Shown here: piece after piece, positions 1-64,000 of the stretch
Position numbering within the stretch: position 1 is the first letter of the stretch
Layout: every line of letters starts with the position of its first letter
Origin: a virus
Length of the DNA stretch: 64,000 nt
Reading direction: 5' to 3' (one strand)
Virus record (IMG/VR): IMGVR_UViG_3300027777_000023
Span: 1-64,000 of that record
Position numbers and translations under genes: made by a program
The notes under the pieces: generated by a model
Databases searched by the model: none
What the model saw: the letters and a program-made list of their open reading frames with translations, nothing else
What the model was told of the DNA's origin: nothing

Positions 1-1821
1 TTGATCAGCAACAACCCCCGGATTCGTAATATGAATTCCGCCGCTGTGGCAAAGATGTCTGTGGATGCTATAAATAAAGCTGCCGACATGAGCAGTAGTA
101 TGGGTGCTCGTGATTATCGTGAGTTTGGCGGCAGTCAGGAGCAAGCAGCCAGAGACATACAGGAAAAAACAAATTTTGCCTCCTCAGGGTTGGGAGGTTT
201 TGGTGCGGCTTTGTTGGCCAAGGCGGGTGAAGGCACAACAGAATACGAGCAACTTCAGACCTTTTTTAAGGCAGGAGGGCTTACAGCCAAATCTCTAGGT
301 TCTGGGGGCACACAGAAAATTGCAGACATATTGCACACCACTACCGGAGACGTTAATCAGATTGGCGGTAATAGACTGCTTCAGCGTGATGCTATGAAGC
401 AGGAAGGCATTGTTAACACTCTAAATGAGATACATACGCAAACAGCTGTAAGATCTTTTTGGGATTATGCTAAAGCTACTGGATTGGATGAAAAGGAGCA
501 TAAGGCGAAATTTGCAGAGTACATGAAGAAAAACCCCAAAGGCAGTGTTGAAGAGTATTTCAATAAGAACATTAAGGAGCGCCTTGGTGAAGTCGGACAA
601 TCGATATATGAAAGCCAGCAGCAGACCATTAAAATGGATTTCTTGGACTCGCTACGTACCCCAGAAGAGAAGAAAAGATATCAGGCAGCCTTGAGTGAAG
701 ATAAGGCCAGAAGCATAGCGCTATCCGAGAAGTACGCTAGCGCCAATGCCCCAATACTCACACAGGCAATTAGTGCGTTAGCCGAGGGTAAAGATTTTAA
801 AGGTACGGCTCAGGCACTGTCAGGCATACTAGCAGTCAGCACCGACAAGAAGGCTTTGACCGCCGACCAGCAGGCTGCAATAACCAACGCAGCGACCGCT
901 GGCGAGGATCTCGGTAAAAAATTAAGCACAGCCAGAGGCAGCAATGAGGCCTTCAAGGCAGGTGCCCTAGAGGATATCAATAAGTTGAATGCGGGTATAA
1001 AGACTGCCGCACTGTTGGATGCAGAAAAAGCAGGAGGTATAACTACCGAGGAAGGTAGACGTAAATTAGGCGACGCTAAGGATCTTGGAGACGTCTCTAG
1101 GGAGGAATTAGAGGATCTTGCCAAGTACGGACCAAACATGGGCTTTACTAGCGCCAAGAAGTCTGAAGGAGACCTCAACGATCTTGAGGCCAAGCAACAA
1201 ACCGGTAAAAAACTAACGTCTACCGAACAAACGCAGATGAAGCAGCTACAAACAATCCGTAAGATAACAGGCTTCCGCAGTGATAAGTCTGTGGAGATGG
1301 CGCTCAAAGGTGATCTTGGTAATGTAGCTGCAAGTATGATTCAGGGACAGAAGGACGCCATCGCTGAAGATCAAATCAGCGAAAGTAAAAAAGAACGCAC
1401 TTCACAGCTATCAAAAACGCTTGATCTTCGACAAACTGAAAAATCTCCTGCAGCGGCGGCCGATGCAGCCGAGATAAAAGCGGCAAGGGATTATTTCAAA
1501 GACAAGGGTGGCGATGAGGCGATGCTTGCTCAGTGGAAAGACTCGTCGTTAGGAGGCAAAGACAATTACTTCTCAAACAAAAAAGACCCAATCACAAAAA
1601 AACCAAAGAATTGGGGAGCACTTGGAAACACACTAGCAAACACAGCAGCTGAAATCGATAAGGACACACTGGCAGCCAGGGCGGGCGCAGGCGACAAGCC
1701 GCCAACAGCCGAAGAAAAATCCAAGAAAGATTTGATTGACGCCATGGGTAAGCTGACCACTGCCTTGAATAGTGGCGAGGCAGTCACCGCACTTACCAGC
1801 CTTGCAAATGCGCTGAAATAA
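1..1821 (+). CDS. Tape-measure-like virion protein, C-terminal part (5' truncated by window)
   Basis: Open from position 1; long Ala/Lys/Gly/Glu-rich helical sequence lying directly upstream of baseplate genes. Confidence 0.55.
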   Translation: MISNNPRIRNMNSAAVAKMSVDAINKAADMSSSMGARDYREFGGSQEQAARDIQEKTNFASSGLGGFGAALLAKAGEGTTEYEQLQTFFKAGGLTAKSLGSGGTQKIADILHTTTGDVNQIGGNRLLQRDAMKQEGIVNTLNEIHTQTAVRSFWDYAKATGLDEKEHKAKFAEYMKKNPKGSVEEYFNKNIKERLGEVGQSIYESQQQTIKMDFLDSLRTPEEKKRYQAALSEDKARSIALSEKYASANAPILTQAISALAEGKDFKGTAQALSGILAVSTDKKALTADQQAAITNAATAGEDLGKKLSTARGSNEAFKAGALEDINKLNAGIKTAALLDAEKAGGITTEEGRRKLGDAKDLGDVSREELEDLAKYGPNMGFTSAKKSEGDLNDLEAKQQTGKKLTSTEQTQMKQLQTIRKITGFRSDKSVEMALKGDLGNVAASMIQGQKDAIAEDQISESKKERTSQLSKTLDLRQTEKSPAAAADAAEIKAARDYFKDKGGDEAMLAQWKDSSLGGKDNYFSNKKDPITKKPKNWGALGNTLANTAAEIDKDTLAARAGAGDKPPTAEEKSKKDLIDAMGKLTTALNSGEAVTALTSLANALK

Positions 1822-1839
1822 CCCAAACACACAAATTAT

Positions 1840-2286
1840 ATGCCAGCATCAATGATTAACGCCGTCGGCGGGGACGTATTTAAAAGCGGAGGCGGAGGGG
1901 CCGCAGGACTCATCCGTATTCCTGGAGTAGACTCATTGGTTGGCGCAGGCTTGCTGGCCGTGTACGATAGTGTTAGCGTCCAATTAACCGAGACCACGCA
2001 ATTTTTCCTCACATGTGACGACATCGTAAAATTTACCCATTTTGGTATGGGTGTGGGTACGGTTATAGCTGAAGGTACCATGTACTCCACATGTAACGGC
2101 AATTTGCCGGCAGCCTCTAGGTTTTCACGGGCTGTGAGTAGTATGCGAGGTAAGCCCATGTCTGCCATGGTGGGAGGTACCACAGTCACTGTAGTATTAA
2201 ATAGTGCGCAGCTTACGATTGTTGGTGAGCCTGACACTATGGGGCACTTTGTATTTAATTTGGCTGTTATAGGTGAAGGAGTATAA
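1840..2286 (+). CDS. Tail-tube-like / baseplate initiator protein (putative)
   Basis: 148 aa, beta-rich; AT-rich TATG start context; sits between the tape measure and hub genes as in contractile-tail operons. Confidence 0.35.
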   Translation: MPASMINAVGGDVFKSGGGGAAGLIRIPGVDSLVGAGLLAVYDSVSVQLTETTQFFLTCDDIVKFTHFGMGVGTVIAEGTMYSTCNGNLPAASRFSRAVSSMRGKPMSAMVGGTTVTVVLNSAQLTIVGEPDTMGHFVFNLAVIGEGV

Positions 2287-2288
2287 AT

Positions 2289-3245
2289 ATGGTTAATCAC
2301 TCTGCATCATTGCTTGTTAATTTAAATTTAAACGCCACAGATTTCACGACGCCTGACTTTTTTTCGCTGGCCGGAAGCACAAGCTCGGTGATAGCTAACG
2401 AATTGGGTGTGCCACTAGCCACCACCGACACATACACATCATTACGAACATACGCACGTTCTAGTTTGTTTGTGGCTAGAAATTATACTCAATTGAAATT
2501 GCCTAAAGAGTTGAGTAATTTTTACGATATCCTTTTTCCTTCGGGTAGCTCTGATTACTACAAGGAGTTTTTATTGTATTGTTACCTCCAACTCGTGAAC
2601 AGTACGGATAGATACAAGGATATCCTAGCTTACGACAATAGAATATCGTACGCATTGCACGAGATCCGTGAGTATTTTAAATTTTCTGGAAACGCACACA
2701 CATCGTCTAATTCAAAAGATTTTGAGTTGCTGGTCGACGGCGAGATAAAAAATTCTCCTGACATCAATTCAGCAACAACCTATTTTAATGTATGGCAATT
2801 AGGAAATACAAACACTGTATTGATATACTCTCCAACAAACAAAAAGTATTATAAGCCGGGCGCACCTGCACGCACGAACAGCGACAACATGCAGATTGTC
2901 GTGGAAGGCTCTCCTGGAAGCCCAACAACATCAAACACAATAGTAATGGGCGATTCTGGGCTGACCTGCACCATATCTGGAGATCTCCCAAATTTTACAA
3001 CACTAGGCAACAAGTATTGGTCATTCAACTCAACAGCTCCTCTGGTCTTTGATTTTACGGCAAAGTTAGCGGAGCTTTCCAACAGAGTCATGGTAGTAGA
3101 CGCTATGCTAGAACATAACAGAGAGCTGTGCTCTAGCTCTTATGAAAATTTATGGAGATTACACTATAACGATGTATACAAAGTGACAGGTTTACTGTTA
3201 GCTTATATAGAGAGAGTTAATTTAATATGGCAGCAAAAGATGTAA
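2289..3245 (+). CDS. Hypothetical virion/baseplate protein
   Basis: 318 aa ORF, tightly packed in the operon; no motif recognised. Confidence 0.5.
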   Translation: MVNHSASLLVNLNLNATDFTTPDFFSLAGSTSSVIANELGVPLATTDTYTSLRTYARSSLFVARNYTQLKLPKELSNFYDILFPSGSSDYYKEFLLYCYLQLVNSTDRYKDILAYDNRISYALHEIREYFKFSGNAHTSSNSKDFELLVDGEIKNSPDINSATTYFNVWQLGNTNTVLIYSPTNKKYYKPGAPARTNSDNMQIVVEGSPGSPTTSNTIVMGDSGLTCTISGDLPNFTTLGNKYWSFNSTAPLVFDFTAKLAELSNRVMVVDAMLEHNRELCSSSYENLWRLHYNDVYKVTGLLLAYIERVNLIWQQKM

Positions 3246-4855
3246 AAATTAAATGCAGTTTGGGGGACGCTAATGGGGCAACACTCACGTATCAGGTTGG
3301 TAGCATACCCACAGCCACCGTGAGTTTAATTCCTCCTGGAGGATTTGCAGTGGAAGGGTTTCAACTCACGGACGTGGAAGGACAGAAACGTGGAGGCACA
3401 CACTTCATAGATATTTCTGTAAAAGCTCACGCAGCTCTTGGCAGTACCTCAAGGAAAGCTCTTTTTATTGGTACCCTGGACGGTATGAGCGTCAACCAAA
3501 CTTTCGGCAGCGCGCGGTATGAGGCGGTAATAAAGAACAAGGCACAAGTTCTGGCTGAGTTAACCACTATGACTCCAGGGCTGTATCCGGCAGGAGTTAA
3601 CATATATAAAAACCCAGGCTGGTCTTCAATTATAAATAACCAGGAAGATGGAAAGGTGGAGCAGTGGGGTATGATGAGTGAGGCTCCCGAAGTATTCAAT
3701 CATCCACCCATTAAGGCGTATACTGAAATAATTAAATGGGTCCTAGGTAAGCAGAAAAGCGGCTGGGAGAATTATGTGGGTATAGATAAAGATTTGACGG
3801 GAGGTACGCCATTCGATGGAATATTTACTGACGGACGATATTCAAAAGCTTTAGATGAGGCTATAAGAATTTTTGACACTATAGATCTTGATGCTGTTAC
3901 TGGCGGAGCGCAGGCGGGTATAAACTGCACTGACGCTGTTATCACAGACTCCATGGGTTCTTTGTTTAAGTCAGGTCCAAGCGTGCTGCTTGAGAACTAT
4001 CTTGGGTTTCTGAGTTTCATGGGCTGCACAATGATTTTTAGTAATAATAAAGCTTACGTTGTACCAATGAACTCAGCACTCAAGCAGGGAGGTTCGGCGC
4101 CAGGCAAAGGACAGACCCAAGGGTCACCAAATATTGCGGGTCCCGTAGATTACAACAACTACGTTTATAATGATATTGGCTACCGCGATATTGCCTGTGT
4201 GGCTGTTGTGATTGACGCGGGGCCTGGAGGACCCAATCTAGGTAGTGCGACATGGGACACCGGAGGTGCTGCCTACTATTGCGAAAAACAAGGAGCATCG
4301 AAAGCTTCTGGTGTATATGTTGTTCGTGCACACCCATTCATGGCCTTGTCGGCAACACGAGCATTAAACGATACTGCGGAGTTTGCAGATCGAATCGATG
4401 GAGGCACTGACTCGCTACATAAAGCCAAAATTTCATTTGATGCGGCTGCAACAGCTTCAGGTAAGGGTCACGCCGCGCGCGCCAACGCCAAGGTCAAGAC
4501 CGCCCGAACCAAATACGGCAAAGCACTGCAAAGTTTTGCCGAGAATAGGTTTTATCAAGCAAGGTATGGAGACAGGCAAGGTTCAATATTGTTGGATTTT
4601 AACCCCCAGTGGTGTCCAGGCACAGGGGGTGTGTTGTTTATGAAGGGTACGGGTATGGCTGTGGAGTTTTATGTCACATCAGTATCTCATCATGTGGGTG
4701 TTAATTCTCCGGCAGAAGGAACGGCAATAACAACAGTTAATTTTAGTTGTGGTAGGCTAGGTAAGCCGCCTTCTGGTATGTCCTTTGACGCTTTTTTGGG
4801 TTATAGTAGAGGCAAAGAAAAAGGCATTCAGGCGAGCTTTGTTGGAGACACATAA
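3227..4855 (+). CDS. Baseplate hub-like protein (gp27/Mu gp44/VgrG-type)
   Basis: 542 aa; C-terminal 'GSILLDFNPQWCPG...FYVTSVSHHV' resembles hub-protein C-termini; position upstream of gp25/J-like genes. Confidence 0.45.
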   Translation: MAAKDVKIKCSLGDANGATLTYQVGSIPTATVSLIPPGGFAVEGFQLTDVEGQKRGGTHFIDISVKAHAALGSTSRKALFIGTLDGMSVNQTFGSARYEAVIKNKAQVLAELTTMTPGLYPAGVNIYKNPGWSSIINNQEDGKVEQWGMMSEAPEVFNHPPIKAYTEIIKWVLGKQKSGWENYVGIDKDLTGGTPFDGIFTDGRYSKALDEAIRIFDTIDLDAVTGGAQAGINCTDAVITDSMGSLFKSGPSVLLENYLGFLSFMGCTMIFSNNKAYVVPMNSALKQGGSAPGKGQTQGSPNIAGPVDYNNYVYNDIGYRDIACVAVVIDAGPGGPNLGSATWDTGGAAYYCEKQGASKASGVYVVRAHPFMALSATRALNDTAEFADRIDGGTDSLHKAKISFDAAATASGKGHAARANAKVKTARTKYGKALQSFAENRFYQARYGDRQGSILLDFNPQWCPGTGGVLFMKGTGMAVEFYVTSVSHHVGVNSPAEGTAITTVNFSCGRLGKPPSGMSFDAFLGYSRGKEKGIQASFVGDT

Positions 4856-4856
4856 T

Positions 4857-5489
4857 ATGAACACGGTGGAACAACTAATTAAGGATAACAAAAAGCTTAT
4901 TGAACTTGAGGTAAGCCGATACGCAACTAACGTACCACACATCACGATACAGTTAGAGGCATATCGCCTGGCTAGAGAAGCCGCCAGAACATTCAATCCA
5001 GCTCTTGGGTATAAGTTCAGCACACATTTAATGAATAACTTGAAGAAGCTATCCAGAATATCAACACAGTATGGCAGCGTATTACGTATACCAGAAAACA
5101 CCCAATTCGGTATCAACAAACTGCAGAAGATAGAAAAAGACCTAGAACACACACTAGGGCGCCCACCTACTCTCGATGAACTAGCACATCACACTGGTGT
5201 AAGCATGAAGTCTATTTCCAATACCCTAAATAATCGTAAGGTCAGCTCAGGAATATCTTCTTTGTTTGAGTCTCCCGAGCTTCTTGATGGTGCCAACTCA
5301 GAATGGGTACAGTTTGTGTATCACGATCTGTCAGATAAAGATAAGATAATTTTTGAGCATATGACCGGGTTTGGAGGCAAAAAAATATTACCAAATGGTG
5401 AGATTGCACACAAATTAAATTTGTCTATAGGCACATTAAATAATAGAATAAAGTTGATAACCACGACACTTTCGAAAGGTTGGAAATGA
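4857..5489 (+). CDS. Sigma-70 family RNA polymerase sigma factor (regions 2-3-4)
   Basis: Region 2 'EAARTFNPALGYKFSTH', region 3 'LGRPPTLDELA', region 4 HTH 'LSDKDKIIF...EIAHKLNLS'. Start reassigned to ATG 4857, just after the upstream stop. Confidence 0.8.
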   Translation: MNTVEQLIKDNKKLIELEVSRYATNVPHITIQLEAYRLAREAARTFNPALGYKFSTHLMNNLKKLSRISTQYGSVLRIPENTQFGINKLQKIEKDLEHTLGRPPTLDELAHHTGVSMKSISNTLNNRKVSSGISSLFESPELLDGANSEWVQFVYHDLSDKDKIIFEHMTGFGGKKILPNGEIAHKLNLSIGTLNNRIKLITTTLSKGWK

Positions 5490-5896
5490 AATCTATTGAA
5501 GAAATACTAAAAACACTCAATGAGTGGTGCACCGCATTCATACCAACGTACAGACTGACCAATGACACTGGCGGTCGTCCGTGGTATATTGAGGCCACTG
5601 ATTTTCAAGGACCTTTTAAACTGAAGGAATTAAGTAATGTCACAGACCGAGACACACTGAACCAAGATTTCAAGCAACGCTTTTTTGAAAAAGACGTTAA
5701 AGCGAAGAAAGGTGTAAGCGCAATTAAACTGGAAATCTCCGCAATGTATAGCTATAACAAATGCTTTGTTCAAAGATACAAAGGAAGACTGCACTTTTAT
5801 CGCGACGACCTTTCACAAAAAGGTGCCAGAATAATGGTCGCTGCTGGGCAGTCTCACGGTTTATTCAAAGAGTTTAAGAAAAATATGGATTCATAA
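5486..5896 (+). CDS. Hypothetical protein
   Basis: ATGA overlap with the sigma stop; 136 aa. Confidence 0.5.
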   Translation: MKSIEEILKTLNEWCTAFIPTYRLTNDTGGRPWYIEATDFQGPFKLKELSNVTDRDTLNQDFKQRFFEKDVKAKKGVSAIKLEISAMYSYNKCFVQRYKGRLHFYRDDLSQKGARIMVAAGQSHGLFKEFKKNMDS

Positions 5897-5907
5897 CAAC
5901 TCAAAGT

Positions 5908-6387
5908 ATGGCTGTAGCAACAATATCTTCTAATTATACGGGCAGGCGCAAAGACATCAGTATTTTACAATACCCTGACGCCTCCACAGCTTCCACACAG
6001 ACAATGTTTCCTGTGTTCGGTAAGACCACCAGAATGTGTGCTGGCGTGCAGAAATTGGTACAAAAATACGCTATAATTTTATTAACTAATATAAATTCTC
6101 AAGAAACTTTTCCATTGTTCGGTACTGATTTTTTATATCCGCTGCGTGCAGGTATATCTCCTGTAGATAATTTACAAGCTACTCAGCTCTTTAATCTGGC
6201 AAGTTACGCGGCAGTCAACACACTAAAGCGTTATCAGATAGATAATCCGGATATTCCAGCAGACGAAACAATCACCACAGCCGAGCTCACGAACATCAGT
6301 GTGTATGGAGGTTCTGCAAGTTTTGAGGTGACGATTAAAACTGAAGCAGGTGACACTATAGATTTTGTTGTGCCTATACCTAAATAA
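5908..6387 (+). CDS. gp25/GpW-like baseplate wedge protein
   Basis: 159 aa; 'AGVQKLVQKYAIILLT' and 'ITTAELTNI...FEVTIKT' pattern; immediately before the J-like gene. Confidence 0.55.
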   Translation: MAVATISSNYTGRRKDISILQYPDASTASTQTMFPVFGKTTRMCAGVQKLVQKYAIILLTNINSQETFPLFGTDFLYPLRAGISPVDNLQATQLFNLASYAAVNTLKRYQIDNPDIPADETITTAELTNISVYGGSASFEVTIKTEAGDTIDFVVPIPK

Positions 6388-6392
6388 ATATT

Positions 6393-8009
6393 ATGCCAGA
6401 AATACTAGAAAATACAGTAGCAAGATTGGCGACGTTTATATCTGAAAACTATTCAGATATTGAAACAGGTCCAGGCTCTGTCATCAACGAGCTTTTAATT
6501 AAAGTAGCCTCTGCCGTACAAAACAAACAATATAATCTGATATCTGACCTGGCCCAGAGCAACACCATCTCTGCTGTTCTATCCAGCGACACCGATACCT
6601 ATTCTCCAATACTAGACAGCATCGCCTCTAACTATAATACTGCCAGACACGAAGGAGTTACTGTGACAGGTAAGCTTAAAATAACTGTAAGCTCTGATGC
6701 TGGGCATATTCTTCGAGCAGGATTTAGATTTCTACAGCCGGCACTAAATCTGGAATACCATCTATTAAATGAAACGCGGGTAAGTTCTGACCCAGACCCG
6801 GTATTAGATGAATTGCAGTTATTTTCAGCTAATGGTTTATATTACTTCATAGTTGATGTTGTGGCCAGTGGTGTGGGTGCTGAATACCAGGTGTCTTCTG
6901 GTACGGTGTTCACACTCTACTCCACAAATTTTATATCTGGGCTTGTTAAAATAGAGGCGTATGGGAGCTTTTCTTCTGGTGCCTCCCGAGAGACTGACCG
7001 GGAATTGGTGATGAGATTTAAAAGCAGTCTAGGAAACACACGTTTTGAGTCTGCTGCAGGTATCGCAAACAATTTTAAAAATACGTTTGCAGGCTTTCAG
7101 ACTTTGTCGGTTTGTGGAGCCAATGATACAGAAATGTTACGCTCAAAACAGAACGCGCTAGGAATAGCCACTTTTGGAAAAGCTGATGTATATGTAAGAT
7201 CTGTTGTAGGGTTAGAAACCTTCCACATCACCAAGACAGCTACTAAAATAGCCGACAATACTTGGCAGGTGGTTATAGATAACTCCGATGCTCCGGGATT
7301 TTATACAGTAAAGTCTATTGTGCCGGCAATTGTAGATGTAAGCCTTGGTGGTACTTTGGTACCAACCAAGGTGGATTTTGACTGGGCTATTTATAGTGGT
7401 CAGCGAAACAACGATATAAACTCTCGTAGTGAAGCCAGGTTTACAAAATATCAAAACGCAACCGTCACCTTTTCGTACACAGAAGCACCTACAGTTCCAG
7501 TGCACTCTAAGGCGTTATTTGAGCTAAGTCTCACAGGGCAGCCAAATATTATGAAAATGCAAGATCTCTTGCTTGGTGATGCTCAGCGGCTGGCTTGTTC
7601 AGACTATCTAGTTAAATCTGCGGTGCCTTGCATGGTGTCGTTAAATATTTCATTAGCCAAAAAAACAGCGGTAGACACTTACGAGTCTTTGAATTTACAG
7701 CAGCTTAAAAAAGACATATTCATGTATATTAATACTCTACCCTTTGGTTCTGAGTTGCAGGCTTCAAATATTGTGGATATCTGTCACAACTATAAAATTA
7801 AGCGAGTCAATTTGCCTATACATATGACGGGTGTTATAGTCTCACCAGAAGGTGCACCAATAACAATTACCAGCACAGATGTGCTCAGTATTCCTGATAT
7901 GCCTGAGATAGGTGTGACTCCAAAGACTACGCTTTATTTCACAGATTACTATAGGATTGAGGCCGGTGTGGTTAATCCCATAGACAATATAGGTCTGAAT
8001 ATCGCGTAA
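6393..8009 (+). CDS. Baseplate J-like wedge protein (gp6/GpJ)
   Basis: 538 aa; 'GPGSVINELL', 'ASGVGAEYQV', 'SGASRETDRELVMRF' are typical J-family segments. Confidence 0.75.
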   Translation: MPEILENTVARLATFISENYSDIETGPGSVINELLIKVASAVQNKQYNLISDLAQSNTISAVLSSDTDTYSPILDSIASNYNTARHEGVTVTGKLKITVSSDAGHILRAGFRFLQPALNLEYHLLNETRVSSDPDPVLDELQLFSANGLYYFIVDVVASGVGAEYQVSSGTVFTLYSTNFISGLVKIEAYGSFSSGASRETDRELVMRFKSSLGNTRFESAAGIANNFKNTFAGFQTLSVCGANDTEMLRSKQNALGIATFGKADVYVRSVVGLETFHITKTATKIADNTWQVVIDNSDAPGFYTVKSIVPAIVDVSLGGTLVPTKVDFDWAIYSGQRNNDINSRSEARFTKYQNATVTFSYTEAPTVPVHSKALFELSLTGQPNIMKMQDLLLGDAQRLACSDYLVKSAVPCMVSLNISLAKKTAVDTYESLNLQQLKKDIFMYINTLPFGSELQASNIVDICHNYKIKRVNLPIHMTGVIVSPEGAPITITSTDVLSIPDMPEIGVTPKTTLYFTDYYRIEAGVVNPIDNIGLNIA

Positions 8010-8013
8010 TATT

Positions 8014-9864
8014 ATGACTCTAGATTTTCTACCTTCAACGTTCCCAGCAGGAGATGTCACAGACGGTCAATACCTATATCGGTCACTAGGTTCGTTTTGG
8101 ACGCAGGTATTTCAAGATAAGAACGCATTGAAGGGATACACTATAGGAATGGCGGAAGAACTAGCGCAGTCTTATCTAAAATTGGTCGAGACCATCAACC
8201 AATACTCAATTAAAAATATAGATACACTGCATACGGAAAAATGGCTTCCGCTAACGATTAAGAAATCAGAATTTAATAGAGTTCCTTTTGTCTTTACTCC
8301 TGGTGGGGCCGTGTTCGGTCGGCAGCCATCAACTGATACTCTGTACGCTTCTCAATTATTCCGTTTCGGGCAGCCCAAGACAGGCACCACAACCCATGCC
8401 TATAGTTTTGCCCCAAAAATAAATTTGCGGGAATTTGGTGTTATAGCCAACAGGATAATATCGCCATCTTTAACTCTTTTGCCTGGTGTAGATGTCCGTT
8501 ATGAGGGTGGGTTGATGTATTTTAATGCTGACTTATTTGATAACGAGTATATTCCAAAAGCCGCCGTATTAACCGAGGGAGGAACTGTCAGCACATTTCA
8601 AGATATTGATGGTCGCACGGTGAGGGATGAATTTATCGTACTGTGGCTTTACATGGCTAAAGTAGATGAGGCCACCATATACAAAAATTTTGGGGTGTTG
8701 CTTGACCTTAAGCTGGACACCTCCGAAGACTATAAAACTTTATTGGGTGCAATCATAAACCTCGCCGTCGAGGGCCCGACAATAGCTGCAATTCGTGCAG
8801 CTTGCTGTGCGTTACTAGGTGCTCCTTTAATAATTGAGCCGTCGGAAGTTGTTGAGGATGTTTATGACTTTGCGTCTTGGAAGTATATCATTACAGATAA
8901 AAATACATATAGATTTCCTAGTTCGGTTGAGTTAGATCGTGCAGTGAGAATCGACAGCAAGCTGTACGCAGGGCAGTCTCTTTCTTCCAGTGTTAGTGTG
9001 GTCGATTTGGTTATGGATCCTGTCTGGTGGCAACGAGAAATTTCTTCAGGAAAAGTCGGGTTCGCTTCTCATTTATTTGCAGCAGGACCAAAAAATCAAC
9101 TTTTTTTCGAGAACAAGCGGCGCACTATAAATTATGATGGAATGCGTTTAACTTTTCCTGTTCTAGGTGACCCTGCAGATGTTCTTATTTTCAACAACTA
9201 TTTAAATCACCCCAGCAGACAGCCAGCCATACTTAACGCACTACACATCACCCCCGGAGCTGCAGAGACCACGACCGCTAATCCTCTAGACTTTGTATTT
9301 AATAACTTTTTTAAAAATAACTGTTTATTGTTAAAGCTGGTTTTTCATACCGATCAGCAGCTCAGGCGATTCTTCGCTTTACTGCCGTACCTTCAGAGTT
9401 ACTTTCCGCCACACGTATACATTATAACTTATGTGAATTTAAATTTATCGATTGACTCTATAGATAATTTAAATAATGGCCTAACTATCCCTCAGGCTCC
9501 AGGCCAATTGTTCAGCTTGGACGGTTCAAATATTTTAACAGGTTCTCGACCAACCATACTTTCTACAACCACAAGCAGAGACGACGATTACTATAAAGAT
9601 TATATAAATCGCATGTTTTGCATAGCTGTGGGTCCCTATAGAAATCCAGTTCCTCCTCATCATCCTAGTATGGTACCTAGTGAGCAGGACAAGCCGCTAC
9701 ACTCTTCAGATAATCTTGACGAGTTGTCCGCTAATACCGTTGATGGTATAACCTGTGGAACGCTGCGTACATACATTCCAGTAACAGTAACACCTCCAGG
9801 CCAGGATACGCCTCGCCGCCCATCTACCAAAGAAGTCCCGGCGATCTTATTAATAGACTTTTAA
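8014..9864 (+). CDS. Baseplate wedge protein (P2 I / gp7-like)
   Basis: 616 aa following J; 'NFGVLL...YKTLLGAIINLAVEGPT' and 'YFPPHVY' patterns. Confidence 0.5.
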   Translation: MTLDFLPSTFPAGDVTDGQYLYRSLGSFWTQVFQDKNALKGYTIGMAEELAQSYLKLVETINQYSIKNIDTLHTEKWLPLTIKKSEFNRVPFVFTPGGAVFGRQPSTDTLYASQLFRFGQPKTGTTTHAYSFAPKINLREFGVIANRIISPSLTLLPGVDVRYEGGLMYFNADLFDNEYIPKAAVLTEGGTVSTFQDIDGRTVRDEFIVLWLYMAKVDEATIYKNFGVLLDLKLDTSEDYKTLLGAIINLAVEGPTIAAIRAACCALLGAPLIIEPSEVVEDVYDFASWKYIITDKNTYRFPSSVELDRAVRIDSKLYAGQSLSSSVSVVDLVMDPVWWQREISSGKVGFASHLFAAGPKNQLFFENKRRTINYDGMRLTFPVLGDPADVLIFNNYLNHPSRQPAILNALHITPGAAETTTANPLDFVFNNFFKNNCLLLKLVFHTDQQLRRFFALLPYLQSYFPPHVYIITYVNLNLSIDSIDNLNNGLTIPQAPGQLFSLDGSNILTGSRPTILSTTTSRDDDYYKDYINRMFCIAVGPYRNPVPPHHPSMVPSEQDKPLHSSDNLDELSANTVDGITCGTLRTYIPVTVTPPGQDTPRRPSTKEVPAILLIDF

Positions 9865-9875
9865 AGCTGTATAGG

Positions 9876-9881
9876 TATAAT
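9876..9881 (+). promoter_or_regulatory. -10 box TATAAT, 7 nt upstream of ATG 9889
   Basis: Exact TATAAT; TAGACT lies 16 nt upstream. Confidence 0.5.
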
Positions 9882-9888
9882 ATAACTT

Positions 9889-10476
9889 ATGGGAACAATA
9901 GAAACTTTAAACGTAACGCACGGGCTTGCTGGATTTGTAAAGATTTGGCGTACAGATATAAAGACTGGTGAGGTTGTTTTGCTTGTAGATAAGCAGAATA
10001 AAATTCTTAAGCAGGGAGCCAAAATTATTTCGCAGCTGCTTGGAGGCAAACCAGAATCAAAAATTTGGGGAATGTATATCGGATACAACAATGATCCTAG
10101 CTATGAGCTGACTAACGCCCCAACGATAGACGTAGACTACTCTCATCCATTTTCACAGTTTTCTGAAAATCCTGGAAGTATGTTTGGTTATCTTAGAGAA
10201 CCACTAACATTCACACCGAACTATCTATCTTCTACCTCTTACGAAGACAATACTGTTCTATTCTCCACGATGATCACCTCGGCTAATTCTGTGGGAGGCG
10301 CAGAATTTATCACAGGAACAAGTAATATTTATGAGGTGGCGCTTATTGCCGCACCGGCTTTGAACGACGTCACCAAAGACTTGGTTTTTTCTCGCACAAA
10401 TTTTAATCCTGTTCAGTACAATTCCAGTTACAACTTCACGATTACTTGGGGAGTGAGAATTCTGGTTCCTGCATAA
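9889..10476 (+). CDS. Tail-fibre attachment/collar-like protein
   Basis: 195 aa; 'NKILKQGAKII...IYEVALIA...VFSRTNF' resembles fibre-proximal domains. Confidence 0.4.
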   Translation: MGTIETLNVTHGLAGFVKIWRTDIKTGEVVLLVDKQNKILKQGAKIISQLLGGKPESKIWGMYIGYNNDPSYELTNAPTIDVDYSHPFSQFSENPGSMFGYLREPLTFTPNYLSSTSYEDNTVLFSTMITSANSVGGAEFITGTSNIYEVALIAAPALNDVTKDLVFSRTNFNPVQYNSSYNFTITWGVRILVPA

Positions 10477-10480
10477 ACAT

Positions 10481-12751
10481 ATGAGCTTAACTCCTTGGGT
10501 ACCTACGGTAAGAAGAATTAGAGACGGTGAGTTGGTGGATCAGGCTACGGTAAACGTACCCATTGACCAGATGACTCAGCGTGAACAGCACTTGTATGAA
10601 AAATTTGAAGAGCTCTCCGGTAAGTCAGTATTGATCAGCTTTGGTCAGCCTATCCACCCAACAGAGCCTGCATGGGGCACCGGAGAGCTTAATATAGTTT
10701 ATTTTAAGAGCGATAGTCATGGTGACGGCTTGTCTCGCAGCGTCACAGGATTTTCTTCTAATTCGACCTCATCAATGTTTCAACCTAAGAACTCAAACTA
10801 CGCGTTTGGGTTGGTTAAAACAAACTACCCACAAAGTAAAACGGCAGATTTGTACACTGAAGGTTTATGTGAGTTGTCGGTGGACATTAATCACCCTACA
10901 CTTGGGTTGATTCCTCCAAAGGCAAATGGCGACCCCACTGATTTTGTTGTTGGACCATACTTTTTATCTGCAAAAGTCCCAGGGAAGATTACACAGGATC
11001 CTTCAGGCATCCCTGTCTATGTAGGCTACGCTATCAGTCCCAGACGCTTTTTATTGCACACTAACGTGGATGAGTTTTCTCAGTTTTTTATAAACTACAG
11101 ATATCACGTGCTTGATCGTGTGGCTGGTAAGCCCGTGCGCACACCGACGACCACAGAAACGTTCACAGGCTCAATCTCTGTGGCAACCGCAGCGAGTCCG
11201 GTATCGATACTGACTATAACTGCAGCAGTTCCCTCACTAAGTGTTGGATCTATTTTAAGTGGGACTAATGTGGCAGCCACGACAGCTGTAGTTTCGTTAA
11301 TAACTGGCACCTTTGGTGCAGCAGGCAGCACGTACACACTGTCACTACCAAACACAACAACAGTGACGTCGCAGTTAATCACCGCTGTAAGCCCTACAGG
11401 GATCTGGAGCATAACCGACACAAACACCGACATCTTAGGTTGGGTGCCTGTGAGTGTGTTGCCTGCGAGTATATCTCGACCTGCCGGCGCTGTTTTTTAT
11501 TATAATATACCAAAAGCTCCAACCATAGATGCAGACACAGGACTTGATTCGGCGGACTTTGAAAAAGAAGAAGCGCTGGAGTTATCCGGGTTCCTACCTC
11601 CTGTTCCAGCAAACTTCGTACAACTATACGTTGATGGTGCGCTCGTTCGCTATAAAGACTCAAAAGATCTAGGAGGTTGGTACAGTATTAATGAATACGG
11701 CTTGTGGTGGCACACTGATAAGGATGGAGAACAGCCGTGGGCTGCCGACTATCCAAGTAATCAGCAACCTTCTAGTTGGTACAGTATCATCAAACCTGGA
11801 ATTACGCGCCGGCGTGTATTTATTAGTTTTTCCAAGTTTAATCCTGCGCTACGTACGCAGTTGGTTAGCTCTTTACGCGCCTACGACAAAACAGGCAAAA
11901 ATAAATCTTCTAACTTCATTAAATTTTTAAACGCAGACAACCTTAGCGAAGAATCGCATACGGGTGATCTGATTGTGTCAATAGATCCGCAAATTAGGTT
12001 ATCCGGTGTAAGTGTAGACGACGCCGGCTTTACATATCCTGCAGGTCTTGATGTTGGTTATACGGCAAACAGAGCCGTAGCAGGCATCAAATACTCTAAA
12101 GAAGAAGGTGAATTTAAGGCAGCATTAACGCCTGTGGTAGCTAAGATAAATGGTGTCAACGGTATTGTCGCGAAAGAATCGGCAGCAGGAGTGTGGGACG
12201 TTGGTTATGGTGTAGGCAGTATTTCCGGTCAGGTCGACTCAATAGAACCTATTAACGCCAGATTAGAATTTATAGAGTTATCTTCATACATCAAACTACC
12301 TCCACCAACCACAACAAAATTTGGGTTGATAGGAAAGATAGTGCTGCCGAGTAATTACCCAAACAACAGACCGCTTAATCTGGCGTTTCATTTGTTTGGA
12401 GATGCAGACGTTGACACAGGTGATGCAGCTAACAATCGCGCAGCTTTTCTTTTCGTATATTCTAGTGTATCTGCATCGAATGTGTCGAGGGCAGCCAATT
12501 ACACAACCATCAATACTCAAACATATCCCAATACTACGAACACGGTAGAGTTTTCATTAGCTGCTGACGCGGCATATACAGCTAGAACAGCGTTAAAAAT
12601 AGCGAACGCCAATTTCAGTATACCTGCAGATTTTGTGCGCGAAGATTCTATTATTAATTTTAAAATACTGCGAGTTTCTCCGACTGCTCGGAGTTATGCC
12701 GGTAATATCGGTTTGCTCGGAGTATATTGGGAAATTCCCACAACCGCCTAA
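10481..12751 (+). CDS. Virion structural protein with an inserted Thr/Ser/Ala-rich beta module
   Basis: 756 aa within the tail operon; internal 'FTGSISV...LSVGSILSGTNV...TYTLS' segment. Confidence 0.5.
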   Translation: MSLTPWVPTVRRIRDGELVDQATVNVPIDQMTQREQHLYEKFEELSGKSVLISFGQPIHPTEPAWGTGELNIVYFKSDSHGDGLSRSVTGFSSNSTSSMFQPKNSNYAFGLVKTNYPQSKTADLYTEGLCELSVDINHPTLGLIPPKANGDPTDFVVGPYFLSAKVPGKITQDPSGIPVYVGYAISPRRFLLHTNVDEFSQFFINYRYHVLDRVAGKPVRTPTTTETFTGSISVATAASPVSILTITAAVPSLSVGSILSGTNVAATTAVVSLITGTFGAAGSTYTLSLPNTTTVTSQLITAVSPTGIWSITDTNTDILGWVPVSVLPASISRPAGAVFYYNIPKAPTIDADTGLDSADFEKEEALELSGFLPPVPANFVQLYVDGALVRYKDSKDLGGWYSINEYGLWWHTDKDGEQPWAADYPSNQQPSSWYSIIKPGITRRRVFISFSKFNPALRTQLVSSLRAYDKTGKNKSSNFIKFLNADNLSEESHTGDLIVSIDPQIRLSGVSVDDAGFTYPAGLDVGYTANRAVAGIKYSKEEGEFKAALTPVVAKINGVNGIVAKESAAGVWDVGYGVGSISGQVDSIEPINARLEFIELSSYIKLPPPTTTKFGLIGKIVLPSNYPNNRPLNLAFHLFGDADVDTGDAANNRAAFLFVYSSVSASNVSRAANYTTINTQTYPNTTNTVEFSLAADAAYTARTALKIANANFSIPADFVREDSIINFKILRVSPTARSYAGNIGLLGVYWEIPTTA

Positions 12752-12765
12752 CAAGCACATAGTAT

Positions 12766-13653
12766 ATGCCATGGATAGATAGCCTAGATTGGTCATCTTT
12801 AAACGCTTTGCGTAGATATCCCTTACGCGAAGGCGTGAGTGCGCTCAGCAACGATGAGTTATTCAGTATTCCTGATACACTGATTGTGGACTTCACGCTG
12901 TGTGCCACTAGCGATGTTTCTCGCAGATTCTATGTATCAAAAATCTTTAATAGAATAACATCTGTCACAATAGATATCAGCGATAATCAGGATGTTGTTG
13001 TGGGTAGCGTTGTGATCGACATGGATACGCATATACAGGATGCCGATTATTATCTAGCCGTCTCGGACAATTACGTTGGGGCAAACGGTAAAATCACGAT
13101 AGGTTCTCTGGACGATTTGACAACTCAGCCGGCAGGTATATTTAATTTCACGATCACTGCTGCTGAGTTTGAACCCCGAACCATAGTCCCTGGTTTGCAG
13201 GGCGTGGATAGAATAACTTTCCTCGATAGTTCTAATGGGCAGCAAAGCGTGTCCGGTGACGTCGTGCTTACATCCAGGAATAATCTACGTTTTTCTTATG
13301 CCAGCGAGCATGTGTTGCTTGATGCTGGAGATAATCTCGGATTGAACAAAGCTTGCGTTGTAACGCAATGTATTCAAAGCATCAATGGTGTTGTACCAGA
13401 CCCGCTCTCAGGTAATGTAAATTTGCTAGGCATGAACTGTCTAAGCGTCACAAGTGCGACACAATATACGTTGAACTTGACAGATACGTGTTGTACACCG
13501 TGCTCTGGTTGCAACGACCTCGAAGACTTGACAGGAAGACTCACCTCACTAGAGAATAAGTTCTTAGACCTGAAAGGTAGCTATAATAGTGTTAATACTC
13601 AGCTGACAAACTATCTGTCCACCATAAACTCCAATTGCGCCTGTCCTGCGTAG
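12766..13653 (+). CDS. Fibre-scaffold paralog 1 (Cys-rich, C-terminal coiled coil)
   Basis: 'WSSLNALRRYPL', 'SINGVVPD', 'CCTPCSGC' followed by a heptad segment. Confidence 0.5.
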   Translation: MPWIDSLDWSSLNALRRYPLREGVSALSNDELFSIPDTLIVDFTLCATSDVSRRFYVSKIFNRITSVTIDISDNQDVVVGSVVIDMDTHIQDADYYLAVSDNYVGANGKITIGSLDDLTTQPAGIFNFTITAAEFEPRTIVPGLQGVDRITFLDSSNGQQSVSGDVVLTSRNNLRFSYASEHVLLDAGDNLGLNKACVVTQCIQSINGVVPDPLSGNVNLLGMNCLSVTSATQYTLNLTDTCCTPCSGCNDLEDLTGRLTSLENKFLDLKGSYNSVNTQLTNYLSTINSNCACPA

Positions 13654-13663
13654 CTGTTAGAAT
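13635..13663 (+). promoter_or_regulatory. Sigma70-like promoter TTGCGC-N17-TAGAAT
   Basis: 17-nt spacer; the -10 box ends 8 nt before ATG 13672. Confidence 0.45.
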
Positions 13664-13671
13664 AACGTGAT

Positions 13672-16600
13672 ATGGCCTCACAGGAGTATCTAACAGCTAA
13701 CAGTTTAACATCGTACCCTTTCAAGACTCGTCGGCCTACGTCTCTTGTAGGTCACCCGATCGAGGACGACTGGTTTTATGACATTCAGTTTACGTCATTC
13801 GTCCCAGGTATACGTCAAGTTTATGTTGCTAGTATAGAAAAGACTTTATCTGGTGAATTAATAGTTTCTTTTGGTAACGCAGAAACCGACGAAATCATAC
13901 CGCAACCTGTGGAGATCGCTTCGGTAGAGTTGGTCAATCACTATAGAAATTCTGTAAAGAGCTTCGCGTCATCAACAGGCGCTAGATTCGCAGTAAAACT
14001 AATATTTGGTCCTGGGCTTTTAGAGAAGACAGCATTTAATCAGACATATACAAAAGCTGAAGCAGAGTTAACTTCTGCAGCTGTCGTACTATCAGCCCCT
14101 CGAGTCAATAGTCTATCGTTTAAAGCGTATGACGGTGGAGAGCTTCTGCATGTGGCCTCATACATGTTTCCGGAGGTTCCATATGTGCAGCCAAGGTACA
14201 ATAGCACCTTTACACTATATTCGATACACTCTGGCGACTTGTCTGTGGATGCAGATTCTGGTGCGGGGTTGTATGATGCTTGTCCTGCACCCGGAGCAAT
14301 TACTGATGTATATACCATAAACACTATAACACCAAACGATACTGGTGCGTTGTTTATAAATACATCACCGTGCTATACGCTTAATACATTAACCAGTAAC
14401 GATGAAATTTTGCTCGGCGAGTATTTGACACCGTATCGCGATTTCACAATACATACCGGACCCACAACTACAGATACGTTTGATGCTGTAGACGCAGAGC
14501 ATTCACTAGTACTACAAAATTTTTGTAAGCCCAAATGTCCTCCAGAAAATTTGGCTGCCTTTGCGTATTATTTAAATCGTGTTACTGACGGCGCCGCGGA
14601 ATTAACCAAGATAGCCACAAGTAATGTAGAGACACGAGGACGGGGTAGAAGCAATGTTCAAATATTTACCGCTGACGCTTTTTGTGTTAACGGTGATGAT
14701 ACGTTTGTTAGATGCTCTGATCCAGCAATCACTGAGAGCTATATTTCGTGTGGTGCAAAATTCATAAAATATTTTCACGAGGCCCGCACACTCCAAATTT
14801 CTTACGACAACGTTACCGTCAGAAATTACACTATTGTTGAGGTCTTGGACGACAATTCGGTAAGGTTATCATCTTCACCAACACAATCAGGGAATGCATT
14901 ATCTTTTAGGGTCATAGATAACGGTGTGATCAGCAACATGAATTGTGCTGCCGCTGGATATAACAGTGACGCACAGACGTATCTGCAGCCGTATTTTAAG
15001 GTAAAGCACACAACCTCAGAAGCGTTCAACTCTGCGGGGGAATATGTCACATATCTAGCAGTTTCTGTGGTATTATTCAATCCCAGTAAGCAGACAGCAC
15101 AGCTACAAGTCTTCACAGACTCAGGCGTATCTCCGTTAACTAGACAGGGAAATTTTAAAATACGTACCTCACAGACGGTAACAAGTTCAACGTCAGGAAT
15201 TGTTTCAATCGGTTGTAGGGATTATGCTTTTGTTGAGGTTGTTTACTACATACCGTGCGGTGTATCAGGAGGGTCACTGGCTGTTAATGTTTTTGATATA
15301 ACTTCATCAACACATACGCAGGTAGGATCGTCGTACAGTTTAAATAATATAGCTGGTGCACCGTGTCTAGGTACAACTCTAGGAGAAACAACTCTACTAA
15401 GAGTAACCCAACCTAACAGTGGTAGTTTTAGTGCTGAAGTAAATTTGGCTGCTGGAGTTAACTCTGTGACATTCTACGGCGATACCGTGGACTGGTTAGA
15501 ATTTACACCAAATTACACTGAGGGCAAAATAAGAATAACTGCTAAACATGCTAGTTCGATAGCAAGCAGTAAGCGTTACAGTGTCATATATAGAAGTTTT
15601 GGTGGAGATGTCTCTGGAGTCGTTTCAAACATCGTAATAGATTATGTCGCTCTTCCGGAGATATTGTCCCCGATAGCAGCAACCTTTTCATCGCAATCTC
15701 CTCTACGGTTGAGTAGGAAATTAAACTACACTGACACATCACCCATTTTGCAGATTTCTGCCGATAACATGTTATCGTTATCTAGCGACTTTCCGTCAGA
15801 TGTTTTTGAGTATACCTCATCCTCTTTACCTGACGGATTAGTATTAGACGCTACAACTGGAAAGCTTACAGGGCAGCTCACAGACCCGGAAATTCTTGGA
15901 GGACATAATTTTACTCTTACGGTCTCAGCGTCTAACCCTGCTGGTGCAGCGGTAAATCCTCAATTGATATATTTTTTGGTGGTTGCGGATGACCGTCCGT
16001 CGTTGTCTTTTGCAAATCCGCCGGAGAACAATGTTTTCGCTCTCGATAACATTACAATCTATGGTGATGTTATACAACCTTTCACACTGACTACGACGGG
16101 TGGACCAATAACACACTTCTCACTTTATGGAGATATTCCGGCGGGGCTAACATTCAATACATCTACAGGCAGAATTTTAGGGAAAATACTAGCAACTTCT
16201 TCTGGAAGCAGAGATCTTCAGATCACGGCATCTAACGTATACGGGACCTCAAATAGTCTAAGTTTTACGCTAGACTATACAATTTATAAATCTCCAGAAA
16301 TTGTCTCACCGACTTCACACACCTCACTGGTATTGTCGGCTGTCGATGAATCTACCACTGTAACTCCAACACTTACCGTAGTTGCTACCCAGGTTTATGG
16401 TGGCACTGATAACTATGCGGTTGGTTTGGTTGACGCAGTCAGAAATCATTTCTCTAGCACGAGTCTACCTCCAGGATTTCAGATAGGATTATATACAGGT
16501 AAAATATACGGAAAACTGACACCTGGCACTATACCAACTGACTCAGTAAAAGCTAAAAACTATGCTTGTGAGGTTCTGGTGAGTAACCCTATAGGTGTGT

Positions 16601-19600
16601 CTTCCCTTTACATCAATTTTTCTTTCTTTAATGCTGGATTACGTCCTGTAATAAATAACCTAATATCAGGACAGGTTATCTCACTTTCTAGAAATCGTGT
16701 GTATAGCTCGTCTGACCCACTATACCGAGTAGCGGCCATCAATAGTCCAACGTCCTTTGATGTGGTGGGTTTGCCTGCGGGACTAGCAATCAATGCCACA
16801 GGAGCCCTTATAGGTATGGTCGACACATCCGCATACGGCGGAGATTATTCTTTAACTGTAACAGCCATAAATGCTACAGGTATCAGCGACGAGGTACATA
16901 TACAATTACGTATACCTGTAAACATTTTGAGCCCTGTGGACGGAGGTTCAATTGTTCTAACCGTCAATCAAGCTATATCAAGCAGTGTTGAAATATTGAC
17001 GTGCCAGTTCAATGATTTCACCACAGCAACTATAACCACATCCACCCTACCTGCAGGGTTGTCACTATCAGGCACTTCTATAACTGGCACACCTTCGGCG
17101 TTAGGTACGTCTTTTGTTAAACTATACGCAACCACAGAAAATTACGGTACAGCGCAAATAACTGTGCAGGTTAAGGTAGTGGACGTCAGTTATTCTATAT
17201 CGGGCAATGTATCTGTTTTGGGTGGCGCTCCAGTTGCCGGTGTGTTGATAACAGATGGCAATACGTCTGCCACCACACGAGATGATGGCTCATATACACT
17301 TAACAACTGTGTAGTGGGCAGCTACAACATCACTGCGTCTAAACCCAAGCACATACTTACTCCAAGATACAGACCGGTCACAGTAACTAGCGCAAATTTA
17401 TATAATGTTAATTTTACGATTGAAGGTCCGCTGAGAACTGTATTTGGATCTGTGTTAAACACCGACAACCTACCTGTTTTTGGTGTATTAATTTCGGAAG
17501 GATCCCATACAACCAAAACAGACAGCTTTGGGCAGTACGCGCTGAGTGTGTCTAGGGTCGGCGCAGCTCCTATAACTGCCTCTTTGCCCTATAGCATAGC
17601 AATACCAGCATCGATAGCTTTGGATGATGGTGTAGTTGATTTATTTGACCAAAACTTTGTAGTAGCCATCGCATCGCCGCCAAAGGCCCCCACCCTTAAT
17701 TCTATAACTCTTGAAGATAGGAAGTTTGTAGTCAATTTTACTCCACCCGCAGACGACGGCGGTTATGCTATCACAAACTATCTCTACAATTTAAATAATA
17801 CGGGTTATCGTTCTGCCAATCCAATAACTACCGCAAGCCCAGTGGAAATCTCTGGATTGACTCCAGGTACAACGTATACGGTATCGTTGCGTGCTTTTAG
17901 TCAGATAGGTTCAGGAGCAGACTCTAATTCTTTGACGGCTACAGCTGTAGGTGCAGCCAGTGCGCCAACTATAAACCTGATAACTTCTTCTGGTCCTACG
18001 TCGTTAAGAGTGCAGTTTACCTCACCAGCAAACGACGGGGGATATGCTGTTGTGGGTTACAGATATAGATTAGACTCTGGAGATTTTGTGGATGTGTCTG
18101 ACCTGGCCGAAAACTCTTTCACGATTTCTGGTCTGTCTGGTGGTGTGAGATACAGTGTAATTCTAGCTGCGGTAACAAGTGTAGGTATAGGTGATTCATC
18201 TGCACCGTACGCAGGTGTACCTTTGGATGTGCCACATGCCCCAACCATAGCAAGCATAACATCAGCGTCTGGCCAACTTTTTGTGAATTTGGTTCCTCCC
18301 GCCAACAATGGTGGTTCCCCAATAATTAACTATAGATATACTTTGAACGGCGGCGAAGGGTTCATAGCTACCCGAGACAATTCAAGTATAGTGAGTATAG
18401 TGGGACTTATGGATGGTGTAAGTTATAGTGTGACGGTAGCCGCCGTAAACGCGCAAGGGGCTGGTCCATTTTCTGCGTCTGTGGCTGCTGTGCCGCAACA
18501 ATCACCGTATGCCCCAATATTGACCAGTATTGACGCCGGGGATACGACACTCGTAGTCAATTTTACACCACCTGTTTTAGGTGCGTCGTCTGTGGTTAGT
18601 TATAGTTACAGCTTAGATGACGGCAGCACATACCAAGAATGTATTCCTCCAGGTACGCTTTCTCCTGTACGTATATATGGACTGACAAATGGGACCAGCT
18701 ATGCGGTAAGGCTAAGACCCACATACAGTGACCTGACCTATGGAGCAACCTCCAATACGCTCAGTTCCATACCATTCACATTTCCCAGTGCGCCGACAAT
18801 AGATTCAATTAGGCCAAACAATAATGCGCTTGTTGTAAGCTACACTGCCGGCGATATTATTGGTGGGTTACCATTGACTAATTATCAATATAGTTTAGAC
18901 GCTGGCACTACGTGGATTTCCCGCTCACCTGCATCCACTCTGTCGCCGCTAACAATCTCAAATCTATTAAACGGTACAAGCTACGACGTGCAATTGAGGG
19001 CGCTAAATTCCGAAGGTCGTGGCGCAGCCTCAGCGACAACTACAGCCACACCATACACGTTACCTGCGGCTCCTGTACTAAATTCTGTGCTGATTTCAAG
19101 CAACGCTTTTGTTGTGGAGGCTATCGCACCAAACAATGGTGGAGCCGCTATAACTAATTACGCTTATAGTCTGGATAATGGTTTTAATTTTATTGTTTTT
19201 GCCCCAGCTGTATCCGCTCCACCATTTACGTTACCCATAGCAGATGCTTTAGTGGGCACAGCTTGCCGTATACGATTGCGGGCTATAAATGTGTTAGGAC
19301 AGGGTCCATCGTCCAACACTCTGACAGCCACATTTATCACAGTTCCCGCAGCTCCAACTATATCCGTAATAGCTCCAGGTAATGAATTAGCTGTGGTTAA
19401 TTTTGTGCCGCGCAGTACCGGAGGCTCTACAATAACCGATTACGAATATTCGATAGACAATTCACCGTTTATTTCTGGAGACAAAACAACCAGTCCTATC
19501 ATAATAAACGATCTTGTGAACGGCAGGTTGTATAGCATACGAGTTCGCGCGACAAATATTAAAGGAGCTGGCTTTGCTTCGCAGGCTGTCAGTGTTACTC

Positions 19601-22600
19601 CACGCAAAGCTCCGGATGCGCCACATATAGCCGCAGTAACTCCAGGCGACAGCTCGCTATCAATAACATTCACAGCCCCTAATGACAACGGTTCTCCTAT
19701 AACAAAATACGCTTACAGTATTAATAATGGGGCAACCTATACAGAGTTGCCCCCAGAAAGTGTGAATTCCCCGATAGTTAGATCGTCTCTAATTAATGGT
19801 AAGAACTACACAGTGAAAGTTAAAGCTTACAATGAGGCAGGTTTCGGCACACCCTCAACTGGCTACATTGTTGCGCCCGCAGGCCCTGCCTATGCACCCA
19901 GTTTAACCACGCTAATTCCAGGTAACGGTAGTTTGACACTAGCATTTAATGCTCCGACTAACAACGGCGGATCAGCTGTAGTGGGTTACCAGTATAGTTT
20001 GAATGGGGACCCTTTCATAGCCTCGGCACGTTTGGCAAATTCTATAACTATACCTGGCCTGGTTAATGGCCGGAGTTACAGTGTAACCCTTCGCGCTATT
20101 ACATCCTATGGCCCTGGCGCGACCTCCTTGGCACTCTCAGCTATACCTAGAACCACGCCAGACGCCCCAGTCATTACCGAATTGCTTGATTTTAGTCGTG
20201 GACTTGGGAGCACAGAATATAACATACCTGTGGGTAGTAAAGCTTTTGTAATTAAGTTCACTGCTCCGGCTGACGGAGGTTCACCCATAACAAACTATAA
20301 ATACACTCTTGATGCTGCAGCCACTGAGTTTAACCCTGCCAAGACCACAGACGCCCCGTTCGTTATACTTGACAGCAGTATAGCGGAAGGATTCCCGTAC
20401 AGCGTCACTATTTTCGCCAGGAACAGTCTTGGGTATGGTCCCGTTTCAAACACAGTCACATACACACCAGGCACACCTTCAGCACCAGCAATAACTTCTA
20501 TAGTTGCCGAAAATAATCAATTAAAGATATACTTTACACCACCAGTGTCAGACGGCGGCTCCTCAATACTCACCTATTCCTATAAGCTGACTCCTGAGCA
20601 GTATCCTCAGCGAATATATCCATTTAATACAACTAGTCCGATCACACTAAACATAGGGGACGCATTTTTCTTTTTAGGTACAACCTTCAATATCAGTATA
20701 GCTGCCACTAATAATTTGGGTTTTGGCAAATTTTCTAATGTAGTAGCTGCTACAGCGGGCCTACCCGGAGCTGTGCGTATTGATAATGTTGACGCCTTAA
20801 CAGATGGCCTTAAAATATACTTTACTCCTCCAGCAGATAATGGGAATGCTGCTGTCATAAATCATGAGTACAGTATTAACTCGTCCAGCTATATCTTGCT
20901 AGACCCACCGCAGGCAGCTATCCCTGGAGTATTTACAATAACCGGCTTAGTCAAAAATACTGTGTACAGTATATCTCTCAGGGCACGTAACAGTGTAGGT
21001 GTGGGCAAGGAAACCACCATCACAGCCACTCCAGGGGCCGCCTCACCACCAACACTAACTTACGTTACAGCCGCAGGTTCAGGCAAATTGATAATTAATT
21101 TTATTCCTCCAATCACCGACGGTGGAAGCAAAATTGTGAACTACCAATATAGTTTGGATGGTGGTGCCTATGTATCCGTGTCTCCTCCGGATGTGACAAA
21201 CTATATCACAATCACTGGACTCACGAACGGAACCAATTATGCTATTAGACTGCGTGCGGTGAATGAGTATGGTGGTTTTGGTATCGCGTCTACGCCCATC
21301 GCAGGTATTCCGATTGCGTCACCATCCAGTCCAATAATAGCCTCCGTAGAGTCGATAACCGCTTTCAGTATAGCTATTAATTTTACACCACCAACAGACA
21401 CCGGCGGCACAGCGATAACTAATTACGAGTATTCGCTGGATGGCGGCAACACATTCACATCCTATGAATCGATTACGAGTCCTATAGTTGTGACAGGTCT
21501 TGATATTTGCTCAGAAATTGATGTAGTGCTCCAGGCCACAAATATTGTAGGTACAGGACCAAACTCCAATACAGTGCATGTGTTCGCTGGCAGATTCCTT
21601 GCACCCAGATTGCTTGACATATATACAATATACGAGCCAACTGGGGCAGGCGTCCCAGACTCAATATTTATCTGGGAAAACCCACCATATAATGGGTTGG
21701 ATGTAACACTTGATCGTAATCAGCTAGACTACTCGATAGATGGTGGTGTTAATTGGTTAGCCTACGGTAATTATTATGGCGGCACACTTATCCAAAATTC
21801 CAACTTTCAACCCGCCCCCGAAGGAAGCGATGTTTTAATCCGTTTGAGCTACTCCAACTATCCTGTTGGCTTGTGCCCGGGATTACCATCAATTTCAGGC
21901 GTTTATTACAAAATCGGAACACCAAATTCTCCCACCATCAACAGTGTGGTAGTGTCGAACGAAGCACTCACCGTTAATTTCTCATTTAATTTAAAATATT
22001 CTTGGGAGGAGCCGACACCTGTCACAGATGTAGCCTACTCTTTAAATGGTGTGGATTACGTATCCTCAGGCACAGTCACCGGCCCGATAACAATTTCTGG
22101 ACTAACTAACCTAGTAACATATAATATCACACTTCGCGGAGTGAATGCTCAGGGCGTAGGCCGACCTTCACAAACAACCTCAGCAATTTTATTGCCTGCC
22201 CCCACCGTAGTCAGTGTGACATCCCCATCAGTCTCAAGCCTAATCGTCAACTTTACTGCTCCTATAGATCCTAATGGTGTAATAACAAATTACGAATATT
22301 CGACAGACGGAGGATCGACATGGGTGTTAGCCGGGAAAATCACAAGTCCTATAACTATAACTGAACTGACACTAGGCACTTCATATGATGTATGTCTTCG
22401 TGCACTGGCCTTGCACGGTACAAGCCTTCCATCAATCATTACTCAGGCGATCCCAGGCAGTCCCTCTGCACCAGTTCTACTATCTGTTGACAATGTCGGT
22501 GACCTAGGTTTGTTTTTAAACTTTACACCTCCAGTGAGCTTTGGACCTTTACCGCTGGCATACTATGAGTATGAGATTGAGGATCTGGGGACATACACCG

Positions 22601-22878
22601 ACACAGCCACAGCAAAAGCTGACTATTGGGGACGAACTCATGATGGTCAATACCTAACATCTGGCAGGTATTATTATGGAGGCTACTACGTCTTTGGGTT
22701 GGATGGCTACAATTATGTAGTTGATGCGTACGTGAATAGCGGCACACCGATCGACATTGCTCGAGCTGACTACTGGGGACTAACTCATGATGGGCAGTTT
22801 GAATCATCGGACAGATGGTATTGTGGTGGAATTTATGTCGGTAATAGCAATGACTATTTGACTAGCTCCTGCGGATAA
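13672..22878 (+). CDS. Giant fibre/adhesin: paralog-type N-domain, about 5 putative-Ig (He_PIG-like) repeats, 2 carboxypeptidase-regulatory-like domains, about 17 FN3 plus a half FN3
   Basis: 3068 aa; repeats 'LPxGL...TGxIxG'; recurring 'APxIxSI...LxVxFxPP.DGGxxITNYxYSLDGG...IxGLxNGxxYxVxLRAxN.G.G..S'. Confidence 0.85.
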   Translation: MASQEYLTANSLTSYPFKTRRPTSLVGHPIEDDWFYDIQFTSFVPGIRQVYVASIEKTLSGELIVSFGNAETDEIIPQPVEIASVELVNHYRNSVKSFASSTGARFAVKLIFGPGLLEKTAFNQTYTKAEAELTSAAVVLSAPRVNSLSFKAYDGGELLHVASYMFPEVPYVQPRYNSTFTLYSIHSGDLSVDADSGAGLYDACPAPGAITDVYTINTITPNDTGALFINTSPCYTLNTLTSNDEILLGEYLTPYRDFTIHTGPTTTDTFDAVDAEHSLVLQNFCKPKCPPENLAAFAYYLNRVTDGAAELTKIATSNVETRGRGRSNVQIFTADAFCVNGDDTFVRCSDPAITESYISCGAKFIKYFHEARTLQISYDNVTVRNYTIVEVLDDNSVRLSSSPTQSGNALSFRVIDNGVISNMNCAAAGYNSDAQTYLQPYFKVKHTTSEAFNSAGEYVTYLAVSVVLFNPSKQTAQLQVFTDSGVSPLTRQGNFKIRTSQTVTSSTSGIVSIGCRDYAFVEVVYYIPCGVSGGSLAVNVFDITSSTHTQVGSSYSLNNIAGAPCLGTTLGETTLLRVTQPNSGSFSAEVNLAAGVNSVTFYGDTVDWLEFTPNYTEGKIRITAKHASSIASSKRYSVIYRSFGGDVSGVVSNIVIDYVALPEILSPIAATFSSQSPLRLSRKLNYTDTSPILQISADNMLSLSSDFPSDVFEYTSSSLPDGLVLDATTGKLTGQLTDPEILGGHNFTLTVSASNPAGAAVNPQLIYFLVVADDRPSLSFANPPENNVFALDNITIYGDVIQPFTLTTTGGPITHFSLYGDIPAGLTFNTSTGRILGKILATSSGSRDLQITASNVYGTSNSLSFTLDYTIYKSPEIVSPTSHTSLVLSAVDESTTVTPTLTVVATQVYGGTDNYAVGLVDAVRNHFSSTSLPPGFQIGLYTGKIYGKLTPGTIPTDSVKAKNYACEVLVSNPIGVSSLYINFSFFNAGLRPVINNLISGQVISLSRNRVYSSSDPLYRVAAINSPTSFDVVGLPAGLAINATGALIGMVDTSAYGGDYSLTVTAINATGISDEVHIQLRIPVNILSPVDGGSIVLTVNQAISSSVEILTCQFNDFTTATITTSTLPAGLSLSGTSITGTPSALGTSFVKLYATTENYGTAQITVQVKVVDVSYSISGNVSVLGGAPVAGVLITDGNTSATTRDDGSYTLNNCVVGSYNITASKPKHILTPRYRPVTVTSANLYNVNFTIEGPLRTVFGSVLNTDNLPVFGVLISEGSHTTKTDSFGQYALSVSRVGAAPITASLPYSIAIPASIALDDGVVDLFDQNFVVAIASPPKAPTLNSITLEDRKFVVNFTPPADDGGYAITNYLYNLNNTGYRSANPITTASPVEISGLTPGTTYTVSLRAFSQIGSGADSNSLTATAVGAASAPTINLITSSGPTSLRVQFTSPANDGGYAVVGYRYRLDSGDFVDVSDLAENSFTISGLSGGVRYSVILAAVTSVGIGDSSAPYAGVPLDVPHAPTIASITSASGQLFVNLVPPANNGGSPIINYRYTLNGGEGFIATRDNSSIVSIVGLMDGVSYSVTVAAVNAQGAGPFSASVAAVPQQSPYAPILTSIDAGDTTLVVNFTPPVLGASSVVSYSYSLDDGSTYQECIPPGTLSPVRIYGLTNGTSYAVRLRPTYSDLTYGATSNTLSSIPFTFPSAPTIDSIRPNNNALVVSYTAGDIIGGLPLTNYQYSLDAGTTWISRSPASTLSPLTISNLLNGTSYDVQLRALNSEGRGAASATTTATPYTLPAAPVLNSVLISSNAFVVEAIAPNNGGAAITNYAYSLDNGFNFIVFAPAVSAPPFTLPIADALVGTACRIRLRAINVLGQGPSSNTLTATFITVPAAPTISVIAPGNELAVVNFVPRSTGGSTITDYEYSIDNSPFISGDKTTSPIIINDLVNGRLYSIRVRATNIKGAGFASQAVSVTPRKAPDAPHIAAVTPGDSSLSITFTAPNDNGSPITKYAYSINNGATYTELPPESVNSPIVRSSLINGKNYTVKVKAYNEAGFGTPSTGYIVAPAGPAYAPSLTTLIPGNGSLTLAFNAPTNNGGSAVVGYQYSLNGDPFIASARLANSITIPGLVNGRSYSVTLRAITSYGPGATSLALSAIPRTTPDAPVITELLDFSRGLGSTEYNIPVGSKAFVIKFTAPADGGSPITNYKYTLDAAATEFNPAKTTDAPFVILDSSIAEGFPYSVTIFARNSLGYGPVSNTVTYTPGTPSAPAITSIVAENNQLKIYFTPPVSDGGSSILTYSYKLTPEQYPQRIYPFNTTSPITLNIGDAFFFLGTTFNISIAATNNLGFGKFSNVVAATAGLPGAVRIDNVDALTDGLKIYFTPPADNGNAAVINHEYSINSSSYILLDPPQAAIPGVFTITGLVKNTVYSISLRARNSVGVGKETTITATPGAASPPTLTYVTAAGSGKLIINFIPPITDGGSKIVNYQYSLDGGAYVSVSPPDVTNYITITGLTNGTNYAIRLRAVNEYGGFGIASTPIAGIPIASPSSPIIASVESITAFSIAINFTPPTDTGGTAITNYEYSLDGGNTFTSYESITSPIVVTGLDICSEIDVVLQATNIVGTGPNSNTVHVFAGRFLAPRLLDIYTIYEPTGAGVPDSIFIWENPPYNGLDVTLDRNQLDYSIDGGVNWLAYGNYYGGTLIQNSNFQPAPEGSDVLIRLSYSNYPVGLCPGLPSISGVYYKIGTPNSPTINSVVVSNEALTVNFSFNLKYSWEEPTPVTDVAYSLNGVDYVSSGTVTGPITISGLTNLVTYNITLRGVNAQGVGRPSQTTSAILLPAPTVVSVTSPSVSSLIVNFTAPIDPNGVITNYEYSTDGGSTWVLAGKITSPITITELTLGTSYDVCLRALALHGTSLPSIITQAIPGSPSAPVLLSVDNVGDLGLFLNFTPPVSFGPLPLAYYEYEIEDLGTYTDTATAKADYWGRTHDGQYLTSGRYYYGGYYVFGLDGYNYVVDAYVNSGTPIDIARADYWGLTHDGQFESSDRWYCGGIYVGNSNDYLTSSCG
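22618..22839 (+). repeat. Two imperfect direct repeats (147-nt spacing) encoding ADYWGxTHDGQ...SxRxYxGG
   Basis: Copies start at 22618 and 22765; the first 29 nt are 27/29 identical. Confidence 0.85.
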
Positions 22879-22896
22879 TAGATAATTTTTAATTAT

Positions 22897-25800
22897 ATGA
22901 GTTTCGAAATAATCAATGCTCCGTGGGCGGTACCCGATTTAGTTGAGGGGCACACATATTTGATACGTATGCGGGCCATTAATACTGGTGGGTACGCTGG
23001 ACCAGTTTCCTCTGACGGCTTTGGTGTTGTTGTGTTGGCTGCTTCTGCCCCAACAATAACTTCAGTCGTGGAAGCTGACCACCAGTTAACTATAAATTTT
23101 GACGCTCCCACAGATAACGGCAACCACGCTATAACCAACTATGAGTATAGCTTGGACGGAGGCATTACATACAGACCTTTCTCGCCTGCAAAGACCACTA
23201 GCCCATATACAATAACAGGGCTCACAAACTGGACGACTTATCTGATAAACCTTCGGGCGGTCAACTCTATAGGTTCAGGTAGAGCCTCAGAGCAGGCGCA
23301 CGGTCAGCCAGGACAACTACCTCCAACACCTACAATAACTAAAATAGAGGCCCGAGCCTATTATGGGTATTATCCTTTTTTTAATATATATTTCACACTA
23401 CCTGGCGATAACTTCGGAGGGAGTGTGTGGTATTACGAATATGCTATAAATGGTGGTCCCTTTTTATCTGGGGGGCTATATAGCGAATTGCATACTGCTA
23501 GCCCAATGACTGGGATATGGAAGATAGCCGGGCAGAGCTTGCTTGCATGTACAGATTATAGTATTGTTGTTCGCGGCGTGAACGGTTACGGGCCAGGGCA
23601 GGCATCCTCCGCAGTTGAGGTTAAGACTGCAGTACCTGCAGGTGCGCCGCAAATTACAAGTATTGTTGGTAGTGAGCATAAGATAACGGTGTATTTCACA
23701 CCCGGTGAGTTTGATTCGGTCTGTAATTCCTCGATTACTAATTATTCGTATAGCCTCGACGACGGAGCCACATTTATAGACCTAGACCCTGCCAGTGTTA
23801 TAAATCCTATCGTTATCGGAGGATTGCAGAATAGTGTATCTTATCCTGTACGCCTACGTAGTTTTAGTGTGGCTGGTTACAGTGAAGCGTCCGATACGGT
23901 TTATGGTGTACCTAATACACAATCAGGTCCCCCAGTAATAACATCTGCAGATGTCTCAGATACTTATGCGCTGATTTATTTTGATGCTCCTACTGATAAT
24001 GGTGGTGCCCCTATAGATGCCTACGAATATTCTATAGATGGTGGGTATACGTTTCATGCCAACAGCTCAGCAACAACTTCAAGCCCATTTAATATTGAGA
24101 AGCTTCAAAAAACTTCAACATATGGAGTACGTATTAGGGCTATAACCGCTGCAGGTCCTGGGATACCTTCAGAACTGTTCAGTATTACCACAATCACCAA
24201 ACCTGAGGCACCCACAATACTTAGTGTCACCCCAGGCGATCAATCCATAACTGTGGCCTTTAAAGAAGTAGCTAGCAGTGGAGGAGCCCCACTGACCGGA
24301 TACAAGTGTGTAATACATTCTCCGGGTTTAACTGGAGACCAGACTGTGATTGTTAACAGTATAACGAGCCCGATCGTGATTAATTCTGCTGCGAGCGTTT
24401 ATCTTGTGAATAGTCAAACATATACAATTAAGTTGTACGCCAGAAGCAAGGCGGGGTTTGGTGTAGGTGTTGACGGACCCGATGTAGTACCAGCAAGACC
24501 ACCAACAGCCCCAACAATAACAAACATATCTCAAGACAGCGGACATGTTAATATAACTTTCACACCGCCATCGTCCAACGGAGGTTCAATTATCACAGGG
24601 TATAAATACACCATCGATGACGGTACGACTTTTACTAATGTTATATATGGTACCCCAGGAGGACCAACAGGTAACGACGCATCTCTTTACACTATGGTGA
24701 AAATAGATTTATTGCCAAGAAATGCGGCGTATTCTGTTAAGATTGCGGCGGTCAATGGTGCAGGTATAGGCACGAACTCTAACTCTGCGGACATCACAGT
24801 GCTCTCTGTGCCATATTCTCCGAGAGACTTAGTACTTACCGTACTGAGCTCCTCATCAGTCAGTATAGGCTTTAACGCTCCATCAAATGACGGAGGTTCA
24901 GCCATAACAAACTATGAGTATAGTTTGAATAGAGGTATAGCGCCATTCATACCTGTCAGCCCTGCAACTGCAACCAGCCCCATCATTATAACTGGGCTGA
25001 CACAAGGAACCACATATAGCACAGTTATACGCGCTGTGAATAGTGTTGGAGCAGGCTATGTATCCAGTCCAATCGATATCAAGGCTGGTACGACCCCACA
25101 GGCACCAACAATAACAGCGGTGTCCAGTAATCTACCAACACTGCAGGTTAGTTTCACTGCACCTGTAGACGGTGGAGGATACACTATAAATAATTATCAG
25201 TACAGTATTGATGGCGGAAATACATACGCCACGCTATCCCCAGCAAATAATATATCTCCATTAACTATCACAAATGTTACAGTAGGTAATTCCTACACCG
25301 TCAAATTAAAGGCTGTTAACGCTCTAGGTGTTGGTCTGGCCTCGAACGGTATCACAGGAAAAGCCATATCTGCGCCGAGTGCACCTACGATAACCTCTGT
25401 AGTTGCGATTAATACACAATTAGCTATAAACTTCACACAACCAGCTAGCGATGGAGGAAGCACTATCACCAACTACGAGTATAGCTTGGATAACGGACTT
25501 ACATACTTAGACGCGGCCACATACGCAGCCTGGACCGGCCTCCCAAATCCTATAAATGTCTCTAATCTCAGGAATGGTGTCACGTACTCGGTACGTATCA
25601 GAGGCCGTAATGTGGGAGGCATTGGTGCTTTGTCGAACACAGTTACAGCCACACCAGCAACACTACCAAAAGCACCCAGGATCACTTCAACTTTGCCCAG
25701 TAACGGTAGAATAACTTTGAACATACAACCTCCAGCAGACACAGGTGGTGCCTCAATATTAGGATACAAGTACAGCTTATCTCCAGGTCCGGCGTCAGAA

Positions 25801-27966
25801 AAGATGCCATATATAATAACGTCTCCCATCAGCCTTCCAGGCACCAATGGACAAGCTTATGACATAAAAATTTGGGCGGTTAACCGTATGGGTGATAGTG
25901 TTGACTTTGCTTCCACCACCGCCACACCATTGTCAGCCTCGATTAACGCACCAACCATAACAAATATTGCTGCTGGTGACGGAAGTATTGTTGTGACCTA
26001 TTCGATGGTTGCAGGAACTTTGGAGGGGACACCACTAACGAACTACAAGTATAGTGTTGACGGTGGGACTACATACACAGCCCTCAACCCATCAAACGCA
26101 GCGCTATCAGGATCATTCACAGTGTCAGGTCTCAACAATGAAGCCGTATATACTGTAAAGATGCGGGCAGTCAATGCCGCCGGTGACGGAGTACAATCAG
26201 CTGGAGTTCAGGCTACCCCCAGAGGAGCACCCTCAACACCAACAATAACTAGTGTGGTTGCCGGAAATCAGTCACTCGCATTAAATTTTACACAGCCCGC
26301 GTCTCCAAAAGCTGCCGTTACGAACTATGAGTATAGTTTAAACGGAGGCGATACATACATTGCGCGCTCCCCGGCATCTATCTTGTCGCCCTTAGTCATT
26401 ACCGGATTAACAAATGGCGTTACATGTGTTGTAAGACTTCGGTCTCTAAACGCTAACGGATTACCGAGCGCCACGGCAGCCGAACCTCCAACAAATGCAA
26501 ATGATTGCAAACCAGGAACAGCGCTAACTCTTACCGATATTCCAGAAATAACGGCCATAGCGGCTGACGAGCATCAGCTTACTATAACCTACAGTATGCC
26601 TCAGCTGCTTGTAACTGTAGCAAACATATTAAACCATAAATATAGTTTAGATAATGGTGTAACTTGGACAGCCTTAGCGCCAGCAAGAACCGCACTCACA
26701 GACACATTTACCGTAACCGGGTTGATAAATTTTAAAGACTATGAGCCAAGAATGAAGGCTGTGAACGCTTTGGGTGACGGTTATATGTCGGTGGGGTATT
26801 GGCTAAAGCGCCCAACTGGACCGCCACCTGTCTATGAAACAATAACAAACGATAACTACGGTACCGTGTATCGCAGATTTAATAACGCCGTATCGGGACA
26901 ACCTCCGTTCTTTTTGATTGAGATTACACTGAAGCCGTTTGAGTATCCTGGAGCAATCAAAACTTCAGAGATCAGTTTGGACGGTGGTACAACTTGGCGT
27001 ACCATACTACCATTCACAAATCAAACCGGGACTACCTATTATTTGGCTCAATACGACTCTCGCAGCCCTTATCAGTATGCATATATCACTGACCCTGACC
27101 CAGAAGCTGTTCGTAGAATTGGTCTACGCACAATTAACGACAAGGGCACCTCAGCTGCACTATACGTAGATATTACAGAACCGCTCACCTACGCACCCTT
27201 CCCTACAATACTTGGGACGCGCTGGGAAATTCCTGCAGGTGCAGCTGCGTTAGAGCAGTTGGTTGTCAGCGTGGACCTTGGCGACTCGCAGCTAACCCGA
27301 TTAACAAAACTTAAAGACTGCTACTTGCGCGTTGTGCGGCAGAACGGTAATTACACATTACCATGGCCGTGGCCAGACCCAGCTGTTTTCCTATCGCTAG
27401 AAAATCGCAAACTTGGAAGCGCAGAAACCCGCATAGATTTGCCTCCGCTAACCGCAGCAAAAGATAGAGTCATTACAGGCCTCTACATACGGGCAACCAG
27501 TCATAACGAGCGGGGCTACTCCCATACCGCGACGTATCCTCTCCCGGCAGATTTACCATGGATGCAGCGTCCCGTATTTGTGGTATCCAGACCAAATGCC
27601 GCAGGTTCAAGTTTGGTCTCTTTTACGCAAATACTGAATGGTGTTCAGATATATCCATTCACAGTTGCTTCGTATACGATAGTGTATTCCGTTGATGGTG
27701 GTCCTTGGTTAAATTTCCGAGCCAACCCCACATTTTCCGTGTCGGCTAATTCTTCACACATCATAAGGACAGCTATATTTGAAAATGGTCAACCGTCTTG
27801 TCACGTAATCGCCTGCGTATTACCTGCACCAGACGGAATTATGAGCTACCCTCAAGGATATGTTTCGCCACGCATCTGGAGCAATTATCCAGAGCCCGCA
27901 ATGCTCACACCGTCCAACGTCATCGACAATTATATTCCATTCAATCCATTTGATTTATCGACCTAG
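22897..27966 (+). CDS. Giant FN3-repeat protein (starts with a half FN3, then about 13 FN3, divergent C-terminus)
   Basis: 1689 aa; same FN3 consensus and same reading frame as the upstream giant ORF. Confidence 0.85.
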   Translation: MSFEIINAPWAVPDLVEGHTYLIRMRAINTGGYAGPVSSDGFGVVVLAASAPTITSVVEADHQLTINFDAPTDNGNHAITNYEYSLDGGITYRPFSPAKTTSPYTITGLTNWTTYLINLRAVNSIGSGRASEQAHGQPGQLPPTPTITKIEARAYYGYYPFFNIYFTLPGDNFGGSVWYYEYAINGGPFLSGGLYSELHTASPMTGIWKIAGQSLLACTDYSIVVRGVNGYGPGQASSAVEVKTAVPAGAPQITSIVGSEHKITVYFTPGEFDSVCNSSITNYSYSLDDGATFIDLDPASVINPIVIGGLQNSVSYPVRLRSFSVAGYSEASDTVYGVPNTQSGPPVITSADVSDTYALIYFDAPTDNGGAPIDAYEYSIDGGYTFHANSSATTSSPFNIEKLQKTSTYGVRIRAITAAGPGIPSELFSITTITKPEAPTILSVTPGDQSITVAFKEVASSGGAPLTGYKCVIHSPGLTGDQTVIVNSITSPIVINSAASVYLVNSQTYTIKLYARSKAGFGVGVDGPDVVPARPPTAPTITNISQDSGHVNITFTPPSSNGGSIITGYKYTIDDGTTFTNVIYGTPGGPTGNDASLYTMVKIDLLPRNAAYSVKIAAVNGAGIGTNSNSADITVLSVPYSPRDLVLTVLSSSSVSIGFNAPSNDGGSAITNYEYSLNRGIAPFIPVSPATATSPIIITGLTQGTTYSTVIRAVNSVGAGYVSSPIDIKAGTTPQAPTITAVSSNLPTLQVSFTAPVDGGGYTINNYQYSIDGGNTYATLSPANNISPLTITNVTVGNSYTVKLKAVNALGVGLASNGITGKAISAPSAPTITSVVAINTQLAINFTQPASDGGSTITNYEYSLDNGLTYLDAATYAAWTGLPNPINVSNLRNGVTYSVRIRGRNVGGIGALSNTVTATPATLPKAPRITSTLPSNGRITLNIQPPADTGGASILGYKYSLSPGPASEKMPYIITSPISLPGTNGQAYDIKIWAVNRMGDSVDFASTTATPLSASINAPTITNIAAGDGSIVVTYSMVAGTLEGTPLTNYKYSVDGGTTYTALNPSNAALSGSFTVSGLNNEAVYTVKMRAVNAAGDGVQSAGVQATPRGAPSTPTITSVVAGNQSLALNFTQPASPKAAVTNYEYSLNGGDTYIARSPASILSPLVITGLTNGVTCVVRLRSLNANGLPSATAAEPPTNANDCKPGTALTLTDIPEITAIAADEHQLTITYSMPQLLVTVANILNHKYSLDNGVTWTALAPARTALTDTFTVTGLINFKDYEPRMKAVNALGDGYMSVGYWLKRPTGPPPVYETITNDNYGTVYRRFNNAVSGQPPFFLIEITLKPFEYPGAIKTSEISLDGGTTWRTILPFTNQTGTTYYLAQYDSRSPYQYAYITDPDPEAVRRIGLRTINDKGTSAALYVDITEPLTYAPFPTILGTRWEIPAGAAALEQLVVSVDLGDSQLTRLTKLKDCYLRVVRQNGNYTLPWPWPDPAVFLSLENRKLGSAETRIDLPPLTAAKDRVITGLYIRATSHNERGYSHTATYPLPADLPWMQRPVFVVSRPNAAGSSLVSFTQILNGVQIYPFTVASYTIVYSVDGGPWLNFRANPTFSVSANSSHIIRTAIFENGQPSCHVIACVLPAPDGIMSYPQGYVSPRIWSNYPEPAMLTPSNVIDNYIPFNPFDLST

Positions 27967-27979
27967 TCTTCTCCTGTAC

Positions 27980-28007
27980 TTGACCTGGAACTGCACGATG
28001 CTATAAT
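27980..28007 (+). promoter_or_regulatory. Promoter TTGACC-N16-TATAAT with extended -10 TG
   Basis: Near-consensus boxes; the -10 box ends 7 nt before ATG 28015. Confidence 0.65.
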
Positions 28008-28014
28008 TTGACTT

Positions 28015-29064
28015 ATGGCGATTATCGCACTACATCCTAATAATAAAAATCAGTATAGAAAGTATCCACTGAAACAAGGAAGTGACTTTGTTTCCACTGA
28101 TGGGTATGTTGTTCCTGACGATCTGGTAGTCAATTGCTCCATAACATCAATCTACGGAAAGCACAGGGTTTACATAAAACAAATAATGTTTAAAGAACTT
28201 GTCGCCCGTATAGCTGTGGCGTCTGTTCTGGACGATGTGTTGCTTGGTGTTTTTTCTGGAGAAGTTTCAGACGACTTCACTACTATAACTCTTCAACCGT
28301 TTGTTCGGTTTGTATTTGGTACTATTACATTAGGCTCATTAACCTCACTAACCGCAATAACAAGAGTTCTAAATTTCAGCAATCCTCTCATGGGTGGAAA
28401 ATCTGAGCTAGAAGAGTCTACAATATTTTGTTATACTCCGCCCGCAGTCAAAAGTATTCGAGATAAAAAGAATAACGAGCTTAGAGGAGACGTCAACTTC
28501 GGTGTGTTGACCTCGTTAACAAAAACTACAGATCAGCAAACAAAATCCACAAAGTTTACAGCATTGTATCCTGACACAGTATTTAATCTGTCTGATAAGT
28601 CTTCATATATAGGCACATGCCCTAACCCCGTAATTAAAAACATTAACGGAGTTGAGCCGCACCCTTCAGGAGTCGCGAGCCCAGTTAATGACGGTAACAT
28701 ATACATTGTTGGTGTTAAACCTGTGATCTTTTATGGTGTCGCTGGGGAGTTAGATGCCGGTACCGCAGGCGGCACTGTTCGTGTTGTTACGGATGGCGTC
28801 ACACTCGACAGCTTGTGTACGCAACGCCACAAGCTGCTTCCTCCTGTAGATGTTTCAGGTTTTACGTTGGACACTTCTGAGTTTAAAAATAAATATTATA
28901 GCAAACCTAATTTACCGGCGCACCCAGAAGGCTCAGCAAATTATCCATTACCGAGACCTGCACGCCTGGCCAGTAATTTTAACGCTACCACAAAACCCGA
29001 ATACTATTACTGGCCGCAATTTGTAAAACCAGAGTATTATCAGTATTGGGTTTCTGAGGAATAA
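28015..29064 (+). CDS. Fibre-scaffold paralog 3
   Basis: 'NKNQYRKYPL', 'LRGDVNF', 'IKNINGVEP'. Confidence 0.5.
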   Translation: MAIIALHPNNKNQYRKYPLKQGSDFVSTDGYVVPDDLVVNCSITSIYGKHRVYIKQIMFKELVARIAVASVLDDVLLGVFSGEVSDDFTTITLQPFVRFVFGTITLGSLTSLTAITRVLNFSNPLMGGKSELEESTIFCYTPPAVKSIRDKKNNELRGDVNFGVLTSLTKTTDQQTKSTKFTALYPDTVFNLSDKSSYIGTCPNPVIKNINGVEPHPSGVASPVNDGNIYIVGVKPVIFYGVAGELDAGTAGGTVRVVTDGVTLDSLCTQRHKLLPPVDVSGFTLDTSEFKNKYYSKPNLPAHPEGSANYPLPRPARLASNFNATTKPEYYYWPQFVKPEYYQYWVSEE

Positions 29065-29076
29065 TTAATACCTTAT

Positions 29077-29796
29077 ATGTCTATCTATAATCCATTATCG
29101 TGGCAGAGCGAACATGCGCTGTCCGGCTTCCCATTTGATGTTGAGCTGGATATCCGTGACTTTATAGTGGACGCACAATTTGTACAATTTGATGGATTTA
29201 TACCTGTATTGAATTACGCGTATGTAGAGTTAGATAGAATTAGGCTGTCGATAACATTCGATAGTGGTACGCAATCGTCTATAGAGTTTTTAAGGGCAGC
29301 TTATTTGCGCGATGGAGGTTATCGCAGTCTTCGCATATACACAACTAGCGGAGATCGATATCTGGGCACAATTACCTTTGGATCCGGGGCCTCTGTACTT
29401 TGGGAAAACTATATAGGACAAAAGCTGACATACGATCAGAGTTTTACAGTTAGCACTGTTCGTGGTATACCATCAAGAGATGCCGTCTACGCTCTCGACG
29501 GCAACTACGGAGACATCACCTTAGGTAGGACATATCAGGATTCCACTATATTCTATAATGTGAGTGAGGATTTAAACGCTGTAACATTTAATGCTGTTGG
29601 AGGACACTCCGTTGCTGACGACGCAAAACCTGAAGGATTAAGAAAAATAAATCTAGTTACACCCTTAAACAATAATATCAATCTAGCATCAAACGATGTA
29701 ATCAAAATATCTTCGTTTAATTCTCAGTCTTTAACTGTCGATCTTGTGTCGGGTAGCGTATCGAAAGCGTTTGCCGTACCTTCACTAGTAACTTAA
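29077..29796 (+). CDS. Fibre-scaffold paralog 4
   Basis: 'WQSEHALSGFPF', 'YGDITL', 'LRKINLVTP'. Confidence 0.45.
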   Translation: MSIYNPLSWQSEHALSGFPFDVELDIRDFIVDAQFVQFDGFIPVLNYAYVELDRIRLSITFDSGTQSSIEFLRAAYLRDGGYRSLRIYTTSGDRYLGTITFGSGASVLWENYIGQKLTYDQSFTVSTVRGIPSRDAVYALDGNYGDITLGRTYQDSTIFYNVSEDLNAVTFNAVGGHSVADDAKPEGLRKINLVTPLNNNINLASNDVIKISSFNSQSLTVDLVSGSVSKAFAVPSLVT

Positions 29797-29802
29797 TATT
29801 TT

Positions 29803-30717
29803 ATGGAACAAGTTTTAGATTGGTTGAATGAAAATGAGGTCAGGGCTTACCCTTTGCTGGGGGACGCCAGTAAAAATGTAACTGCGTTAACGTGGAATTA
29901 TAGCTTACCTGACAATTTTTTATTGGATTTACAGTTATTGTCTACAGTGAGCCTCACAGTCGTAGACCCGCAATTGGGACCATTACCTGCACCAGTGTCA
30001 CTTTCAGGTTTATTGTATGCTTCAGGAGACCTGACGGTGACATTTAGCGCAGCCGAAAATATCATCACAACCTTTGTAGTTGTTAATGCGGCTCACGCGA
30101 TTTATCCCTATTATGTACGGAATGCTGACGGTTGCCTTGCAGTATTCGGTGCCGGTACACAAACACTTGTAACCTCAGGCATACCTGTCGACCAGCTTGT
30201 CGTGGTAGACATATCGACTGAACCTACTGTTTGCGTACAATTCAATGATACTTGGCTTGGTGTGAGTGGTATCAGCGTATCACCTGAAAAAAAGACAGTT
30301 GCTCCTGGTTATGCGCCTCGACTACCTATTGAGCCTAACCCTACCGTAAGCAAATTGACTGGTGATGTTAAATTTTTAGAGGGCTATAATTTTAGGGTAA
30401 ACATCGCAAACAATCTGATTGACTTGGAGATTAGCTCAAGTTATGGTTTGATTATGAACTGCAGTACATCTTTCCTGCCCGCAAGGTACTTAGATTGCTC
30501 TGAGCTTGTTTCGTATATTAACGGTGTGCCCCCAGACACGCACGGTAAATTTACATTAAACCCAGGTAATAATATAAACATACCCACAGGTGATGTGTTG
30601 AGTGCGTTTGCAGATCCTTTAGAGGAGTCCGCAAATACTCATTCGTTATTTGTGGGTCTAACGTTCCAGTCGACAGATTTGTGCGCTCCAGTCAATATCA
30701 CACCATCTATAACGTAA
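29803..30717 (+). CDS. Fibre-scaffold paralog 5
   Basis: 'WLNENEVRAYPL', 'LTGDVKF', 'VSYINGVPPD'. Confidence 0.5.
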   Translation: MEQVLDWLNENEVRAYPLLGDASKNVTALTWNYSLPDNFLLDLQLLSTVSLTVVDPQLGPLPAPVSLSGLLYASGDLTVTFSAAENIITTFVVVNAAHAIYPYYVRNADGCLAVFGAGTQTLVTSGIPVDQLVVVDISTEPTVCVQFNDTWLGVSGISVSPEKKTVAPGYAPRLPIEPNPTVSKLTGDVKFLEGYNFRVNIANNLIDLEISSSYGLIMNCSTSFLPARYLDCSELVSYINGVPPDTHGKFTLNPGNNINIPTGDVLSAFADPLEESANTHSLFVGLTFQSTDLCAPVNITPSIT

Positions 30718-31046
30718 TGCAACAAAATAGACCTAGAAGACTGGTACTTACCAGTGTAAATCAAGTAATAACTTTAGTTAGAGGGAATCCCAAACTAGCT
30801 GAACTGATGCCCAAGCTTTCAGCCCTGGATAATATGGAGTTGAGCACTGCACCTAAGAAATCTTGTAACTGTGGCGGCAAGCAAAACTTCACAACCCCAG
30901 ATGTAAATAAGCAAACCACAGAAAACATACTGTCTTCGATGGGTGCCGCAGACTTTTTACAAATTAAAAACATTTTAGAATTAACTGAGTTGTGCTATTA
31001 TAAAAGAAACACAGAACTGAATAAACTGGAAATGATTTGCGTTTAA
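30717..31046 (+). CDS. Hypothetical protein with CxC motif
   Basis: TAATG overlap with the upstream stop; 109 aa; 'SCNCGGK'. Confidence 0.5.
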   Translation: MQQNRPRRLVLTSVNQVITLVRGNPKLAELMPKLSALDNMELSTAPKKSCNCGGKQNFTTPDVNKQTTENILSSMGAADFLQIKNILELTELCYYKRNTELNKLEMICV

Positions 31047-31047
31047 T

Positions 31048-31728
31048 ATGATTGACGAGACTGCGCCACAATTTTTTATGCCTGATGCTTCAGGCGACAG
31101 TCAACAGGTGTACAAAACTGTGATTGACGGACTTGAAGCTCTTCAAGCATCACAGATAATTGCACGGCGCAGTCAGTCACCGTCAGTGCACGAGTCCACA
31201 CTTACCATAGATGGTATTCCAGGCATTCCTTTTGAGAAAGGCATACCTAATCCAGATGTGTTCTATCAGGGTGAAGATATCGTATATGACCTCTTTTTAT
31301 TCCACGAAGGATCCGCAGTTTCTACAGATGATTTTGATGTTAAGGTATTGGTTAAAACTAGCAGCAGAGCAGGTAACGTAGCTTGGGAGGGAATTCTTGA
31401 AGATGGAGTATATCCGAAACCAAATCAATCAGGATATTATGAAATCTGGATTCCATCTAATGCTACCGCCAGCTTGCTTGCAGGAACATATTATCTGCAG
31501 GTGTTACTACAGGAGCGTGTTGGTGCCGGTAAAGGAAAGTATGATAGAAAATATGTGATACTTCAGAACTGCTTTAATATAGAATATAGTAATTTCTCAG
31601 AACATCCAGAGACCGCATCTAAAACCGCTAAAGGTTTGACTCGTGGTGACGCAGAAGCAACATGGCCTAATACGCCAAATACCATCGGTCAACAGGCACA
31701 TACGCCTACCGCACTATACTTAAATTAA
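31048..31728 (+). CDS. Hypothetical protein with an Ig-like (BppU-like) beta-sandwich
   Basis: 'FYQGEDIVYDLFL...YEIWIP..ATASLLAGTYYLQV' pattern. Confidence 0.45.
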   Translation: MIDETAPQFFMPDASGDSQQVYKTVIDGLEALQASQIIARRSQSPSVHESTLTIDGIPGIPFEKGIPNPDVFYQGEDIVYDLFLFHEGSAVSTDDFDVKVLVKTSSRAGNVAWEGILEDGVYPKPNQSGYYEIWIPSNATASLLAGTYYLQVLLQERVGAGKGKYDRKYVILQNCFNIEYSNFSEHPETASKTAKGLTRGDAEATWPNTPNTIGQQAHTPTALYLN

Positions 31729-31751
31729 TTTCAGTGTTTTTGCCATTTTTA

Positions 31752-31760
31752 TGGTATAAT
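31752..31760 (+). promoter_or_regulatory. Extended -10 promoter (TGGTATAAT) for the tmRNA-tRNA unit
   Basis: Exact TGn-TATAAT in the intergenic region upstream of tmRNA. Confidence 0.6.
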
Positions 31761-31767
31761 ATCTTGA

Positions 31768-31801
31768 ATAGCGCGAATTAGCTTTTGCTGACGCTATTTT
31801 T
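31768..31801 (+). terminator. Terminator-like hairpin with U-tract
   Basis: AATAGCG/CGCTATT outer stem, TTAGC/GCTGA inner stem, TTTT loop, followed by a T run. Confidence 0.5.
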
Positions 31802-31885
31802 ACGTTGCGGTAACCACAAACCCACTGGTAGTAGGTTTTCTTGTAATTGGAAAGTAGCAAGATAGAAACCCTGCCGCAACGTAAA
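31799..31885 (+). ncRNA. Candidate structured RNA of about 87 nt
   Basis: Perfect 12-bp closing stem TTTACGTTGCGG/CCGCAACGTAAA (14 bp with wobble) enclosing a GGAA-capped hairpin. Confidence 0.45.
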
Positions 31886-31898
31886 TTCTTTCTTTTAT

Positions 31899-32312
31899 GG
31901 GCCCGTACTGGTTTCGACTGAGAGTTGGAACTATAGACTGCACGTCGAGGAAGCCTGGTTGGCCTCGTTAAAACACCTAGGCAAAGCTAGTCGTCAATAA
32001 CATTGACTTCGCCCCTTCGGTTGAAGAAGCTGATGCAGTCCTCGCCACCTTCGGGTACGCGGACGCTGATGCGATCCTCGCTGCCTAAGGAGTGCCTGGA
32101 ATTGATTGTCTGCTATTTTCCAGGGTAACACGCAGCAGACTGGTTTGTGGGAGTATTGAATCCTACTCCACATAACGAGATAATGGATAATCGAGAAGTC
32201 GTAGCCTGCTTGTTGGCGCCGTCTTCTCTAAATAAAAATAACATAGCTAAACGTGTAGAGGTTTATAGTGAAGGCGTTCAGGACAGGGGTTCAACTCCCC
32301 TCGGGTCCACCA
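31899..32312 (+). ncRNA. ssrA: tmRNA (414 nt), tag (A)VNNIDFAPSVEEADAVLATFGYADADAILAA
   Basis: 5' GGGCCCGTACTGGTTTCGAC; 3' T-arm GGTTCAACTCC and CGGGTCC-A-CCA; G3:U70 pair; pk1 followed by UAGUC, resume codon at 31993, TAA at 32086-32088. Confidence 0.95.
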
Positions 32313-32317
32313 CTTTT

Positions 32318-32585
32318 AGGGGTGAAGCTTAATGGTATAAGCAGGCGACTCATAAAAATTGTGCATTATAACGAGAAATCATATAATGAATGATGTCAAA
32401 TTCGGTGAAACCTAAAACAGAAATGTTAAGGCAACGCCGAGCGAAGCCTCGAAAGAGGAACGTGTAGAGACTTGACGGCATCCTCCTAAGGCGCAAGCTA
32501 AGGAGAAGACAAAGTCCAGGGAGTGAGGAAACTCACACAAACCTAAATCGCTCGACAGTGGGTTCGATCCCCATCACCCCTACCA
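32318..32585 (+). tRNA. trnI-CAU: tRNA(CAU), most likely Ile2; exons 32318-32353 and 32546-32585
   Basis: Joined exons give a 76-nt cloverleaf with encoded CCA; anticodon arm GGCGA-CTCATAA-TCGCT matches E. coli tRNA-Ile2 as I recall it; G3-C70 argues against Met. Confidence 0.9.
32354..32545 (+). mobile_element. Group I intron, Azoarcus (IC3) type, 192 nt, terminal A
   Basis: P1 CAU/GUG with U.G pair; P3 GATGTC/GGCATC; P4 TTCGGT/GCCGAG; P7 GAGACTT/AAGTCC; P8; P9 GTGAG-GAAA-CTCAC; ends ACACAAACCTA. Confidence 0.93.
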
Positions 32586-33097
32586 TTTATCTCGCCTAAC
32601 GTGAGCAGATTGTGGTCAAATTCCCAATGACAGTTAGGACACAGGAATAGTATGTTTTCCCTGGCGTTAACTGTCTTTAGTTTGGTTTTTTTGGGAAAAG
32701 AAGAAATAGGGCGGATATGACAAATCTCGATATGTTTGTTGTAGCCGCACCGCTGGCACAAAGGATTGGTCTTCTCTGCTTTATATAGGCTATTGGCATG
32801 ACCTCGAATTTGATCATAGTGGTTCGCTCCTTTTCTTGCCGCGATTTCTTCTATGGTTGCTTCATTTCTATCTTTACCTTGTAGATGCTTTTTGTGTGCG
32901 ATACAGGCATCGCAAAAGACATTAAGTCTACCGTATTTGTTCGGGTACAAGATAATTTCACAACCTTTACAAATCTTAGACCGAGTTGACCGTCTTTTTG
33001 GTTTAATTGTATTGTTGTGTCTAGCGGCACAGCGCCTACTACAAAACTTTTTTTGATCTCTGGTCTTTAACTTTGTGGTGCAGGTGATGCAATTCAT
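32543..33097 (-). CDS. Free-standing HNH endonuclease with Zn-binding motifs
   Basis: 'CITC...FCSRRC', 'CKGC...CDAC', 'CQRC...EICHIRP...NARENILFLCPNCHWEFD'. Confidence 0.9.
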   Translation of the reverse strand: MNCITCTTKLKTRDQKKFCSRRCAARHNNTIKPKRRSTRSKICKGCEIILYPNKYGRLNVFCDACIAHKKHLQGKDRNEATIEEIAARKGANHYDQIRGHANSLYKAEKTNPLCQRCGYNKHIEICHIRPISSFPKKTKLKTVNARENILFLCPNCHWEFDHNLLTLGEINGRGDGDRTHCRAI

Positions 33098-33126
33098 ATA
33101 ATTATTTATTATTTGGGTTAGGGTTG

Positions 33127-33168
33127 CCCCAACTACTTCACTATATTTGTGAGGTAGTTGGGGTTTTT
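33127..33168 (+). terminator. Intrinsic terminator (+ strand)
   Basis: CCCCAACTACTTCAC / GTGAGGTAGTTGGGG stem followed by TTTTT. Confidence 0.8.
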
Positions 33169-34467
33169 CTAGACCTCATTTTCTTTAGCTGGTGCCTGTG
33201 CAACGATTTTTACGTTGTGGCAGGTGAGCTGAATCATAGTCATTAGTTGTCTAATGTACTTCTCATTTATGAACGGTATACCTATACCTAGATTAAGAAA
33301 CATCTTTCGTATGCCTTTAGCAAACAGAAAACAACTCACAAAATATCTATCCTCCATCTCAAACGGTACAGCATGCTCTTCAAAATAGACCATGCCGCAC
33401 CAAACAAACTCATCCTCATTTTTTTTACGTATCTCTTTAATATCTAATGTGAAGTTTGTGAGTTGTTCTTCTTCACGTTTACCTACAAGGAAATAGGCTT
33501 TGTCTCTTTTAATATATGTTCTGCCTTGCACAGTAAATTGCTGTTCTCGGCTTTTCATCCAGCTGTCCATCAGTTTTTGCCCACTCAGTTTTTCAAGTTC
33601 TAATACTTGGCTGTAGTTGAGCATTTGTAGATGGTTTCGCAAATCATCATTTCCTTGTTTGCCTATAAGCAACTCGGTAAGATCTTCAGTAAATAAAGAA
33701 TGATTGTTCTCACTCCAGATTTTGATTAGCTGTTCTGTAGTAAGCATAGTGGATAATTTGACCGGTGTGTTGTTCCAGTAGTCGTTTTTATAGTTCCATG
33801 TATTGCCCTGCTTTATTTTAAGCTCTTCAATATTACGAACGATCTCAACGCCGGATTTACCATACCAGCCATATTCACAGTTTAGAAACAATGTTTCACG
33901 CTCATTCATATCGTTTAGCTTGGCGAGCTCTAAAGAGCAAATATGCTTGGGTGAACAGAACGAGGGTATAACTATAGTCTTTTTGTATTTATACTTTCGA
34001 TCCAAAGACAAGTTAGGAAAAGCTTTTAGAACTTTTTCAGTGATATAGCCAATCTTATTGTTCAGCAGCTCAGGCATACCCATATCGTTCAAGATGTCTC
34101 TAAAATACAAAACTTTATCATGGTATCTCGCCCGGCTGGTCTGCGCTTCCTGAGCACTCATCAACCACAAGGCCTGATACTGCATTATTCTGGTCTGATC
34201 TTTAAAAAGATTCTTTTCAGCATACTCACTATAGGGTAAACTGAAGTCAAAACAATCACTGAAGTCTCTGCATATTATTCGATACAATCTGCTCCAATCA
34301 CCTATAGGAAAAAAATCGAATATGTTTCCAACAAAATCACTGGTCTTGGAACGAGCATACCAACCAAACATAGGCACACGAACGAAATCAAAATCGGCCG
34401 AACTTCCACCTAGTTTAGACACAACACTAGGTAGGTTTATTTTTGAATTGAAAGAATTTAACAACAT
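33169..34467 (-). CDS. Hypothetical protein (possibly degenerate primase/DUF927-like)
   Basis: 432 aa ORF; the family guess is weak. Confidence 0.5.
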   Translation of the reverse strand: MLLNSFNSKINLPSVVSKLGGSSADFDFVRVPMFGWYARSKTSDFVGNIFDFFPIGDWSRLYRIICRDFSDCFDFSLPYSEYAEKNLFKDQTRIMQYQALWLMSAQEAQTSRARYHDKVLYFRDILNDMGMPELLNNKIGYITEKVLKAFPNLSLDRKYKYKKTIVIPSFCSPKHICSLELAKLNDMNERETLFLNCEYGWYGKSGVEIVRNIEELKIKQGNTWNYKNDYWNNTPVKLSTMLTTEQLIKIWSENNHSLFTEDLTELLIGKQGNDDLRNHLQMLNYSQVLELEKLSGQKLMDSWMKSREQQFTVQGRTYIKRDKAYFLVGKREEEQLTNFTLDIKEIRKKNEDEFVWCGMVYFEEHAVPFEMEDRYFVSCFLFAKGIRKMFLNLGIGIPFINEKYIRQLMTMIQLTCHNVKIVAQAPAKENEV

Positions 34468-34469
34468 AG

Positions 34470-34475
34470 TATAAT
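34470..34475 (+). promoter_or_regulatory. -10 box TATAAT in an 18-bp divergent intergenic gap
   Basis: Exact TATAAT, 10 nt before ATG 34486. Confidence 0.4.
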
Positions 34476-34485
34476 AAAATTAATT

Positions 34486-35547
34486 ATGAGTATTTACAAC
34501 TTTGATGCAAGCACAGACTATTCAGGCAAAGAACTATACAACATCACAGCCCATGTAGACTTACCTGAGTACGTTAAGACTGCAGAGGTAGACGACAGCG
34601 TCGAGCTTCGGAAGCTACCTAAAACGGCTTTTGCTGATAGTGAGCGGATGATATATCCCATTAATAGTCCATCTAGAGTTTATGTGAGTAACGCTTACTT
34701 CATGAATAAGCGCGCTGATATAGTTAAACTATACGGAGAAGACTATGCAGGTCAACTACAAAGCAACATTGAAAAGGCTGCTGAGATCTTTGAAATCTCT
34801 GAAGATTTGGTAGATTACAATCGCAGCTTTAATGAGAAGCAAGCATCTGACTATGTGGAAAACTACATGGTAGATTTTAATGTTTCTGGTATGAGTGTCC
34901 CTGTGCAGCTTTATCCTGTAAAGACTGCGCAAGATCTTTCTGAGTCTGCCGAAGCATTCACCAAGAACATCAGCAAATTCCCGTTCGACATCAGGGTTAA
35001 ATCTGCTGAAAACTTTGTCAAGGCAGCCGGAGAACTAGGAGTTGATGATTTGCCTGAGCTGCTTTTGAAGTATGCTGGGATGTATTATCCTGACCTCACC
35101 AATCTGTCTAACGAAATTTGGCGTAGAAGCACAAAGCTCACTAAAGAAGCCCATAAGAAGGTTTATGAAAGCATAAGCAAAGACCTCAGCAACATGACAG
35201 ACCTGAAAGAAGTGATGAAGGTCGCTGAAGTGCTTTTCGACATCGAGAACATGGAAGGTCTTTACGACAATGTAAAAGTTGCACAGATTCTTGGAGACCC
35301 TGTGGATCGTATCTTCACAGAACAGATCACTAAGATTGCATCAGATTTGAGCTACGTCGAGGTTCATGGTGATAAGTATAAGCTGGACGATCTCACAAAG
35401 ATCAGCAAAGATCAGTATGAAGAAGCATTCGGCGATTGTGGAATTGACCCCTCGAGCCCAGAGAAGATCGCAGACATTCTTCCTACAATGCCAAGAAGCG
35501 ATGTAAAGCTTCTTGAAGAAATTACAGGACTTCGACCAATTAACTAA
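34486..35547 (+). CDS. K-x-A-rich protein, probable head/scaffold component
   Basis: 353 aa; 14 K-x-A motifs; near the terminase gene. Confidence 0.5.
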   Translation: MSIYNFDASTDYSGKELYNITAHVDLPEYVKTAEVDDSVELRKLPKTAFADSERMIYPINSPSRVYVSNAYFMNKRADIVKLYGEDYAGQLQSNIEKAAEIFEISEDLVDYNRSFNEKQASDYVENYMVDFNVSGMSVPVQLYPVKTAQDLSESAEAFTKNISKFPFDIRVKSAENFVKAAGELGVDDLPELLLKYAGMYYPDLTNLSNEIWRRSTKLTKEAHKKVYESISKDLSNMTDLKEVMKVAEVLFDIENMEGLYDNVKVAQILGDPVDRIFTEQITKIASDLSYVEVHGDKYKLDDLTKISKDQYEEAFGDCGIDPSSPEKIADILPTMPRSDVKLLEEITGLRPIN

Positions 35548-35553
35548 TCATAT

Positions 35554-35778
35554 ATGCCAAATCCGGATCCTCAATATGTTGCAGCATTTAAAGCCAGTTC
35601 TAAAAGATATGGTGCTAGTGAAGAGCAGATTACAGAATTGTTGAACGCCACACTAGCTATGCATGAAAAGCTGCTAGAGATGGAGCATCTTTCTGTACCG
35701 GTTACACCCCACGAAGAAACATCCACATCAATTCCTGTAGCTGTAGAAACTGCGGAAACGTCGCACCAGGACATATAA
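35554..35778 (+). CDS. Small acidic hypothetical protein
   Basis: 74 aa; TATG start context. Confidence 0.5.
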   Translation: MPNPDPQYVAAFKASSKRYGASEEQITELLNATLAMHEKLLEMEHLSVPVTPHEETSTSIPVAVETAETSHQDI

Positions 35779-35801
35779 ACTAGCTATAATATTAACTTAA
35801 C

Positions 35802-35831
35802 AAGCCCGGACTAATCCTCCGGGCTTTTTTT
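35802..35831 (+). terminator. Intrinsic terminator
   Basis: AAGCCCGGA/TCCGGGCTT stem plus T run. Confidence 0.85.
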
Positions 35832-36389
35832 ATGTTTACGAAAGACGACGTACACCTACTCTGGCAAGAAAGTAAATACCTAAAGAAACGCGGAATCGAG
35901 CCGCATGGACATCACAATCAAACAACGATGTATAACGAGGCGATGCGTACAGGAAAACCTGTAATCGTCAATGTTAGTAATTTGGTAAGATACACAAGAC
36001 AATATCTGAAGCGTTTTGAATTTAATTTTTTTATTTTGAGAAGATACTTTGATGACGAACCCCGGACCGTTGTTGACAGAAATGATTATCGGATCACGGC
36101 AACAAATCCTATATTAGCACTATACAGACCATCACTAGAATTCAGCTCGATCAAGATCGTGCAGCCGTTGGAAGAGCAGATAATAGATGAAACCCAATGG
36201 GCGCATACCTCACCGCACACGATATCAAGAAAACCCCGAGTAACGTTAAAACCACCATTTGGTGTGGACTATCGAACTAGAGCAGAAGATAGTATACCGA
36301 TCGAACACGTCATGACATGGATGCCTACTATTAACACTGCATATGAGGCGGTAGCCGCCCAATTCTTCAAGGATGGGGTGCTGGTGTAG
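35832..36389 (+). CDS. Hypothetical protein
   Basis: 185 aa ORF; no motif recognised. Confidence 0.5.
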   Translation: MFTKDDVHLLWQESKYLKKRGIEPHGHHNQTTMYNEAMRTGKPVIVNVSNLVRYTRQYLKRFEFNFFILRRYFDDEPRTVVDRNDYRITATNPILALYRPSLEFSSIKIVQPLEEQIIDETQWAHTSPHTISRKPRVTLKPPFGVDYRTRAEDSIPIEHVMTWMPTINTAYEAVAAQFFKDGVLV

Positions 36390-36439
36390 CAGGGATATTC
36401 CAGGTAGACCTAGGGGTCATAACAAACTATAATTAAAGG

Positions 36440-36988
36440 ATGAAGACTAAAAAAGAAATACTATCCGACGACAAATCACCAGCCATCGCACTCCTTCGAT
36501 TAACGATCAAGGAATACGGTAACGAATGCTTTGAGTGGGAACCTTTGGTTTTGAAAGCTGAACTGCAGCGTGATTTTGATTGCGAACTATCAGACACGCA
36601 ATCAGATAAGCTGCAGGCAGCAATCACACTTCTCACAACAGACACCTATGAGAATTTCATAAGTGTGTTTGAGACGTTCAACCATTTGTTCAATCATCAG
36701 CATGCTCACCTGGAAGAGTTAGACCCATTAGAAGCTGAGGAGCTGATACTGGGACTCACAGAGGCATATTTGATTCGTGGTGAATCTTTAGACTTTTCTC
36801 CCGAAGTTAGAGTGTACGCTGGTCAAATATTCCACGACTATGGAATGCATAAACCTCCAACATTATTCCCAGAAGCAATTATGCGGGAGCGTGATGGTAG
36901 CGATACAGAAAAGAACGAAGCTCTTCAAGAGATCTTCGATGAAAAAATCAAAATAGTAGAAGCATATTTAAAACAATGCACAAATTAA
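36440..36988 (+). CDS. Hypothetical helical acidic protein
   Basis: 182 aa; TATAAT at 36428-36433, 6 nt before the ATG. Confidence 0.55.
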   Translation: MKTKKEILSDDKSPAIALLRLTIKEYGNECFEWEPLVLKAELQRDFDCELSDTQSDKLQAAITLLTTDTYENFISVFETFNHLFNHQHAHLEELDPLEAEELILGLTEAYLIRGESLDFSPEVRVYAGQIFHDYGMHKPPTLFPEAIMRERDGSDTEKNEALQEIFDEKIKIVEAYLKQCTN

Positions 36989-38130
36989 ACAATCGTGAAA
37001 CTATAGGCAACAGCTTTTATGCAAAGCCTGGAGACTCACATTCAAAGAGACTAGAGTATGTATACAACCATATTCATGGCGTTCTTCCAACAATGCTTAG
37101 TTTTTCTGATGAGTTCGAGATGACTTGTCTGGCACCTATTGAGGAAAACTTTGAATTGTTCTGCTCTACACTAAATAAAGTGGGAGACAGGCTATTAGAG
37201 GAAGGTGTATGGATAGGTAAAGACGATACAATATACGAGGGTATTTTCCTGAACATAGCCTATAAAACCCAAGATGGGCATAGATTATTCTACGACAATA
37301 CCATAATCATGCACGGAGGACCGGTACTATCAGACAAGGAAAAGGCTCTACAAGACCTTACTGTGGGTGTGCGTGTGGCATGTCGTGATAAAGAGCATAC
37401 AAAGGTAATCATCGACTTGCTTGAGCAGCATAAGCTTAAAGATAAGGCAAAGATATATATGCTCGCCAACAGTTATGGTGACCTAGCATTCACTGCGCTA
37501 CCCATGCCTGAGGTTTCTATGAATCTTGAGTTAAACTATGGGGAAAGTTTCCCAGAGCTGCATGAGAAGATTGTGAATAGTCTGAATAACGATAAGTCTG
37601 GCTTGTACCTATTCCATGGCCCTCCAGGCACAGGCAAGTCCTCTTATGTGAAGCATCTGTTGTCTGGTGAGGTAAAAAGAAAGATTGCCTATATCCCTGT
37701 GGGTATGATTAATCAGTTGGTAAGCCCAGACATGATTCCTCTGCTTATGGAAAACAAGGATATTATTCTTGTGATTGAAGATGCCGAGAAAGCATTATTG
37801 TCCAGAGAGACATCTGAGAACTCAGACGTTGTATCCACGATTCTGAATCTCACAGACGGCTTCATCGGTAATGCACTAAACATCAGTGTCGTCGCTACCT
37901 TTAACGTAGAAAAGGAAAAGCTCGATGCTGCGTTGTTGCGTAAGGGTAGATTGCGGCATAGCTATGAGTTCAAAAAGCTCACGGTAGAACAATCCAAACG
38001 TCTGGCAGAGTCCATTGGTGCAGACAGCAGCAAAGTAACAGAAGACAGTACACTAGCAGACATCTACAATATGGAAGTAGATACAGGCTACGTTGCACCT
38101 GTAGTGCGTCGGGTGGGCTTTGGGGCCTAG
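36976..38130 (+). CDS. AAA+ ATPase
   Basis: Walker A 'GPPGTGKS', Walker B 'LVIEDAE', sensor 'ATFN', Arg finger 'ALLRKGRL'. Confidence 0.9.
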   Translation: MHKLNNRETIGNSFYAKPGDSHSKRLEYVYNHIHGVLPTMLSFSDEFEMTCLAPIEENFELFCSTLNKVGDRLLEEGVWIGKDDTIYEGIFLNIAYKTQDGHRLFYDNTIIMHGGPVLSDKEKALQDLTVGVRVACRDKEHTKVIIDLLEQHKLKDKAKIYMLANSYGDLAFTALPMPEVSMNLELNYGESFPELHEKIVNSLNNDKSGLYLFHGPPGTGKSSYVKHLLSGEVKRKIAYIPVGMINQLVSPDMIPLLMENKDIILVIEDAEKALLSRETSENSDVVSTILNLTDGFIGNALNISVVATFNVEKEKLDAALLRKGRLRHSYEFKKLTVEQSKRLAESIGADSSKVTEDSTLADIYNMEVDTGYVAPVVRRVGFGA

Positions 38131-39851
38131 CCGTTAAGGAACATATCGTTCGACGACGAGCTTGGGCCGGTGAGACCAGCATCCCCAATAGCCATATATG
38201 CCGCGCATAGTGAAAATACAAGGCTGTGCATAGCATCATCTGGCTGTTTGGGGTGATGGTCGTAGACTAGTTCTTGACCATACAGACCGTCCCGGACTTC
38301 GATAAATACGTTCATAATGTCTTGCATATAGTCAGACACATCATCCCATTGTGGGAATAGTATTTTGCCTGCTTTAAGCTGGCGAATAACTAGTGATATA
38401 ACGTCTGATCTGTGCAGCACCCAGCGGTTCTGTCTCCAGTCGTATTTGCCCGAGTCAAAATACTGCACAACCTTACTGCGTCTATAGGCAGCTAATTGAG
38501 ATCTCTGAGGACTTGTGAGTTCACATAGCTTGATTCCTCGTATAGGGTCAGGACCTGAGTCACTAACACAAAAGGCACCTACACCATTAGCCCGGTCAGC
38601 AATGTCTCTGATGTGTGCCTCATGATCAAACCCTCGATATACTTTAGCGAAAAAAACCTCAAATACTCCATCAGAACGAACTGCCCCCATGGTCGCAACT
38701 GTACGAGATTGTGCCATACTAACCCCCCAGTCGACCCCCATAGTATAAACACGATAATCGCTTTTATTTTTATTTAAAATAGTTAAGTTGTTTTCGTTAC
38801 CAGCCTCAAATTGTGGACCTAGCACGCAGAGCTTAAGTAGCTCCTCTTTCGCGATTGGTTTTGATCCTATATCATATGTGAGGCCGAAAGTTTCATTCAT
38901 GATCACGCGCATCTCGTTTTTACCGCTATGCACCTTTTCATAGATTTCCTTCCATTCTTTGGGGTCTTCGTTGAAATGAGGCAACAAGGGTTGAGCAAGA
39001 TGATAGCCAGTTAACAAAGAATTGCTAGGATTCATACTCACCCATTCACCATCTCTAGAACTTATAATCTTACTACACTTACTGCAACTAAACCCGTGAG
39101 GCTGAATCATCTTTAATGGATCATTACCTTCCGTTAAAGAATTCCAATGATTGCATCCTGTGCACTTCATCATCCATTCAAGTTGATTGCTTGAGTTCCA
39201 TATTCTCTGAATTGTATTTGTAGAATCCAGTGGGGTTCCTGCAAATATTTCTCGTTTGTATGGACTCATCGCCATCGTTTCTTGAATGATCGGTATTTGA
39301 TCATATTCAATGTTTTGAATTTCGTCGTACACGACCTCATCAATAGCCGGACCACGAGTTCTTGTAGCATCATCACTTACATATCTAAACAACACACTAC
39401 TATGCGTATCATCCAAAATCTTTTCAAACACATCATTTTTAAACCATCCTTTTACCAACAAATTTTTAATCTTTGGGCTCTCAAACCTGGGAGGAATATA
39501 ATTACTTGAGAAATACTTAGTAGTTAGCTCCTGGGGCCCGACGTACATCATTTTAAAATAATTCCATCTAATCAAATTAAGACAAATAATGTTACTAATC
39601 AGTGTACTCTTTAGAGTTTTACGACTGCATTTAAGTAACAACTTCTGAGGCATATTATCATAAATATGCTTTAGCATCGGGAAAGCATCCAATTTTTGCA
39701 GCCGCCCTTCATTATCATACAAGTAGTTCTCGACAAAATGAGAGGGAGGCAGTACCGAGAAAATAAGCTGTCGAGCAAGAAACGCAGACTTCGGATTATT
39801 TTTCCGAAGCAGTTTCTCAATAGTGTCTGTAATTTTATTATGGGTAGTCAT
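38127..39851 (-). CDS. terL: Terminase large subunit (GpA-like)
   Basis: Walker A-like 'SRKTLKST', Walker B 'VVYDE', 'AGTP', Zn motifs CTGC and CSKC, nuclease 'MGVDWG' ... 'PDDAMHS'. Start taken at MTTHNK. Confidence 0.8.
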   Translation of the reverse strand: MTTHNKITDTIEKLLRKNNPKSAFLARQLIFSVLPPSHFVENYLYDNEGRLQKLDAFPMLKHIYDNMPQKLLLKCSRKTLKSTLISNIICLNLIRWNYFKMMYVGPQELTTKYFSSNYIPPRFESPKIKNLLVKGWFKNDVFEKILDDTHSSVLFRYVSDDATRTRGPAIDEVVYDEIQNIEYDQIPIIQETMAMSPYKREIFAGTPLDSTNTIQRIWNSSNQLEWMMKCTGCNHWNSLTEGNDPLKMIQPHGFSCSKCSKIISSRDGEWVSMNPSNSLLTGYHLAQPLLPHFNEDPKEWKEIYEKVHSGKNEMRVIMNETFGLTYDIGSKPIAKEELLKLCVLGPQFEAGNENNLTILNKNKSDYRVYTMGVDWGVSMAQSRTVATMGAVRSDGVFEVFFAKVYRGFDHEAHIRDIADRANGVGAFCVSDSGPDPIRGIKLCELTSPQRSQLAAYRRSKVVQYFDSGKYDWRQNRWVLHRSDVISLVIRQLKAGKILFPQWDDVSDYMQDIMNVFIEVRDGLYGQELVYDHHPKQPDDAMHSLVFSLCAAYMAIGDAGLTGPSSSSNDMFLNG

Positions 39852-40013
39852 TATCGCAACAGGAAAAAAAATAACAAAGAAATCAACCAAACCGCGCCGA
39901 ATGCGCTGTTCGACTTTTTCGCAGGCTCACTAGATGCTCTAGCCAGTATCTTTTATAGTGGAGATAACAGCAAGATAAAAAAGCATTATAGGGTCTACAA
40001 GCCGAAACGTTAG

Positions 40014-40022
40014 TGCTATAAT
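40014..40022 (+). promoter_or_regulatory. Extended -10 promoter TGCTATAAT
   Basis: Exact TGn-TATAAT, 9 nt before ATG 40032. Confidence 0.6.
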
Positions 40023-40031
40023 GGTCCTATC

Positions 40032-40214
40032 ATGAGTAAGACCATTCGCAAATATCAAGTTAGAGATAAAAGCAAACGCTACGAACGCGTCGAAAAAGTT
40101 GAATTCGAGGGCCGGTATTACACCGATGTAGCAAAATCACATGACAGGAAAATTAGAAAAAAGGGGCTTGAAAACAGCCGTACCGAGGACGAAGCAGAGT
40201 ACCCTGAAGACTAG
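40032..40214 (+). CDS. Small charged hypothetical protein
   Basis: 60 aa, directly after the promoter. Confidence 0.5.
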   Translation: MSKTIRKYQVRDKSKRYERVEKVEFEGRYYTDVAKSHDRKIRKKGLENSRTEDEAEYPED

Positions 40215-40629
40215 CATTCAGCAGATTAAAAGTAGGGGCCGGCCAAAGGGAGCAAAAAACAAACCTAAGTCGCCCGCAGCTCCAGCAGCCGCCATTGTGA
40301 TCAAGCACAGAGGCAGACCAAAAGGAGCTAAGAACAAACCTAAAGCGGCTAGGACTGAAAAAAGTCCGCAAGCAAAAAAGCCGGAGGAGGTAAAACCGCC
40401 ACCTCCAGCAGAGCACGTATTGCTTACTGCAGTACGCTGGATAGAAAAGAATATGCACCCGTCTCAGGTGCAATATTACAGAGCCAGAGCAAGCAGAGCT
40501 GGCATAACGATACATCACTCGATGATATCAGACATTCTGGGCTTCTTTAACGTCCAAGAATGCGAACTATCAAAGCAGATCAAGAAAAATAACTTCATAG
40601 CATCCACACAAAATCATGAACTTCATTAA
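40141..40629 (+). CDS. AT-hook DNA-binding protein
   Basis: Two copies of 'RGRPKGAKNKPK'; start uncertain (ATG 40141 or TTG 40168). Confidence 0.65.
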   Translation: MTGKLEKRGLKTAVPRTKQSTLKTSIQQIKSRGRPKGAKNKPKSPAAPAAAIVIKHRGRPKGAKNKPKAARTEKSPQAKKPEEVKPPPPAEHVLLTAVRWIEKNMHPSQVQYYRARASRAGITIHHSMISDILGFFNVQECELSKQIKKNNFIASTQNHELH

Positions 40630-43293
40630 TAAACTAGCAAACTATCACAAAGCCTCATATCCTGGTCTTTTCGTTCTTACCCACGAAGAAAGCCGACTCA
40701 CTCAAGAGGTCACAAGTATGGTATCCACGCACCCACGAGTCTCTGTGCATGTTTGGGACGCTCAACGAGGCTTGCAGCATCATGCAGGGGTTAACGACAC
40801 TCCACACCCAGCAAGCACAGCAACCTCCACAGATCTATTAGAGTATCTGTCCAGGTATCGACAAGAGAACAACATCTTTATTCTAAAAGATTTTCATCTT
40901 CACTTTGACAAGGTGATCAATATCCGACTTCTCAGGAATGCTTGGAATTGGTTGAAAAGTTTGAATAATATGGTTGTGTTTGTAGGGCATAAATTCAATG
41001 TGCCTGGGGAGCTAATAAAGGAGATTCAATTACTAGACTATAGCCTACCTGACTCCGAAGCTGTTCGTGAGCGCTTGGACTATATTGTAGGTTCTGTTAA
41101 TGGTGGCCGCGCTGCCGCAGAAAAGCCTGAATTACTATTAACTGAGAGCGTTGCGGAAGCGGCTGTAGAGGCTGCAAAAGGCATGACTCACTGCGAGGTT
41201 GAGAACGCTTTCTCGCTAGGCATCATCACTGCTAAAGAATTCAATCAAGAGTTCGTGAATGCAGTGTTCCAGGAAAAGATCGCTCAACTTAAAAAAGGCG
41301 GACTGCTTACATATATGGAGCCTAACGTATCGTTTGATAATGTTGGCGGTATGCAAGGATTGAAGAAGTGGCTCACGGCCCGTAAAGATGGTTATTCCAA
41401 AGAAGCTAGGGAATATAATCTACCAATGCCTAAAGGTATGCTGTTGGCAAGTGTTCCTGGTACCGGTAATATTTTGTTGTAATTTGCAAAAGCTAAGCTA
41501 TACTTAGGTATGGCTAAAAGAATATCCAATATAGAAGAACTTAAGAAAGACTATTTAGCAGGCAATTCATTAACCAAGCTGCAAGATAAGTACGGGTTTG
41601 AAAGGCATGCATTGGCAAGAGCGCTCAAGGCATCCGGAATAACTATTGTACAGAATAATCAAAAGCATGACTATAACAGCGAGCTTTTTAATGAGATCCG
41701 AAGCGAAGCAAGTGCTTACTGGTTAGGTTTTCTATATGCCGACGGCTCCCTAGACTTAAAAAAACCTCAAGTAGAGTTATCTTTAAAGTCTACAGACATT
41801 GCACATATGGTAAAACTGAGGGATTTAGTATGTACGACTTTACCTATAGCATATAAAGAAATTAAAACTAAAGGTAAAGTATATCAAGCTGTACGGATTA
41901 GCTTATCGAATCAGTGCATATACTCACAGCTAATTGCCTTAGGTTGTCCTCCTAGAAAATCATTGACGCTATCGTTCCCAACAAAAGAACAAGTGCCACA
42001 CAACCTACACAACCATTTTATCCGTGGTTATTTTGACGGTGATGGTAGTGTAGGTGTATATACCTATAATGATAAAGAACCTCAAATTCGTTGTAGTTTT
42101 GAAGGAACTGAAGCTATGCTAAGAGGTATACAGGCAGTGTTTTGCGACAACATTTCAAATTACACTGCGGTGGGTGTTTCGCAAAGGGCGAAGCAAAAAT
42201 CTTGTGTTCTTCAGAAGGGGGGAAACGCTAGTGTTGAAGGATTATATGACTATATGTATAAAGACGCGACCGTCTTTCTTGAGAGAAAAAAGGATATTTT
42301 TGATGGCTTTTATAAAAAAACAATTTGCCGCGCAATAGAGCAATCTGTTGCTGATAATTGAGGAAAAAATCTGGAAGGCTGAAATGCTAATCAGAGGTGA
42401 AGGTGTAGCAAAGCTGCACCAGCCGCAACGCATAGGAAGTGAAAAGATATAATCTTCCCAAGAGGCCTCAACATCCCAAGTGGATGAAAAGATATGCTGA
42501 GCTATATCGAATAGTAAGATATAGAACTATGGGATAAAAAGCCCATAGGATAACAATACTGAAAAGCCTTATTTGTAAAGCAATCGCAAAGGAATTTGAT
42601 TGTCCTTTGTTTGCATTGGATATCGGTAGTATGTTTGACTCACTGGTAGGTAACAGCGAGAAGAATATGCGTGAGATGATCAAGACGGTTGAGAGTATTG
42701 GTAAGTGTGTCATTTTGATCGATGAAATTGAGAAGTCGTTGAGTAACAACGCAGTAAGCGGTGGCGGAGACTCAGGCGTAAGCTCAAGGATCTTTGGCAC
42801 TTTTCTTACTTGGCTAAATGACCGCAAGAATCCAGCATTCATTGTAGCAACCACAAACAATCACACACTATTGCCTCCAGCGTTGATTCGTAAGGGGCGC
42901 TTCGACCAGCTGTTCTGGGTAGACCTTCCTACAGCCGAAGAGCGTCGAGAGATCTTTAATGTGGTGATCAAAAAGTATGGGCGCGATCCATTGAACTTCA
43001 GCCTGAAGACACTTGTTAACGGAGCTGAAAACTTCACTGGTGCAGAAATCGAAGAAGTGTTCAAGGATGCCTTGTACAAGGCGTTTGATAACAAAGAAGA
43101 AGTAACAGACAGTCATGTCATGGAAGTATTAGCGGAATTTATTCCGTTTGCAGTGAGCCATGAAGAAGACCTAAAAATGATGCGTAAACAGGCACAAGGT
43201 AAGCTTGTGATGGTTACGAGTAAAGGAGATCCTGTGGCGGATGTCCAGAAAACAATGCGCAAGCTAAGTATTGCAATTGGTAACGAAGAATAA
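40616..43293 (+). CDS. Ycf46-like AAA ATPase, 527 aa after splicing (exons 40616-41467 and 42562-43293)
   Basis: Joining the exons restores 'SVPGTG|KSLICKAIAKEFDCPLFALDIG'; Walker B 'ILIDEIEK'; SRH 'TTN...RKGRFD'; degenerate N-terminal AAA 'IFILKDFH'. Confidence 0.9.
41468..42561 (+). mobile_element. Group I intron (1094 nt) in the Walker A motif
   Basis: Exon 1 ends in U (GGT) and the intron ends in G; P1 CGGU|AA pairs with TTGCCG at 42325-42330; P7 A(C)GCATA/TATGCT. Confidence 0.92.
41510..42361 (+). CDS. Double-motif LAGLIDADG homing endonuclease (intron-encoded)
   Basis: 'YWLGFLYADGSL' and 'FIRGYFDGDGSV'; N-terminal HTH-like segment. Confidence 0.92.
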   Translation: MAKRISNIEELKKDYLAGNSLTKLQDKYGFERHALARALKASGITIVQNNQKHDYNSELFNEIRSEASAYWLGFLYADGSLDLKKPQVELSLKSTDIAHMVKLRDLVCTTLPIAYKEIKTKGKVYQAVRISLSNQCIYSQLIALGCPPRKSLTLSFPTKEQVPHNLHNHFIRGYFDGDGSVGVYTYNDKEPQIRCSFEGTEAMLRGIQAVFCDNISNYTAVGVSQRAKQKSCVLQKGGNASVEGLYDYMYKDATVFLERKKDIFDGFYKKTICRAIEQSVADN

Positions 43294-43294
43294 T

Positions 43295-44299
43295 ATGAGT
43301 AACGAGTACAAAATTACGGAAACCCTCCAAAACTACTATGACAAAGTATTTCAGGACGGAAGACTTACACTAATTCACATCGGCATGTGGGGAATGAGTT
43401 ACAACCTCACCGAAGAGGACATCAAGCTTGACAAGCAACTACCCGAGACGATCAAGCTCGGGAAGAAAATGCTAATCAAGCCAGCAGTATACAACAAGTT
43501 CAAGACCTTTGAGCAAAAGGCTAGGAAGTATCTATACAGCAATTCGTTTGATTTTCCTCTAGTCAACCAGGCGCACTTTGTGCCGAAGACAAAGTATATC
43601 GAGGTGTTCACTAAATTGACTGAGATGAAGGCAGAGTACACGCAGATGGTGGACGAGTTTATTGAAAAATATGAAGACTATAAAGCTGAGGCTCTTGAGT
43701 ACTACAAAGGACACACAGACACTGTCAATATTGAGAATCTTGAAAGCTACTATCCCAGTGTAGCAAATCTCAAGAAGAAGTTTCATTTTGATATTGTGTC
43801 CTTTGAGATTGCCCTGCCGTCAGAGTTTAAAGAAATTGATCTGCAGGGTGAGATCGATCGTGAACAAGCTGTGGCTGTGGTGAAACAAGAAGCATTGACT
43901 GCGCACAAGGAAGAGTACAAGAAGCAGCTCGATACACACATGAGCAAGATTCATGACTTTGTGGGCGAGGTGACAAACACGCTTCGCTCTAAAGTTGTAG
44001 AGCACTGCTCGGTAGCCTTGAATAAGATCAACAAGCGTGAGGTAGTGTCTGAAACCAACATTAAGACATTGCTAAAGCAAATTCAAGAGTTCAGAGATAT
44101 GAACTTTGTGGATGACAAAGCTATCGAAACAGAACTAGCTAAAGTCGAGAAAATGCTCAACGGTGAACATAATTTCGACAAAGACAAGGATGCGTTGGGA
44201 CTGCTCCGGCAGCACCTATCATCTGTAGTTGATCAGGCTAAGAGCCTCTCCGACGTAGCAAACGTATCTGGAGAATATTTCCGTAAACTAGAAATCTAA
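43295..44299 (+). CDS. DUF3150-like coiled-coil protein
   Basis: 'IHIGMWG...LGKKMLI...KARKYL...SFDFP...FVP' and the long helical body resemble DUF3150; start reassigned to ATG 43295. Confidence 0.55.
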   Translation: MSNEYKITETLQNYYDKVFQDGRLTLIHIGMWGMSYNLTEEDIKLDKQLPETIKLGKKMLIKPAVYNKFKTFEQKARKYLYSNSFDFPLVNQAHFVPKTKYIEVFTKLTEMKAEYTQMVDEFIEKYEDYKAEALEYYKGHTDTVNIENLESYYPSVANLKKKFHFDIVSFEIALPSEFKEIDLQGEIDREQAVAVVKQEALTAHKEEYKKQLDTHMSKIHDFVGEVTNTLRSKVVEHCSVALNKINKREVVSETNIKTLLKQIQEFRDMNFVDDKAIETELAKVEKMLNGEHNFDKDKDALGLLRQHLSSVVDQAKSLSDVANVSGEYFRKLEI

Positions 44300-44605
44300 A
44301 TGTACAACAACGACGAAGAAGACAGTCTACTTGCAGAGCCTCCACGCTATGACACACTCTCTGTAAAATTCAGAGGAGACAGCTATGAAATCGTATTGCC
44401 ATACATCGAGGTGGCAAACGGCGACATTGTTCACATATCTGAGACAGAAATTGAAATCATGCTGATAAAAGATAACGTGCAAGACGTAACCAAGATGACC
44501 TACAATGACTTTGCAAAGCTTGTGGAGACTACGTTCGACACAAAAGAAGTAGTCGAACTCAAACTTCAGCTTGCAGGCACCTACGACAAAATAACAATAC
44601 TATGA
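44300..44605 (+). CDS. Small acidic hypothetical protein
   Basis: 101 aa, contiguous in the operon. Confidence 0.5.
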   Translation: MYNNDEEDSLLAEPPRYDTLSVKFRGDSYEIVLPYIEVANGDIVHISETEIEIMLIKDNVQDVTKMTYNDFAKLVETTFDTKEVVELKLQLAGTYDKITIL

Positions 44606-44988
44606 GTCACGCAGTAAATATCAAAACAGCGTTCACTAACATCTCAAATCTACTAGCCCAGTTCGAGCAGCGTGGTTGGAAGATTGTAGAGAATGAGAAA
44701 TGCAATACGTATCCTAGTGATCCTCGACGAAATGAGGTGCACCAGTACGTAGCTAAAAATCCAACGCCTGGAGGTTATGATGTCGGTGTCAATGTTGACT
44801 CTGACGGGACGACCTACTTTGTTTGCGATTTCTTTGATCGCAGCATCGGACAGCAGCTTGGTAGTAATCTAAAAGACATCAAGCAAGGGTATGCTCTAAG
44901 CGAGCTGCAAAAACAGCTAAAGTATGAGGACTTATCTTATAAAGTCTCAGAACTAGCGTCAGGTGAATTAGTGGTAGTAGCGGAATAA
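44602..44988 (+). CDS. DUF1257 (Ycf35-like) protein
   Basis: 'MSHAVNIKTAF', 'YDVGV...YFVCDF...LKQGYA' layout. Confidence 0.7.
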   Translation: MSHAVNIKTAFTNISNLLAQFEQRGWKIVENEKCNTYPSDPRRNEVHQYVAKNPTPGGYDVGVNVDSDGTTYFVCDFFDRSIGQQLGSNLKDIKQGYALSELQKQLKYEDLSYKVSELASGELVVVAE

Positions 44989-44992
44989 TAAT

Positions 44993-45283
44993 ATGGCAAT
45001 CTTACTTAACAAAGACTTCGATGGTCTCAAATCAAAATTGGCTCGTTCGATTAAAGAAACATTAGCGCGAGACTGTGAAACGCCGTCAGGTGAAAAACCT
45101 ATGCGATGGGAAATGCACATCCCATATCATCAGATCGTGCCTTCTGAAGAAGACAATAATACAGCTACCGCGGTGGTAACATACATTGTGCAGTGTCCTA
45201 GAGAGAAATCACACACAGTGCGTATCAAATTCGCATACGACAGCACAGGACGCTTCTTGAAAGAATCAATGCTATATGTCTAA
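44993..45283 (+). CDS. Hypothetical protein
   Basis: 96 aa, contiguous in the operon. Confidence 0.5.
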   Translation: MAILLNKDFDGLKSKLARSIKETLARDCETPSGEKPMRWEMHIPYHQIVPSEEDNNTATAVVTYIVQCPREKSHTVRIKFAYDSTGRFLKESMLYV

Positions 45284-45476
45284 GAAAATGACGTTTAAAA
45301 TCGACAAGGAAGGAAATGTACTTGTTGAAAAAGTTGAAGGCTACGGTTCCTCGTGTTTGGAAGTTACAAGGAACCTTGAACGGGCTCTGGGTAATGCTGA
45401 CGAAAGCACTAGAGTACTCACAGACGAGATCAACAAACCAGTTGAGCTCGACAATAGAGAACGGTCAACTCACTAA
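45276..45476 (+). CDS. DUF2997 protein
   Basis: 'FKIDKEGNVLVEKVEGYGSSCLEVTRNLERALG' pattern. Confidence 0.75.
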   Translation: MSKKMTFKIDKEGNVLVEKVEGYGSSCLEVTRNLERALGNADESTRVLTDEINKPVELDNRERSTH

Positions 45477-45482
45477 AATAAA

Positions 45483-45746
45483 ATGGCATCTGTAATATAC
45501 ATCAGCAAAGAAGGAAATATTAGCGGTCTTGCAGACAATCTGCTAGACAAGCTTACGTCACTAGGGCCTAAGAAAGTTCAGCGTGTTTCACATGTTGACT
45601 TCGATGAAGGCCTGCAATGTTGGGTAGCTACAGATCTCGAGGGCAATGTGATCGCAGCTAACTCAATTCGCAGTAAAGTAATCGAAGCCGAGCGTGAATA
45701 TCTTAACAAGAAGATAGAGGCAGAGTTTGCAACGAAGCCAGTATAA
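45483..45746 (+). CDS. Small protein of the family often found next to DUF2997/DUF1257
   Basis: 'IYISKEG...LG..KVQRVSHVDFD...W.A.D...RS..I.AE..YL'. Confidence 0.5.
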   Translation: MASVIYISKEGNISGLADNLLDKLTSLGPKKVQRVSHVDFDEGLQCWVATDLEGNVIAANSIRSKVIEAEREYLNKKIEAEFATKPV

Positions 45747-45750
45747 AGAC

Positions 45751-46110
45751 ATGAAAATTACACTAGCAACACTACAGGAAGCCTCAGCGCAAGAGGTATT
45801 TGACCAGGTGGTAACCCATCTACTAGAGCAGAAAAAGAAGGCCGTAGACGGTAACGATGTGTGCTCATACCGGGCAGATGGGGGATTAAAGTGTGCAGCG
45901 GGCTGTTTGATTGCAGATGCGGAGTACCTAGAAGAGTTTGAAGGTCGGGCCTGGCACGGACTGGTAGATACAGCCAGAGTTCCAGCCACACACAAGCTAC
46001 TCGTAGGCGACTTGCAATATCTTCACGACCACACAAAGCCTGAGACATGGCAAGCTGGACTGGAGAAACTGGCTAAATTGCATACGTTGAGTATGCCTGC
46101 GGTGAATTAA
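45751..46110 (+). CDS. Hypothetical protein, paralog A1
   Basis: 'QEVFDQV...CSYRADGGLKCAAGCLI'; paralog at 48274. Confidence 0.6.
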   Translation: MKITLATLQEASAQEVFDQVVTHLLEQKKKAVDGNDVCSYRADGGLKCAAGCLIADAEYLEEFEGRAWHGLVDTARVPATHKLLVGDLQYLHDHTKPETWQAGLEKLAKLHTLSMPAVN

Positions 46111-46124
46111 GCATCACATACTAC

Positions 46125-46160
46125 AGGGTGCCCACTAGTAATTTGGTGGGCACCCTTTTT
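46125..46160 (+). terminator. Intrinsic terminator
   Basis: 13-bp stem AGGGTGCCCACTA/TGGTGGGCACCCT plus T run. Confidence 0.85.
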
Positions 46161-46164
46161 ATTT

Positions 46165-46521
46165 ATGATCAGAGCAAATCTAGAGATTTTACATCATCAA
46201 GATCAGGATAAGGTTTATATCGTCGAAATTCTGGAAGACGAAGGCATGTTTCATGTGTACGCCCACTATGGACGCAGAGCACAAGAAGTGCTTACTCGGC
46301 GACACAGAATGAAGACAGAGCACATCGAGTTTGCAGAGACGATGTTTGAGGCTATTGTGGCCGGAAAATGCAAGGACGGCTATGGTTTCCCTGATGACGG
46401 CGACAACATCGACATACCTGCATTGGCTAGTATTTTTGCAAGTACTGCACCAAAACCCAAGAAGAAGGAAAAGGCTGCGCCTTGCGCGCTCGCCGAACAA
46501 CCTAGAAAGTTGGACATATGA
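46165..46521 (+). CDS. WGR-domain protein
   Basis: 'DKVYIVEI...FHVYAHYGR' ... 'K.K.GY' matches the WGR layout (W replaced by Y). Confidence 0.65.
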   Translation: MIRANLEILHHQDQDKVYIVEILEDEGMFHVYAHYGRRAQEVLTRRHRMKTEHIEFAETMFEAIVAGKCKDGYGFPDDGDNIDIPALASIFASTAPKPKKKEKAAPCALAEQPRKLDI

Positions 46522-47057
46522 TTAAATCAATAAAGATTACGACACTGAGTGAGGCAAAAGATCTGCCTTTTAAAGCTGGGGTAGCGCAGAATCTCTGGAT
46601 TTCCGCTGTCGACCCCGAGGACGAGCAGACCGTCAAAAAACTGTGCCTGCGCTTTGGTAAGATAGGAATGAAGCATTTCTATCAAATATTTAGAGACTGG
46701 AGCGAAGAAGATGGTAGCCCCCACATACAAAAAAATATCGAAGAACAAGGACCAGGAGAACGACATGTCAACAACATCATTTCTTTTCTGGAGCCTTTTG
46801 TTGCTACTCCTCACGAGTACAATCTCGGAGTCAATTGCTTTGCTGGTATCAGTCGAAGTACAGCCATTGGCATAATCGCCTGGGTAATGCAGGGAAAGAC
46901 ACCCGAGCAGGCTCTAAACGACATTCTAGATGTTCGTTCGTTTGCATGGCCCAATCTACGAATATTAAGATTTGCATCACAAAGATTAGGTGTAGACATT
47001 TACACAGTTGTTAAAGCCTGGAAAGATGCAATCCTAGCAGAAGGGATAATCCCATAA
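46518..47057 (+). CDS. Cys-based (PTP-like) phosphatase
   Basis: CX5R loop 'NCFAGISRSTA'; 'WPN.RI' downstream. Confidence 0.8.
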   Translation: MIKSIKITTLSEAKDLPFKAGVAQNLWISAVDPEDEQTVKKLCLRFGKIGMKHFYQIFRDWSEEDGSPHIQKNIEEQGPGERHVNNIISFLEPFVATPHEYNLGVNCFAGISRSTAIGIIAWVMQGKTPEQALNDILDVRSFAWPNLRILRFASQRLGVDIYTVVKAWKDAILAEGIIP

Positions 47058-47221
47058 TGAAAGAATCAATTATAGTGGTTATACTTACCGCTATGCTTAT
47101 ATTTTTGGGTGCATGGACACAGCACATAGCGGAGCAGAGAAAGGCTATTAAAGCTGGAGTAGCCTACTACGCATCAGACGAGCTAGGCTATAGCGTGTTC
47201 AAATATATCACAGAAAAATAA
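47057..47221 (+). CDS. Small membrane protein (54 aa, not in ORF track)
   Basis: TAATG overlap; hydrophobic N-terminus 'IIVVILTAMLIFLGAW'. Confidence 0.5.
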   Translation: MKESIIVVILTAMLIFLGAWTQHIAEQRKAIKAGVAYYASDELGYSVFKYITEK

Positions 47222-47222
47222 A

Positions 47223-47333
47223 ATGAGATTTTTAAACATTGGCGAAACAATCCGAAAGGGAGACGAAGTAAATGTTCAACCATTTACAGGCGAACACTGG
47301 ACACCAATTTGGATCAAAGTTTCTTGCTCGTGA
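47223..47333 (+). CDS. Small ORF (36 aa), possibly truncated
   Basis: MRFLNIGETIRKGDEV...; fills the intergenic gap. Confidence 0.35.
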   Translation: MRFLNIGETIRKGDEVNVQPFTGEHWTPIWIKVSCS

Positions 47334-47365
47334 GGTTGTAAAGAAGTACGCTTACATTGACTAAT

Positions 47366-47677
47366 ATGACAGATCAAGAAATCAATAAAGCTATTGCAGA
47401 ATACTGTGGATGGACGGAATGTAGATTAACGATCAAAGGTGCTGGCGGAGGCACTGTATTTGAAACTGCATATGGTAAACCTCCAAATCGTAAGTATGAA
47501 GCACCTTGTCCAGATTATACGGGTTGTTTAAATGCAATGCATGAGGCAGAGAAGAACTTGAAAGAAAAACATACGCATGCATACGCATGCAACTTAAATC
47601 AAGCAGTTTGGTACTGGGGACTAATTCACTCGACAGCTAAACAAAGAGCAGAAGCTTTTTTAAAGACAATTAATTGA
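47366..47677 (+). CDS. Phage ABA-sandwich-like protein, paralog B1
   Basis: 'EINKAIAEYCGW...PDY...LNAMHEAE...TAKQRAEAFL'. Confidence 0.6.
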   Translation: MTDQEINKAIAEYCGWTECRLTIKGAGGGTVFETAYGKPPNRKYEAPCPDYTGCLNAMHEAEKNLKEKHTHAYACNLNQAVWYWGLIHSTAKQRAEAFLKTIN

Positions 47678-47695
47678 CAGTATATAGTAGATAAT

Positions 47696-47887
47696 ATGGA
47701 ACCAACAATAAAACTAACAGACGAACAAAAAGTATTGCTTGATAGAATTGCAAAAGTACTTGAAAGTGATATAGAAGATCATTGCGCTCATCATGAAATA
47801 TTAGATCCATACGATGGTCGTGAATTCGACAATAACAAGTTTACTGCAATGGTGTGGTATATTGGAGATAAGTTATCATCTTATTAA
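47696..47887 (+). CDS. Small protein, paralog C1
   Basis: 'KLTDEQK...IEDHC...FDNNKF..VWYIGD'. Confidence 0.6.
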   Translation: MEPTIKLTDEQKVLLDRIAKVLESDIEDHCAHHEILDPYDGREFDNNKFTAMVWYIGDKLSSY

Positions 47888-47890
47888 TTT

Positions 47891-48268
47891 ATGGAAGAAT
47901 ATAAAATTAACCTACTAAAACTAGCAGCAGAGTATGATTTCCGAGAAGATCTTTATTGGAACAAAGATCTTCGTTTTCTTATCATGTGTAGTGATGTTTT
48001 TGCTTGGGGATATGCAGATCTTGAAAGTATTACTAGTCAAGAAGATGTAGATTTGCTAGAGCAATGTATTAAAGATTGTCAAGTGGCAGGACAATTTGGT
48101 GAAGTTTATGCGTCTCAATTGTACTGTGCAAAGAAACGGAAAATGCGACCTCAAGGGGCTTACTACAAACATATAGAAGTCAAGGAGTTATGGCCTTTGT
48201 TTGATGCTTGTGGACCAGAAAGAGAAGTGAACTTCGGTAATCCTAAACCTCGTCCTTCAGAAAAATAA
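47891..48268 (+). CDS. Hypothetical phage protein
   Basis: 125 aa; 'CSDVFAWGYAD...LYCAKKRKMRPQGAYY...WPLFDACGPER'. Confidence 0.6.
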   Translation: MEEYKINLLKLAAEYDFREDLYWNKDLRFLIMCSDVFAWGYADLESITSQEDVDLLEQCIKDCQVAGQFGEVYASQLYCAKKRKMRPQGAYYKHIEVKELWPLFDACGPEREVNFGNPKPRPSEK

Positions 48269-48273
48269 CCTTA

Positions 48274-48678
48274 ATGAAGACTAGAATAACACTAAAAACA
48301 CTGGAACAAGCAACCGCTCAGGAAGTATTTGATCAGGTTGCCGAGCATATGTTAACGCAGGACGAACTGTCGATACTCAATGGTACTTGCATGTATAGAG
48401 GAGATAATGGACTCAAATGCGCTGCAGGTTGTCTTATCGGTGATGACGAGTATAACAACGAGCTGATGGAAGGATGTCCATGGGCTGACATGCTCGATAG
48501 ATTAGATGTTGGAATTTCAACCAAGCACAATAAACTTATTTCAAAATTACAGAATATACACGACAGAATTAAGTGCGATCTGTGGTTGGACCACCTGCAG
48601 GGCGTGGCAACCGCCTTCGAACTCAGCGATAAAGTAATTACGGAGTATGAAAGAAAAATACACTGCTTATCAAAATAA
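48274..48678 (+). CDS. Hypothetical protein, paralog A2
   Basis: 'QEVFDQV...CMYRGDNGLKCAAGCLI'. Confidence 0.6.
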   Translation: MKTRITLKTLEQATAQEVFDQVAEHMLTQDELSILNGTCMYRGDNGLKCAAGCLIGDDEYNNELMEGCPWADMLDRLDVGISTKHNKLISKLQNIHDRIKCDLWLDHLQGVATAFELSDKVITEYERKIHCLSK

Positions 48679-48907
48679 GAAGACTCATAGATGGTTAATC
48701 TTTAACCCCAGCATTAAAATATACTATGAAAGATACGGATACGGGCATTCGCTCTATGACGCATTTGACAAATCTGTATTGTATTGTGTTAGGAATATTA
48801 TTGAAGAAGATTTCTCTAAAACTAAATTAGAGAACAGAGAAGATTGGCAGTTGATGGAAGTTGATATTGAGTATAACTTTAATAGTGTAGTAAGAAATGA
48901 AATTTAA
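48647..48907 (+). CDS. Hypothetical protein
   Basis: 86 aa, overlapping its neighbours. Confidence 0.45.
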   Translation: MKEKYTAYQNKKTHRWLIFNPSIKIYYERYGYGHSLYDAFDKSVLYCVRNIIEEDFSKTKLENREDWQLMEVDIEYNFNSVVRNEI

Positions 48908-49046
48908 TATGGGAATTAACCAAGAATTTCTCAGCTGGTTTAAAAATCGCTTAAACAAGAACCTACATATTGATGAGTGGCAGAGACCTATTCTTGTGAG
49001 CCTTCTTGATACCTTGACTAGAAATAATGTTAGCAAAGAACTGTAA
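48897..49046 (+). CDS. Small ORF (49 aa, not in ORF track)
   Basis: MKFNMGINQEF...; fills the gap between genes. Confidence 0.35.
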   Translation: MKFNMGINQEFLSWFKNRLNKNLHIDEWQRPILVSLLDTLTRNNVSKEL

Positions 49047-49047
49047 T

Positions 49048-49245
49048 ATGGGACACTCAAACTATAAACTAACAGACGAGCAAAAGAGAGTGCTTGGCAC
49101 CATCGCAGACAGTATTGCAATCGCAATCGAAGATCACTGCAGAGATCACGAAACCGACACGTATGATACCGCTGACGGTAAATTTGACGACAACAAGTTC
49201 TCGGCGGCAGTATGGTATATCGGAGATCAACTAAGTGCATATTGA
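49048..49245 (+). CDS. Small protein, paralog C2
   Basis: 'KLTDEQK...IEDHC...FDDNKF..VWYIGD'. Confidence 0.6.
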   Translation: MGHSNYKLTDEQKRVLGTIADSIAIAIEDHCRDHETDTYDTADGKFDDNKFSAAVWYIGDQLSAY

Positions 49246-49246
49246 T

Positions 49247-49549
49247 ATGAAATTTGACCGAGACAAACTAGAAGAAGAAGTTCTCAAAAAAGTTAAAGAA
49301 GTTAATGAGGAGTCGGGCTACCGTCCTTACTTTGAGCTGCCCGAATATGTGCACATCGTCGCTTCTATCATGGAAGATAAGTTTAAAGTTGAGTATGATG
49401 ATTTTGTGAATCAAATACATCTACTTTCCAAAGAACTAGACAAAGCTCAGATCAAAGCAGAAAATTTAGAAGAAGAGTTAATCCAATTAAAAGGAGACAT
49501 GGATGTGATAACCTTATGGCTGAAGAACACAAAATCAATATTGCGCTAG
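49247..49549 (+). CDS. Coiled-coil hypothetical protein
   Basis: Heptad-rich C-terminus. Confidence 0.5.
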   Translation: MKFDRDKLEEEVLKKVKEVNEESGYRPYFELPEYVHIVASIMEDKFKVEYDDFVNQIHLLSKELDKAQIKAENLEEELIQLKGDMDVITLWLKNTKSILR

Positions 49550-49854
49550 CCGAATTGTATGGCTGGACAGATATTCAAATAAGTACAGACTATAGGGGTT
49601 CCTATGGTTTGGATGAACAAGGTAGACTTCGTTTGCTTCCTAAATACTGGGAAGACGCTTATACATTTGAAGAACTTTGGCCTAAGCTGACTGACGAAAA
49701 GAAAATGAGATTCACTAATGAACTTTGCTCTATTATTGATCGTGAAGACTATCCAACAAGATACATAGGAGGCGGCTGTTCAGCTTTCTTTGCTACAGCA
49801 AGACAAAGAGCAGAAGCTATGTTGAGAACATTTGATAATTGGAAAGAAGAATAA
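49516..49854 (+). CDS. Phage ABA-sandwich-like protein, paralog B2
   Basis: 'INIALAELYGW...TARQRAEAMLRT'. Confidence 0.55.
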   Translation: MAEEHKINIALAELYGWTDIQISTDYRGSYGLDEQGRLRLLPKYWEDAYTFEELWPKLTDEKKMRFTNELCSIIDREDYPTRYIGGGCSAFFATARQRAEAMLRTFDNWKEE

Positions 49855-49855
49855 T

Positions 49856-50968
49856 ATGACATTTATTGCATTCAGCGATCAGCATCTGGAAAGCAAACTA
49901 TACAATATTCCAGAACTCGAGAAAGACAACAGAACCCTATTCAGCCTTGTAATCGACACTGCTATCGAGCGAGAAGTTGATTATCTTGTGAGTGTAGGTG
50001 ACTTGTTCGACAACAATAAGCCTAGCAGCGATACGATTAGATTCGTCACAGGTGAGCTAGAGCGATTAAAAAAACACAACGTAAAGCCTGTAGCAATTGC
50101 TGGCGACCATAGCAAGCCTGTCTATGGCAGTACCTGGGAGCAGGTATGTGGGTTTGAGGATATCAACACCGTGGCTGAGTTTGCTGGTGTGGACTATAGC
50201 GACAATCCGCAGGATGTAGTCGAACTGCTCAACCATGAATTAAACAAACGCGATAAAGACACGGTCGAGTTCCTATTCATGCATCAGCAAATCCCTGAAC
50301 TCTGGCCGTTCTGCGACGAGAAGAAAAAGATCTCGTTAAAAGATCTAGATCTAGGCAATCACTGCGGCTCGATGCAGGGTGTGTTTCTTGGCGATATTCA
50401 TATTCGTCGAGAAATGCGCTATCATGACATAGCCTGCGATAAAGAGCTATTCGTGGGCTATTGTGGCAGTCTTGGTGTAACCGCAGCCAACGAAACAGAA
50501 AAACCTGGCTTGTACTACTATGATGGTGAAAAGCTGAAGACAATCAAGTATGACTTGCCTCGCCAGTATGTAACCCTCAACGTTACCCCAGACAACCTTG
50601 AAGAGACTGCCCGCACCTGTAGGTATGACATCTATAAGTTGGGCGACACAGGCCGTAGTAAGCCTGTGCTTCTTGTGAAGCTGTACAACGGAGTTGAGAT
50701 TGAGGGTAAACTAAACTTCCTCTACGACATCGGTCATGTAAAGATGACCAGAGTACGCTCTGATGCCGAAGGTAAGGAAGAGTTGGTAAACATTCGATCT
50801 GAGATTAAAACCATGGACAGGTTTAGTGGAGTTCTCAGAGACCTTACAAACGGTATCGAAAACAGTGAAACTGTATACGACCTAGCATACAAACTGCTCA
50901 CATCAGCAGACCCTAAAAGTGAACTAGACACGTTCAAAGCATCAGTATATGAGCCACAAATTAACTAA
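49856..50968 (+). CDS. sbcD: Mre11/SbcD-like metallophosphoesterase nuclease
   Basis: Motifs 'SDQH', 'GDLFD', 'AGDH', 'FMHQ', 'GDIH', 'YCGS'. Confidence 0.85.
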   Translation: MTFIAFSDQHLESKLYNIPELEKDNRTLFSLVIDTAIEREVDYLVSVGDLFDNNKPSSDTIRFVTGELERLKKHNVKPVAIAGDHSKPVYGSTWEQVCGFEDINTVAEFAGVDYSDNPQDVVELLNHELNKRDKDTVEFLFMHQQIPELWPFCDEKKKISLKDLDLGNHCGSMQGVFLGDIHIRREMRYHDIACDKELFVGYCGSLGVTAANETEKPGLYYYDGEKLKTIKYDLPRQYVTLNVTPDNLEETARTCRYDIYKLGDTGRSKPVLLVKLYNGVEIEGKLNFLYDIGHVKMTRVRSDAEGKEELVNIRSEIKTMDRFSGVLRDLTNGIENSETVYDLAYKLLTSADPKSELDTFKASVYEPQIN

Positions 50969-51206
50969 ACAGCAGAAGCAGATCATCCTAGATGCAAGAA
51001 AATGTATCATGGAACATTATAAAGTTGTTGATGAGATTGAAAAGAAAGTTCTCGAGGGTTTAGGAATTAAGGAAGATAGTAATGCTCATTGCGAATTGAT
51101 AGACATCTTTCACAATCAATCTGTAGTAGCATTCGAAGGCATGGATAGATTATTAGAATTGGTTGCTCTTTATATGGAACAAGATAAACAAAAAGAACTA
51201 GAATAA
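50949..51206 (+). CDS. Hypothetical protein
   Basis: 85 aa. Confidence 0.5.
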   Translation: MSHKLTKQQKQIILDARKCIMEHYKVVDEIEKKVLEGLGIKEDSNAHCELIDIFHNQSVVAFEGMDRLLELVALYMEQDKQKELE

Positions 51207-51209
51207 ACT

Positions 51210-51530
51210 ATGAACGCTAAACAAGAATTACTACATCGTTTAGAAGAACCCTGCGCCAGGCTCTTGTGTGCTTATATCCAATATGGTGCAGACTGGGAGG
51301 AGCCTCGTACACTTATAACTCTTAAGGTTGGATACGATTCAGCAGAATTAGAAAGCTTTTTGAATAAGCTAAATTTTGGCTATGATAGTGGTTTCGGTGC
51401 TCAAGAATTGTTTGGTGTGGTTTGGTTGGAAGATGGTACGTGGTTGAGTAGAGAAGAATATGATGGTAGTGAATGGTGGCAGCATAACAAGCTTCCTCAT
51501 ATTCCAATAGAGTGTTTAAGAGTGCAATAA
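51210..51530 (+). CDS. Conserved phage hypothetical protein
   Basis: 'YDSGFGAQELFGVVW..DGTWL.R.EYDGSEWW'. Confidence 0.6.
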   Translation: MNAKQELLHRLEEPCARLLCAYIQYGADWEEPRTLITLKVGYDSAELESFLNKLNFGYDSGFGAQELFGVVWLEDGTWLSREEYDGSEWWQHNKLPHIPIECLRVQ

Positions 51531-51533
51531 ATT

Positions 51534-52109
51534 ATGAAAGAATATAAAAAAATTGTTGAAAAATATCCTGAGTTGTTTGGTGCTACCGATAAACGCTCAC
51601 CATACGCTATGTTTGGCTTTGAGTGCGGAATTGGCTGGTATGACATTATCGAAAATGCCTGCTTTGTCTTATACCAACGATACGCTAATGCAAAATGGTA
51701 TCTAAATATTATCGAGCAGCAGCTGGAAGATGTGCCTGGGTACGCCAAGAGAACAAGCTACGGAGACAAAGTTGTTTCCGAAGAAGAAGCACAGACTGAG
51801 CTGGAAAAGCAAAAAGCTAAATGTGTGGTTAAGCTAGAGGAGGCAAAAGAAAACCTACCCAAAGTGGCGCAAATCAAAGAGAAGTTCGGATCACTACGGT
51901 TCTATCTCTATAACGTGGACGATGTGAGCAACGCAGTCACAACATATGCTGAGGCCATGAGTACGAGCACTTGCGAAGACTGTGGGTGTCCAGGCAAAAC
52001 ATATCGTATGGGCTGGTATCGCACATTGTGTCCAGCACATGCAGCTGAGCAATACGATGCAGATCAACTAGCAAACTACGAGAAAGAACTAGAAGAAGAC
52101 GAGAAATAG
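51534..52109 (+). CDS. Conserved phage protein with Zn ribbon
   Basis: 'ECGIGWYDII', 'QIKEKFGSLRFY', 'CEDCG...W.RTLC'. Confidence 0.65.
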   Translation: MKEYKKIVEKYPELFGATDKRSPYAMFGFECGIGWYDIIENACFVLYQRYANAKWYLNIIEQQLEDVPGYAKRTSYGDKVVSEEEAQTELEKQKAKCVVKLEEAKENLPKVAQIKEKFGSLRFYLYNVDDVSNAVTTYAEAMSTSTCEDCGCPGKTYRMGWYRTLCPAHAAEQYDADQLANYEKELEEDEK

Positions 52110-52110
52110 T

Positions 52111-52242
52111 ATGACTGAATTAGAATATCAGCTGGCTAAAGACATATCGTTAAATCTTTGTATTACGGTATCGGGATTTATACTGGGATGGATATTAGGG
52201 TTAATATTTTTCCACTTCATTGGTGGATTATTTAAACGATAG
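52111..52242 (+). CDS. Small membrane protein (43 aa, not in ORF track)
   Basis: Single hydrophobic helix 'CITVSGFILGWILGLIFFHFIGG'. Confidence 0.45.
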   Translation: MTELEYQLAKDISLNLCITVSGFILGWILGLIFFHFIGGLFKR

Positions 52243-52254
52243 GAGTATAAATTT

Positions 52255-52482
52255 ATGGCTACAATCAAAAGGTTCAAGATTCAGTTCATACTGGTGAAAG
52301 AAGCTATAAGACCCTATACCCGTAAACGCTGGAAAGATAAGACAGGCTGGTCGTATTGTACACTAGCTAACGCAACACAAGCCTTAGCAGAACTTAATAG
52401 CGCGTACGAGTTGTTAGGTAGAACCAAAACAGAAACATGGCGTATATACGACATGATTAACCACGAACCTCTAGTACTATGA
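52255..52482 (+). CDS. Hypothetical protein
   Basis: 75 aa. Confidence 0.5.
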   Translation: MATIKRFKIQFILVKEAIRPYTRKRWKDKTGWSYCTLANATQALAELNSAYELLGRTKTETWRIYDMINHEPLVL

Positions 52483-52700
52483 GTCTTGATAAAGCGATTA
52501 AATACTGCAAAGAACACAGAAAGAACTATACTGGCGCTGCTGCATGGGACGCCACCTGTAGACCTCATGGAGGATGTCCTTGGTGTGAAGATAATCGTAC
52601 ACATCAAGACAAGAAAGCCAGAGCAGCGGCAGATGAAGAACTAGAAAACTGGGAACCAGAACACAACGAACTGTGGACGCAGAACAGCAAAACACAATGA
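52479..52700 (+). CDS. Small Cys/His-containing phage protein
   Basis: 'CRPHGGCPWCEDNR'. Confidence 0.6.
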   Translation: MSLDKAIKYCKEHRKNYTGAAAWDATCRPHGGCPWCEDNRTHQDKKARAAADEELENWEPEHNELWTQNSKTQ

Positions 52701-52924
52701 GCGAACCAATTCCAGAAAGCCACCGGAACGCATCAAGAATGTATAATTCTTTTTACGAGGCCATGATATTACCGGGCATATACAATAAAGAAGCTGTACA
52801 GCTACTTATCGCACAGATTGAGCACGACCTGCATACGTACAAAGAAGACTTTGACGATGTGGAGATGGCTTTGTATCGAAACTATATCCACTACCTAAAA
52901 ACACTTAAACATGAATCAAACTGA
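52697..52924 (+). CDS. Hypothetical protein
   Basis: ATGA overlap; 75 aa. Confidence 0.45.
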   Translation: MSEPIPESHRNASRMYNSFYEAMILPGIYNKEAVQLLIAQIEHDLHTYKEDFDDVEMALYRNYIHYLKTLKHESN

Positions 52925-53465
52925 CGAACACACAGACAAACTAGCAGCAAAACTAGAGAAGCTGAAAGAGCGAGCGCATTTCGCGCTAGACTGTGCATAC
53001 GAAGATCTACAAGAACTCGCGTTGTGTAGTGCAGCTTTTGCCGAGTTTATATACTACTTCACAGCGTACATAGCTGCAAATGAAACGGCAGCTTTTCAGC
53101 TCACAGATCCTGATATCGGCCGAGAACTATGGCTCTTTGTTAATGAAATATGTGAGGGCAACGGCATGGCAGATGATATAGATCATCCGACTAAATGGGT
53201 ATTTTGCTTGAATCAGTTTGCAGGCAACTATTTCTTTGATGACAACTGTTTCAGGTTTCGTCAGGAAAATTACGGAGTATTCAGCTTCTACTCTGATTAC
53301 GATCAAGGTTTTCATAATCCCAGGATTCTCATAGAGGCAGCTAAAGCAAACGTTGCATGGAAGAAAGAGCGCAAGAGTCGGGGCTGGATTACTGAAGCAG
53401 CCAAAGCAATTAAAGTAGACGGAAGTAAAGTATTAGAACTAGCAAAAAATGAGCATACTAGGTAA
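52911..53465 (+). CDS. Hypothetical protein
   Basis: 184 aa. Confidence 0.5.
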   Translation: MNQTDEHTDKLAAKLEKLKERAHFALDCAYEDLQELALCSAAFAEFIYYFTAYIAANETAAFQLTDPDIGRELWLFVNEICEGNGMADDIDHPTKWVFCLNQFAGNYFFDDNCFRFRQENYGVFSFYSDYDQGFHNPRILIEAAKANVAWKKERKSRGWITEAAKAIKVDGSKVLELAKNEHTR

Positions 53466-53640
53466 AAAGGGTTTAAAGCCTGAAATGGTGTTCAAGTGCA
53501 ACGACTGTGATCATACGACCACAGGACAAAACATTATCGACGGCGAGTATCTTTACATCGTACGTCGAAACACAGAAGTTCCCAATCTGTCAATATTCCG
53601 CTGTGAATCTTGTCAGGATGACCACGATGATCAGGAATAA
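53449..53640 (+). CDS. Small Zn-ribbon protein
   Basis: 'CNDC...CESC'. Confidence 0.5.
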   Translation: MSILGKKGLKPEMVFKCNDCDHTTTGQNIIDGEYLYIVRRNTEVPNLSIFRCESCQDDHDDQE

Positions 53641-54529
53641 AGGCGTGTGCTGCATTGTTCTCGCACTAGAAGAGAACGACCCACCAGTAAAGTTCAAGAC
53701 AATCACATACAAGTCCTTCAGTGCTCTTCCTAGAGAAGCTGCACTGGAGAAACTTGGGGGTGTGATTGAGAATAACTTGAAGGTTACATGGGAAGCAGTT
53801 GAATATTGTGGATTGTCTGGACATAACTATAGACTTAGTTCCGACGTATTCCCGTTGATCACATACAAGGCAGCCGCAGTGAGTATAGAGGATCTGCCCA
53901 ATGTTGCCGGAATATGTGAATTGCTAGACATCATCAAAGACACAAGAAAGCGATATGGTGTACGCATTAGCTGTCATCCAGATCAGTTTAATGTGCTTGC
54001 CAGCGATAACACTGAAGCTGTGGCACGGTCCATTACTGAATTAAACTTTCAGGCATGGTTCATGACTCAGATAGGCTGTCCGTTAAATTATGATGCACCA
54101 CTAAACATACACATAAATAGGTCACATAAAGGCGATCTTGAAGGTATTGCTAGACTGTTTAACGACAGTTTCAAGCTACTCAGCGATGATGCTCGCCTTC
54201 GGCTAGTACTCGAAAACGACGACAAGCAGACTGGCTGGAGTGTGATGGACTTGTACAGGATGCAGCACATTCTTAATACTCCCATCACATTCGACTATCT
54301 GCATCACAAGTGTCACCCAGGAAACATGCCTGAGGACTCAGCATTAGTATTAGCCAGCCTTACATGGGGAGCGTACGTTCCCCTGTTTCATTATAGCGAA
54401 AGCATACCTGGACATAACAATCCAAGGAAGCACGCAGATTACGCCTCAAAGCTGCCAGAAACCTACAACAAAACCTTCGACCTCGACTTCGAGTTCAAGA
54501 TGAAGGAAAAATCATTCGAAAACTTATGA
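53627..54529 (+). CDS. uvsE: UV damage endonuclease (UvdE/UvsE)
   Basis: 'YRLSSD.FP', 'CHPDQF', 'NIH', 'LENDD', 'FDYLHH', 'HYSES...HADY'. Confidence 0.92.
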   Translation: MIRNKGVCCIVLALEENDPPVKFKTITYKSFSALPREAALEKLGGVIENNLKVTWEAVEYCGLSGHNYRLSSDVFPLITYKAAAVSIEDLPNVAGICELLDIIKDTRKRYGVRISCHPDQFNVLASDNTEAVARSITELNFQAWFMTQIGCPLNYDAPLNIHINRSHKGDLEGIARLFNDSFKLLSDDARLRLVLENDDKQTGWSVMDLYRMQHILNTPITFDYLHHKCHPGNMPEDSALVLASLTWGAYVPLFHYSESIPGHNNPRKHADYASKLPETYNKTFDLDFEFKMKEKSFENL

Positions 54530-54816
54530 CGAAATATAAACTGTACAGAGTAACTGTCGAAAAAGAATTCGTGATAGCTGCTCCTGCAGAGGATGCGCTT
54601 GATATTGTGGAATCTAGCGTAAATAATATTATACGACTTCACTCAGACGATATGCGGAGCGAAGACCCTACACAAGTTACTGCAAAGGAAATCAAAGGTG
54701 TCAGTGACCTCCCTGACGGCTGGGTGCCTTCGTGTTTACCATACACAAACCACAGCCCTGCTAAAATACCGCGTGAGATAATAAATAAAACCATTAAAGA
54801 TTTCTTGAATGACTGA
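54526..54816 (+). CDS. Hypothetical protein
   Basis: 96 aa; 'DLPDGW...LPY'. Confidence 0.5.
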   Translation: MTKYKLYRVTVEKEFVIAAPAEDALDIVESSVNNIIRLHSDDMRSEDPTQVTAKEIKGVSDLPDGWVPSCLPYTNHSPAKIPREIINKTIKDFLND

Positions 54817-55108
54817 CGAACAAATTAACGCGGCGATTGCCGAGGCGTGTGGGTGGACCAACGTGCACCCAGCAAACAGGTCTGGCAAAGCGCCCGGGAC
54901 TGACTATACGAGCAATTACGAACACATTCCAGACTATTGCAACGACCTCAACGCAATGCACCAAGCTGAAGGAGCCCTGTCGGATGGCGACTTGTGGACA
55001 ATGAAATACAATTTACCGCTCCAGGGCGATCTTGAGTTTCGGTCAACAGCCAGACAGCGGGCAGAAGCATTTCTAAGAACACTAGACAAATGGAAATCAG
55101 AAAACTAA
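54809..55108 (+). CDS. Phage ABA-sandwich-like protein, paralog B3
   Basis: 'QINAAIAEACGW...PDYCNDLNAMHQAE...TARQRAEAFLRT'. Confidence 0.6.
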   Translation: MTDEQINAAIAEACGWTNVHPANRSGKAPGTDYTSNYEHIPDYCNDLNAMHQAEGALSDGDLWTMKYNLPLQGDLEFRSTARQRAEAFLRTLDKWKSEN

Positions 55109-57135
55109 TTCTTAAAAACTTCAGGTCTCATAGAGCACTAACACTAGACTTTGCTTCTGGTGTTACAGGCGTCTGTGGTGGTAATGGTAGTGGCAAGAGT
55201 AGTGTTGTTGAGGCGATAGTCTTTCTTCTTACAGGGGAAGGCTATGCTAAAAGCAAGAGCGACATGATCACTGTTGGACAAACAACAGGCTATGTCATAG
55301 GTCACTTACTCATTGACGGTAAAGAAGCCGTACTAGAACGCCACACAGACACTGCAAAGGTTAACTTCGTATACGATGGTGTGACATATAAGAAGAGTAG
55401 CGAGGTGAATGAGATTTGGGATAAACTATTTCAGATCGACAAACACATCCTTCAAAATGTAGTTGTAAGCAATCAGGGTGAAATAGCCCTACTGTTCAAC
55501 GGTGATGCAAGCACCAAGGAAAAGCTGTTTCAGAAGATCTTTATGGTGCCAAATACCACAAAGCTTCGAGATACGATCTGGAACAATTATATCAAGACTG
55601 CGCCTCCTGAATATCCAGTAAAGGACGAGACCTTGATTTCTAGCGAGATTCAGTGTGTTGAAAAGCTCATTGAAATGGCTACTGAAGAGTTGGCGACACA
55701 GCAGGTAAACGAAGACGAATACAACAAACTCATTGCTCGTAAAGCATACCTTGATAAAGTAGAAGAATCGCAGGCAGCACATAAACAGTTATCAGAAGAT
55801 ATCGATAAGTCTAACGAGGTAGTGGCAGCTAGTTCAAACGAGATAGCCTCACTACATACTAAGATGGCATCGATAGTTATAACTGACTATCGTGACTGCG
55901 TTGCTGCGCAGAAAGCTGCAAAGCCTATGCATGAGAACAAGCAAAGATGGCTAGCTAAAAAGGCCTCGTTGACTGCTCCGACGTGCGCAAAAGTAGATGA
56001 AACAGATATCGCCAAGCACAGAAATGCTGTAGCTGATCTGGAAGCAGAGCTGAAGACTAAGCGTGCGTCTGTGATTGAGCTTAATCGTAAACTGCAAGAG
56101 TACGAGAAGTCCGGGCTGAGTTCTGGTGTTTGTCCTACCTGCGGTACAGAGGTAGATAACATTGTAAAGCTCGTAGAGCATGTTAATAAAGAGTTGGAGC
56201 CTCTCATCGCAGAAGGTATAGCAATGAAATCCTCTCTAATAGCTGTCACAGCTGAAAGAGATAAAACTCTAGAGATGTTTAAACTGTGGGAAACCTACAG
56301 TAAAGCGCAGGCTGAAATTGACACAGCTCTGGACTCTATAGGAGAAGTTTTCTTCAATCAGGAAGACCTTGATCTGTGTCAGAGTGTTCTTGATAAATAC
56401 ACTGCATGGGAACTTGATCTAGCCTCACTACACAGAGGACACACGTCAGCACAGAGCAGAGTGAACGAGCAGACCCTGAAGCTCTCTTCGTTGACATCAT
56501 ATGATCGAGCTATGGACTCTTTCGAGGATGAGAGAAGGGCTGTAAATGATGTTTTGATTGTAGCGAGAGCGTCTAAGGAAAAAGCCAAAGCCCTAGAGAT
56601 CGAAATAGCTACCAACAAAGTATCATTAACCACAGCTCAGAAAGAACTGAAAGAAAACAGTGAATACATTGAAAAGAACAAGAAGCGAGAGGAATATGTG
56701 AGCGTATTGAATAGTTTGTACGAGCTGTTCCATACTTCTAAGTTTCCTCGCAGTCTCATTCAAACGTATGCCAGCACAGTTTCAGAGTATATGAATAGTG
56801 TGCTAGCTTCGTTTGACTTTCCATACACAGCCAAAGTAAACGAAAGTTTCGGGATTGATGTATTTAACGATGAAGGTCTGGAGTTGCCAGCTATATCAGG
56901 CGGCCAGCAAGTTATGGTCGGCTTTAGCTTACGTTTGGCCCTTCACAATATGTTTGTGGGAGCGTTCCCATTTATGATTGTTGACGAGGGGAGCTATGGA
57001 CTGAATAGTGAGAATGCAAAGAAGTACTTTGAAATTATTCGATCCCTAGGTAAAGATAGTAAGTTTAAACAAGTGATCGTTATCGACCATCATAACGAAC
57101 TCAGTGAATACGTAGACAACACCATTAATCTATGA
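55090..57135 (+). CDS. sbcC: Rad50/SbcC-like SMC ATPase
   Basis: Walker A 'GGNGSGKS', coiled coil with 'CPTC' hook, signature 'ISGGQ', Walker B 'IVDE'. Confidence 0.92.
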   Translation: MEIRKLILKNFRSHRALTLDFASGVTGVCGGNGSGKSSVVEAIVFLLTGEGYAKSKSDMITVGQTTGYVIGHLLIDGKEAVLERHTDTAKVNFVYDGVTYKKSSEVNEIWDKLFQIDKHILQNVVVSNQGEIALLFNGDASTKEKLFQKIFMVPNTTKLRDTIWNNYIKTAPPEYPVKDETLISSEIQCVEKLIEMATEELATQQVNEDEYNKLIARKAYLDKVEESQAAHKQLSEDIDKSNEVVAASSNEIASLHTKMASIVITDYRDCVAAQKAAKPMHENKQRWLAKKASLTAPTCAKVDETDIAKHRNAVADLEAELKTKRASVIELNRKLQEYEKSGLSSGVCPTCGTEVDNIVKLVEHVNKELEPLIAEGIAMKSSLIAVTAERDKTLEMFKLWETYSKAQAEIDTALDSIGEVFFNQEDLDLCQSVLDKYTAWELDLASLHRGHTSAQSRVNEQTLKLSSLTSYDRAMDSFEDERRAVNDVLIVARASKEKAKALEIEIATNKVSLTTAQKELKENSEYIEKNKKREEYVSVLNSLYELFHTSKFPRSLIQTYASTVSEYMNSVLASFDFPYTAKVNESFGIDVFNDEGLELPAISGGQQVMVGFSLRLALHNMFVGAFPFMIVDEGSYGLNSENAKKYFEIIRSLGKDSKFKQVIVIDHHNELSEYVDNTINL

Positions 57136-57332
57136 GTACAGACGAGAAAATACAAAGCTTACGGACCATCTTAAAATGGTACAACAGAAGTCATCGTTGG
57201 TTGACAGGGAATACAGATGGTAAACCTTCGGATTACGAGCAAAAGCTAGCTCGCGAATTGACCCTAGAACTCAACGAGTACCTGGATATACAATCAAACG
57301 AACAATGTACACATACGCAAAAGACATCGTAG
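57132..57332 (+). CDS. Hypothetical protein
   Basis: 66 aa. Confidence 0.45.
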   Translation: MSTDEKIQSLRTILKWYNRSHRWLTGNTDGKPSDYEQKLARELTLELNEYLDIQSNEQCTHTQKTS

Positions 57333-57517
57333 ATAAAGTTCGCATGACAAAGCTTCCGCCTTTTGGTCCTGGGTTTACAAAAGCACAGGCAGAAGAAGCA
57401 GCGACCATGGACGTATTATGCTCGTCGTTTAAAGACGACGGAGATGACTATACAGTGTTCGTATTAAAAAACAAAGATGGAAAAACCATCACAACAACAA
57501 GAGTAGACAACTATTAA
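57305..57517 (+). CDS. Hypothetical protein
   Basis: 70 aa. Confidence 0.5.
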   Translation: MYTYAKDIVDKVRMTKLPPFGPGFTKAQAEEAATMDVLCSSFKDDGDDYTVFVLKNKDGKTITTTRVDNY

Positions 57518-57518
57518 T

Positions 57519-57743
57519 ATGAGTAAAGAACCTAAAGACAACCTACTAATTCCACTATTGATAACTGCGGTGGCGGCTTATTTTGGACTTAAGGGTAGAA
57601 GTGAGAAGCTCGCAGAAATAGCGAAAGATCTCACGAACAGAGCCATCAATGACCAGGCTAGAGACAACCATAGAGACCGAGCAATTCGTCACCACGTTAA
57701 CCGCAAAGGTGCGCGAAGTCTGCAGGATAGATATTACGCATGA
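57519..57743 (+). CDS. Small membrane-anchored basic protein
   Basis: 'LLIPLLITAVAAYFGL' followed by an Arg-rich tail. Confidence 0.5.
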   Translation: MSKEPKDNLLIPLLITAVAAYFGLKGRSEKLAEIAKDLTNRAINDQARDNHRDRAIRHHVNRKGARSLQDRYYA

Positions 57744-59203
57744 AAATAAAGATAACTAGGTTTGACGGAGGCCTAAAAATAAATCCCTGTCCTGCCTATT
57801 TATCTAAGTTTTTGCGCTATCACCATCGCGAGATGAAGAGCGTTCAGTATAAACGTGAGTGTGTTTTTACTGAACGCCTTCTCTACGCTACTGATGTGGA
57901 CGGCTCAATATTTACATTGCCTGGGCTCTACCAAGACATTGTAAAGCTGTTGAATAAAAACTTAGACACACTAGAGCTGGAAGACTATCGAACGCCAATG
58001 CCTGATCCTGATTGGAATGAGGTAAAGAAAATTAAACTCAGGGATTATCAGGTAGAGCCTGTACTTGATCTCTTGTTCAAGGGTAAAGAGGACAGCGGTG
58101 TAATCAACGCTACCGGTGGTTTCGGTAAAACTCACTGTCAGGCAGTTACTTACGCAGCTTGGCACAACCTAAATACAATTCTAGCAATCCCGCTAAAACA
58201 AGTGGTGTTGCAGACGTATGAAAAGTTTAAGCGCTGGTTCCCGCATAAACATATAGGTATCGTGGGTGACGGTAAACATGATGTGAGTAATGACATTACC
58301 ATCACCACATTCAGGTCTATGCAAAACTGCGCACTGGAAAAGTGTCAATTACTGTTGGTTGACGAAATGCAATCAGCAGGACAAGACACATTCCAGAATG
58401 CACTAAAGCAAATGAAGCCTGTGCGTATGTTTGGATTTAGTGCCACCACCGAGGGAATCTTCAATAATACTGACAAGCTAATTAAAGGCTTGTTTGGTGA
58501 GGATCTCATATACTTCCCATACGAAGATGCTGAGGGTGCAGGGGCAGTTGTCCCAGGCATGGTGTATATGGTCCGAATGCCTGACTATCTATTTATGGAG
58601 AATTACACCAGCTTTGACGCCAAGTTCAAGCACGGCATCAAAAGGTGTGATAAGCGTAATGAGATTATCGGCAGAGTATGTTCGTTGATACCTAAAGAAT
58701 GGCAGACGATCATCTTTATCGATCACGTCAAAGATCACTTGATTCCATTGTTCAAGTATCTACCTAAAGAAACGAGGTACCTGCATCGCGAGAGTAGCAA
58801 GAAGAATGTAGGAGCATTTGCACTAAGCGCAAAGCAGCAAAGCAAAACAATCGAGGAGTTCAGTAATAATGAATTTTCTCAGCTAGTCGCATCCGACGCT
58901 TTCCGCGCAGGAGTTGATATTCCTAACTGCCGTGTAGTGGTGCAAGCTAGTGGAGGCAGTAGTAAAGTTGAAGTATTACAGGAAGCCTATCGAGGTAGCC
59001 GTATTCTCACCAGCGAGCAGATGGAAACATTCGACCTACCGCCAAAAACACATTTTGTTCTGGTAGATTTCATGGACAACCACGATCCTACTCTAGAGGG
59101 AATGGCTAAAAAACGCATCAAGTATTATGAGGAACAAGGCTGGACAGTGAACATAGTAAATTCCCCAAAAGAAATATCCTGGTACGATTACCCTAAAAAA
59201 TAA
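57740..59203 (+). CDS. Superfamily 2 helicase (UvsW-like)
   Basis: Q-motif 'LRDYQ', 'ATGGFGKT', 'LLVDEMQ', 'GFSAT', 'GVDIP', 'QEAYRGSR'. Confidence 0.88.
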   Translation: MKIKITRFDGGLKINPCPAYLSKFLRYHHREMKSVQYKRECVFTERLLYATDVDGSIFTLPGLYQDIVKLLNKNLDTLELEDYRTPMPDPDWNEVKKIKLRDYQVEPVLDLLFKGKEDSGVINATGGFGKTHCQAVTYAAWHNLNTILAIPLKQVVLQTYEKFKRWFPHKHIGIVGDGKHDVSNDITITTFRSMQNCALEKCQLLLVDEMQSAGQDTFQNALKQMKPVRMFGFSATTEGIFNNTDKLIKGLFGEDLIYFPYEDAEGAGAVVPGMVYMVRMPDYLFMENYTSFDAKFKHGIKRCDKRNEIIGRVCSLIPKEWQTIIFIDHVKDHLIPLFKYLPKETRYLHRESSKKNVGAFALSAKQQSKTIEEFSNNEFSQLVASDAFRAGVDIPNCRVVVQASGGSSKVEVLQEAYRGSRILTSEQMETFDLPPKTHFVLVDFMDNHDPTLEGMAKKRIKYYEEQGWTVNIVNSPKEISWYDYPKK

Positions 59204-59207
59204 TGTT

Positions 59208-59558
59208 ATGCTAAAAATAATAATCTGCTTGTTGTTGTTAACGACCACTGCTGCAAACGCCAAAATTTATCAAAGTGGTGTAGCCTCGTGGTATGGACGA
59301 GAAAACAAGATTTCCGCAGCAGGAAAAAAACTGCACAACGACACACCTGCTGCAGCACATAAAACATTACCTCTAGGGGCTAAAGTCAAAATTACATCAC
59401 TGAAGACTAAAAAGTCTGTCGTCGCTGTAATTGTCGATCGTGGACCATACACTAAAAACAGAATTATCGACGTGAATTTGCTTGCGGCTGTGCAGCTGGG
59501 TATGGTGAAATCAGGCACAGCGCGCGTAACAATCCAAAGACTAAACGAACATGAATAA
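59208..59558 (+). CDS. rlpA: RlpA-like DPBB lytic transglycosylase with signal peptide
   Basis: 'GVASWYG', 'AAAHKTLPLG', 'IVDRGPY', 'RIIDV'; N-terminal h-region ending in ANA. Confidence 0.9.
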   Translation: MLKIIICLLLLTTTAANAKIYQSGVASWYGRENKISAAGKKLHNDTPAAAHKTLPLGAKVKITSLKTKKSVVAVIVDRGPYTKNRIIDVNLLAAVQLGMVKSGTARVTIQRLNEHE

Positions 59559-59754
59559 CAAAGTAGATGAGACATTGAAAGCTCTTGAAGAGTATTGGAG
59601 AGAACGCCCATATCTAAGACTTGGGCAGATTGTGTATAACGCCTGGAGGCTGCAGTCCAGGAGCGAGTCAGACGTATTCTATATGTCAGATGACACATTC
59701 ATAAAAGGGTTGCAGTTACTGGGCGAGAACGAGAAGTATGAATCAAAGGGTTAA
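59551..59754 (+). CDS. Small protein (DUF1040/YihD-like)
   Basis: 'LEEYW...PYLRLGQIV...DVFYMSD'. Confidence 0.5.
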   Translation: MNNKVDETLKALEEYWRERPYLRLGQIVYNAWRLQSRSESDVFYMSDDTFIKGLQLLGENEKYESKG

Positions 59755-60646
59755 AGCTCTTCTCAAAGCTAAGTTTGGAAAAGTCACAGCAGCGTCGGGC
59801 GGGAGCTATAGAATTCCTTGCCCGACCTGTGACCCCAAACATAGCAAGAAGATGAAGCGCTACGTAAGCCCTGGCTGGGCTGAGAGCAAATGCTTCATCT
59901 GCGAAGAATCAATACCTCTTTGTGAGTTGCTTGGTGAGAATGTTGTTTTTGAGCGTGGGCCTGATGACGACAAGGAAGTTGAGTACAAGTATGCCACGAT
60001 ACTGCCGTATAATGATGCTATCAAATTATCAGGGCTAGACAAAAGCGATCCTGCGATACAGTTTCTCACAAAAGATCATTTGTTTAATTTTGAGTATTAC
60101 GACAGTCTCGGTATAAGGTATATCCCCAGCACTGCTGGTATGAACATCCAGTTTGACAGCGGCTTTACAGTAAACACTGCAAATAGCTTGTTCTTTCCTG
60201 TGTTCGGTAAAGACGATCAATACGCAGGTTGGCAACTACGTTTCATACCAAACACATGGAACGGCGACCGCTTTCAGTTCATGCGCTACATGCACCTTTT
60301 TCCTAAAGGCAACCATCTATTCAATTATGCTTTTGCAAAACAGTATAAAGACGTGGTGGTTGTCGAGGGTGTAAAGAAAGCATTAAAACTAGGAAACGCT
60401 GTGGCTACACTAGGCAAAGGCATATCAACGAATCAAAAGCAACTCATTCAAGAGTGGAAAACAGTAACTCTAATACTCGACGGCGAGGACAGTACTCAGG
60501 AGCTTGCTAGAGAAATCCAGCAAGAGTTCAAAGCTAATGGCAGGAAGTGTGTTAATATCGACCTACGAAAGTATGGTTTTGAATCTCCCGACGACACAAC
60601 CACAGAACAGCTTCAAAGCATAATTCAACAAGAACACACAAGGTAA
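59738..60646 (+). CDS. DNA primase (Zn finger plus Toprim)
   Basis: 'CPTC...CFIC', 'VVVEG', 'LILDGED'. Confidence 0.85.
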   Translation: MNQRVKALLKAKFGKVTAASGGSYRIPCPTCDPKHSKKMKRYVSPGWAESKCFICEESIPLCELLGENVVFERGPDDDKEVEYKYATILPYNDAIKLSGLDKSDPAIQFLTKDHLFNFEYYDSLGIRYIPSTAGMNIQFDSGFTVNTANSLFFPVFGKDDQYAGWQLRFIPNTWNGDRFQFMRYMHLFPKGNHLFNYAFAKQYKDVVVVEGVKKALKLGNAVATLGKGISTNQKQLIQEWKTVTLILDGEDSTQELAREIQQEFKANGRKCVNIDLRKYGFESPDDTTTEQLQSIIQQEHTR

Positions 60647-60653
60647 ACTATAC

Positions 60654-61223
60654 ATGGGAATAATGAAAGAACCGCCCGATCAAAGAATATTTGAAGATAT
60701 CCTCGGTTATTATATTGAAAAGAAAAGATTAACAAACAAGAAATACTTGTATATTCCTGCAGACAAGTATCTAGAGAATTTTGCTGAAGCCACTAGGATT
60801 TGCGCTCGTCATGAGATGCATCCGGCAAAATATGTAAACGTCATATATGACAATCTCGAAAAGAAAGAGTTCTTCTCTCCATCTCACCTATGTGGTGCAG
60901 GTGCAGTTAAGGTTGTACAGAAAGTATTGGAATCGGGTAATGACTACAAAGTCGAAATTACAAATGCTACTATAGACTATGTTGACGTGTGGCAGCAGCA
61001 GCGAAATCTGGCTATGCTATATGTGAAGCATGGTGAAAGTGTGGAATCTGTTCTAATGGATTCTTCACTGAAATTCTTTGCCTGGTATCGAATCTTGTCG
61101 ACACCTGAAAAGAACATGGAGATAGTCAACAAGTATAAGCGGATAGCCCGTGACGAACTAAACCGGAGCCTCACAGAGTTTATAAAAGCTCAAGGGCTAG
61201 ACCTAGACAGAATAAAAGATTAA
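60654..61223 (+). CDS. Hypothetical protein between primase and helicase
   Basis: 189 aa; function suggested only by position. Confidence 0.5.
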   Translation: MGIMKEPPDQRIFEDILGYYIEKKRLTNKKYLYIPADKYLENFAEATRICARHEMHPAKYVNVIYDNLEKKEFFSPSHLCGAGAVKVVQKVLESGNDYKVEITNATIDYVDVWQQQRNLAMLYVKHGESVESVLMDSSLKFFAWYRILSTPEKNMEIVNKYKRIARDELNRSLTEFIKAQGLDLDRIKD

Positions 61224-61225
61224 CT

Positions 61226-62629
61226 ATGAGCGATATATACAACGACGCAGACTATCTAGAGTTAACAATCAAATGCTTGTTCAAAGACAAAGCAACACTG
61301 CAGAAAGCGATTGAACTTGGTATAACCCCTAAAGATTTTGGTACTATTGAGGTATACCGGGCGTTTGTCTCGGTCGCCCTGAGTATTGCTTCCGCGCCGA
61401 TAGATCAACATCTCTGCTTACTTAAACTTAAAGCTGAATTGAAAGCCAGGGGTATCCTGCACCCGGAAGAGGCTCTTACTCTTTGGGAGTTCGTGTATCG
61501 AGGAGAGCCCCAAAACTCAGACTATGTAGCAAAGAATCTAGCAGACTTCATCAAGTTTCGCAGGTATCAGACCCTGAAAATCGACAAGCTCTCTAGTCCT
61601 GAGGAGCTGATCCATGAGGCGGCTCTTTTGGTGGCAGATATTGAATTGAAAAGTTCTTCCGGAGCAATCCGAGAATTCGATCCGTTTGAGAATCTGGTAC
61701 TGGTAGAGCACAAAGAAAGTCTTATGACAGGCTTTCCTCCTATTGACGCTGTGGCTCGGGGATTAAACTATCAGGAGTTTGGTATCATCCTAGGACATAG
61801 CGGTAGCGGGAAAACTGCGATGGGTGTATATTCTGCAGTACAGAACGCTAAGATGTACAAAAATGTATTGTATCTATCATTAGAGGAGCCTGCAGAGAAT
61901 ATTTGTAGTCGTGTGTATAGTAATATTTTTAGAATAAGCTACAGCGACCTACACAAAGGTTCTTCTTTTGCTCAGCAAGATCTCAAAGCGGCATGGGCCA
62001 ATATGAGCGATCGTGATCGAAAGGCGCTAAAGCATATAAAGATTCACGATATGCGCGAAGCCACGCCCTGCACCGCAAAATATATTCAGAACTATCTCGA
62101 TGATCTATATGAGCGCACAGGCTATCATCCTGACCTTGTGTATATCGACCAGATGGACTATCTAACTACGAGCGATAAAACAGACAGTGAATGGCAAAAA
62201 TACGGCAAAGTAGCTTTTGATGTGGATGATCTGACCAATCACCTTATCGGAGGCGAGCATATGTTCAGTGTGTGGTTATTGCACCAGGCTACAGGCAAGA
62301 TGACTCGTAAGTTCACTAACGGCGAAATCTCAGGCTTCAAGGGTATCATAAAGCCTGCAGACATGTGTCTGGCTATTGGTCGTGATAGCTCACAAGACAG
62401 TGTGGTAAGCATATTCTCCTTAAAGTCTCGACACGCTAAAAACTTCCAGTTCGACTTTCTTGCTGAGCTAGAGTTTATGAACTTTGAGCACCAGGATAAA
62501 GGTGCAGAAGCTCGAATGGCTGAAGAAGACAAAGATAAAAAGAAAACTAAAAAGAGTAACTTCAGCAACATACCTTGCAAGGCCGAGCTACTACCCTCAA
62601 CAACCTCAGGATTCAATGCAAGCACATGA
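61226..62629 (+). CDS. dnaB: DnaB-like replicative helicase
   Basis: 'GHSGSGKT', 'YLSLEE', 'YIDQMDYL', 'HQAT'. Confidence 0.9.
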   Translation: MSDIYNDADYLELTIKCLFKDKATLQKAIELGITPKDFGTIEVYRAFVSVALSIASAPIDQHLCLLKLKAELKARGILHPEEALTLWEFVYRGEPQNSDYVAKNLADFIKFRRYQTLKIDKLSSPEELIHEAALLVADIELKSSSGAIREFDPFENLVLVEHKESLMTGFPPIDAVARGLNYQEFGIILGHSGSGKTAMGVYSAVQNAKMYKNVLYLSLEEPAENICSRVYSNIFRISYSDLHKGSSFAQQDLKAAWANMSDRDRKALKHIKIHDMREATPCTAKYIQNYLDDLYERTGYHPDLVYIDQMDYLTTSDKTDSEWQKYGKVAFDVDDLTNHLIGGEHMFSVWLLHQATGKMTRKFTNGEISGFKGIIKPADMCLAIGRDSSQDSVVSIFSLKSRHAKNFQFDFLAELEFMNFEHQDKGAEARMAEEDKDKKKTKKSNFSNIPCKAELLPSTTSGFNAST

Positions 62630-63153
62630 CCATAACAGCTGAAGAGTTTACACGCGTATACAAAAGGTATTACCGTGTTCTCTTAAAAAATACTACCAGA
62701 CAGCTGAACAATCCAGACGAAGCTGCGGATGTTGTGCAGGACGTGTTTAAGGCATTGTTAAATCACCCAGACTACAGCAAACTTGAAAAAAATATTATGG
62801 GCTGGCTCACAACCTGCTGCAAAAACAAATGCTCCAATCTTGTGCATCGAGCAAAAACAAAAGCTAGATGCGCCAGTGCTCTTATGCGCGGATTAAACGT
62901 TTTTGCAGAAGAACCCAACCCGTTCGAGTACGCCTGTTTGCAGGAGCGAAACAATGAGTTACTGGAGACTATGGCTGACCTGAGCACTGCACAAGCAAAT
63001 GGGCTGCGTATGTATTATTTCAAACACATGACATATGAAGCCATCAGTGCGCAAACCAGAAAAAGCATAACAGCCGTGAGCACCCTACTAGAACGAGCAC
63101 GCAAAAAAATGAAGGTAAGACTGAAGGCACAAATACATGAGTTCCAATATTAA
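62626..63153 (+). CDS. ECF-type sigma factor
   Basis: 'EAADVVQDVF', 'WLTTCCKNK', region 4 'MTYEAIS...TAVSTLLERARKKM'; ATGA overlap with the helicase stop. Confidence 0.8.
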   Translation: MTITAEEFTRVYKRYYRVLLKNTTRQLNNPDEAADVVQDVFKALLNHPDYSKLEKNIMGWLTTCCKNKCSNLVHRAKTKARCASALMRGLNVFAEEPNPFEYACLQERNNELLETMADLSTAQANGLRMYYFKHMTYEAISAQTRKSITAVSTLLERARKKMKVRLKAQIHEFQY

Positions 63154-64000
63154 ATTAAAGATAGCTACACCTGTGGCTGAAGGATGTAAACCCGAGTTAC
63201 TCATCATATTCAGTCATCCAAACAAAGAAGACCTAGAGGCTAGAAAATTTGGTGTGGCCGGCTTTGCTACAACAGAAGTAAAGGCTGGACTAGCTGCTGC
63301 AGGTATACCCCTAGAAAAAGTGCATTTTACCGCTATGGTAAAGCACGGAATAGGCAGCAAAAGCAAGCCAAGTGCAGAAGACATTGAAGAGTTTGCACAA
63401 GAACTAGATAACGAGATAGAACAGATCAAGCCAAAGCTGATCATGCCTTTGGGTGCAGAGGTGTTTAAAAGGATAATGAAAGCTAACACAAAGATGGGCG
63501 ACTATCTTGGTGAGATCATTGATACCTCATACGGCAAAGCACTAGCAAACTACTCGCCAGGTATGATTGTAGCTATGGACCCTACAAAGCGTCCAGAGTT
63601 TAGAGATGTGTTTCTTCTCGCAAAGCGCGCACTAGACAACAATCTGAACTATGATAAATATCGATATATATTGGTAGATGATCCTGAAGTAAATAAAGCG
63701 ATACTTGAGAAGTATATCGAGCAGGAGAAATTTGACATTGGTTATGACGCTGAATGGTATACGGAGACCAAGTGGACAGATGATGAGGTAATGTATGAGT
63801 TTCAGTATAGTTGTGAAAAAGATGTAGCAATCATACTGAATATTAGTAAAGACGGCGTATCAGAGAATCGTGAGTTACTGGATACGATGAAGCTATTGCT
63901 AGAGCACCCAAAAGCTCGGCGTATGGGTTGGAATATCCGTGTGGACGATCTTCGACTTAGGCACAGAGGATTCGACCTACCAGACGAGACGCTGGCTTTC
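63137..64000 (+). CDS. DNA polymerase N-terminus: UDG-like domain plus 3'-5' exonuclease (3' truncated; not in ORF track)
   Basis: Manual translation is open to the window end: 'LLIIFSHP', 'EIEQIKPKLIMPLGAE', 'ANYSPG', ExoI 'IGYDAEW', ExoII 'GWNIRVD'. Confidence 0.75.
   Translation, partial: MSSNIKLKIATPVAEGCKPELLIIFSHPNKEDLEARKFGVAGFATTEVKAGLAAAGIPLEKVHFTAMVKHGIGSKSKPSAEDIEEFAQELDNEIEQIKPKLIMPLGAEVFKRIMKANTKMGDYLGEIIDTSYGKALANYSPGMIVAMDPTKRPEFRDVFLLAKRALDNNLNYDKYRYILVDDPEVNKAILEKYIEQEKFDIGYDAEWYTETKWTDDEVMYEFQYSCEKDVAIILNISKDGVSENRELLDTMKLLLEHPKARRMGWNIRVDDLRLRHRGFDLPDETLAF

Follow-up and report, generated by a model that had tools for sequence, protein, structure and literature searches.

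In chaperone-usher pili, an incomplete Ig-like subunit is completed by an N-terminal stretch from the next subunit, which yields end-to-end non-covalent polymers. One strand is donated there (G is the missing one), a periplasmic chaperone and an usher are needed, and the products are homopolymers or ordered heteropolymers; strand exchange also occurs in type V pili. For the FN3 fold, Dutta, Batori, Koide and Koide are said to have described in 2005 engineered, separately made fragments that associate tightly and thereby restore the fold.

The FnIII-2 domain of the insulin receptor and IGF-1R is one FN3 made from two chains, with the break inside an insert (PMC10573852; PMC7039211). In the insulin receptor, the insert domain lies in the CC' loop, and the remaining domain is on the beta chain (PMC10573852). 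In the baseplate tripod of Lactococcus phage Tuc2009, the C-terminal hairpin of BppU completes the sheet of BppA domain 2, generating a composite titin-like domain (PMC4742702). An earlier note on the locus described here had stated that no phage example of such a joint was known, but the Tuc2009 complex is a solved phage beta-sandwich completed by another chain. No paper on strand complementation in the tail fibres of phages turned up in our literature search.

Here, we analyze a locus of an uncultured phage at which one FN3 of a giant bead-on-a-string fibre appears to be divided between two adjacent giant genes. The two halves may form a functional, trans-complemented joint, a reading to which we assign a probability of about 0.5.

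RESULTS

Two giant ORFs and the FN3 unit between them

The phage has a genome of ∼190 kb, which was recovered by metagenome assembly (IMG/VR record IMGVR_UViG_3300027777_000023). The window analyzed here comprises the first 64,000 nucleotides (nt) of this record, and all features described here are on its plus strand. ORF1 (13672..22878) encodes 3068 amino acids (aa). It has an N-terminal module as well as He_PIG and CarboxypepD_reg domains; its FN3 array counts 16 complete units and one half, and a repeat tail follows. ORF2 (22897..27966; 1689 aa) is an intact open frame of 5067 nt, and its start context is of the kind usual in this genome; it consists of a half FN3, 13 complete FN3 units, one weak partial match, and a divergent FN3-like C-terminal region. 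No anchor module was found in ORF2, nor any similarity to the anchor paralogues. Because ORF2 has no N-terminal anchor module, the half FN3 is its sole visible attachment device.

An FN3 profile of 79 positions was built from the protein's own repeats and gave 32 matches on the read-through of both ORFs. In this full-length search, match 17 was the N-terminal half of unit 17 (27.7 bits, iE 1.5e-10), which covers strands A-B-C-C' (profile positions 1-48; ORF1 aa 2933-2981; 22468..22614). Match 18 (20.9 bits, iE 2.1e-8; ORF2 aa -2..33) was the C-terminal half, with strands E-F-G (profile positions 41-75; ORF2 aa 1-48; 22897..23040). Positions 52-75 of Pfam fn3 (PF00041) also matched ORF2 aa 11-34 (E 0.057). 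When searched in isolation, the N-half scored 37.3 bits (32.6-66.9 for the corresponding halves of intact paralogous units) and the C-half 25.4 bits (20.1-40.2), both within the intact range, at its low end. A complete FN3, as defined by the family profile, was found only when both halves were taken together; neither ORF alone holds the whole of unit 17. The earlier note had read the last FN3 of ORF1 as strands A-B-C-C' only and the start of ORF2 as the missing E-F-G strands, and the profile positions, the Pfam match, and the alignment described next agree with it on both points.

A MAFFT alignment of the junction with 25 intact paralogous FN3 units contained a single gap of ∼100 columns, located between C' and E, and the best-conserved columns of the array (P6, Y39, and G179) are kept in the two halves. 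The FG loop of the C-half carries a 7-aa insertion that occurs in 0 of the 25 aligned paralogues; this enlarged loop, present in the split unit alone, adjoins the insertion site. Together, these sequence comparisons support the derivation of ORF1 and ORF2 from one continuous FN3 array, with one FN3 bridging them in frame and register.

A repeat module between strand C' and the stops

ORF1 does not end with strand C'. A 93-aa non-FN3 tail (22597..22875), recognized by a tandem DNA repeat, phmmer, and a repeat profile, lies in the C'-E loop. The half-domain reported by the earlier note at the end of ORF1 is thus real, but the tail between C' and the stops had been overlooked. Because of this tail, ∼100 residues, rather than 7, separate the halves in the read-through. 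Likewise, fission of a gene inside a domain is consistent with the single FN3 that bridges the ORFs and with the single gene of the relatives (see below), but it was not clean and is tied to an insertion of ∼300 nt: the presence of a non-FN3 tail between the C' strand and the stops indicates that a loop received an insertion and the chain was broken there, rather than being cut cleanly.

In the tail, a 34-aa repeat occurs twice; its motif is AD.WG.T..GQ(Y/F)..S.R(W/Y)Y..G.YVG, and at the DNA level it appears as a 147-nt tandem repeat. Copy 1 spans ORF1 aa 2983-3015 (22618..22716; 50.8 bits) and copy 2 spans aa 3032-3062 (22765..22857; 64.5 bits), as scored with a profile built from proteins P0002-P0009. 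phmmer linked the tail to the repeat-array proteins P0002 (4e-82), P0003, and P0004, and alignments with two-repeat segments of four other proteins showed 41-58% identity; MAFFT alignments that mixed N-halves with tail homologues were misaligned and were left out. The repeat is also present in tail-fibre clusters of other phages. No Pfam family matched the tail (best DUF7435, E 0.32, not significant). Its predicted structure (pLDDT 84.4) found no structural match: the best Z score among PDB representatives was 3.0, and E values in BFVD were above 1. Neither the tail profile nor P0002 had sequence relatives in the PDB. The 34-aa repeat is thus an uncharacterised phage-fibre module without a known fold.

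Such a module could have arrived by a recent disruptive insertion, in which foreign fibre DNA (two repeats, stops, spacer, and start) entered an FN3 loop and left the halves vestigial. ORF1 would then be a shorter fibre with a two-repeat tip, the halves would be unfolded leftovers, and ORF2 would be still undecayed, unattached in the cell, or fastened by some other means. The tail fits this explanation in being a complete, neatly ending two-repeat module that is confidently folded alone in prediction, and the same repeat is located at protein termini elsewhere (at the N terminus in P0003 and P0008 and at the C terminus in P0004). The half scores, which are low within the range of intact units, point the same way. 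The retention of the best-conserved array columns in both halves argues against it, as do the composition of the insert, which shows no anomaly (its G+C content is the same as that of the flanks), and the lack of a source copy: no further tail repeats were found in the phage's own genome, and none in the record of the relative L002. We also found no direct repeats flanking the insert of the kind that mark a target-site duplication.

The same slot in related genomes

A complete gene is present in six related contigs (L002, L005, L011, L012, L013, and L014; in L011 it is frameshifted). In each of them, a single gene occupies this slot between orthologues of the same flanking genes, and the N-terminal module of ORF1 is orthologous to the N terminus of the relatives' single giant gene. 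The giant proteins of the relatives range from 788 to over 3300 aa, and their C termini are unrelated. Because the C termini of the giant proteins are not conserved in the relatives, the end of ORF2 is not shown to be orthologous to the relatives' ends; and with such lengths and C termini, the size of ∼4760 aa that had been proposed for an ancestral gene is not inferable. A possible loop insert of ∼130 aa was noticed in one FN3 unit of L002 (a weak case), and small inserts occur in the aligned paralogues.

The search for fused homologs suggested earlier thus gave one gene in the slot in six related contigs, but the fused form of this particular junction was not found. Neither the junction nor a fused form was recovered by blastn and tblastn against phage genomes, the read-through junction had no match among virus contigs, and a search of a set of 5.8 billion proteins in the range of 1687-5369 aa returned only the query itself. 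The N terminus of ORF2 retrieved generic FN3 arrays only, at ≤57% identity. Among the genomes and protein sets searched, the split with this tail is known only from this genome. This uniqueness, and the fact that the relatives do well with one gene of 788-3063 aa and variable ends, would be expected if the insertion were disruptive. The 5067-nt frame of ORF2 weighs on the other side, since it would stay open only if selected or very young, and an exposed half FN3 would presumably be a liability on a virion protein. On balance, we consider a recent disruptive insertion possible but less likely than not.

Apparent frameshifts within FN3 units were also seen in two relatives, L004 and L011. They could be indel errors: coverage of L004 is ∼3.5x, and the break in L011 follows a TTT run. 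When relatives of the split in L011 were sought, only L011 itself was recovered.

These frameshifts are one reason to ask whether the present split is an assembly or sequencing artefact, that is, whether one gene is really continuous and the stops or the insert are errors or a chimeric join; another is that the sequence is a metagenome assembly and that repeated FN3 DNA is prone to misassembly. We regard such an artefact as very unlikely: two consecutive stops would require more than one or two errors, the 279-nt tail, which is unique and in frame, has strong homology to a genuine repeat family, both flanks fit one FN3 exactly, unlike a chimeric join, and the start context is normal. The locus thus very probably represents a real split into two genes.

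Stops, spacer, and start at the junction

ORF1 ends with the tandem stops TAA TAG (22876..22881). They are followed by an A/T-rich spacer of 15 nt (22882..22896) that comprises the five in-frame sense codons ATA ATT TTT AAT TAT, and then by the ATG of ORF2, so that both ORFs lie in the same frame, exactly as the earlier note had described, down to the normal TATG start. The start context of ORF2 is A/T-rich, without a Shine-Dalgarno sequence, and resembles that of other genes in the window.

No terminator was found between ORF1 and ORF2. A motif search identified a promoter-like site (TTGACT-17-GATAAT; 22858..22886) that overlaps the stops. Since the number of promoter-like sites in the region was not above that in shuffled sequences, a separate ORF2 transcript is only a possibility. 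An intron or ribozyme is not supported, because no Rfam element was found at the junction.

The shared frame could also reflect recoding (read-through, bypass, or a reassigned stop), by which a single chain of ∼4760 aa with a nested insert in FN3 unit 17 would be made. FN3 units tolerate loop inserts to some degree, as judged from the small ones in the paralogues and the weak case in L002, and the last sense codon of ORF1 is GGA, followed by a stop. The take-off site of the bypass in T4 gene 60 is likewise a GGA codon directly before a stop. For a programmed bypass of this type, a matching landing codon would be expected ∼50 nt downstream; the next in-frame GGA lies ∼120 nt downstream (ORF2 codon 35), and strands E and F would be lost from the product if ribosomes landed on it. 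Reassignment of a stop codon found no support either: TAA, TAG, and TGA all terminate other genes (26, 8, and 5, respectively, of 39 long ORFs), and the coding density under table 11 is normal. The tandem arrangement of TAA and TAG and the lack of an Rfam element also speak against recoding, which we consider highly improbable.

Structural model of the read-through

An AlphaFold2 (AF2) model of the read-through had pLDDT values of 85-89 for the N-half and 79-87 for the C-half. It superposed on single solved FN3 domains, for 2vkw_A with a Z score of 13.5 and a root mean square deviation of 1.7 Å over 95 residues, which span model residues 1-198; being a single-chain homology model driven by the alignment of intact paralogues, it is not independent evidence. 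In this model, the halves are geometrically compatible, in that one complete FN3 is rebuilt from both. Fold matches of the junction model also included the insulin receptor (4zxb_E, residues 593-805; Z 11.3).

DISCUSSION

One of the closest parallels to this locus is found outside phages, in FnIII-2 of the insulin receptor. In both cases there is a large insert in a loop at one edge of the domain (here 93 aa between C' and E); the chain break lies inside the insert in the receptor and directly after it here. The first chain ends with the N-terminal part plus the insert, whereas the second opens with the remaining strands. The two differ in how the chains arise: furin cuts the folded whole chain of the receptor, whereas here the chains come from two cistrons, the first closed by tandem stops and the second opened by its own ATG. 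They also differ in the insert, which is disordered and in the CC' loop of the receptor but is predicted to be a folded repeat module in the C'-E loop here. The receptor chains are linked by disulfides, whereas ORF2 aa 1-53 contain no cysteine, so an inter-chain disulfide of the insulin-receptor kind is not available; the two cysteines of the tail both belong to ORF1.

Compared with Tuc2009, the likeness would be that of a phage adsorption device in which a beta-sandwich is finished by the terminal part of a second protein. In BppU-BppA, two strands are given to a small domain that is otherwise almost whole, in a short accessory protein, and nothing points to an origin by gene fission. Here, the second chain would supply three of seven strands, the halves are recognizable as parts of a single ancestral FN3, and each partner is a giant array. 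The complementation of FN3 attributed to Dutta and colleagues differs in that it is artificial and uses isolated fragments. As precedents, these systems indicate that two chains can together make up a beta-sandwich domain.

The donor-strand complementation of pili, which the earlier note had taken as its model, does not fit: three strands (E, F, and G) are absent from ORF1 and present in ORF2, only one joint would be formed, and a chaperone and usher of the PapD/PapC kind would not be expected for a component of a phage virion that is put together in the cytoplasm. Because three strands are donated rather than one, the arrangement is closer to fragment complementation or to FnIII-2 of the insulin receptor.

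The break lies in the C'-E loop of FN3 unit 17 and is tied to the ∼300-nt insertion that encodes the two 34-aa repeats. Besides the virion-proximal module, ORF1 retains 16 complete FN3 units and, of unit 17, strands A-B-C-C', whereas ORF2 opens with E-F-G and carries the array on in register. If the joint is functional, we envisage that both cistrons would be expressed, probably from one transcript, and the half-domains would bind in trans by fragment complementation, E pairing onto B and F onto C. In the virion, the rebuilt FN3 would fasten ORF2 to the distal end of ORF1, and the repeat tail would project from the joint as a side module. A more far-reaching proposal, which we advance tentatively, is that selection maintains the split FN3 as a plug-and-socket joint by which alone ORF2 is fastened to ORF1, with the inserted module serving as a latch or an additional binding knob at this joint.

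Should the halves fail to join, this locus would still be a clear snapshot of an insertion breaking a giant repeat gene. If they do join, two very large virion proteins would be linked by FN3 fragment complementation that is natural and genetically encoded, with a break beside a loop insert like that of the insulin receptor but arising by gene fission instead of proteolysis. Fibre proteins could thereby be strung together with neither trimeric interdigitation nor dedicated adaptor domains, which would offer a route for the exchange of host-recognition parts and, for protein engineering, a ready-made split-domain pair. Should the plug-and-socket proposal also hold, large phages could lengthen their fibres or swap distal parts by recombining within FN3 arrays, and this may be a general and so far unpublished route of fibre assembly in phages and giant viruses.

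A single FN3 unit is divided between ORF1 and ORF2

The window covers the first 64 kb of a virus record of 189,602 bp (CheckV completeness, 97%). Two adjacent giant genes, ORF1 (13672..22878; 3068 aa) and ORF2 (22897..27966; 1689 aa, an intact 5-kb frame), lie in the same frame and are separated by TAA TAG and five sense codons, followed by the ATG of ORF2. Pfam fn3 domains are numerous in both, and ORF1 additionally contains He_PIG and CarboxypepD_reg domains. When a 79-position FN3 profile built from the protein's own repeats was run on the read-through (ORF1 and ORF2 joined in silico across the stops), 32 FN3 matches were obtained, among them match 17, covering profile positions 1 to 48 only (ORF1 aa 2933 to 2981), and match 18, covering positions 41 to 75 only, in the first residues of ORF2. 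A MAFFT alignment of the junction with 25 intact paralogous units opened a single gap, of ∼100 columns, after strand C' and before strand E, and the FN3 that follows in ORF2 is in normal register. Since the two matches are complementary, the gap is single, and the next FN3 is in register, the earlier note's observation of one FN3 domain split across the two genes is correct and not a chance match. Both halves, A-B-C-C' (N-half) and E-F-G (C-half), are real; ORF1 does not end on the half-domain, since 93 non-FN3 residues, which the note does not mention, come after C'.

The N-half scored 37.3 bits and the C-half 25.4 bits, at the low end of the ranges for the corresponding halves of intact units (32.6 to 66.9 and 20.1 to 40.2, respectively), and both retain the array's best-conserved columns in the MAFFT alignment. 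A recent insertion that left the halves vestigial is a possible account, less likely than a functional joint. The FG loop, which shares a pole with the C'-E loop in the FN3 fold, is enlarged by 7 aa in the split unit alone when aligned with the 25 intact paralogues. In an AF2 model of the read-through made with the paralogue alignment, pLDDT was 85 to 89 for the N-half, 79 to 87 for the C-half, and 37 to 51 for the insert, for which that job had no alignment. Across model residues 1 to 198, 95 residues superposed on individual FN3 domains of known structure (2vkw_A, Z 13.5, rmsd 1.7 Å), and the model shows the two pieces to be geometrically one domain. Compatibility of the halves is shown at the level of this model, which is homology-driven and single chain and says nothing about whether separate chains bind each other.

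The domain was opened by an in-frame repeat insertion

The 93 non-FN3 residues (nt 22597 to 22875) lie between strand C' and the stops. The domain was therefore not cut cleanly: an insertion into one of its loops, in frame and terminating in the stops, opened the FN3. The DNA of this tail contains a 147-nt tandem repeat. Among 1.84 billion representative proteins, the tail had 11 matches, the best being a 903-aa protein with 14 matched stretches (E 4e-82); in others, the repeat is N-terminal, C-terminal, or internal. A profile of the repeat defines a core unit of 34 aa (consensus, ADAWGLTNNGQYESSGRWYFNGSYVGNLSEYNAA), with two copies in the ORF1 tail and 17 in P0002, the best match, and the tail is 41 to 58% identical to two-repeat segments from four other proteins. 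On its 141-kb contig, P0002 is surrounded by genes matching Peptidase_S74, collagen, Laminin_G_3, and GP38, a tail-fibre cluster.

The 34-aa repeat had no significant match in Pfam and no relative in a sequence search of the PDB. A confident AF2 model of the tail, built from its alignment with homologous two-repeat segments (mean pLDDT, 84.4), folds each repeat as a helix followed by short hairpins; neither PDB representatives (best Z 3.0) nor BFVD gave a structural match to it. The repeats form an undescribed family (motif AD.WG.T..GQY.SSGRWY..G.YVG; up to 17 copies in one protein), found at window positions 22597 to 22875 and at L009:8001-10712, L006:7859-10903, L008:3186-5843, and L007:2143-2706 on other repeat-bearing contigs. 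Its genes are located in phage tail-fibre clusters and beside glycosyltransferase genes. The tail also has two cysteines, in '..WYCGG..' (22825 to 22830), where the repeat consensus has a non-Cys residue, and in the terminal '..SSCG' (22870 to 22872); a disulfide between them could staple the ORF1 C terminus.

ORF1 and ORF2 are very probably separate cistrons

All three stop codons are used in the window, terminating 26 (TAA), 8 (TAG), and 5 (TGA) genes. Start contexts there are A/T-rich and lack Shine-Dalgarno sequences, and that of ORF2 is typical. No terminator lies between the two genes. An assembly artefact is very unlikely: it requires two erroneous stop codons and, in addition, a unique in-frame stretch of 279 nt from a real protein family, and both flanks fit one domain, unlike the expectation for a chimeric join. 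Recoding across the stops we consider, if anything, slightly more improbable still. Rfam gave no match at the junction. The last sense codon of ORF1 is GGA, followed by a stop, a combination that resembles the take-off site of T4 gene 60. Bypass of that type was rejected, as GGA next occurs in frame ∼120 nt further downstream and a landing at that codon would remove strands E and F. A real two-cistron arrangement is the strongly favored reading. A promoter-like TTGACT-17-GATAAT (22858 to 22886) overlaps the ORF1 stops and would yield a nearly leaderless ORF2 transcript; such sites are no more numerous in this region than in shuffles.

A predicted joint between the two chains

ORF2 does not resemble the anchor-type paralogues (those at 12766, 28015, and 29803), to which the ORF1-family N terminus is distantly related. 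The half FN3 is therefore the only visible attachment route for ORF2. The genes flanking the giant pair (12766 to 13653, 28015 to 29064, and 29803 to 30717) are weak paralogues of each other (22 to 24% identity, E 2e-7 to 1e-5), and the orthologue of the ORF1 N terminus on contig L004 also matches the 12766 protein (E 3e-7), a pattern that fits a putative shared anchor module without a counterpart in ORF2.

In FnIII-2 of the insulin receptor, the furin site lies in a disordered insert domain within the CC' loop; the first part of FnIII-2 forms the end of the alpha chain, and the remainder is on the beta chain (PMC10573852; PMC7039211). There, too, one FN3 is shared by two chains with the break beside a loop insert, but the receptor's route is proteolysis after folding, with disulfides. 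The insulin-receptor ectodomain was among the fold matches of the junction model (213-residue chain range, 92 aligned residues). In phage Tuc2009, a sheet of BppA domain 2 is completed by BppU, whose C terminus supplies a 25-residue hairpin, and a composite titin-like domain results; the structure of a beta-sandwich joint made by two chains has therefore already been solved for a phage adsorption device (PMC4742702). A full-text literature search for strand complementation in phage tail fibres yielded no papers. The likeness to pilus donor-strand complementation drawn earlier holds as a loose analogy only, as pili donate one strand, versus three here, and need a chaperone and usher. FN3 fragment complementation has reportedly been engineered (Dutta et al. 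2005). We predict, with a probability of about one half, that the half-domains of ORF1 and ORF2 form a functional joint by complementation in trans.

Relatives point to a single ancestral gene

Related contigs were found via the ORF1 N terminus and the gene downstream of ORF2. In five (L002, L005, L012, L013, and L014), a single gene fills the interval bounded by the orthologues of the 12766 and 28015 genes; it encodes 3063, 2638, 1286, 788, and 1445 aa, respectively. This synteny supports a single ancestral gene, as proposed earlier, and lends nothing to a particular ancestral length (about 4760 aa in that proposal). The tail repeat is absent from all five genes and from the entire L002 record. 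Their C termini are unrelated to each other and to that of ORF2, which, with the length range, suggests that the distal part of the giant gene turns over rapidly.

The window junction was not found in any searched genome or protein set. On L011, a 128-kb IMG/VR contig, the orthologous giant gene is broken at 5100 to 5140, where strand E is separated from strand F in a different FN3 unit by a frame change at a TAATG stop-start overlap directly after a TTT run. Either the break is an error, an indel of one base, or this gene family has been split a second time, independently. On L004, a marine contig, the orthologous gene stops just past strand A of an FN3 (4860 to 4890), and strand B follows in a second ORF, which starts with ATG in another frame and overlaps the first; given the ∼3.5× coverage, this is probably a frameshift error. 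A search for relatives with which to check these two breaks found none. In the L002 gene (10001 to 19192), the last FN3 (protein aa ∼2870 to 3063) seems to have a ∼130-aa insert between the C strand and the F-G strands, with weak profile scores. If real, this would be a loop insert within one chain in the giant-protein family.

Follow-up and report, generated by a model that had tools for sequence, protein, structure and literature searches.

A group I intron ending in A splits a phage tRNA(CAU) gene and shares its terminal base with the stop codon of an antisense HNH gene

The window analysed here is the first 64 kb (64,000 nucleotides) of a 189.6-kb IMG/VR phage record. It carries a phage tmRNA gene on the plus strand (31899-32312), which was recognised by ARAGORN as well as by Rfam (RF00023, 156 bits), and a tRNA(CAU) gene (32318-32585, plus strand) that starts 5 nt past the CCA of the tmRNA. 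The tRNA is probably co-transcribed with the upstream tmRNA. It is interrupted between positions 36 and 37 by a 192-nt group I intron of the IC3 (Azoarcus) type (32354-32545, plus strand). Exon 1 (32318-32353) holds tRNA positions 1-36 and ends in the anticodon CAU; exon 2 (32546-32585) holds positions 37-76 including CCA. Both exons were delimited with ARAGORN on the spliced sequence, and exon 2 also by comparison with E. coli ileX, which corrected the end of the tRNA as first noted to 32585. ARAGORN missed the split tRNA, even when its intron option was included. A gene for an HNH endonuclease of 184 amino acids lies on the minus strand (32543-33097). It was identified from the list of open reading frames, from a match to Pfam HNH_2 (PF13391; 33.7 bits versus a cut-off of 21, E = 3.3e-8) and from its dN and pS against a homologous locus (L287). 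Further downstream, the sequence contains a hairpin that resembles a terminator (33126-33164, plus strand; stem of 16 bp, T run), which would end the plus-strand RNA operon only past the antisense HNH gene. The tag encoded by the tmRNA is long, with 31 residues in the window and about 30-33 in related phages.

The intron was assigned by pair counts and by Rfam Intron_gpI (RF00028), which matched 32329-32538 with 68.7 bits at a cut-off of 50, the second-best score among 11 relatives (range 50.6-74.9). P1 to P10 are intact, and GAAA loops close P2, P5, P6 and P9. The helices and loops are therefore as the original prediction had them, but its claim that the receptors are likewise intact needs correction at the P8 receptor, which reads UAAGG instead of the canonical UAUGG. 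In P1, C-A-U (32351-53) pairs with G-U-G (32361-63), and the U.G wobble of this helix (U32353.G32361) marks the 5' splice site. At the other end, AGG (32518-32520) and CCU (32542-32544) form P9.0, a helix that stops one base short of 32545, so that its 3' strand immediately precedes omega, the terminal base of the intron. P9.0 covaries in relatives (AAG/CTT, AGA/TCT and a G-C to A-U change in L290), and for this reason the register of the intron is not a guess. In P10, A37 and A38 of the tRNA pair with U32360 and U32359. Excision of exactly 32354-32545 yields a 76-nt tRNA(CAU) that ARAGORN accepts with a score of 107.9. P1, P9.0, P10 and the accepted spliced tRNA thus represent four independent lines that fix the boundaries. 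No alternative omega-G was found, as there is no G between the P9 loop (32528) and G32550 of the anticodon stem; hence no other register yields both an omega-G and an anticodon loop of 7 nt. The Rfam score and the four boundary lines bear out the prediction of a group I intron that ends in A within a phage tRNA, and P9.0, P10 and the 7-nt anticodon loop confirm the proposed 3' splice site after 32545. The terminal T-A had been described as unusual. This is correct for omega A, but U32544 is an ordinary partner within P9.0. A single unusual base is left, and the difference comes down to one G-to-A change. The length of less than 200 nt, also regarded as special at first, is ordinary because introns of 190, 191, 194, 195 and 198 nt are common among the phage relatives.

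Omega-G is near-universal in group I introns and is regarded as essential for the second step of splicing. In the Tetrahymena intron, exchange of omega-G for A is said to impair exon ligation strongly unless the binding pocket is altered too, as Price and Cech in 1988, Michel in 1989 and Been and Perrotta in 1991 reportedly found. The core of the window intron contains the P3-P9 helices, the P7 G-C pair and the bulged A. Its P7 is built from GAGACU (32467-32472), placed by alignments with omega-G relatives, and AGUCC (32513-32517), placed by pair counts. The pair G32469-C32516, which by homology with the Azoarcus numbering we take to be the G-binding pair, is the same as in the omega-G relatives. 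P7 as a whole is identical to theirs and does not vary among four omega-A copies. Compared with these relatives, we found no clade-specific retuning changes in P7, J6/7 or J8/7. As the G-binding pair and its surroundings are unchanged, nothing visibly compensates for the A at omega.

To place this base among its relatives, we scanned viral, metagenome and bacterial contigs for homologous introns with sequence patterns. The alignment column of 32545 holds an invariant G in 72-73 homologous introns from phages and betaproteobacteria. The window intron has A at this position and so do copies from three further datasets, which stem from different samples and divergent phages: L009 (IMG/VR 3300009181; same contig as L016), L287 (JGI 3300014819) and L290-292 (three Logan assemblies). 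There are three distinct omega-A sequences in all. The scan of viral contigs for further omega-A copies returned L009 only, and among GenBank phages the matches were confined to short pieces of the intron core. In bacterial genomes the pattern matched 15 times with a base other than G. By our own calculation about 17 such matches are expected by chance (18-base pattern, 596 Gb); 13 were attributed to chance and two represent decayed intron copies on contigs of betaproteobacterial MAGs (L244 and L250), with A or U at omega. These two deviate at 40 (L244) and 14 (L250) conserved columns. The window intron was compared at 102 conserved columns and deviates only at omega and at 32504, the latter being one half of a P8 pair that is flipped and still intact. 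The MAG with the decayed copy L244 also holds an intact copy of the intron (L279).

In a maximum-likelihood tree of 69 introns, calculated with the three omega columns left out, the omega-A introns form a single clade (support 91/96), so that one change is enough, and the window intron branches within a set of betaproteobacterial and phage IC3 introns. The omega-A introns have in common derived A-U and U-A pairs in P3 and P8, respectively, which are rare elsewhere. Given that homology is secure from score and tree while the omega-G hallmark of group I introns is replaced by A at 32545, we file the intron as a variant rather than as a standard IC3 member. We then analysed 79 pairs of the tRNA stems and of P1-P10 in four omega-A copies and found standard pairs in all 316 of 316 pair cells, with the U32353.G32361 wobble invariant across the four. 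Both partners had changed in 12 pairs, of which seven belong to the intron: P2 contributes three, and P5, P6, P9.0 and P9 contribute one each. In 500 shuffles this level was never attained, and slid controls gave 0-2. If A arose twice, part of the compensatory changes could be older than the A.

Comparison of the window with L287 revealed introns that are 95.9% identical next to HNH genes that are 79% identical (pS 0.69, which is saturated; dN 0.08) and tmRNAs that can be aligned in part only, with 69% identity. The conservation begins and ends at the limits of the tRNA gene, and divergence resumes at both ends. The RNA thus bears the signature of purifying selection while carrying omega A, and substitution rates likewise indicate that the HNH gene is under purifying selection. 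The pair of window and L009 was dropped as a selection test: six of its nine differences cluster at the edge of the shared block and the two copies are thus too recent.

The last 13-14 codons of the HNH gene are antisense to tRNA exon 2, and its TAG stop codon is the complement of 32543-32545 (omega-2 to omega). Omega A and the preceding U therefore supply the first two letters of a stop codon on the opposite strand, and a G at omega would abolish this stop. With a sense codon in its place the reading frame becomes 15 codons longer and runs into the intron. The stop lies on omega in all four omega-A copies. It reads TAA in L290, where the third stop letter covaries with its P9.0 partner, and TAG in the other three (window, L009 and L287). 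The L290 protein is 60% identical to that of the window and its reading frame likewise ends exactly on omega. Homologues of the HNH protein end near query residue 165-170, which places the tail outside the domain.

Relatives of the HNH protein (53-67% identity) are all encoded by genes that overlap a tRNA(CAU) gene in tail-to-tail orientation. These tRNA genes are mostly intronless, and two of them are interrupted at position 33/34 by a different intron whose last base is G. The constant unit is thus the tRNA together with the HNH gene, and the intron is optional. Throughout this family (L288-L304, homologues P0003-P0012) the final codons are tRNA antisense; the stops of the relatives fall in the T loop, the anticodon loop, the D arm or 9 codons into another intron. 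This second intron type, inserted at tRNA(CAU) position 33/34 and ending in G, was seen in L288 (3000-3330), L303 and L304, and it is the HNH reading frame of L288 that enters this intron by 9 codons. In L300 and L301, the same cassette as in the loci with the 33/34 intron is present in intronless form.

The window and L009 are 98.8% identical over a block spanning 32282-33112 and 77-80% identical in the flanks. This difference, together with the lack of the cassette in most related phages, shows that the cassette has spread between genomes. The original prediction was silent on this mobile cassette and on the antisense HNH gene that ends on omega. In most related phages the tmRNA is followed directly by a similar terminator hairpin without a tRNA, and one related phage has an intronless tRNA(CAU) at this place; L198 and L295 are candidate intronless tRNA(CAU) alleles. 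Since most relatives have the tmRNA alone, the tRNA is by the measure of gene content dispensable in this phage group. What looks like a recombination scar was seen just upstream of the cassette tRNA in L296-L298, where two complete tRNA(CAU) genes flank a third that is truncated to its 5' half.

We wondered which tRNA is encoded by the two exons. Its anticodon arm (positions 26-43) equals that of E. coli ileX at every position, unlike metT, and AUA makes up 33% of the Ile codons of the phage, a usage that fits its other tRNAs, for ACA and AGA. The acceptor stem contains G4-C69 and G5-C68. In E. coli the acceptor determinants of TilS are C4-G69 and C5-G68, and the rules of the host may differ. 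The gene probably encodes tRNA-Ile2, an identity that had been predicted and is plausible from anticodon arm and codon usage. The body of the tRNA has A8, U13 and U21, its relatives U8, C13 and A21, and the ARAGORN score is 108 versus 117-125 in the relatives. U8 and A21 are near-invariant in tRNAs; with U21 in place of A21, A14 could pair with U21. At positions 13-22-46, U-A-A replaces C-G-G in coordinated fashion, which we take to be a maintained-looking tertiary triple. The unusual bases of the tRNA body lie at 32325, 32330, 32338-32339 and 32555 of the window. tRNAs with A8 were also found beside HNH relatives in L293, L296 and L299. In L290, the omega-A intron resides in a fully canonical tRNA within a tRNA array.

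Most likely, the intron represents a genuine inherited IC3 variant that forms a small clade, each copy being located in a cassette of a tRNA and an overlapping tail-to-tail HNH gene. From the observed anatomy, conservation, compensation and stop overlap we infer, with rather more confidence than doubt, that it is a conserved omega-A intron that still splices, with exon ligation that is probably slow. The first step would be ordinary: because the P7 pair and its neighbours match those of the omega-G relatives, a free G should bind the unchanged G-C pocket as usual and attack after U36 in P1. The second step would still join the exons although the omega base fits the pocket poorly, with the 3' splice site presumably clamped between the fully paired 3-bp P9.0 and, on its exon side, P10 together with the 5-bp anticodon stem. 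The exons would probably be ligated more slowly than in omega-G relatives. This reading draws support from the recurrence of A in four datasets, the clade, the compensatory pairs, the 96% identity of the intron beside saturated sites, the near-complete match at conserved columns, the canonical tRNA of L290, the AUA usage of the phage and the precedent of a mitochondrial intron discussed below. It is weakened by the unchanged G pocket, the reported effect of omega A in Tetrahymena, the dispensable tRNA, the mobile cassette, the number of three sequences and the unusual tRNA of the window. The A may persist because it is tolerated or because it is favoured as supplier of the HNH stop.

What other explanations could account for the A? 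An error of assembly or sequencing, or a very recent private mutation, has the rarity of omega A as its one argument and is so improbable as to be negligible, because the identical base occurs in four independent datasets from divergent phages. The recurrence of A in L009, L287 and L290-292 excludes a sequencing error, and the collection of homologues thereby refutes the base error considered in the original prediction, as close relatives have A and not G. The same prediction had raised a dead copy, which is unlikely in view of the near-complete match at conserved columns, with omega and a compensated P8 pair as the two deviations among 102, and of the compensatory evolution within the omega-A clade. 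Its remaining options were a natural omega-A ribozyme and a slow or conditional splicing switch; a natural, possibly slow omega-A intron is favoured by the outcome for error and dead copy. A more specific version of failure is that exon ligation alone is dead: the RNA would undergo the first step only, without giving mature tRNA, and the gene would ride on a selfish HNH cassette in phages for which the tRNA is dispensable. The unchanged G pocket suits this scenario, as do the pseudogene-like state of both bacterial non-G copies and the A8 and low ARAGORN score of the window tRNA. A crippled tRNA could travel with a selfish element, as the cassette is mobile (nearly identical in window and L009 between divergent flanks) and most related phages do without the tRNA. 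Decay is expected under such conditions, yet each of the four copies has kept every helix, seven pairs of the intron show compensatory changes, the RNA remained 96% identical beside saturated synonymous sites and the exchange of C-G-G for U-A-A at tRNA positions 13-22-46 resembles a maintained triple. We consider the loss of exon ligation unlikely.

A further explanation addresses why the A persists and can be compatible with an intron that still splices. The A might be kept mainly as part of the HNH stop on the other strand, with the ribozyme bearing a tolerated cost. Both sublineages, the one with TAG and the one with TAA, have their stop precisely at omega-2 to omega, and the change in its third letter is matched by one in the P9.0 partner. 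Without the stop, the frame of a gene under purifying selection would continue for another 15 codons within the intron, adding to a tail that beyond query residue 165-170 is already outside the domain. On the other hand, shared ancestry alone accounts for the same position in both sublineages, and the relatives get by with tails and stop positions that differ widely, so a stop exactly at omega is not obviously needed. We regard this explanation as possible but doubtful. It is equally tentative to propose an Azoarcus-like clade that has no need for omega-G despite a standard pocket, in which the HNH stop overprints the terminal nucleotide, a protein-coding constraint has reshaped the substrate of the ribozyme, and the clamp of P9.0, P10 and anticodon stem may be the adaptation.

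The intron resembles the Azoarcus-type IC3 introns of bacterial tRNA-Ile(CAU) in its insertion site at 36/37, the CAU/GUG pairing of P1, the core, the GAAA loops, a similar size and a 3' tail of the form ...CACAAACC-N-omega. In contrast to these introns, it has A at omega and a phage host, its omega-1 base is paired, which gives a P9.0 of 3 bp, and exon 2 is overlapped by an antisense HNH gene that ends on omega. Engineered Tetrahymena introns with omega A, reportedly described by Been and Perrotta in 1991, are said to need a change of the G-C pocket to A-U. The A at omega is common to both, but the pocket of the window intron stays G-C. A natural precedent is the ND5-717 group I intron of hexacoral mitochondria, which ends in A and is excised in vivo with correct ligation of the exons at reduced efficiency (PMC6545197). 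Both are natural introns that end in A and have a conserved compact core. Unlike the window intron, ND5-717 interrupts a protein-coding gene of the mitochondrion, has a giant size with genes located within P8 and is partly removed by back-splicing, and the two are unrelated in sequence and host. In collaborative homing, an intron without a reading frame is associated with a neighbouring free-standing endonuclease, as described for phage psbA and DNA polymerase genes (PMC3984707). The arrangement in the window differs from these cases, as a tRNA gene takes the place of the target, the endonuclease gene, on the other strand, shares part of its sequence with the exon and the constant element is the tRNA-HNH pair and not the intron.

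Apart from the ND5-717 paper and a 2014 review, our search of the literature on omega-A mutants and on phage tRNA introns yielded little, and ND5-717, a giant mitochondrial intron, was the only natural exception to omega-G in it. The exception described here measures 192 nt, is related to the minimal ribozyme that is understood best and has close omega-G sisters as controls. Exon ligation without omega-G in a normal G pocket thus becomes a simple bench question. In addition, a single nucleotide serves two genes on opposite strands, as the terminal base of a ribozyme and as part of a stop codon. All phage introns known at the time of the 2014 review were located in protein-coding genes (PMC3984707), and phage tRNA genes with group I introns are added to this picture, which had none.

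Further such tRNA genes were seen among the phage contigs. IC3 introns of 190-240 nt occur at position 36/37 of phage tRNAs with the anticodons CAU, Asn GUU and Thr UGU (L002-L010, L061-L071), and the intron-bearing tRNA of L070 is probably Arg UCU. On a 188-kb phage contig (L063, 5670-6564), a tRNA with an omega-G intron is followed by a gene for an HNH protein of 192 amino acids (34% identical); the two genes are arranged tail-to-tail without overlap, and the 5' part of the tRNA and L1 appear rearranged compared with L067. In L013 (4200-5430) and L015, the 3' half of the intron alone matches and a reading frame of 344 amino acids ends just upstream, a locus that may represent an intron with a large insertion.
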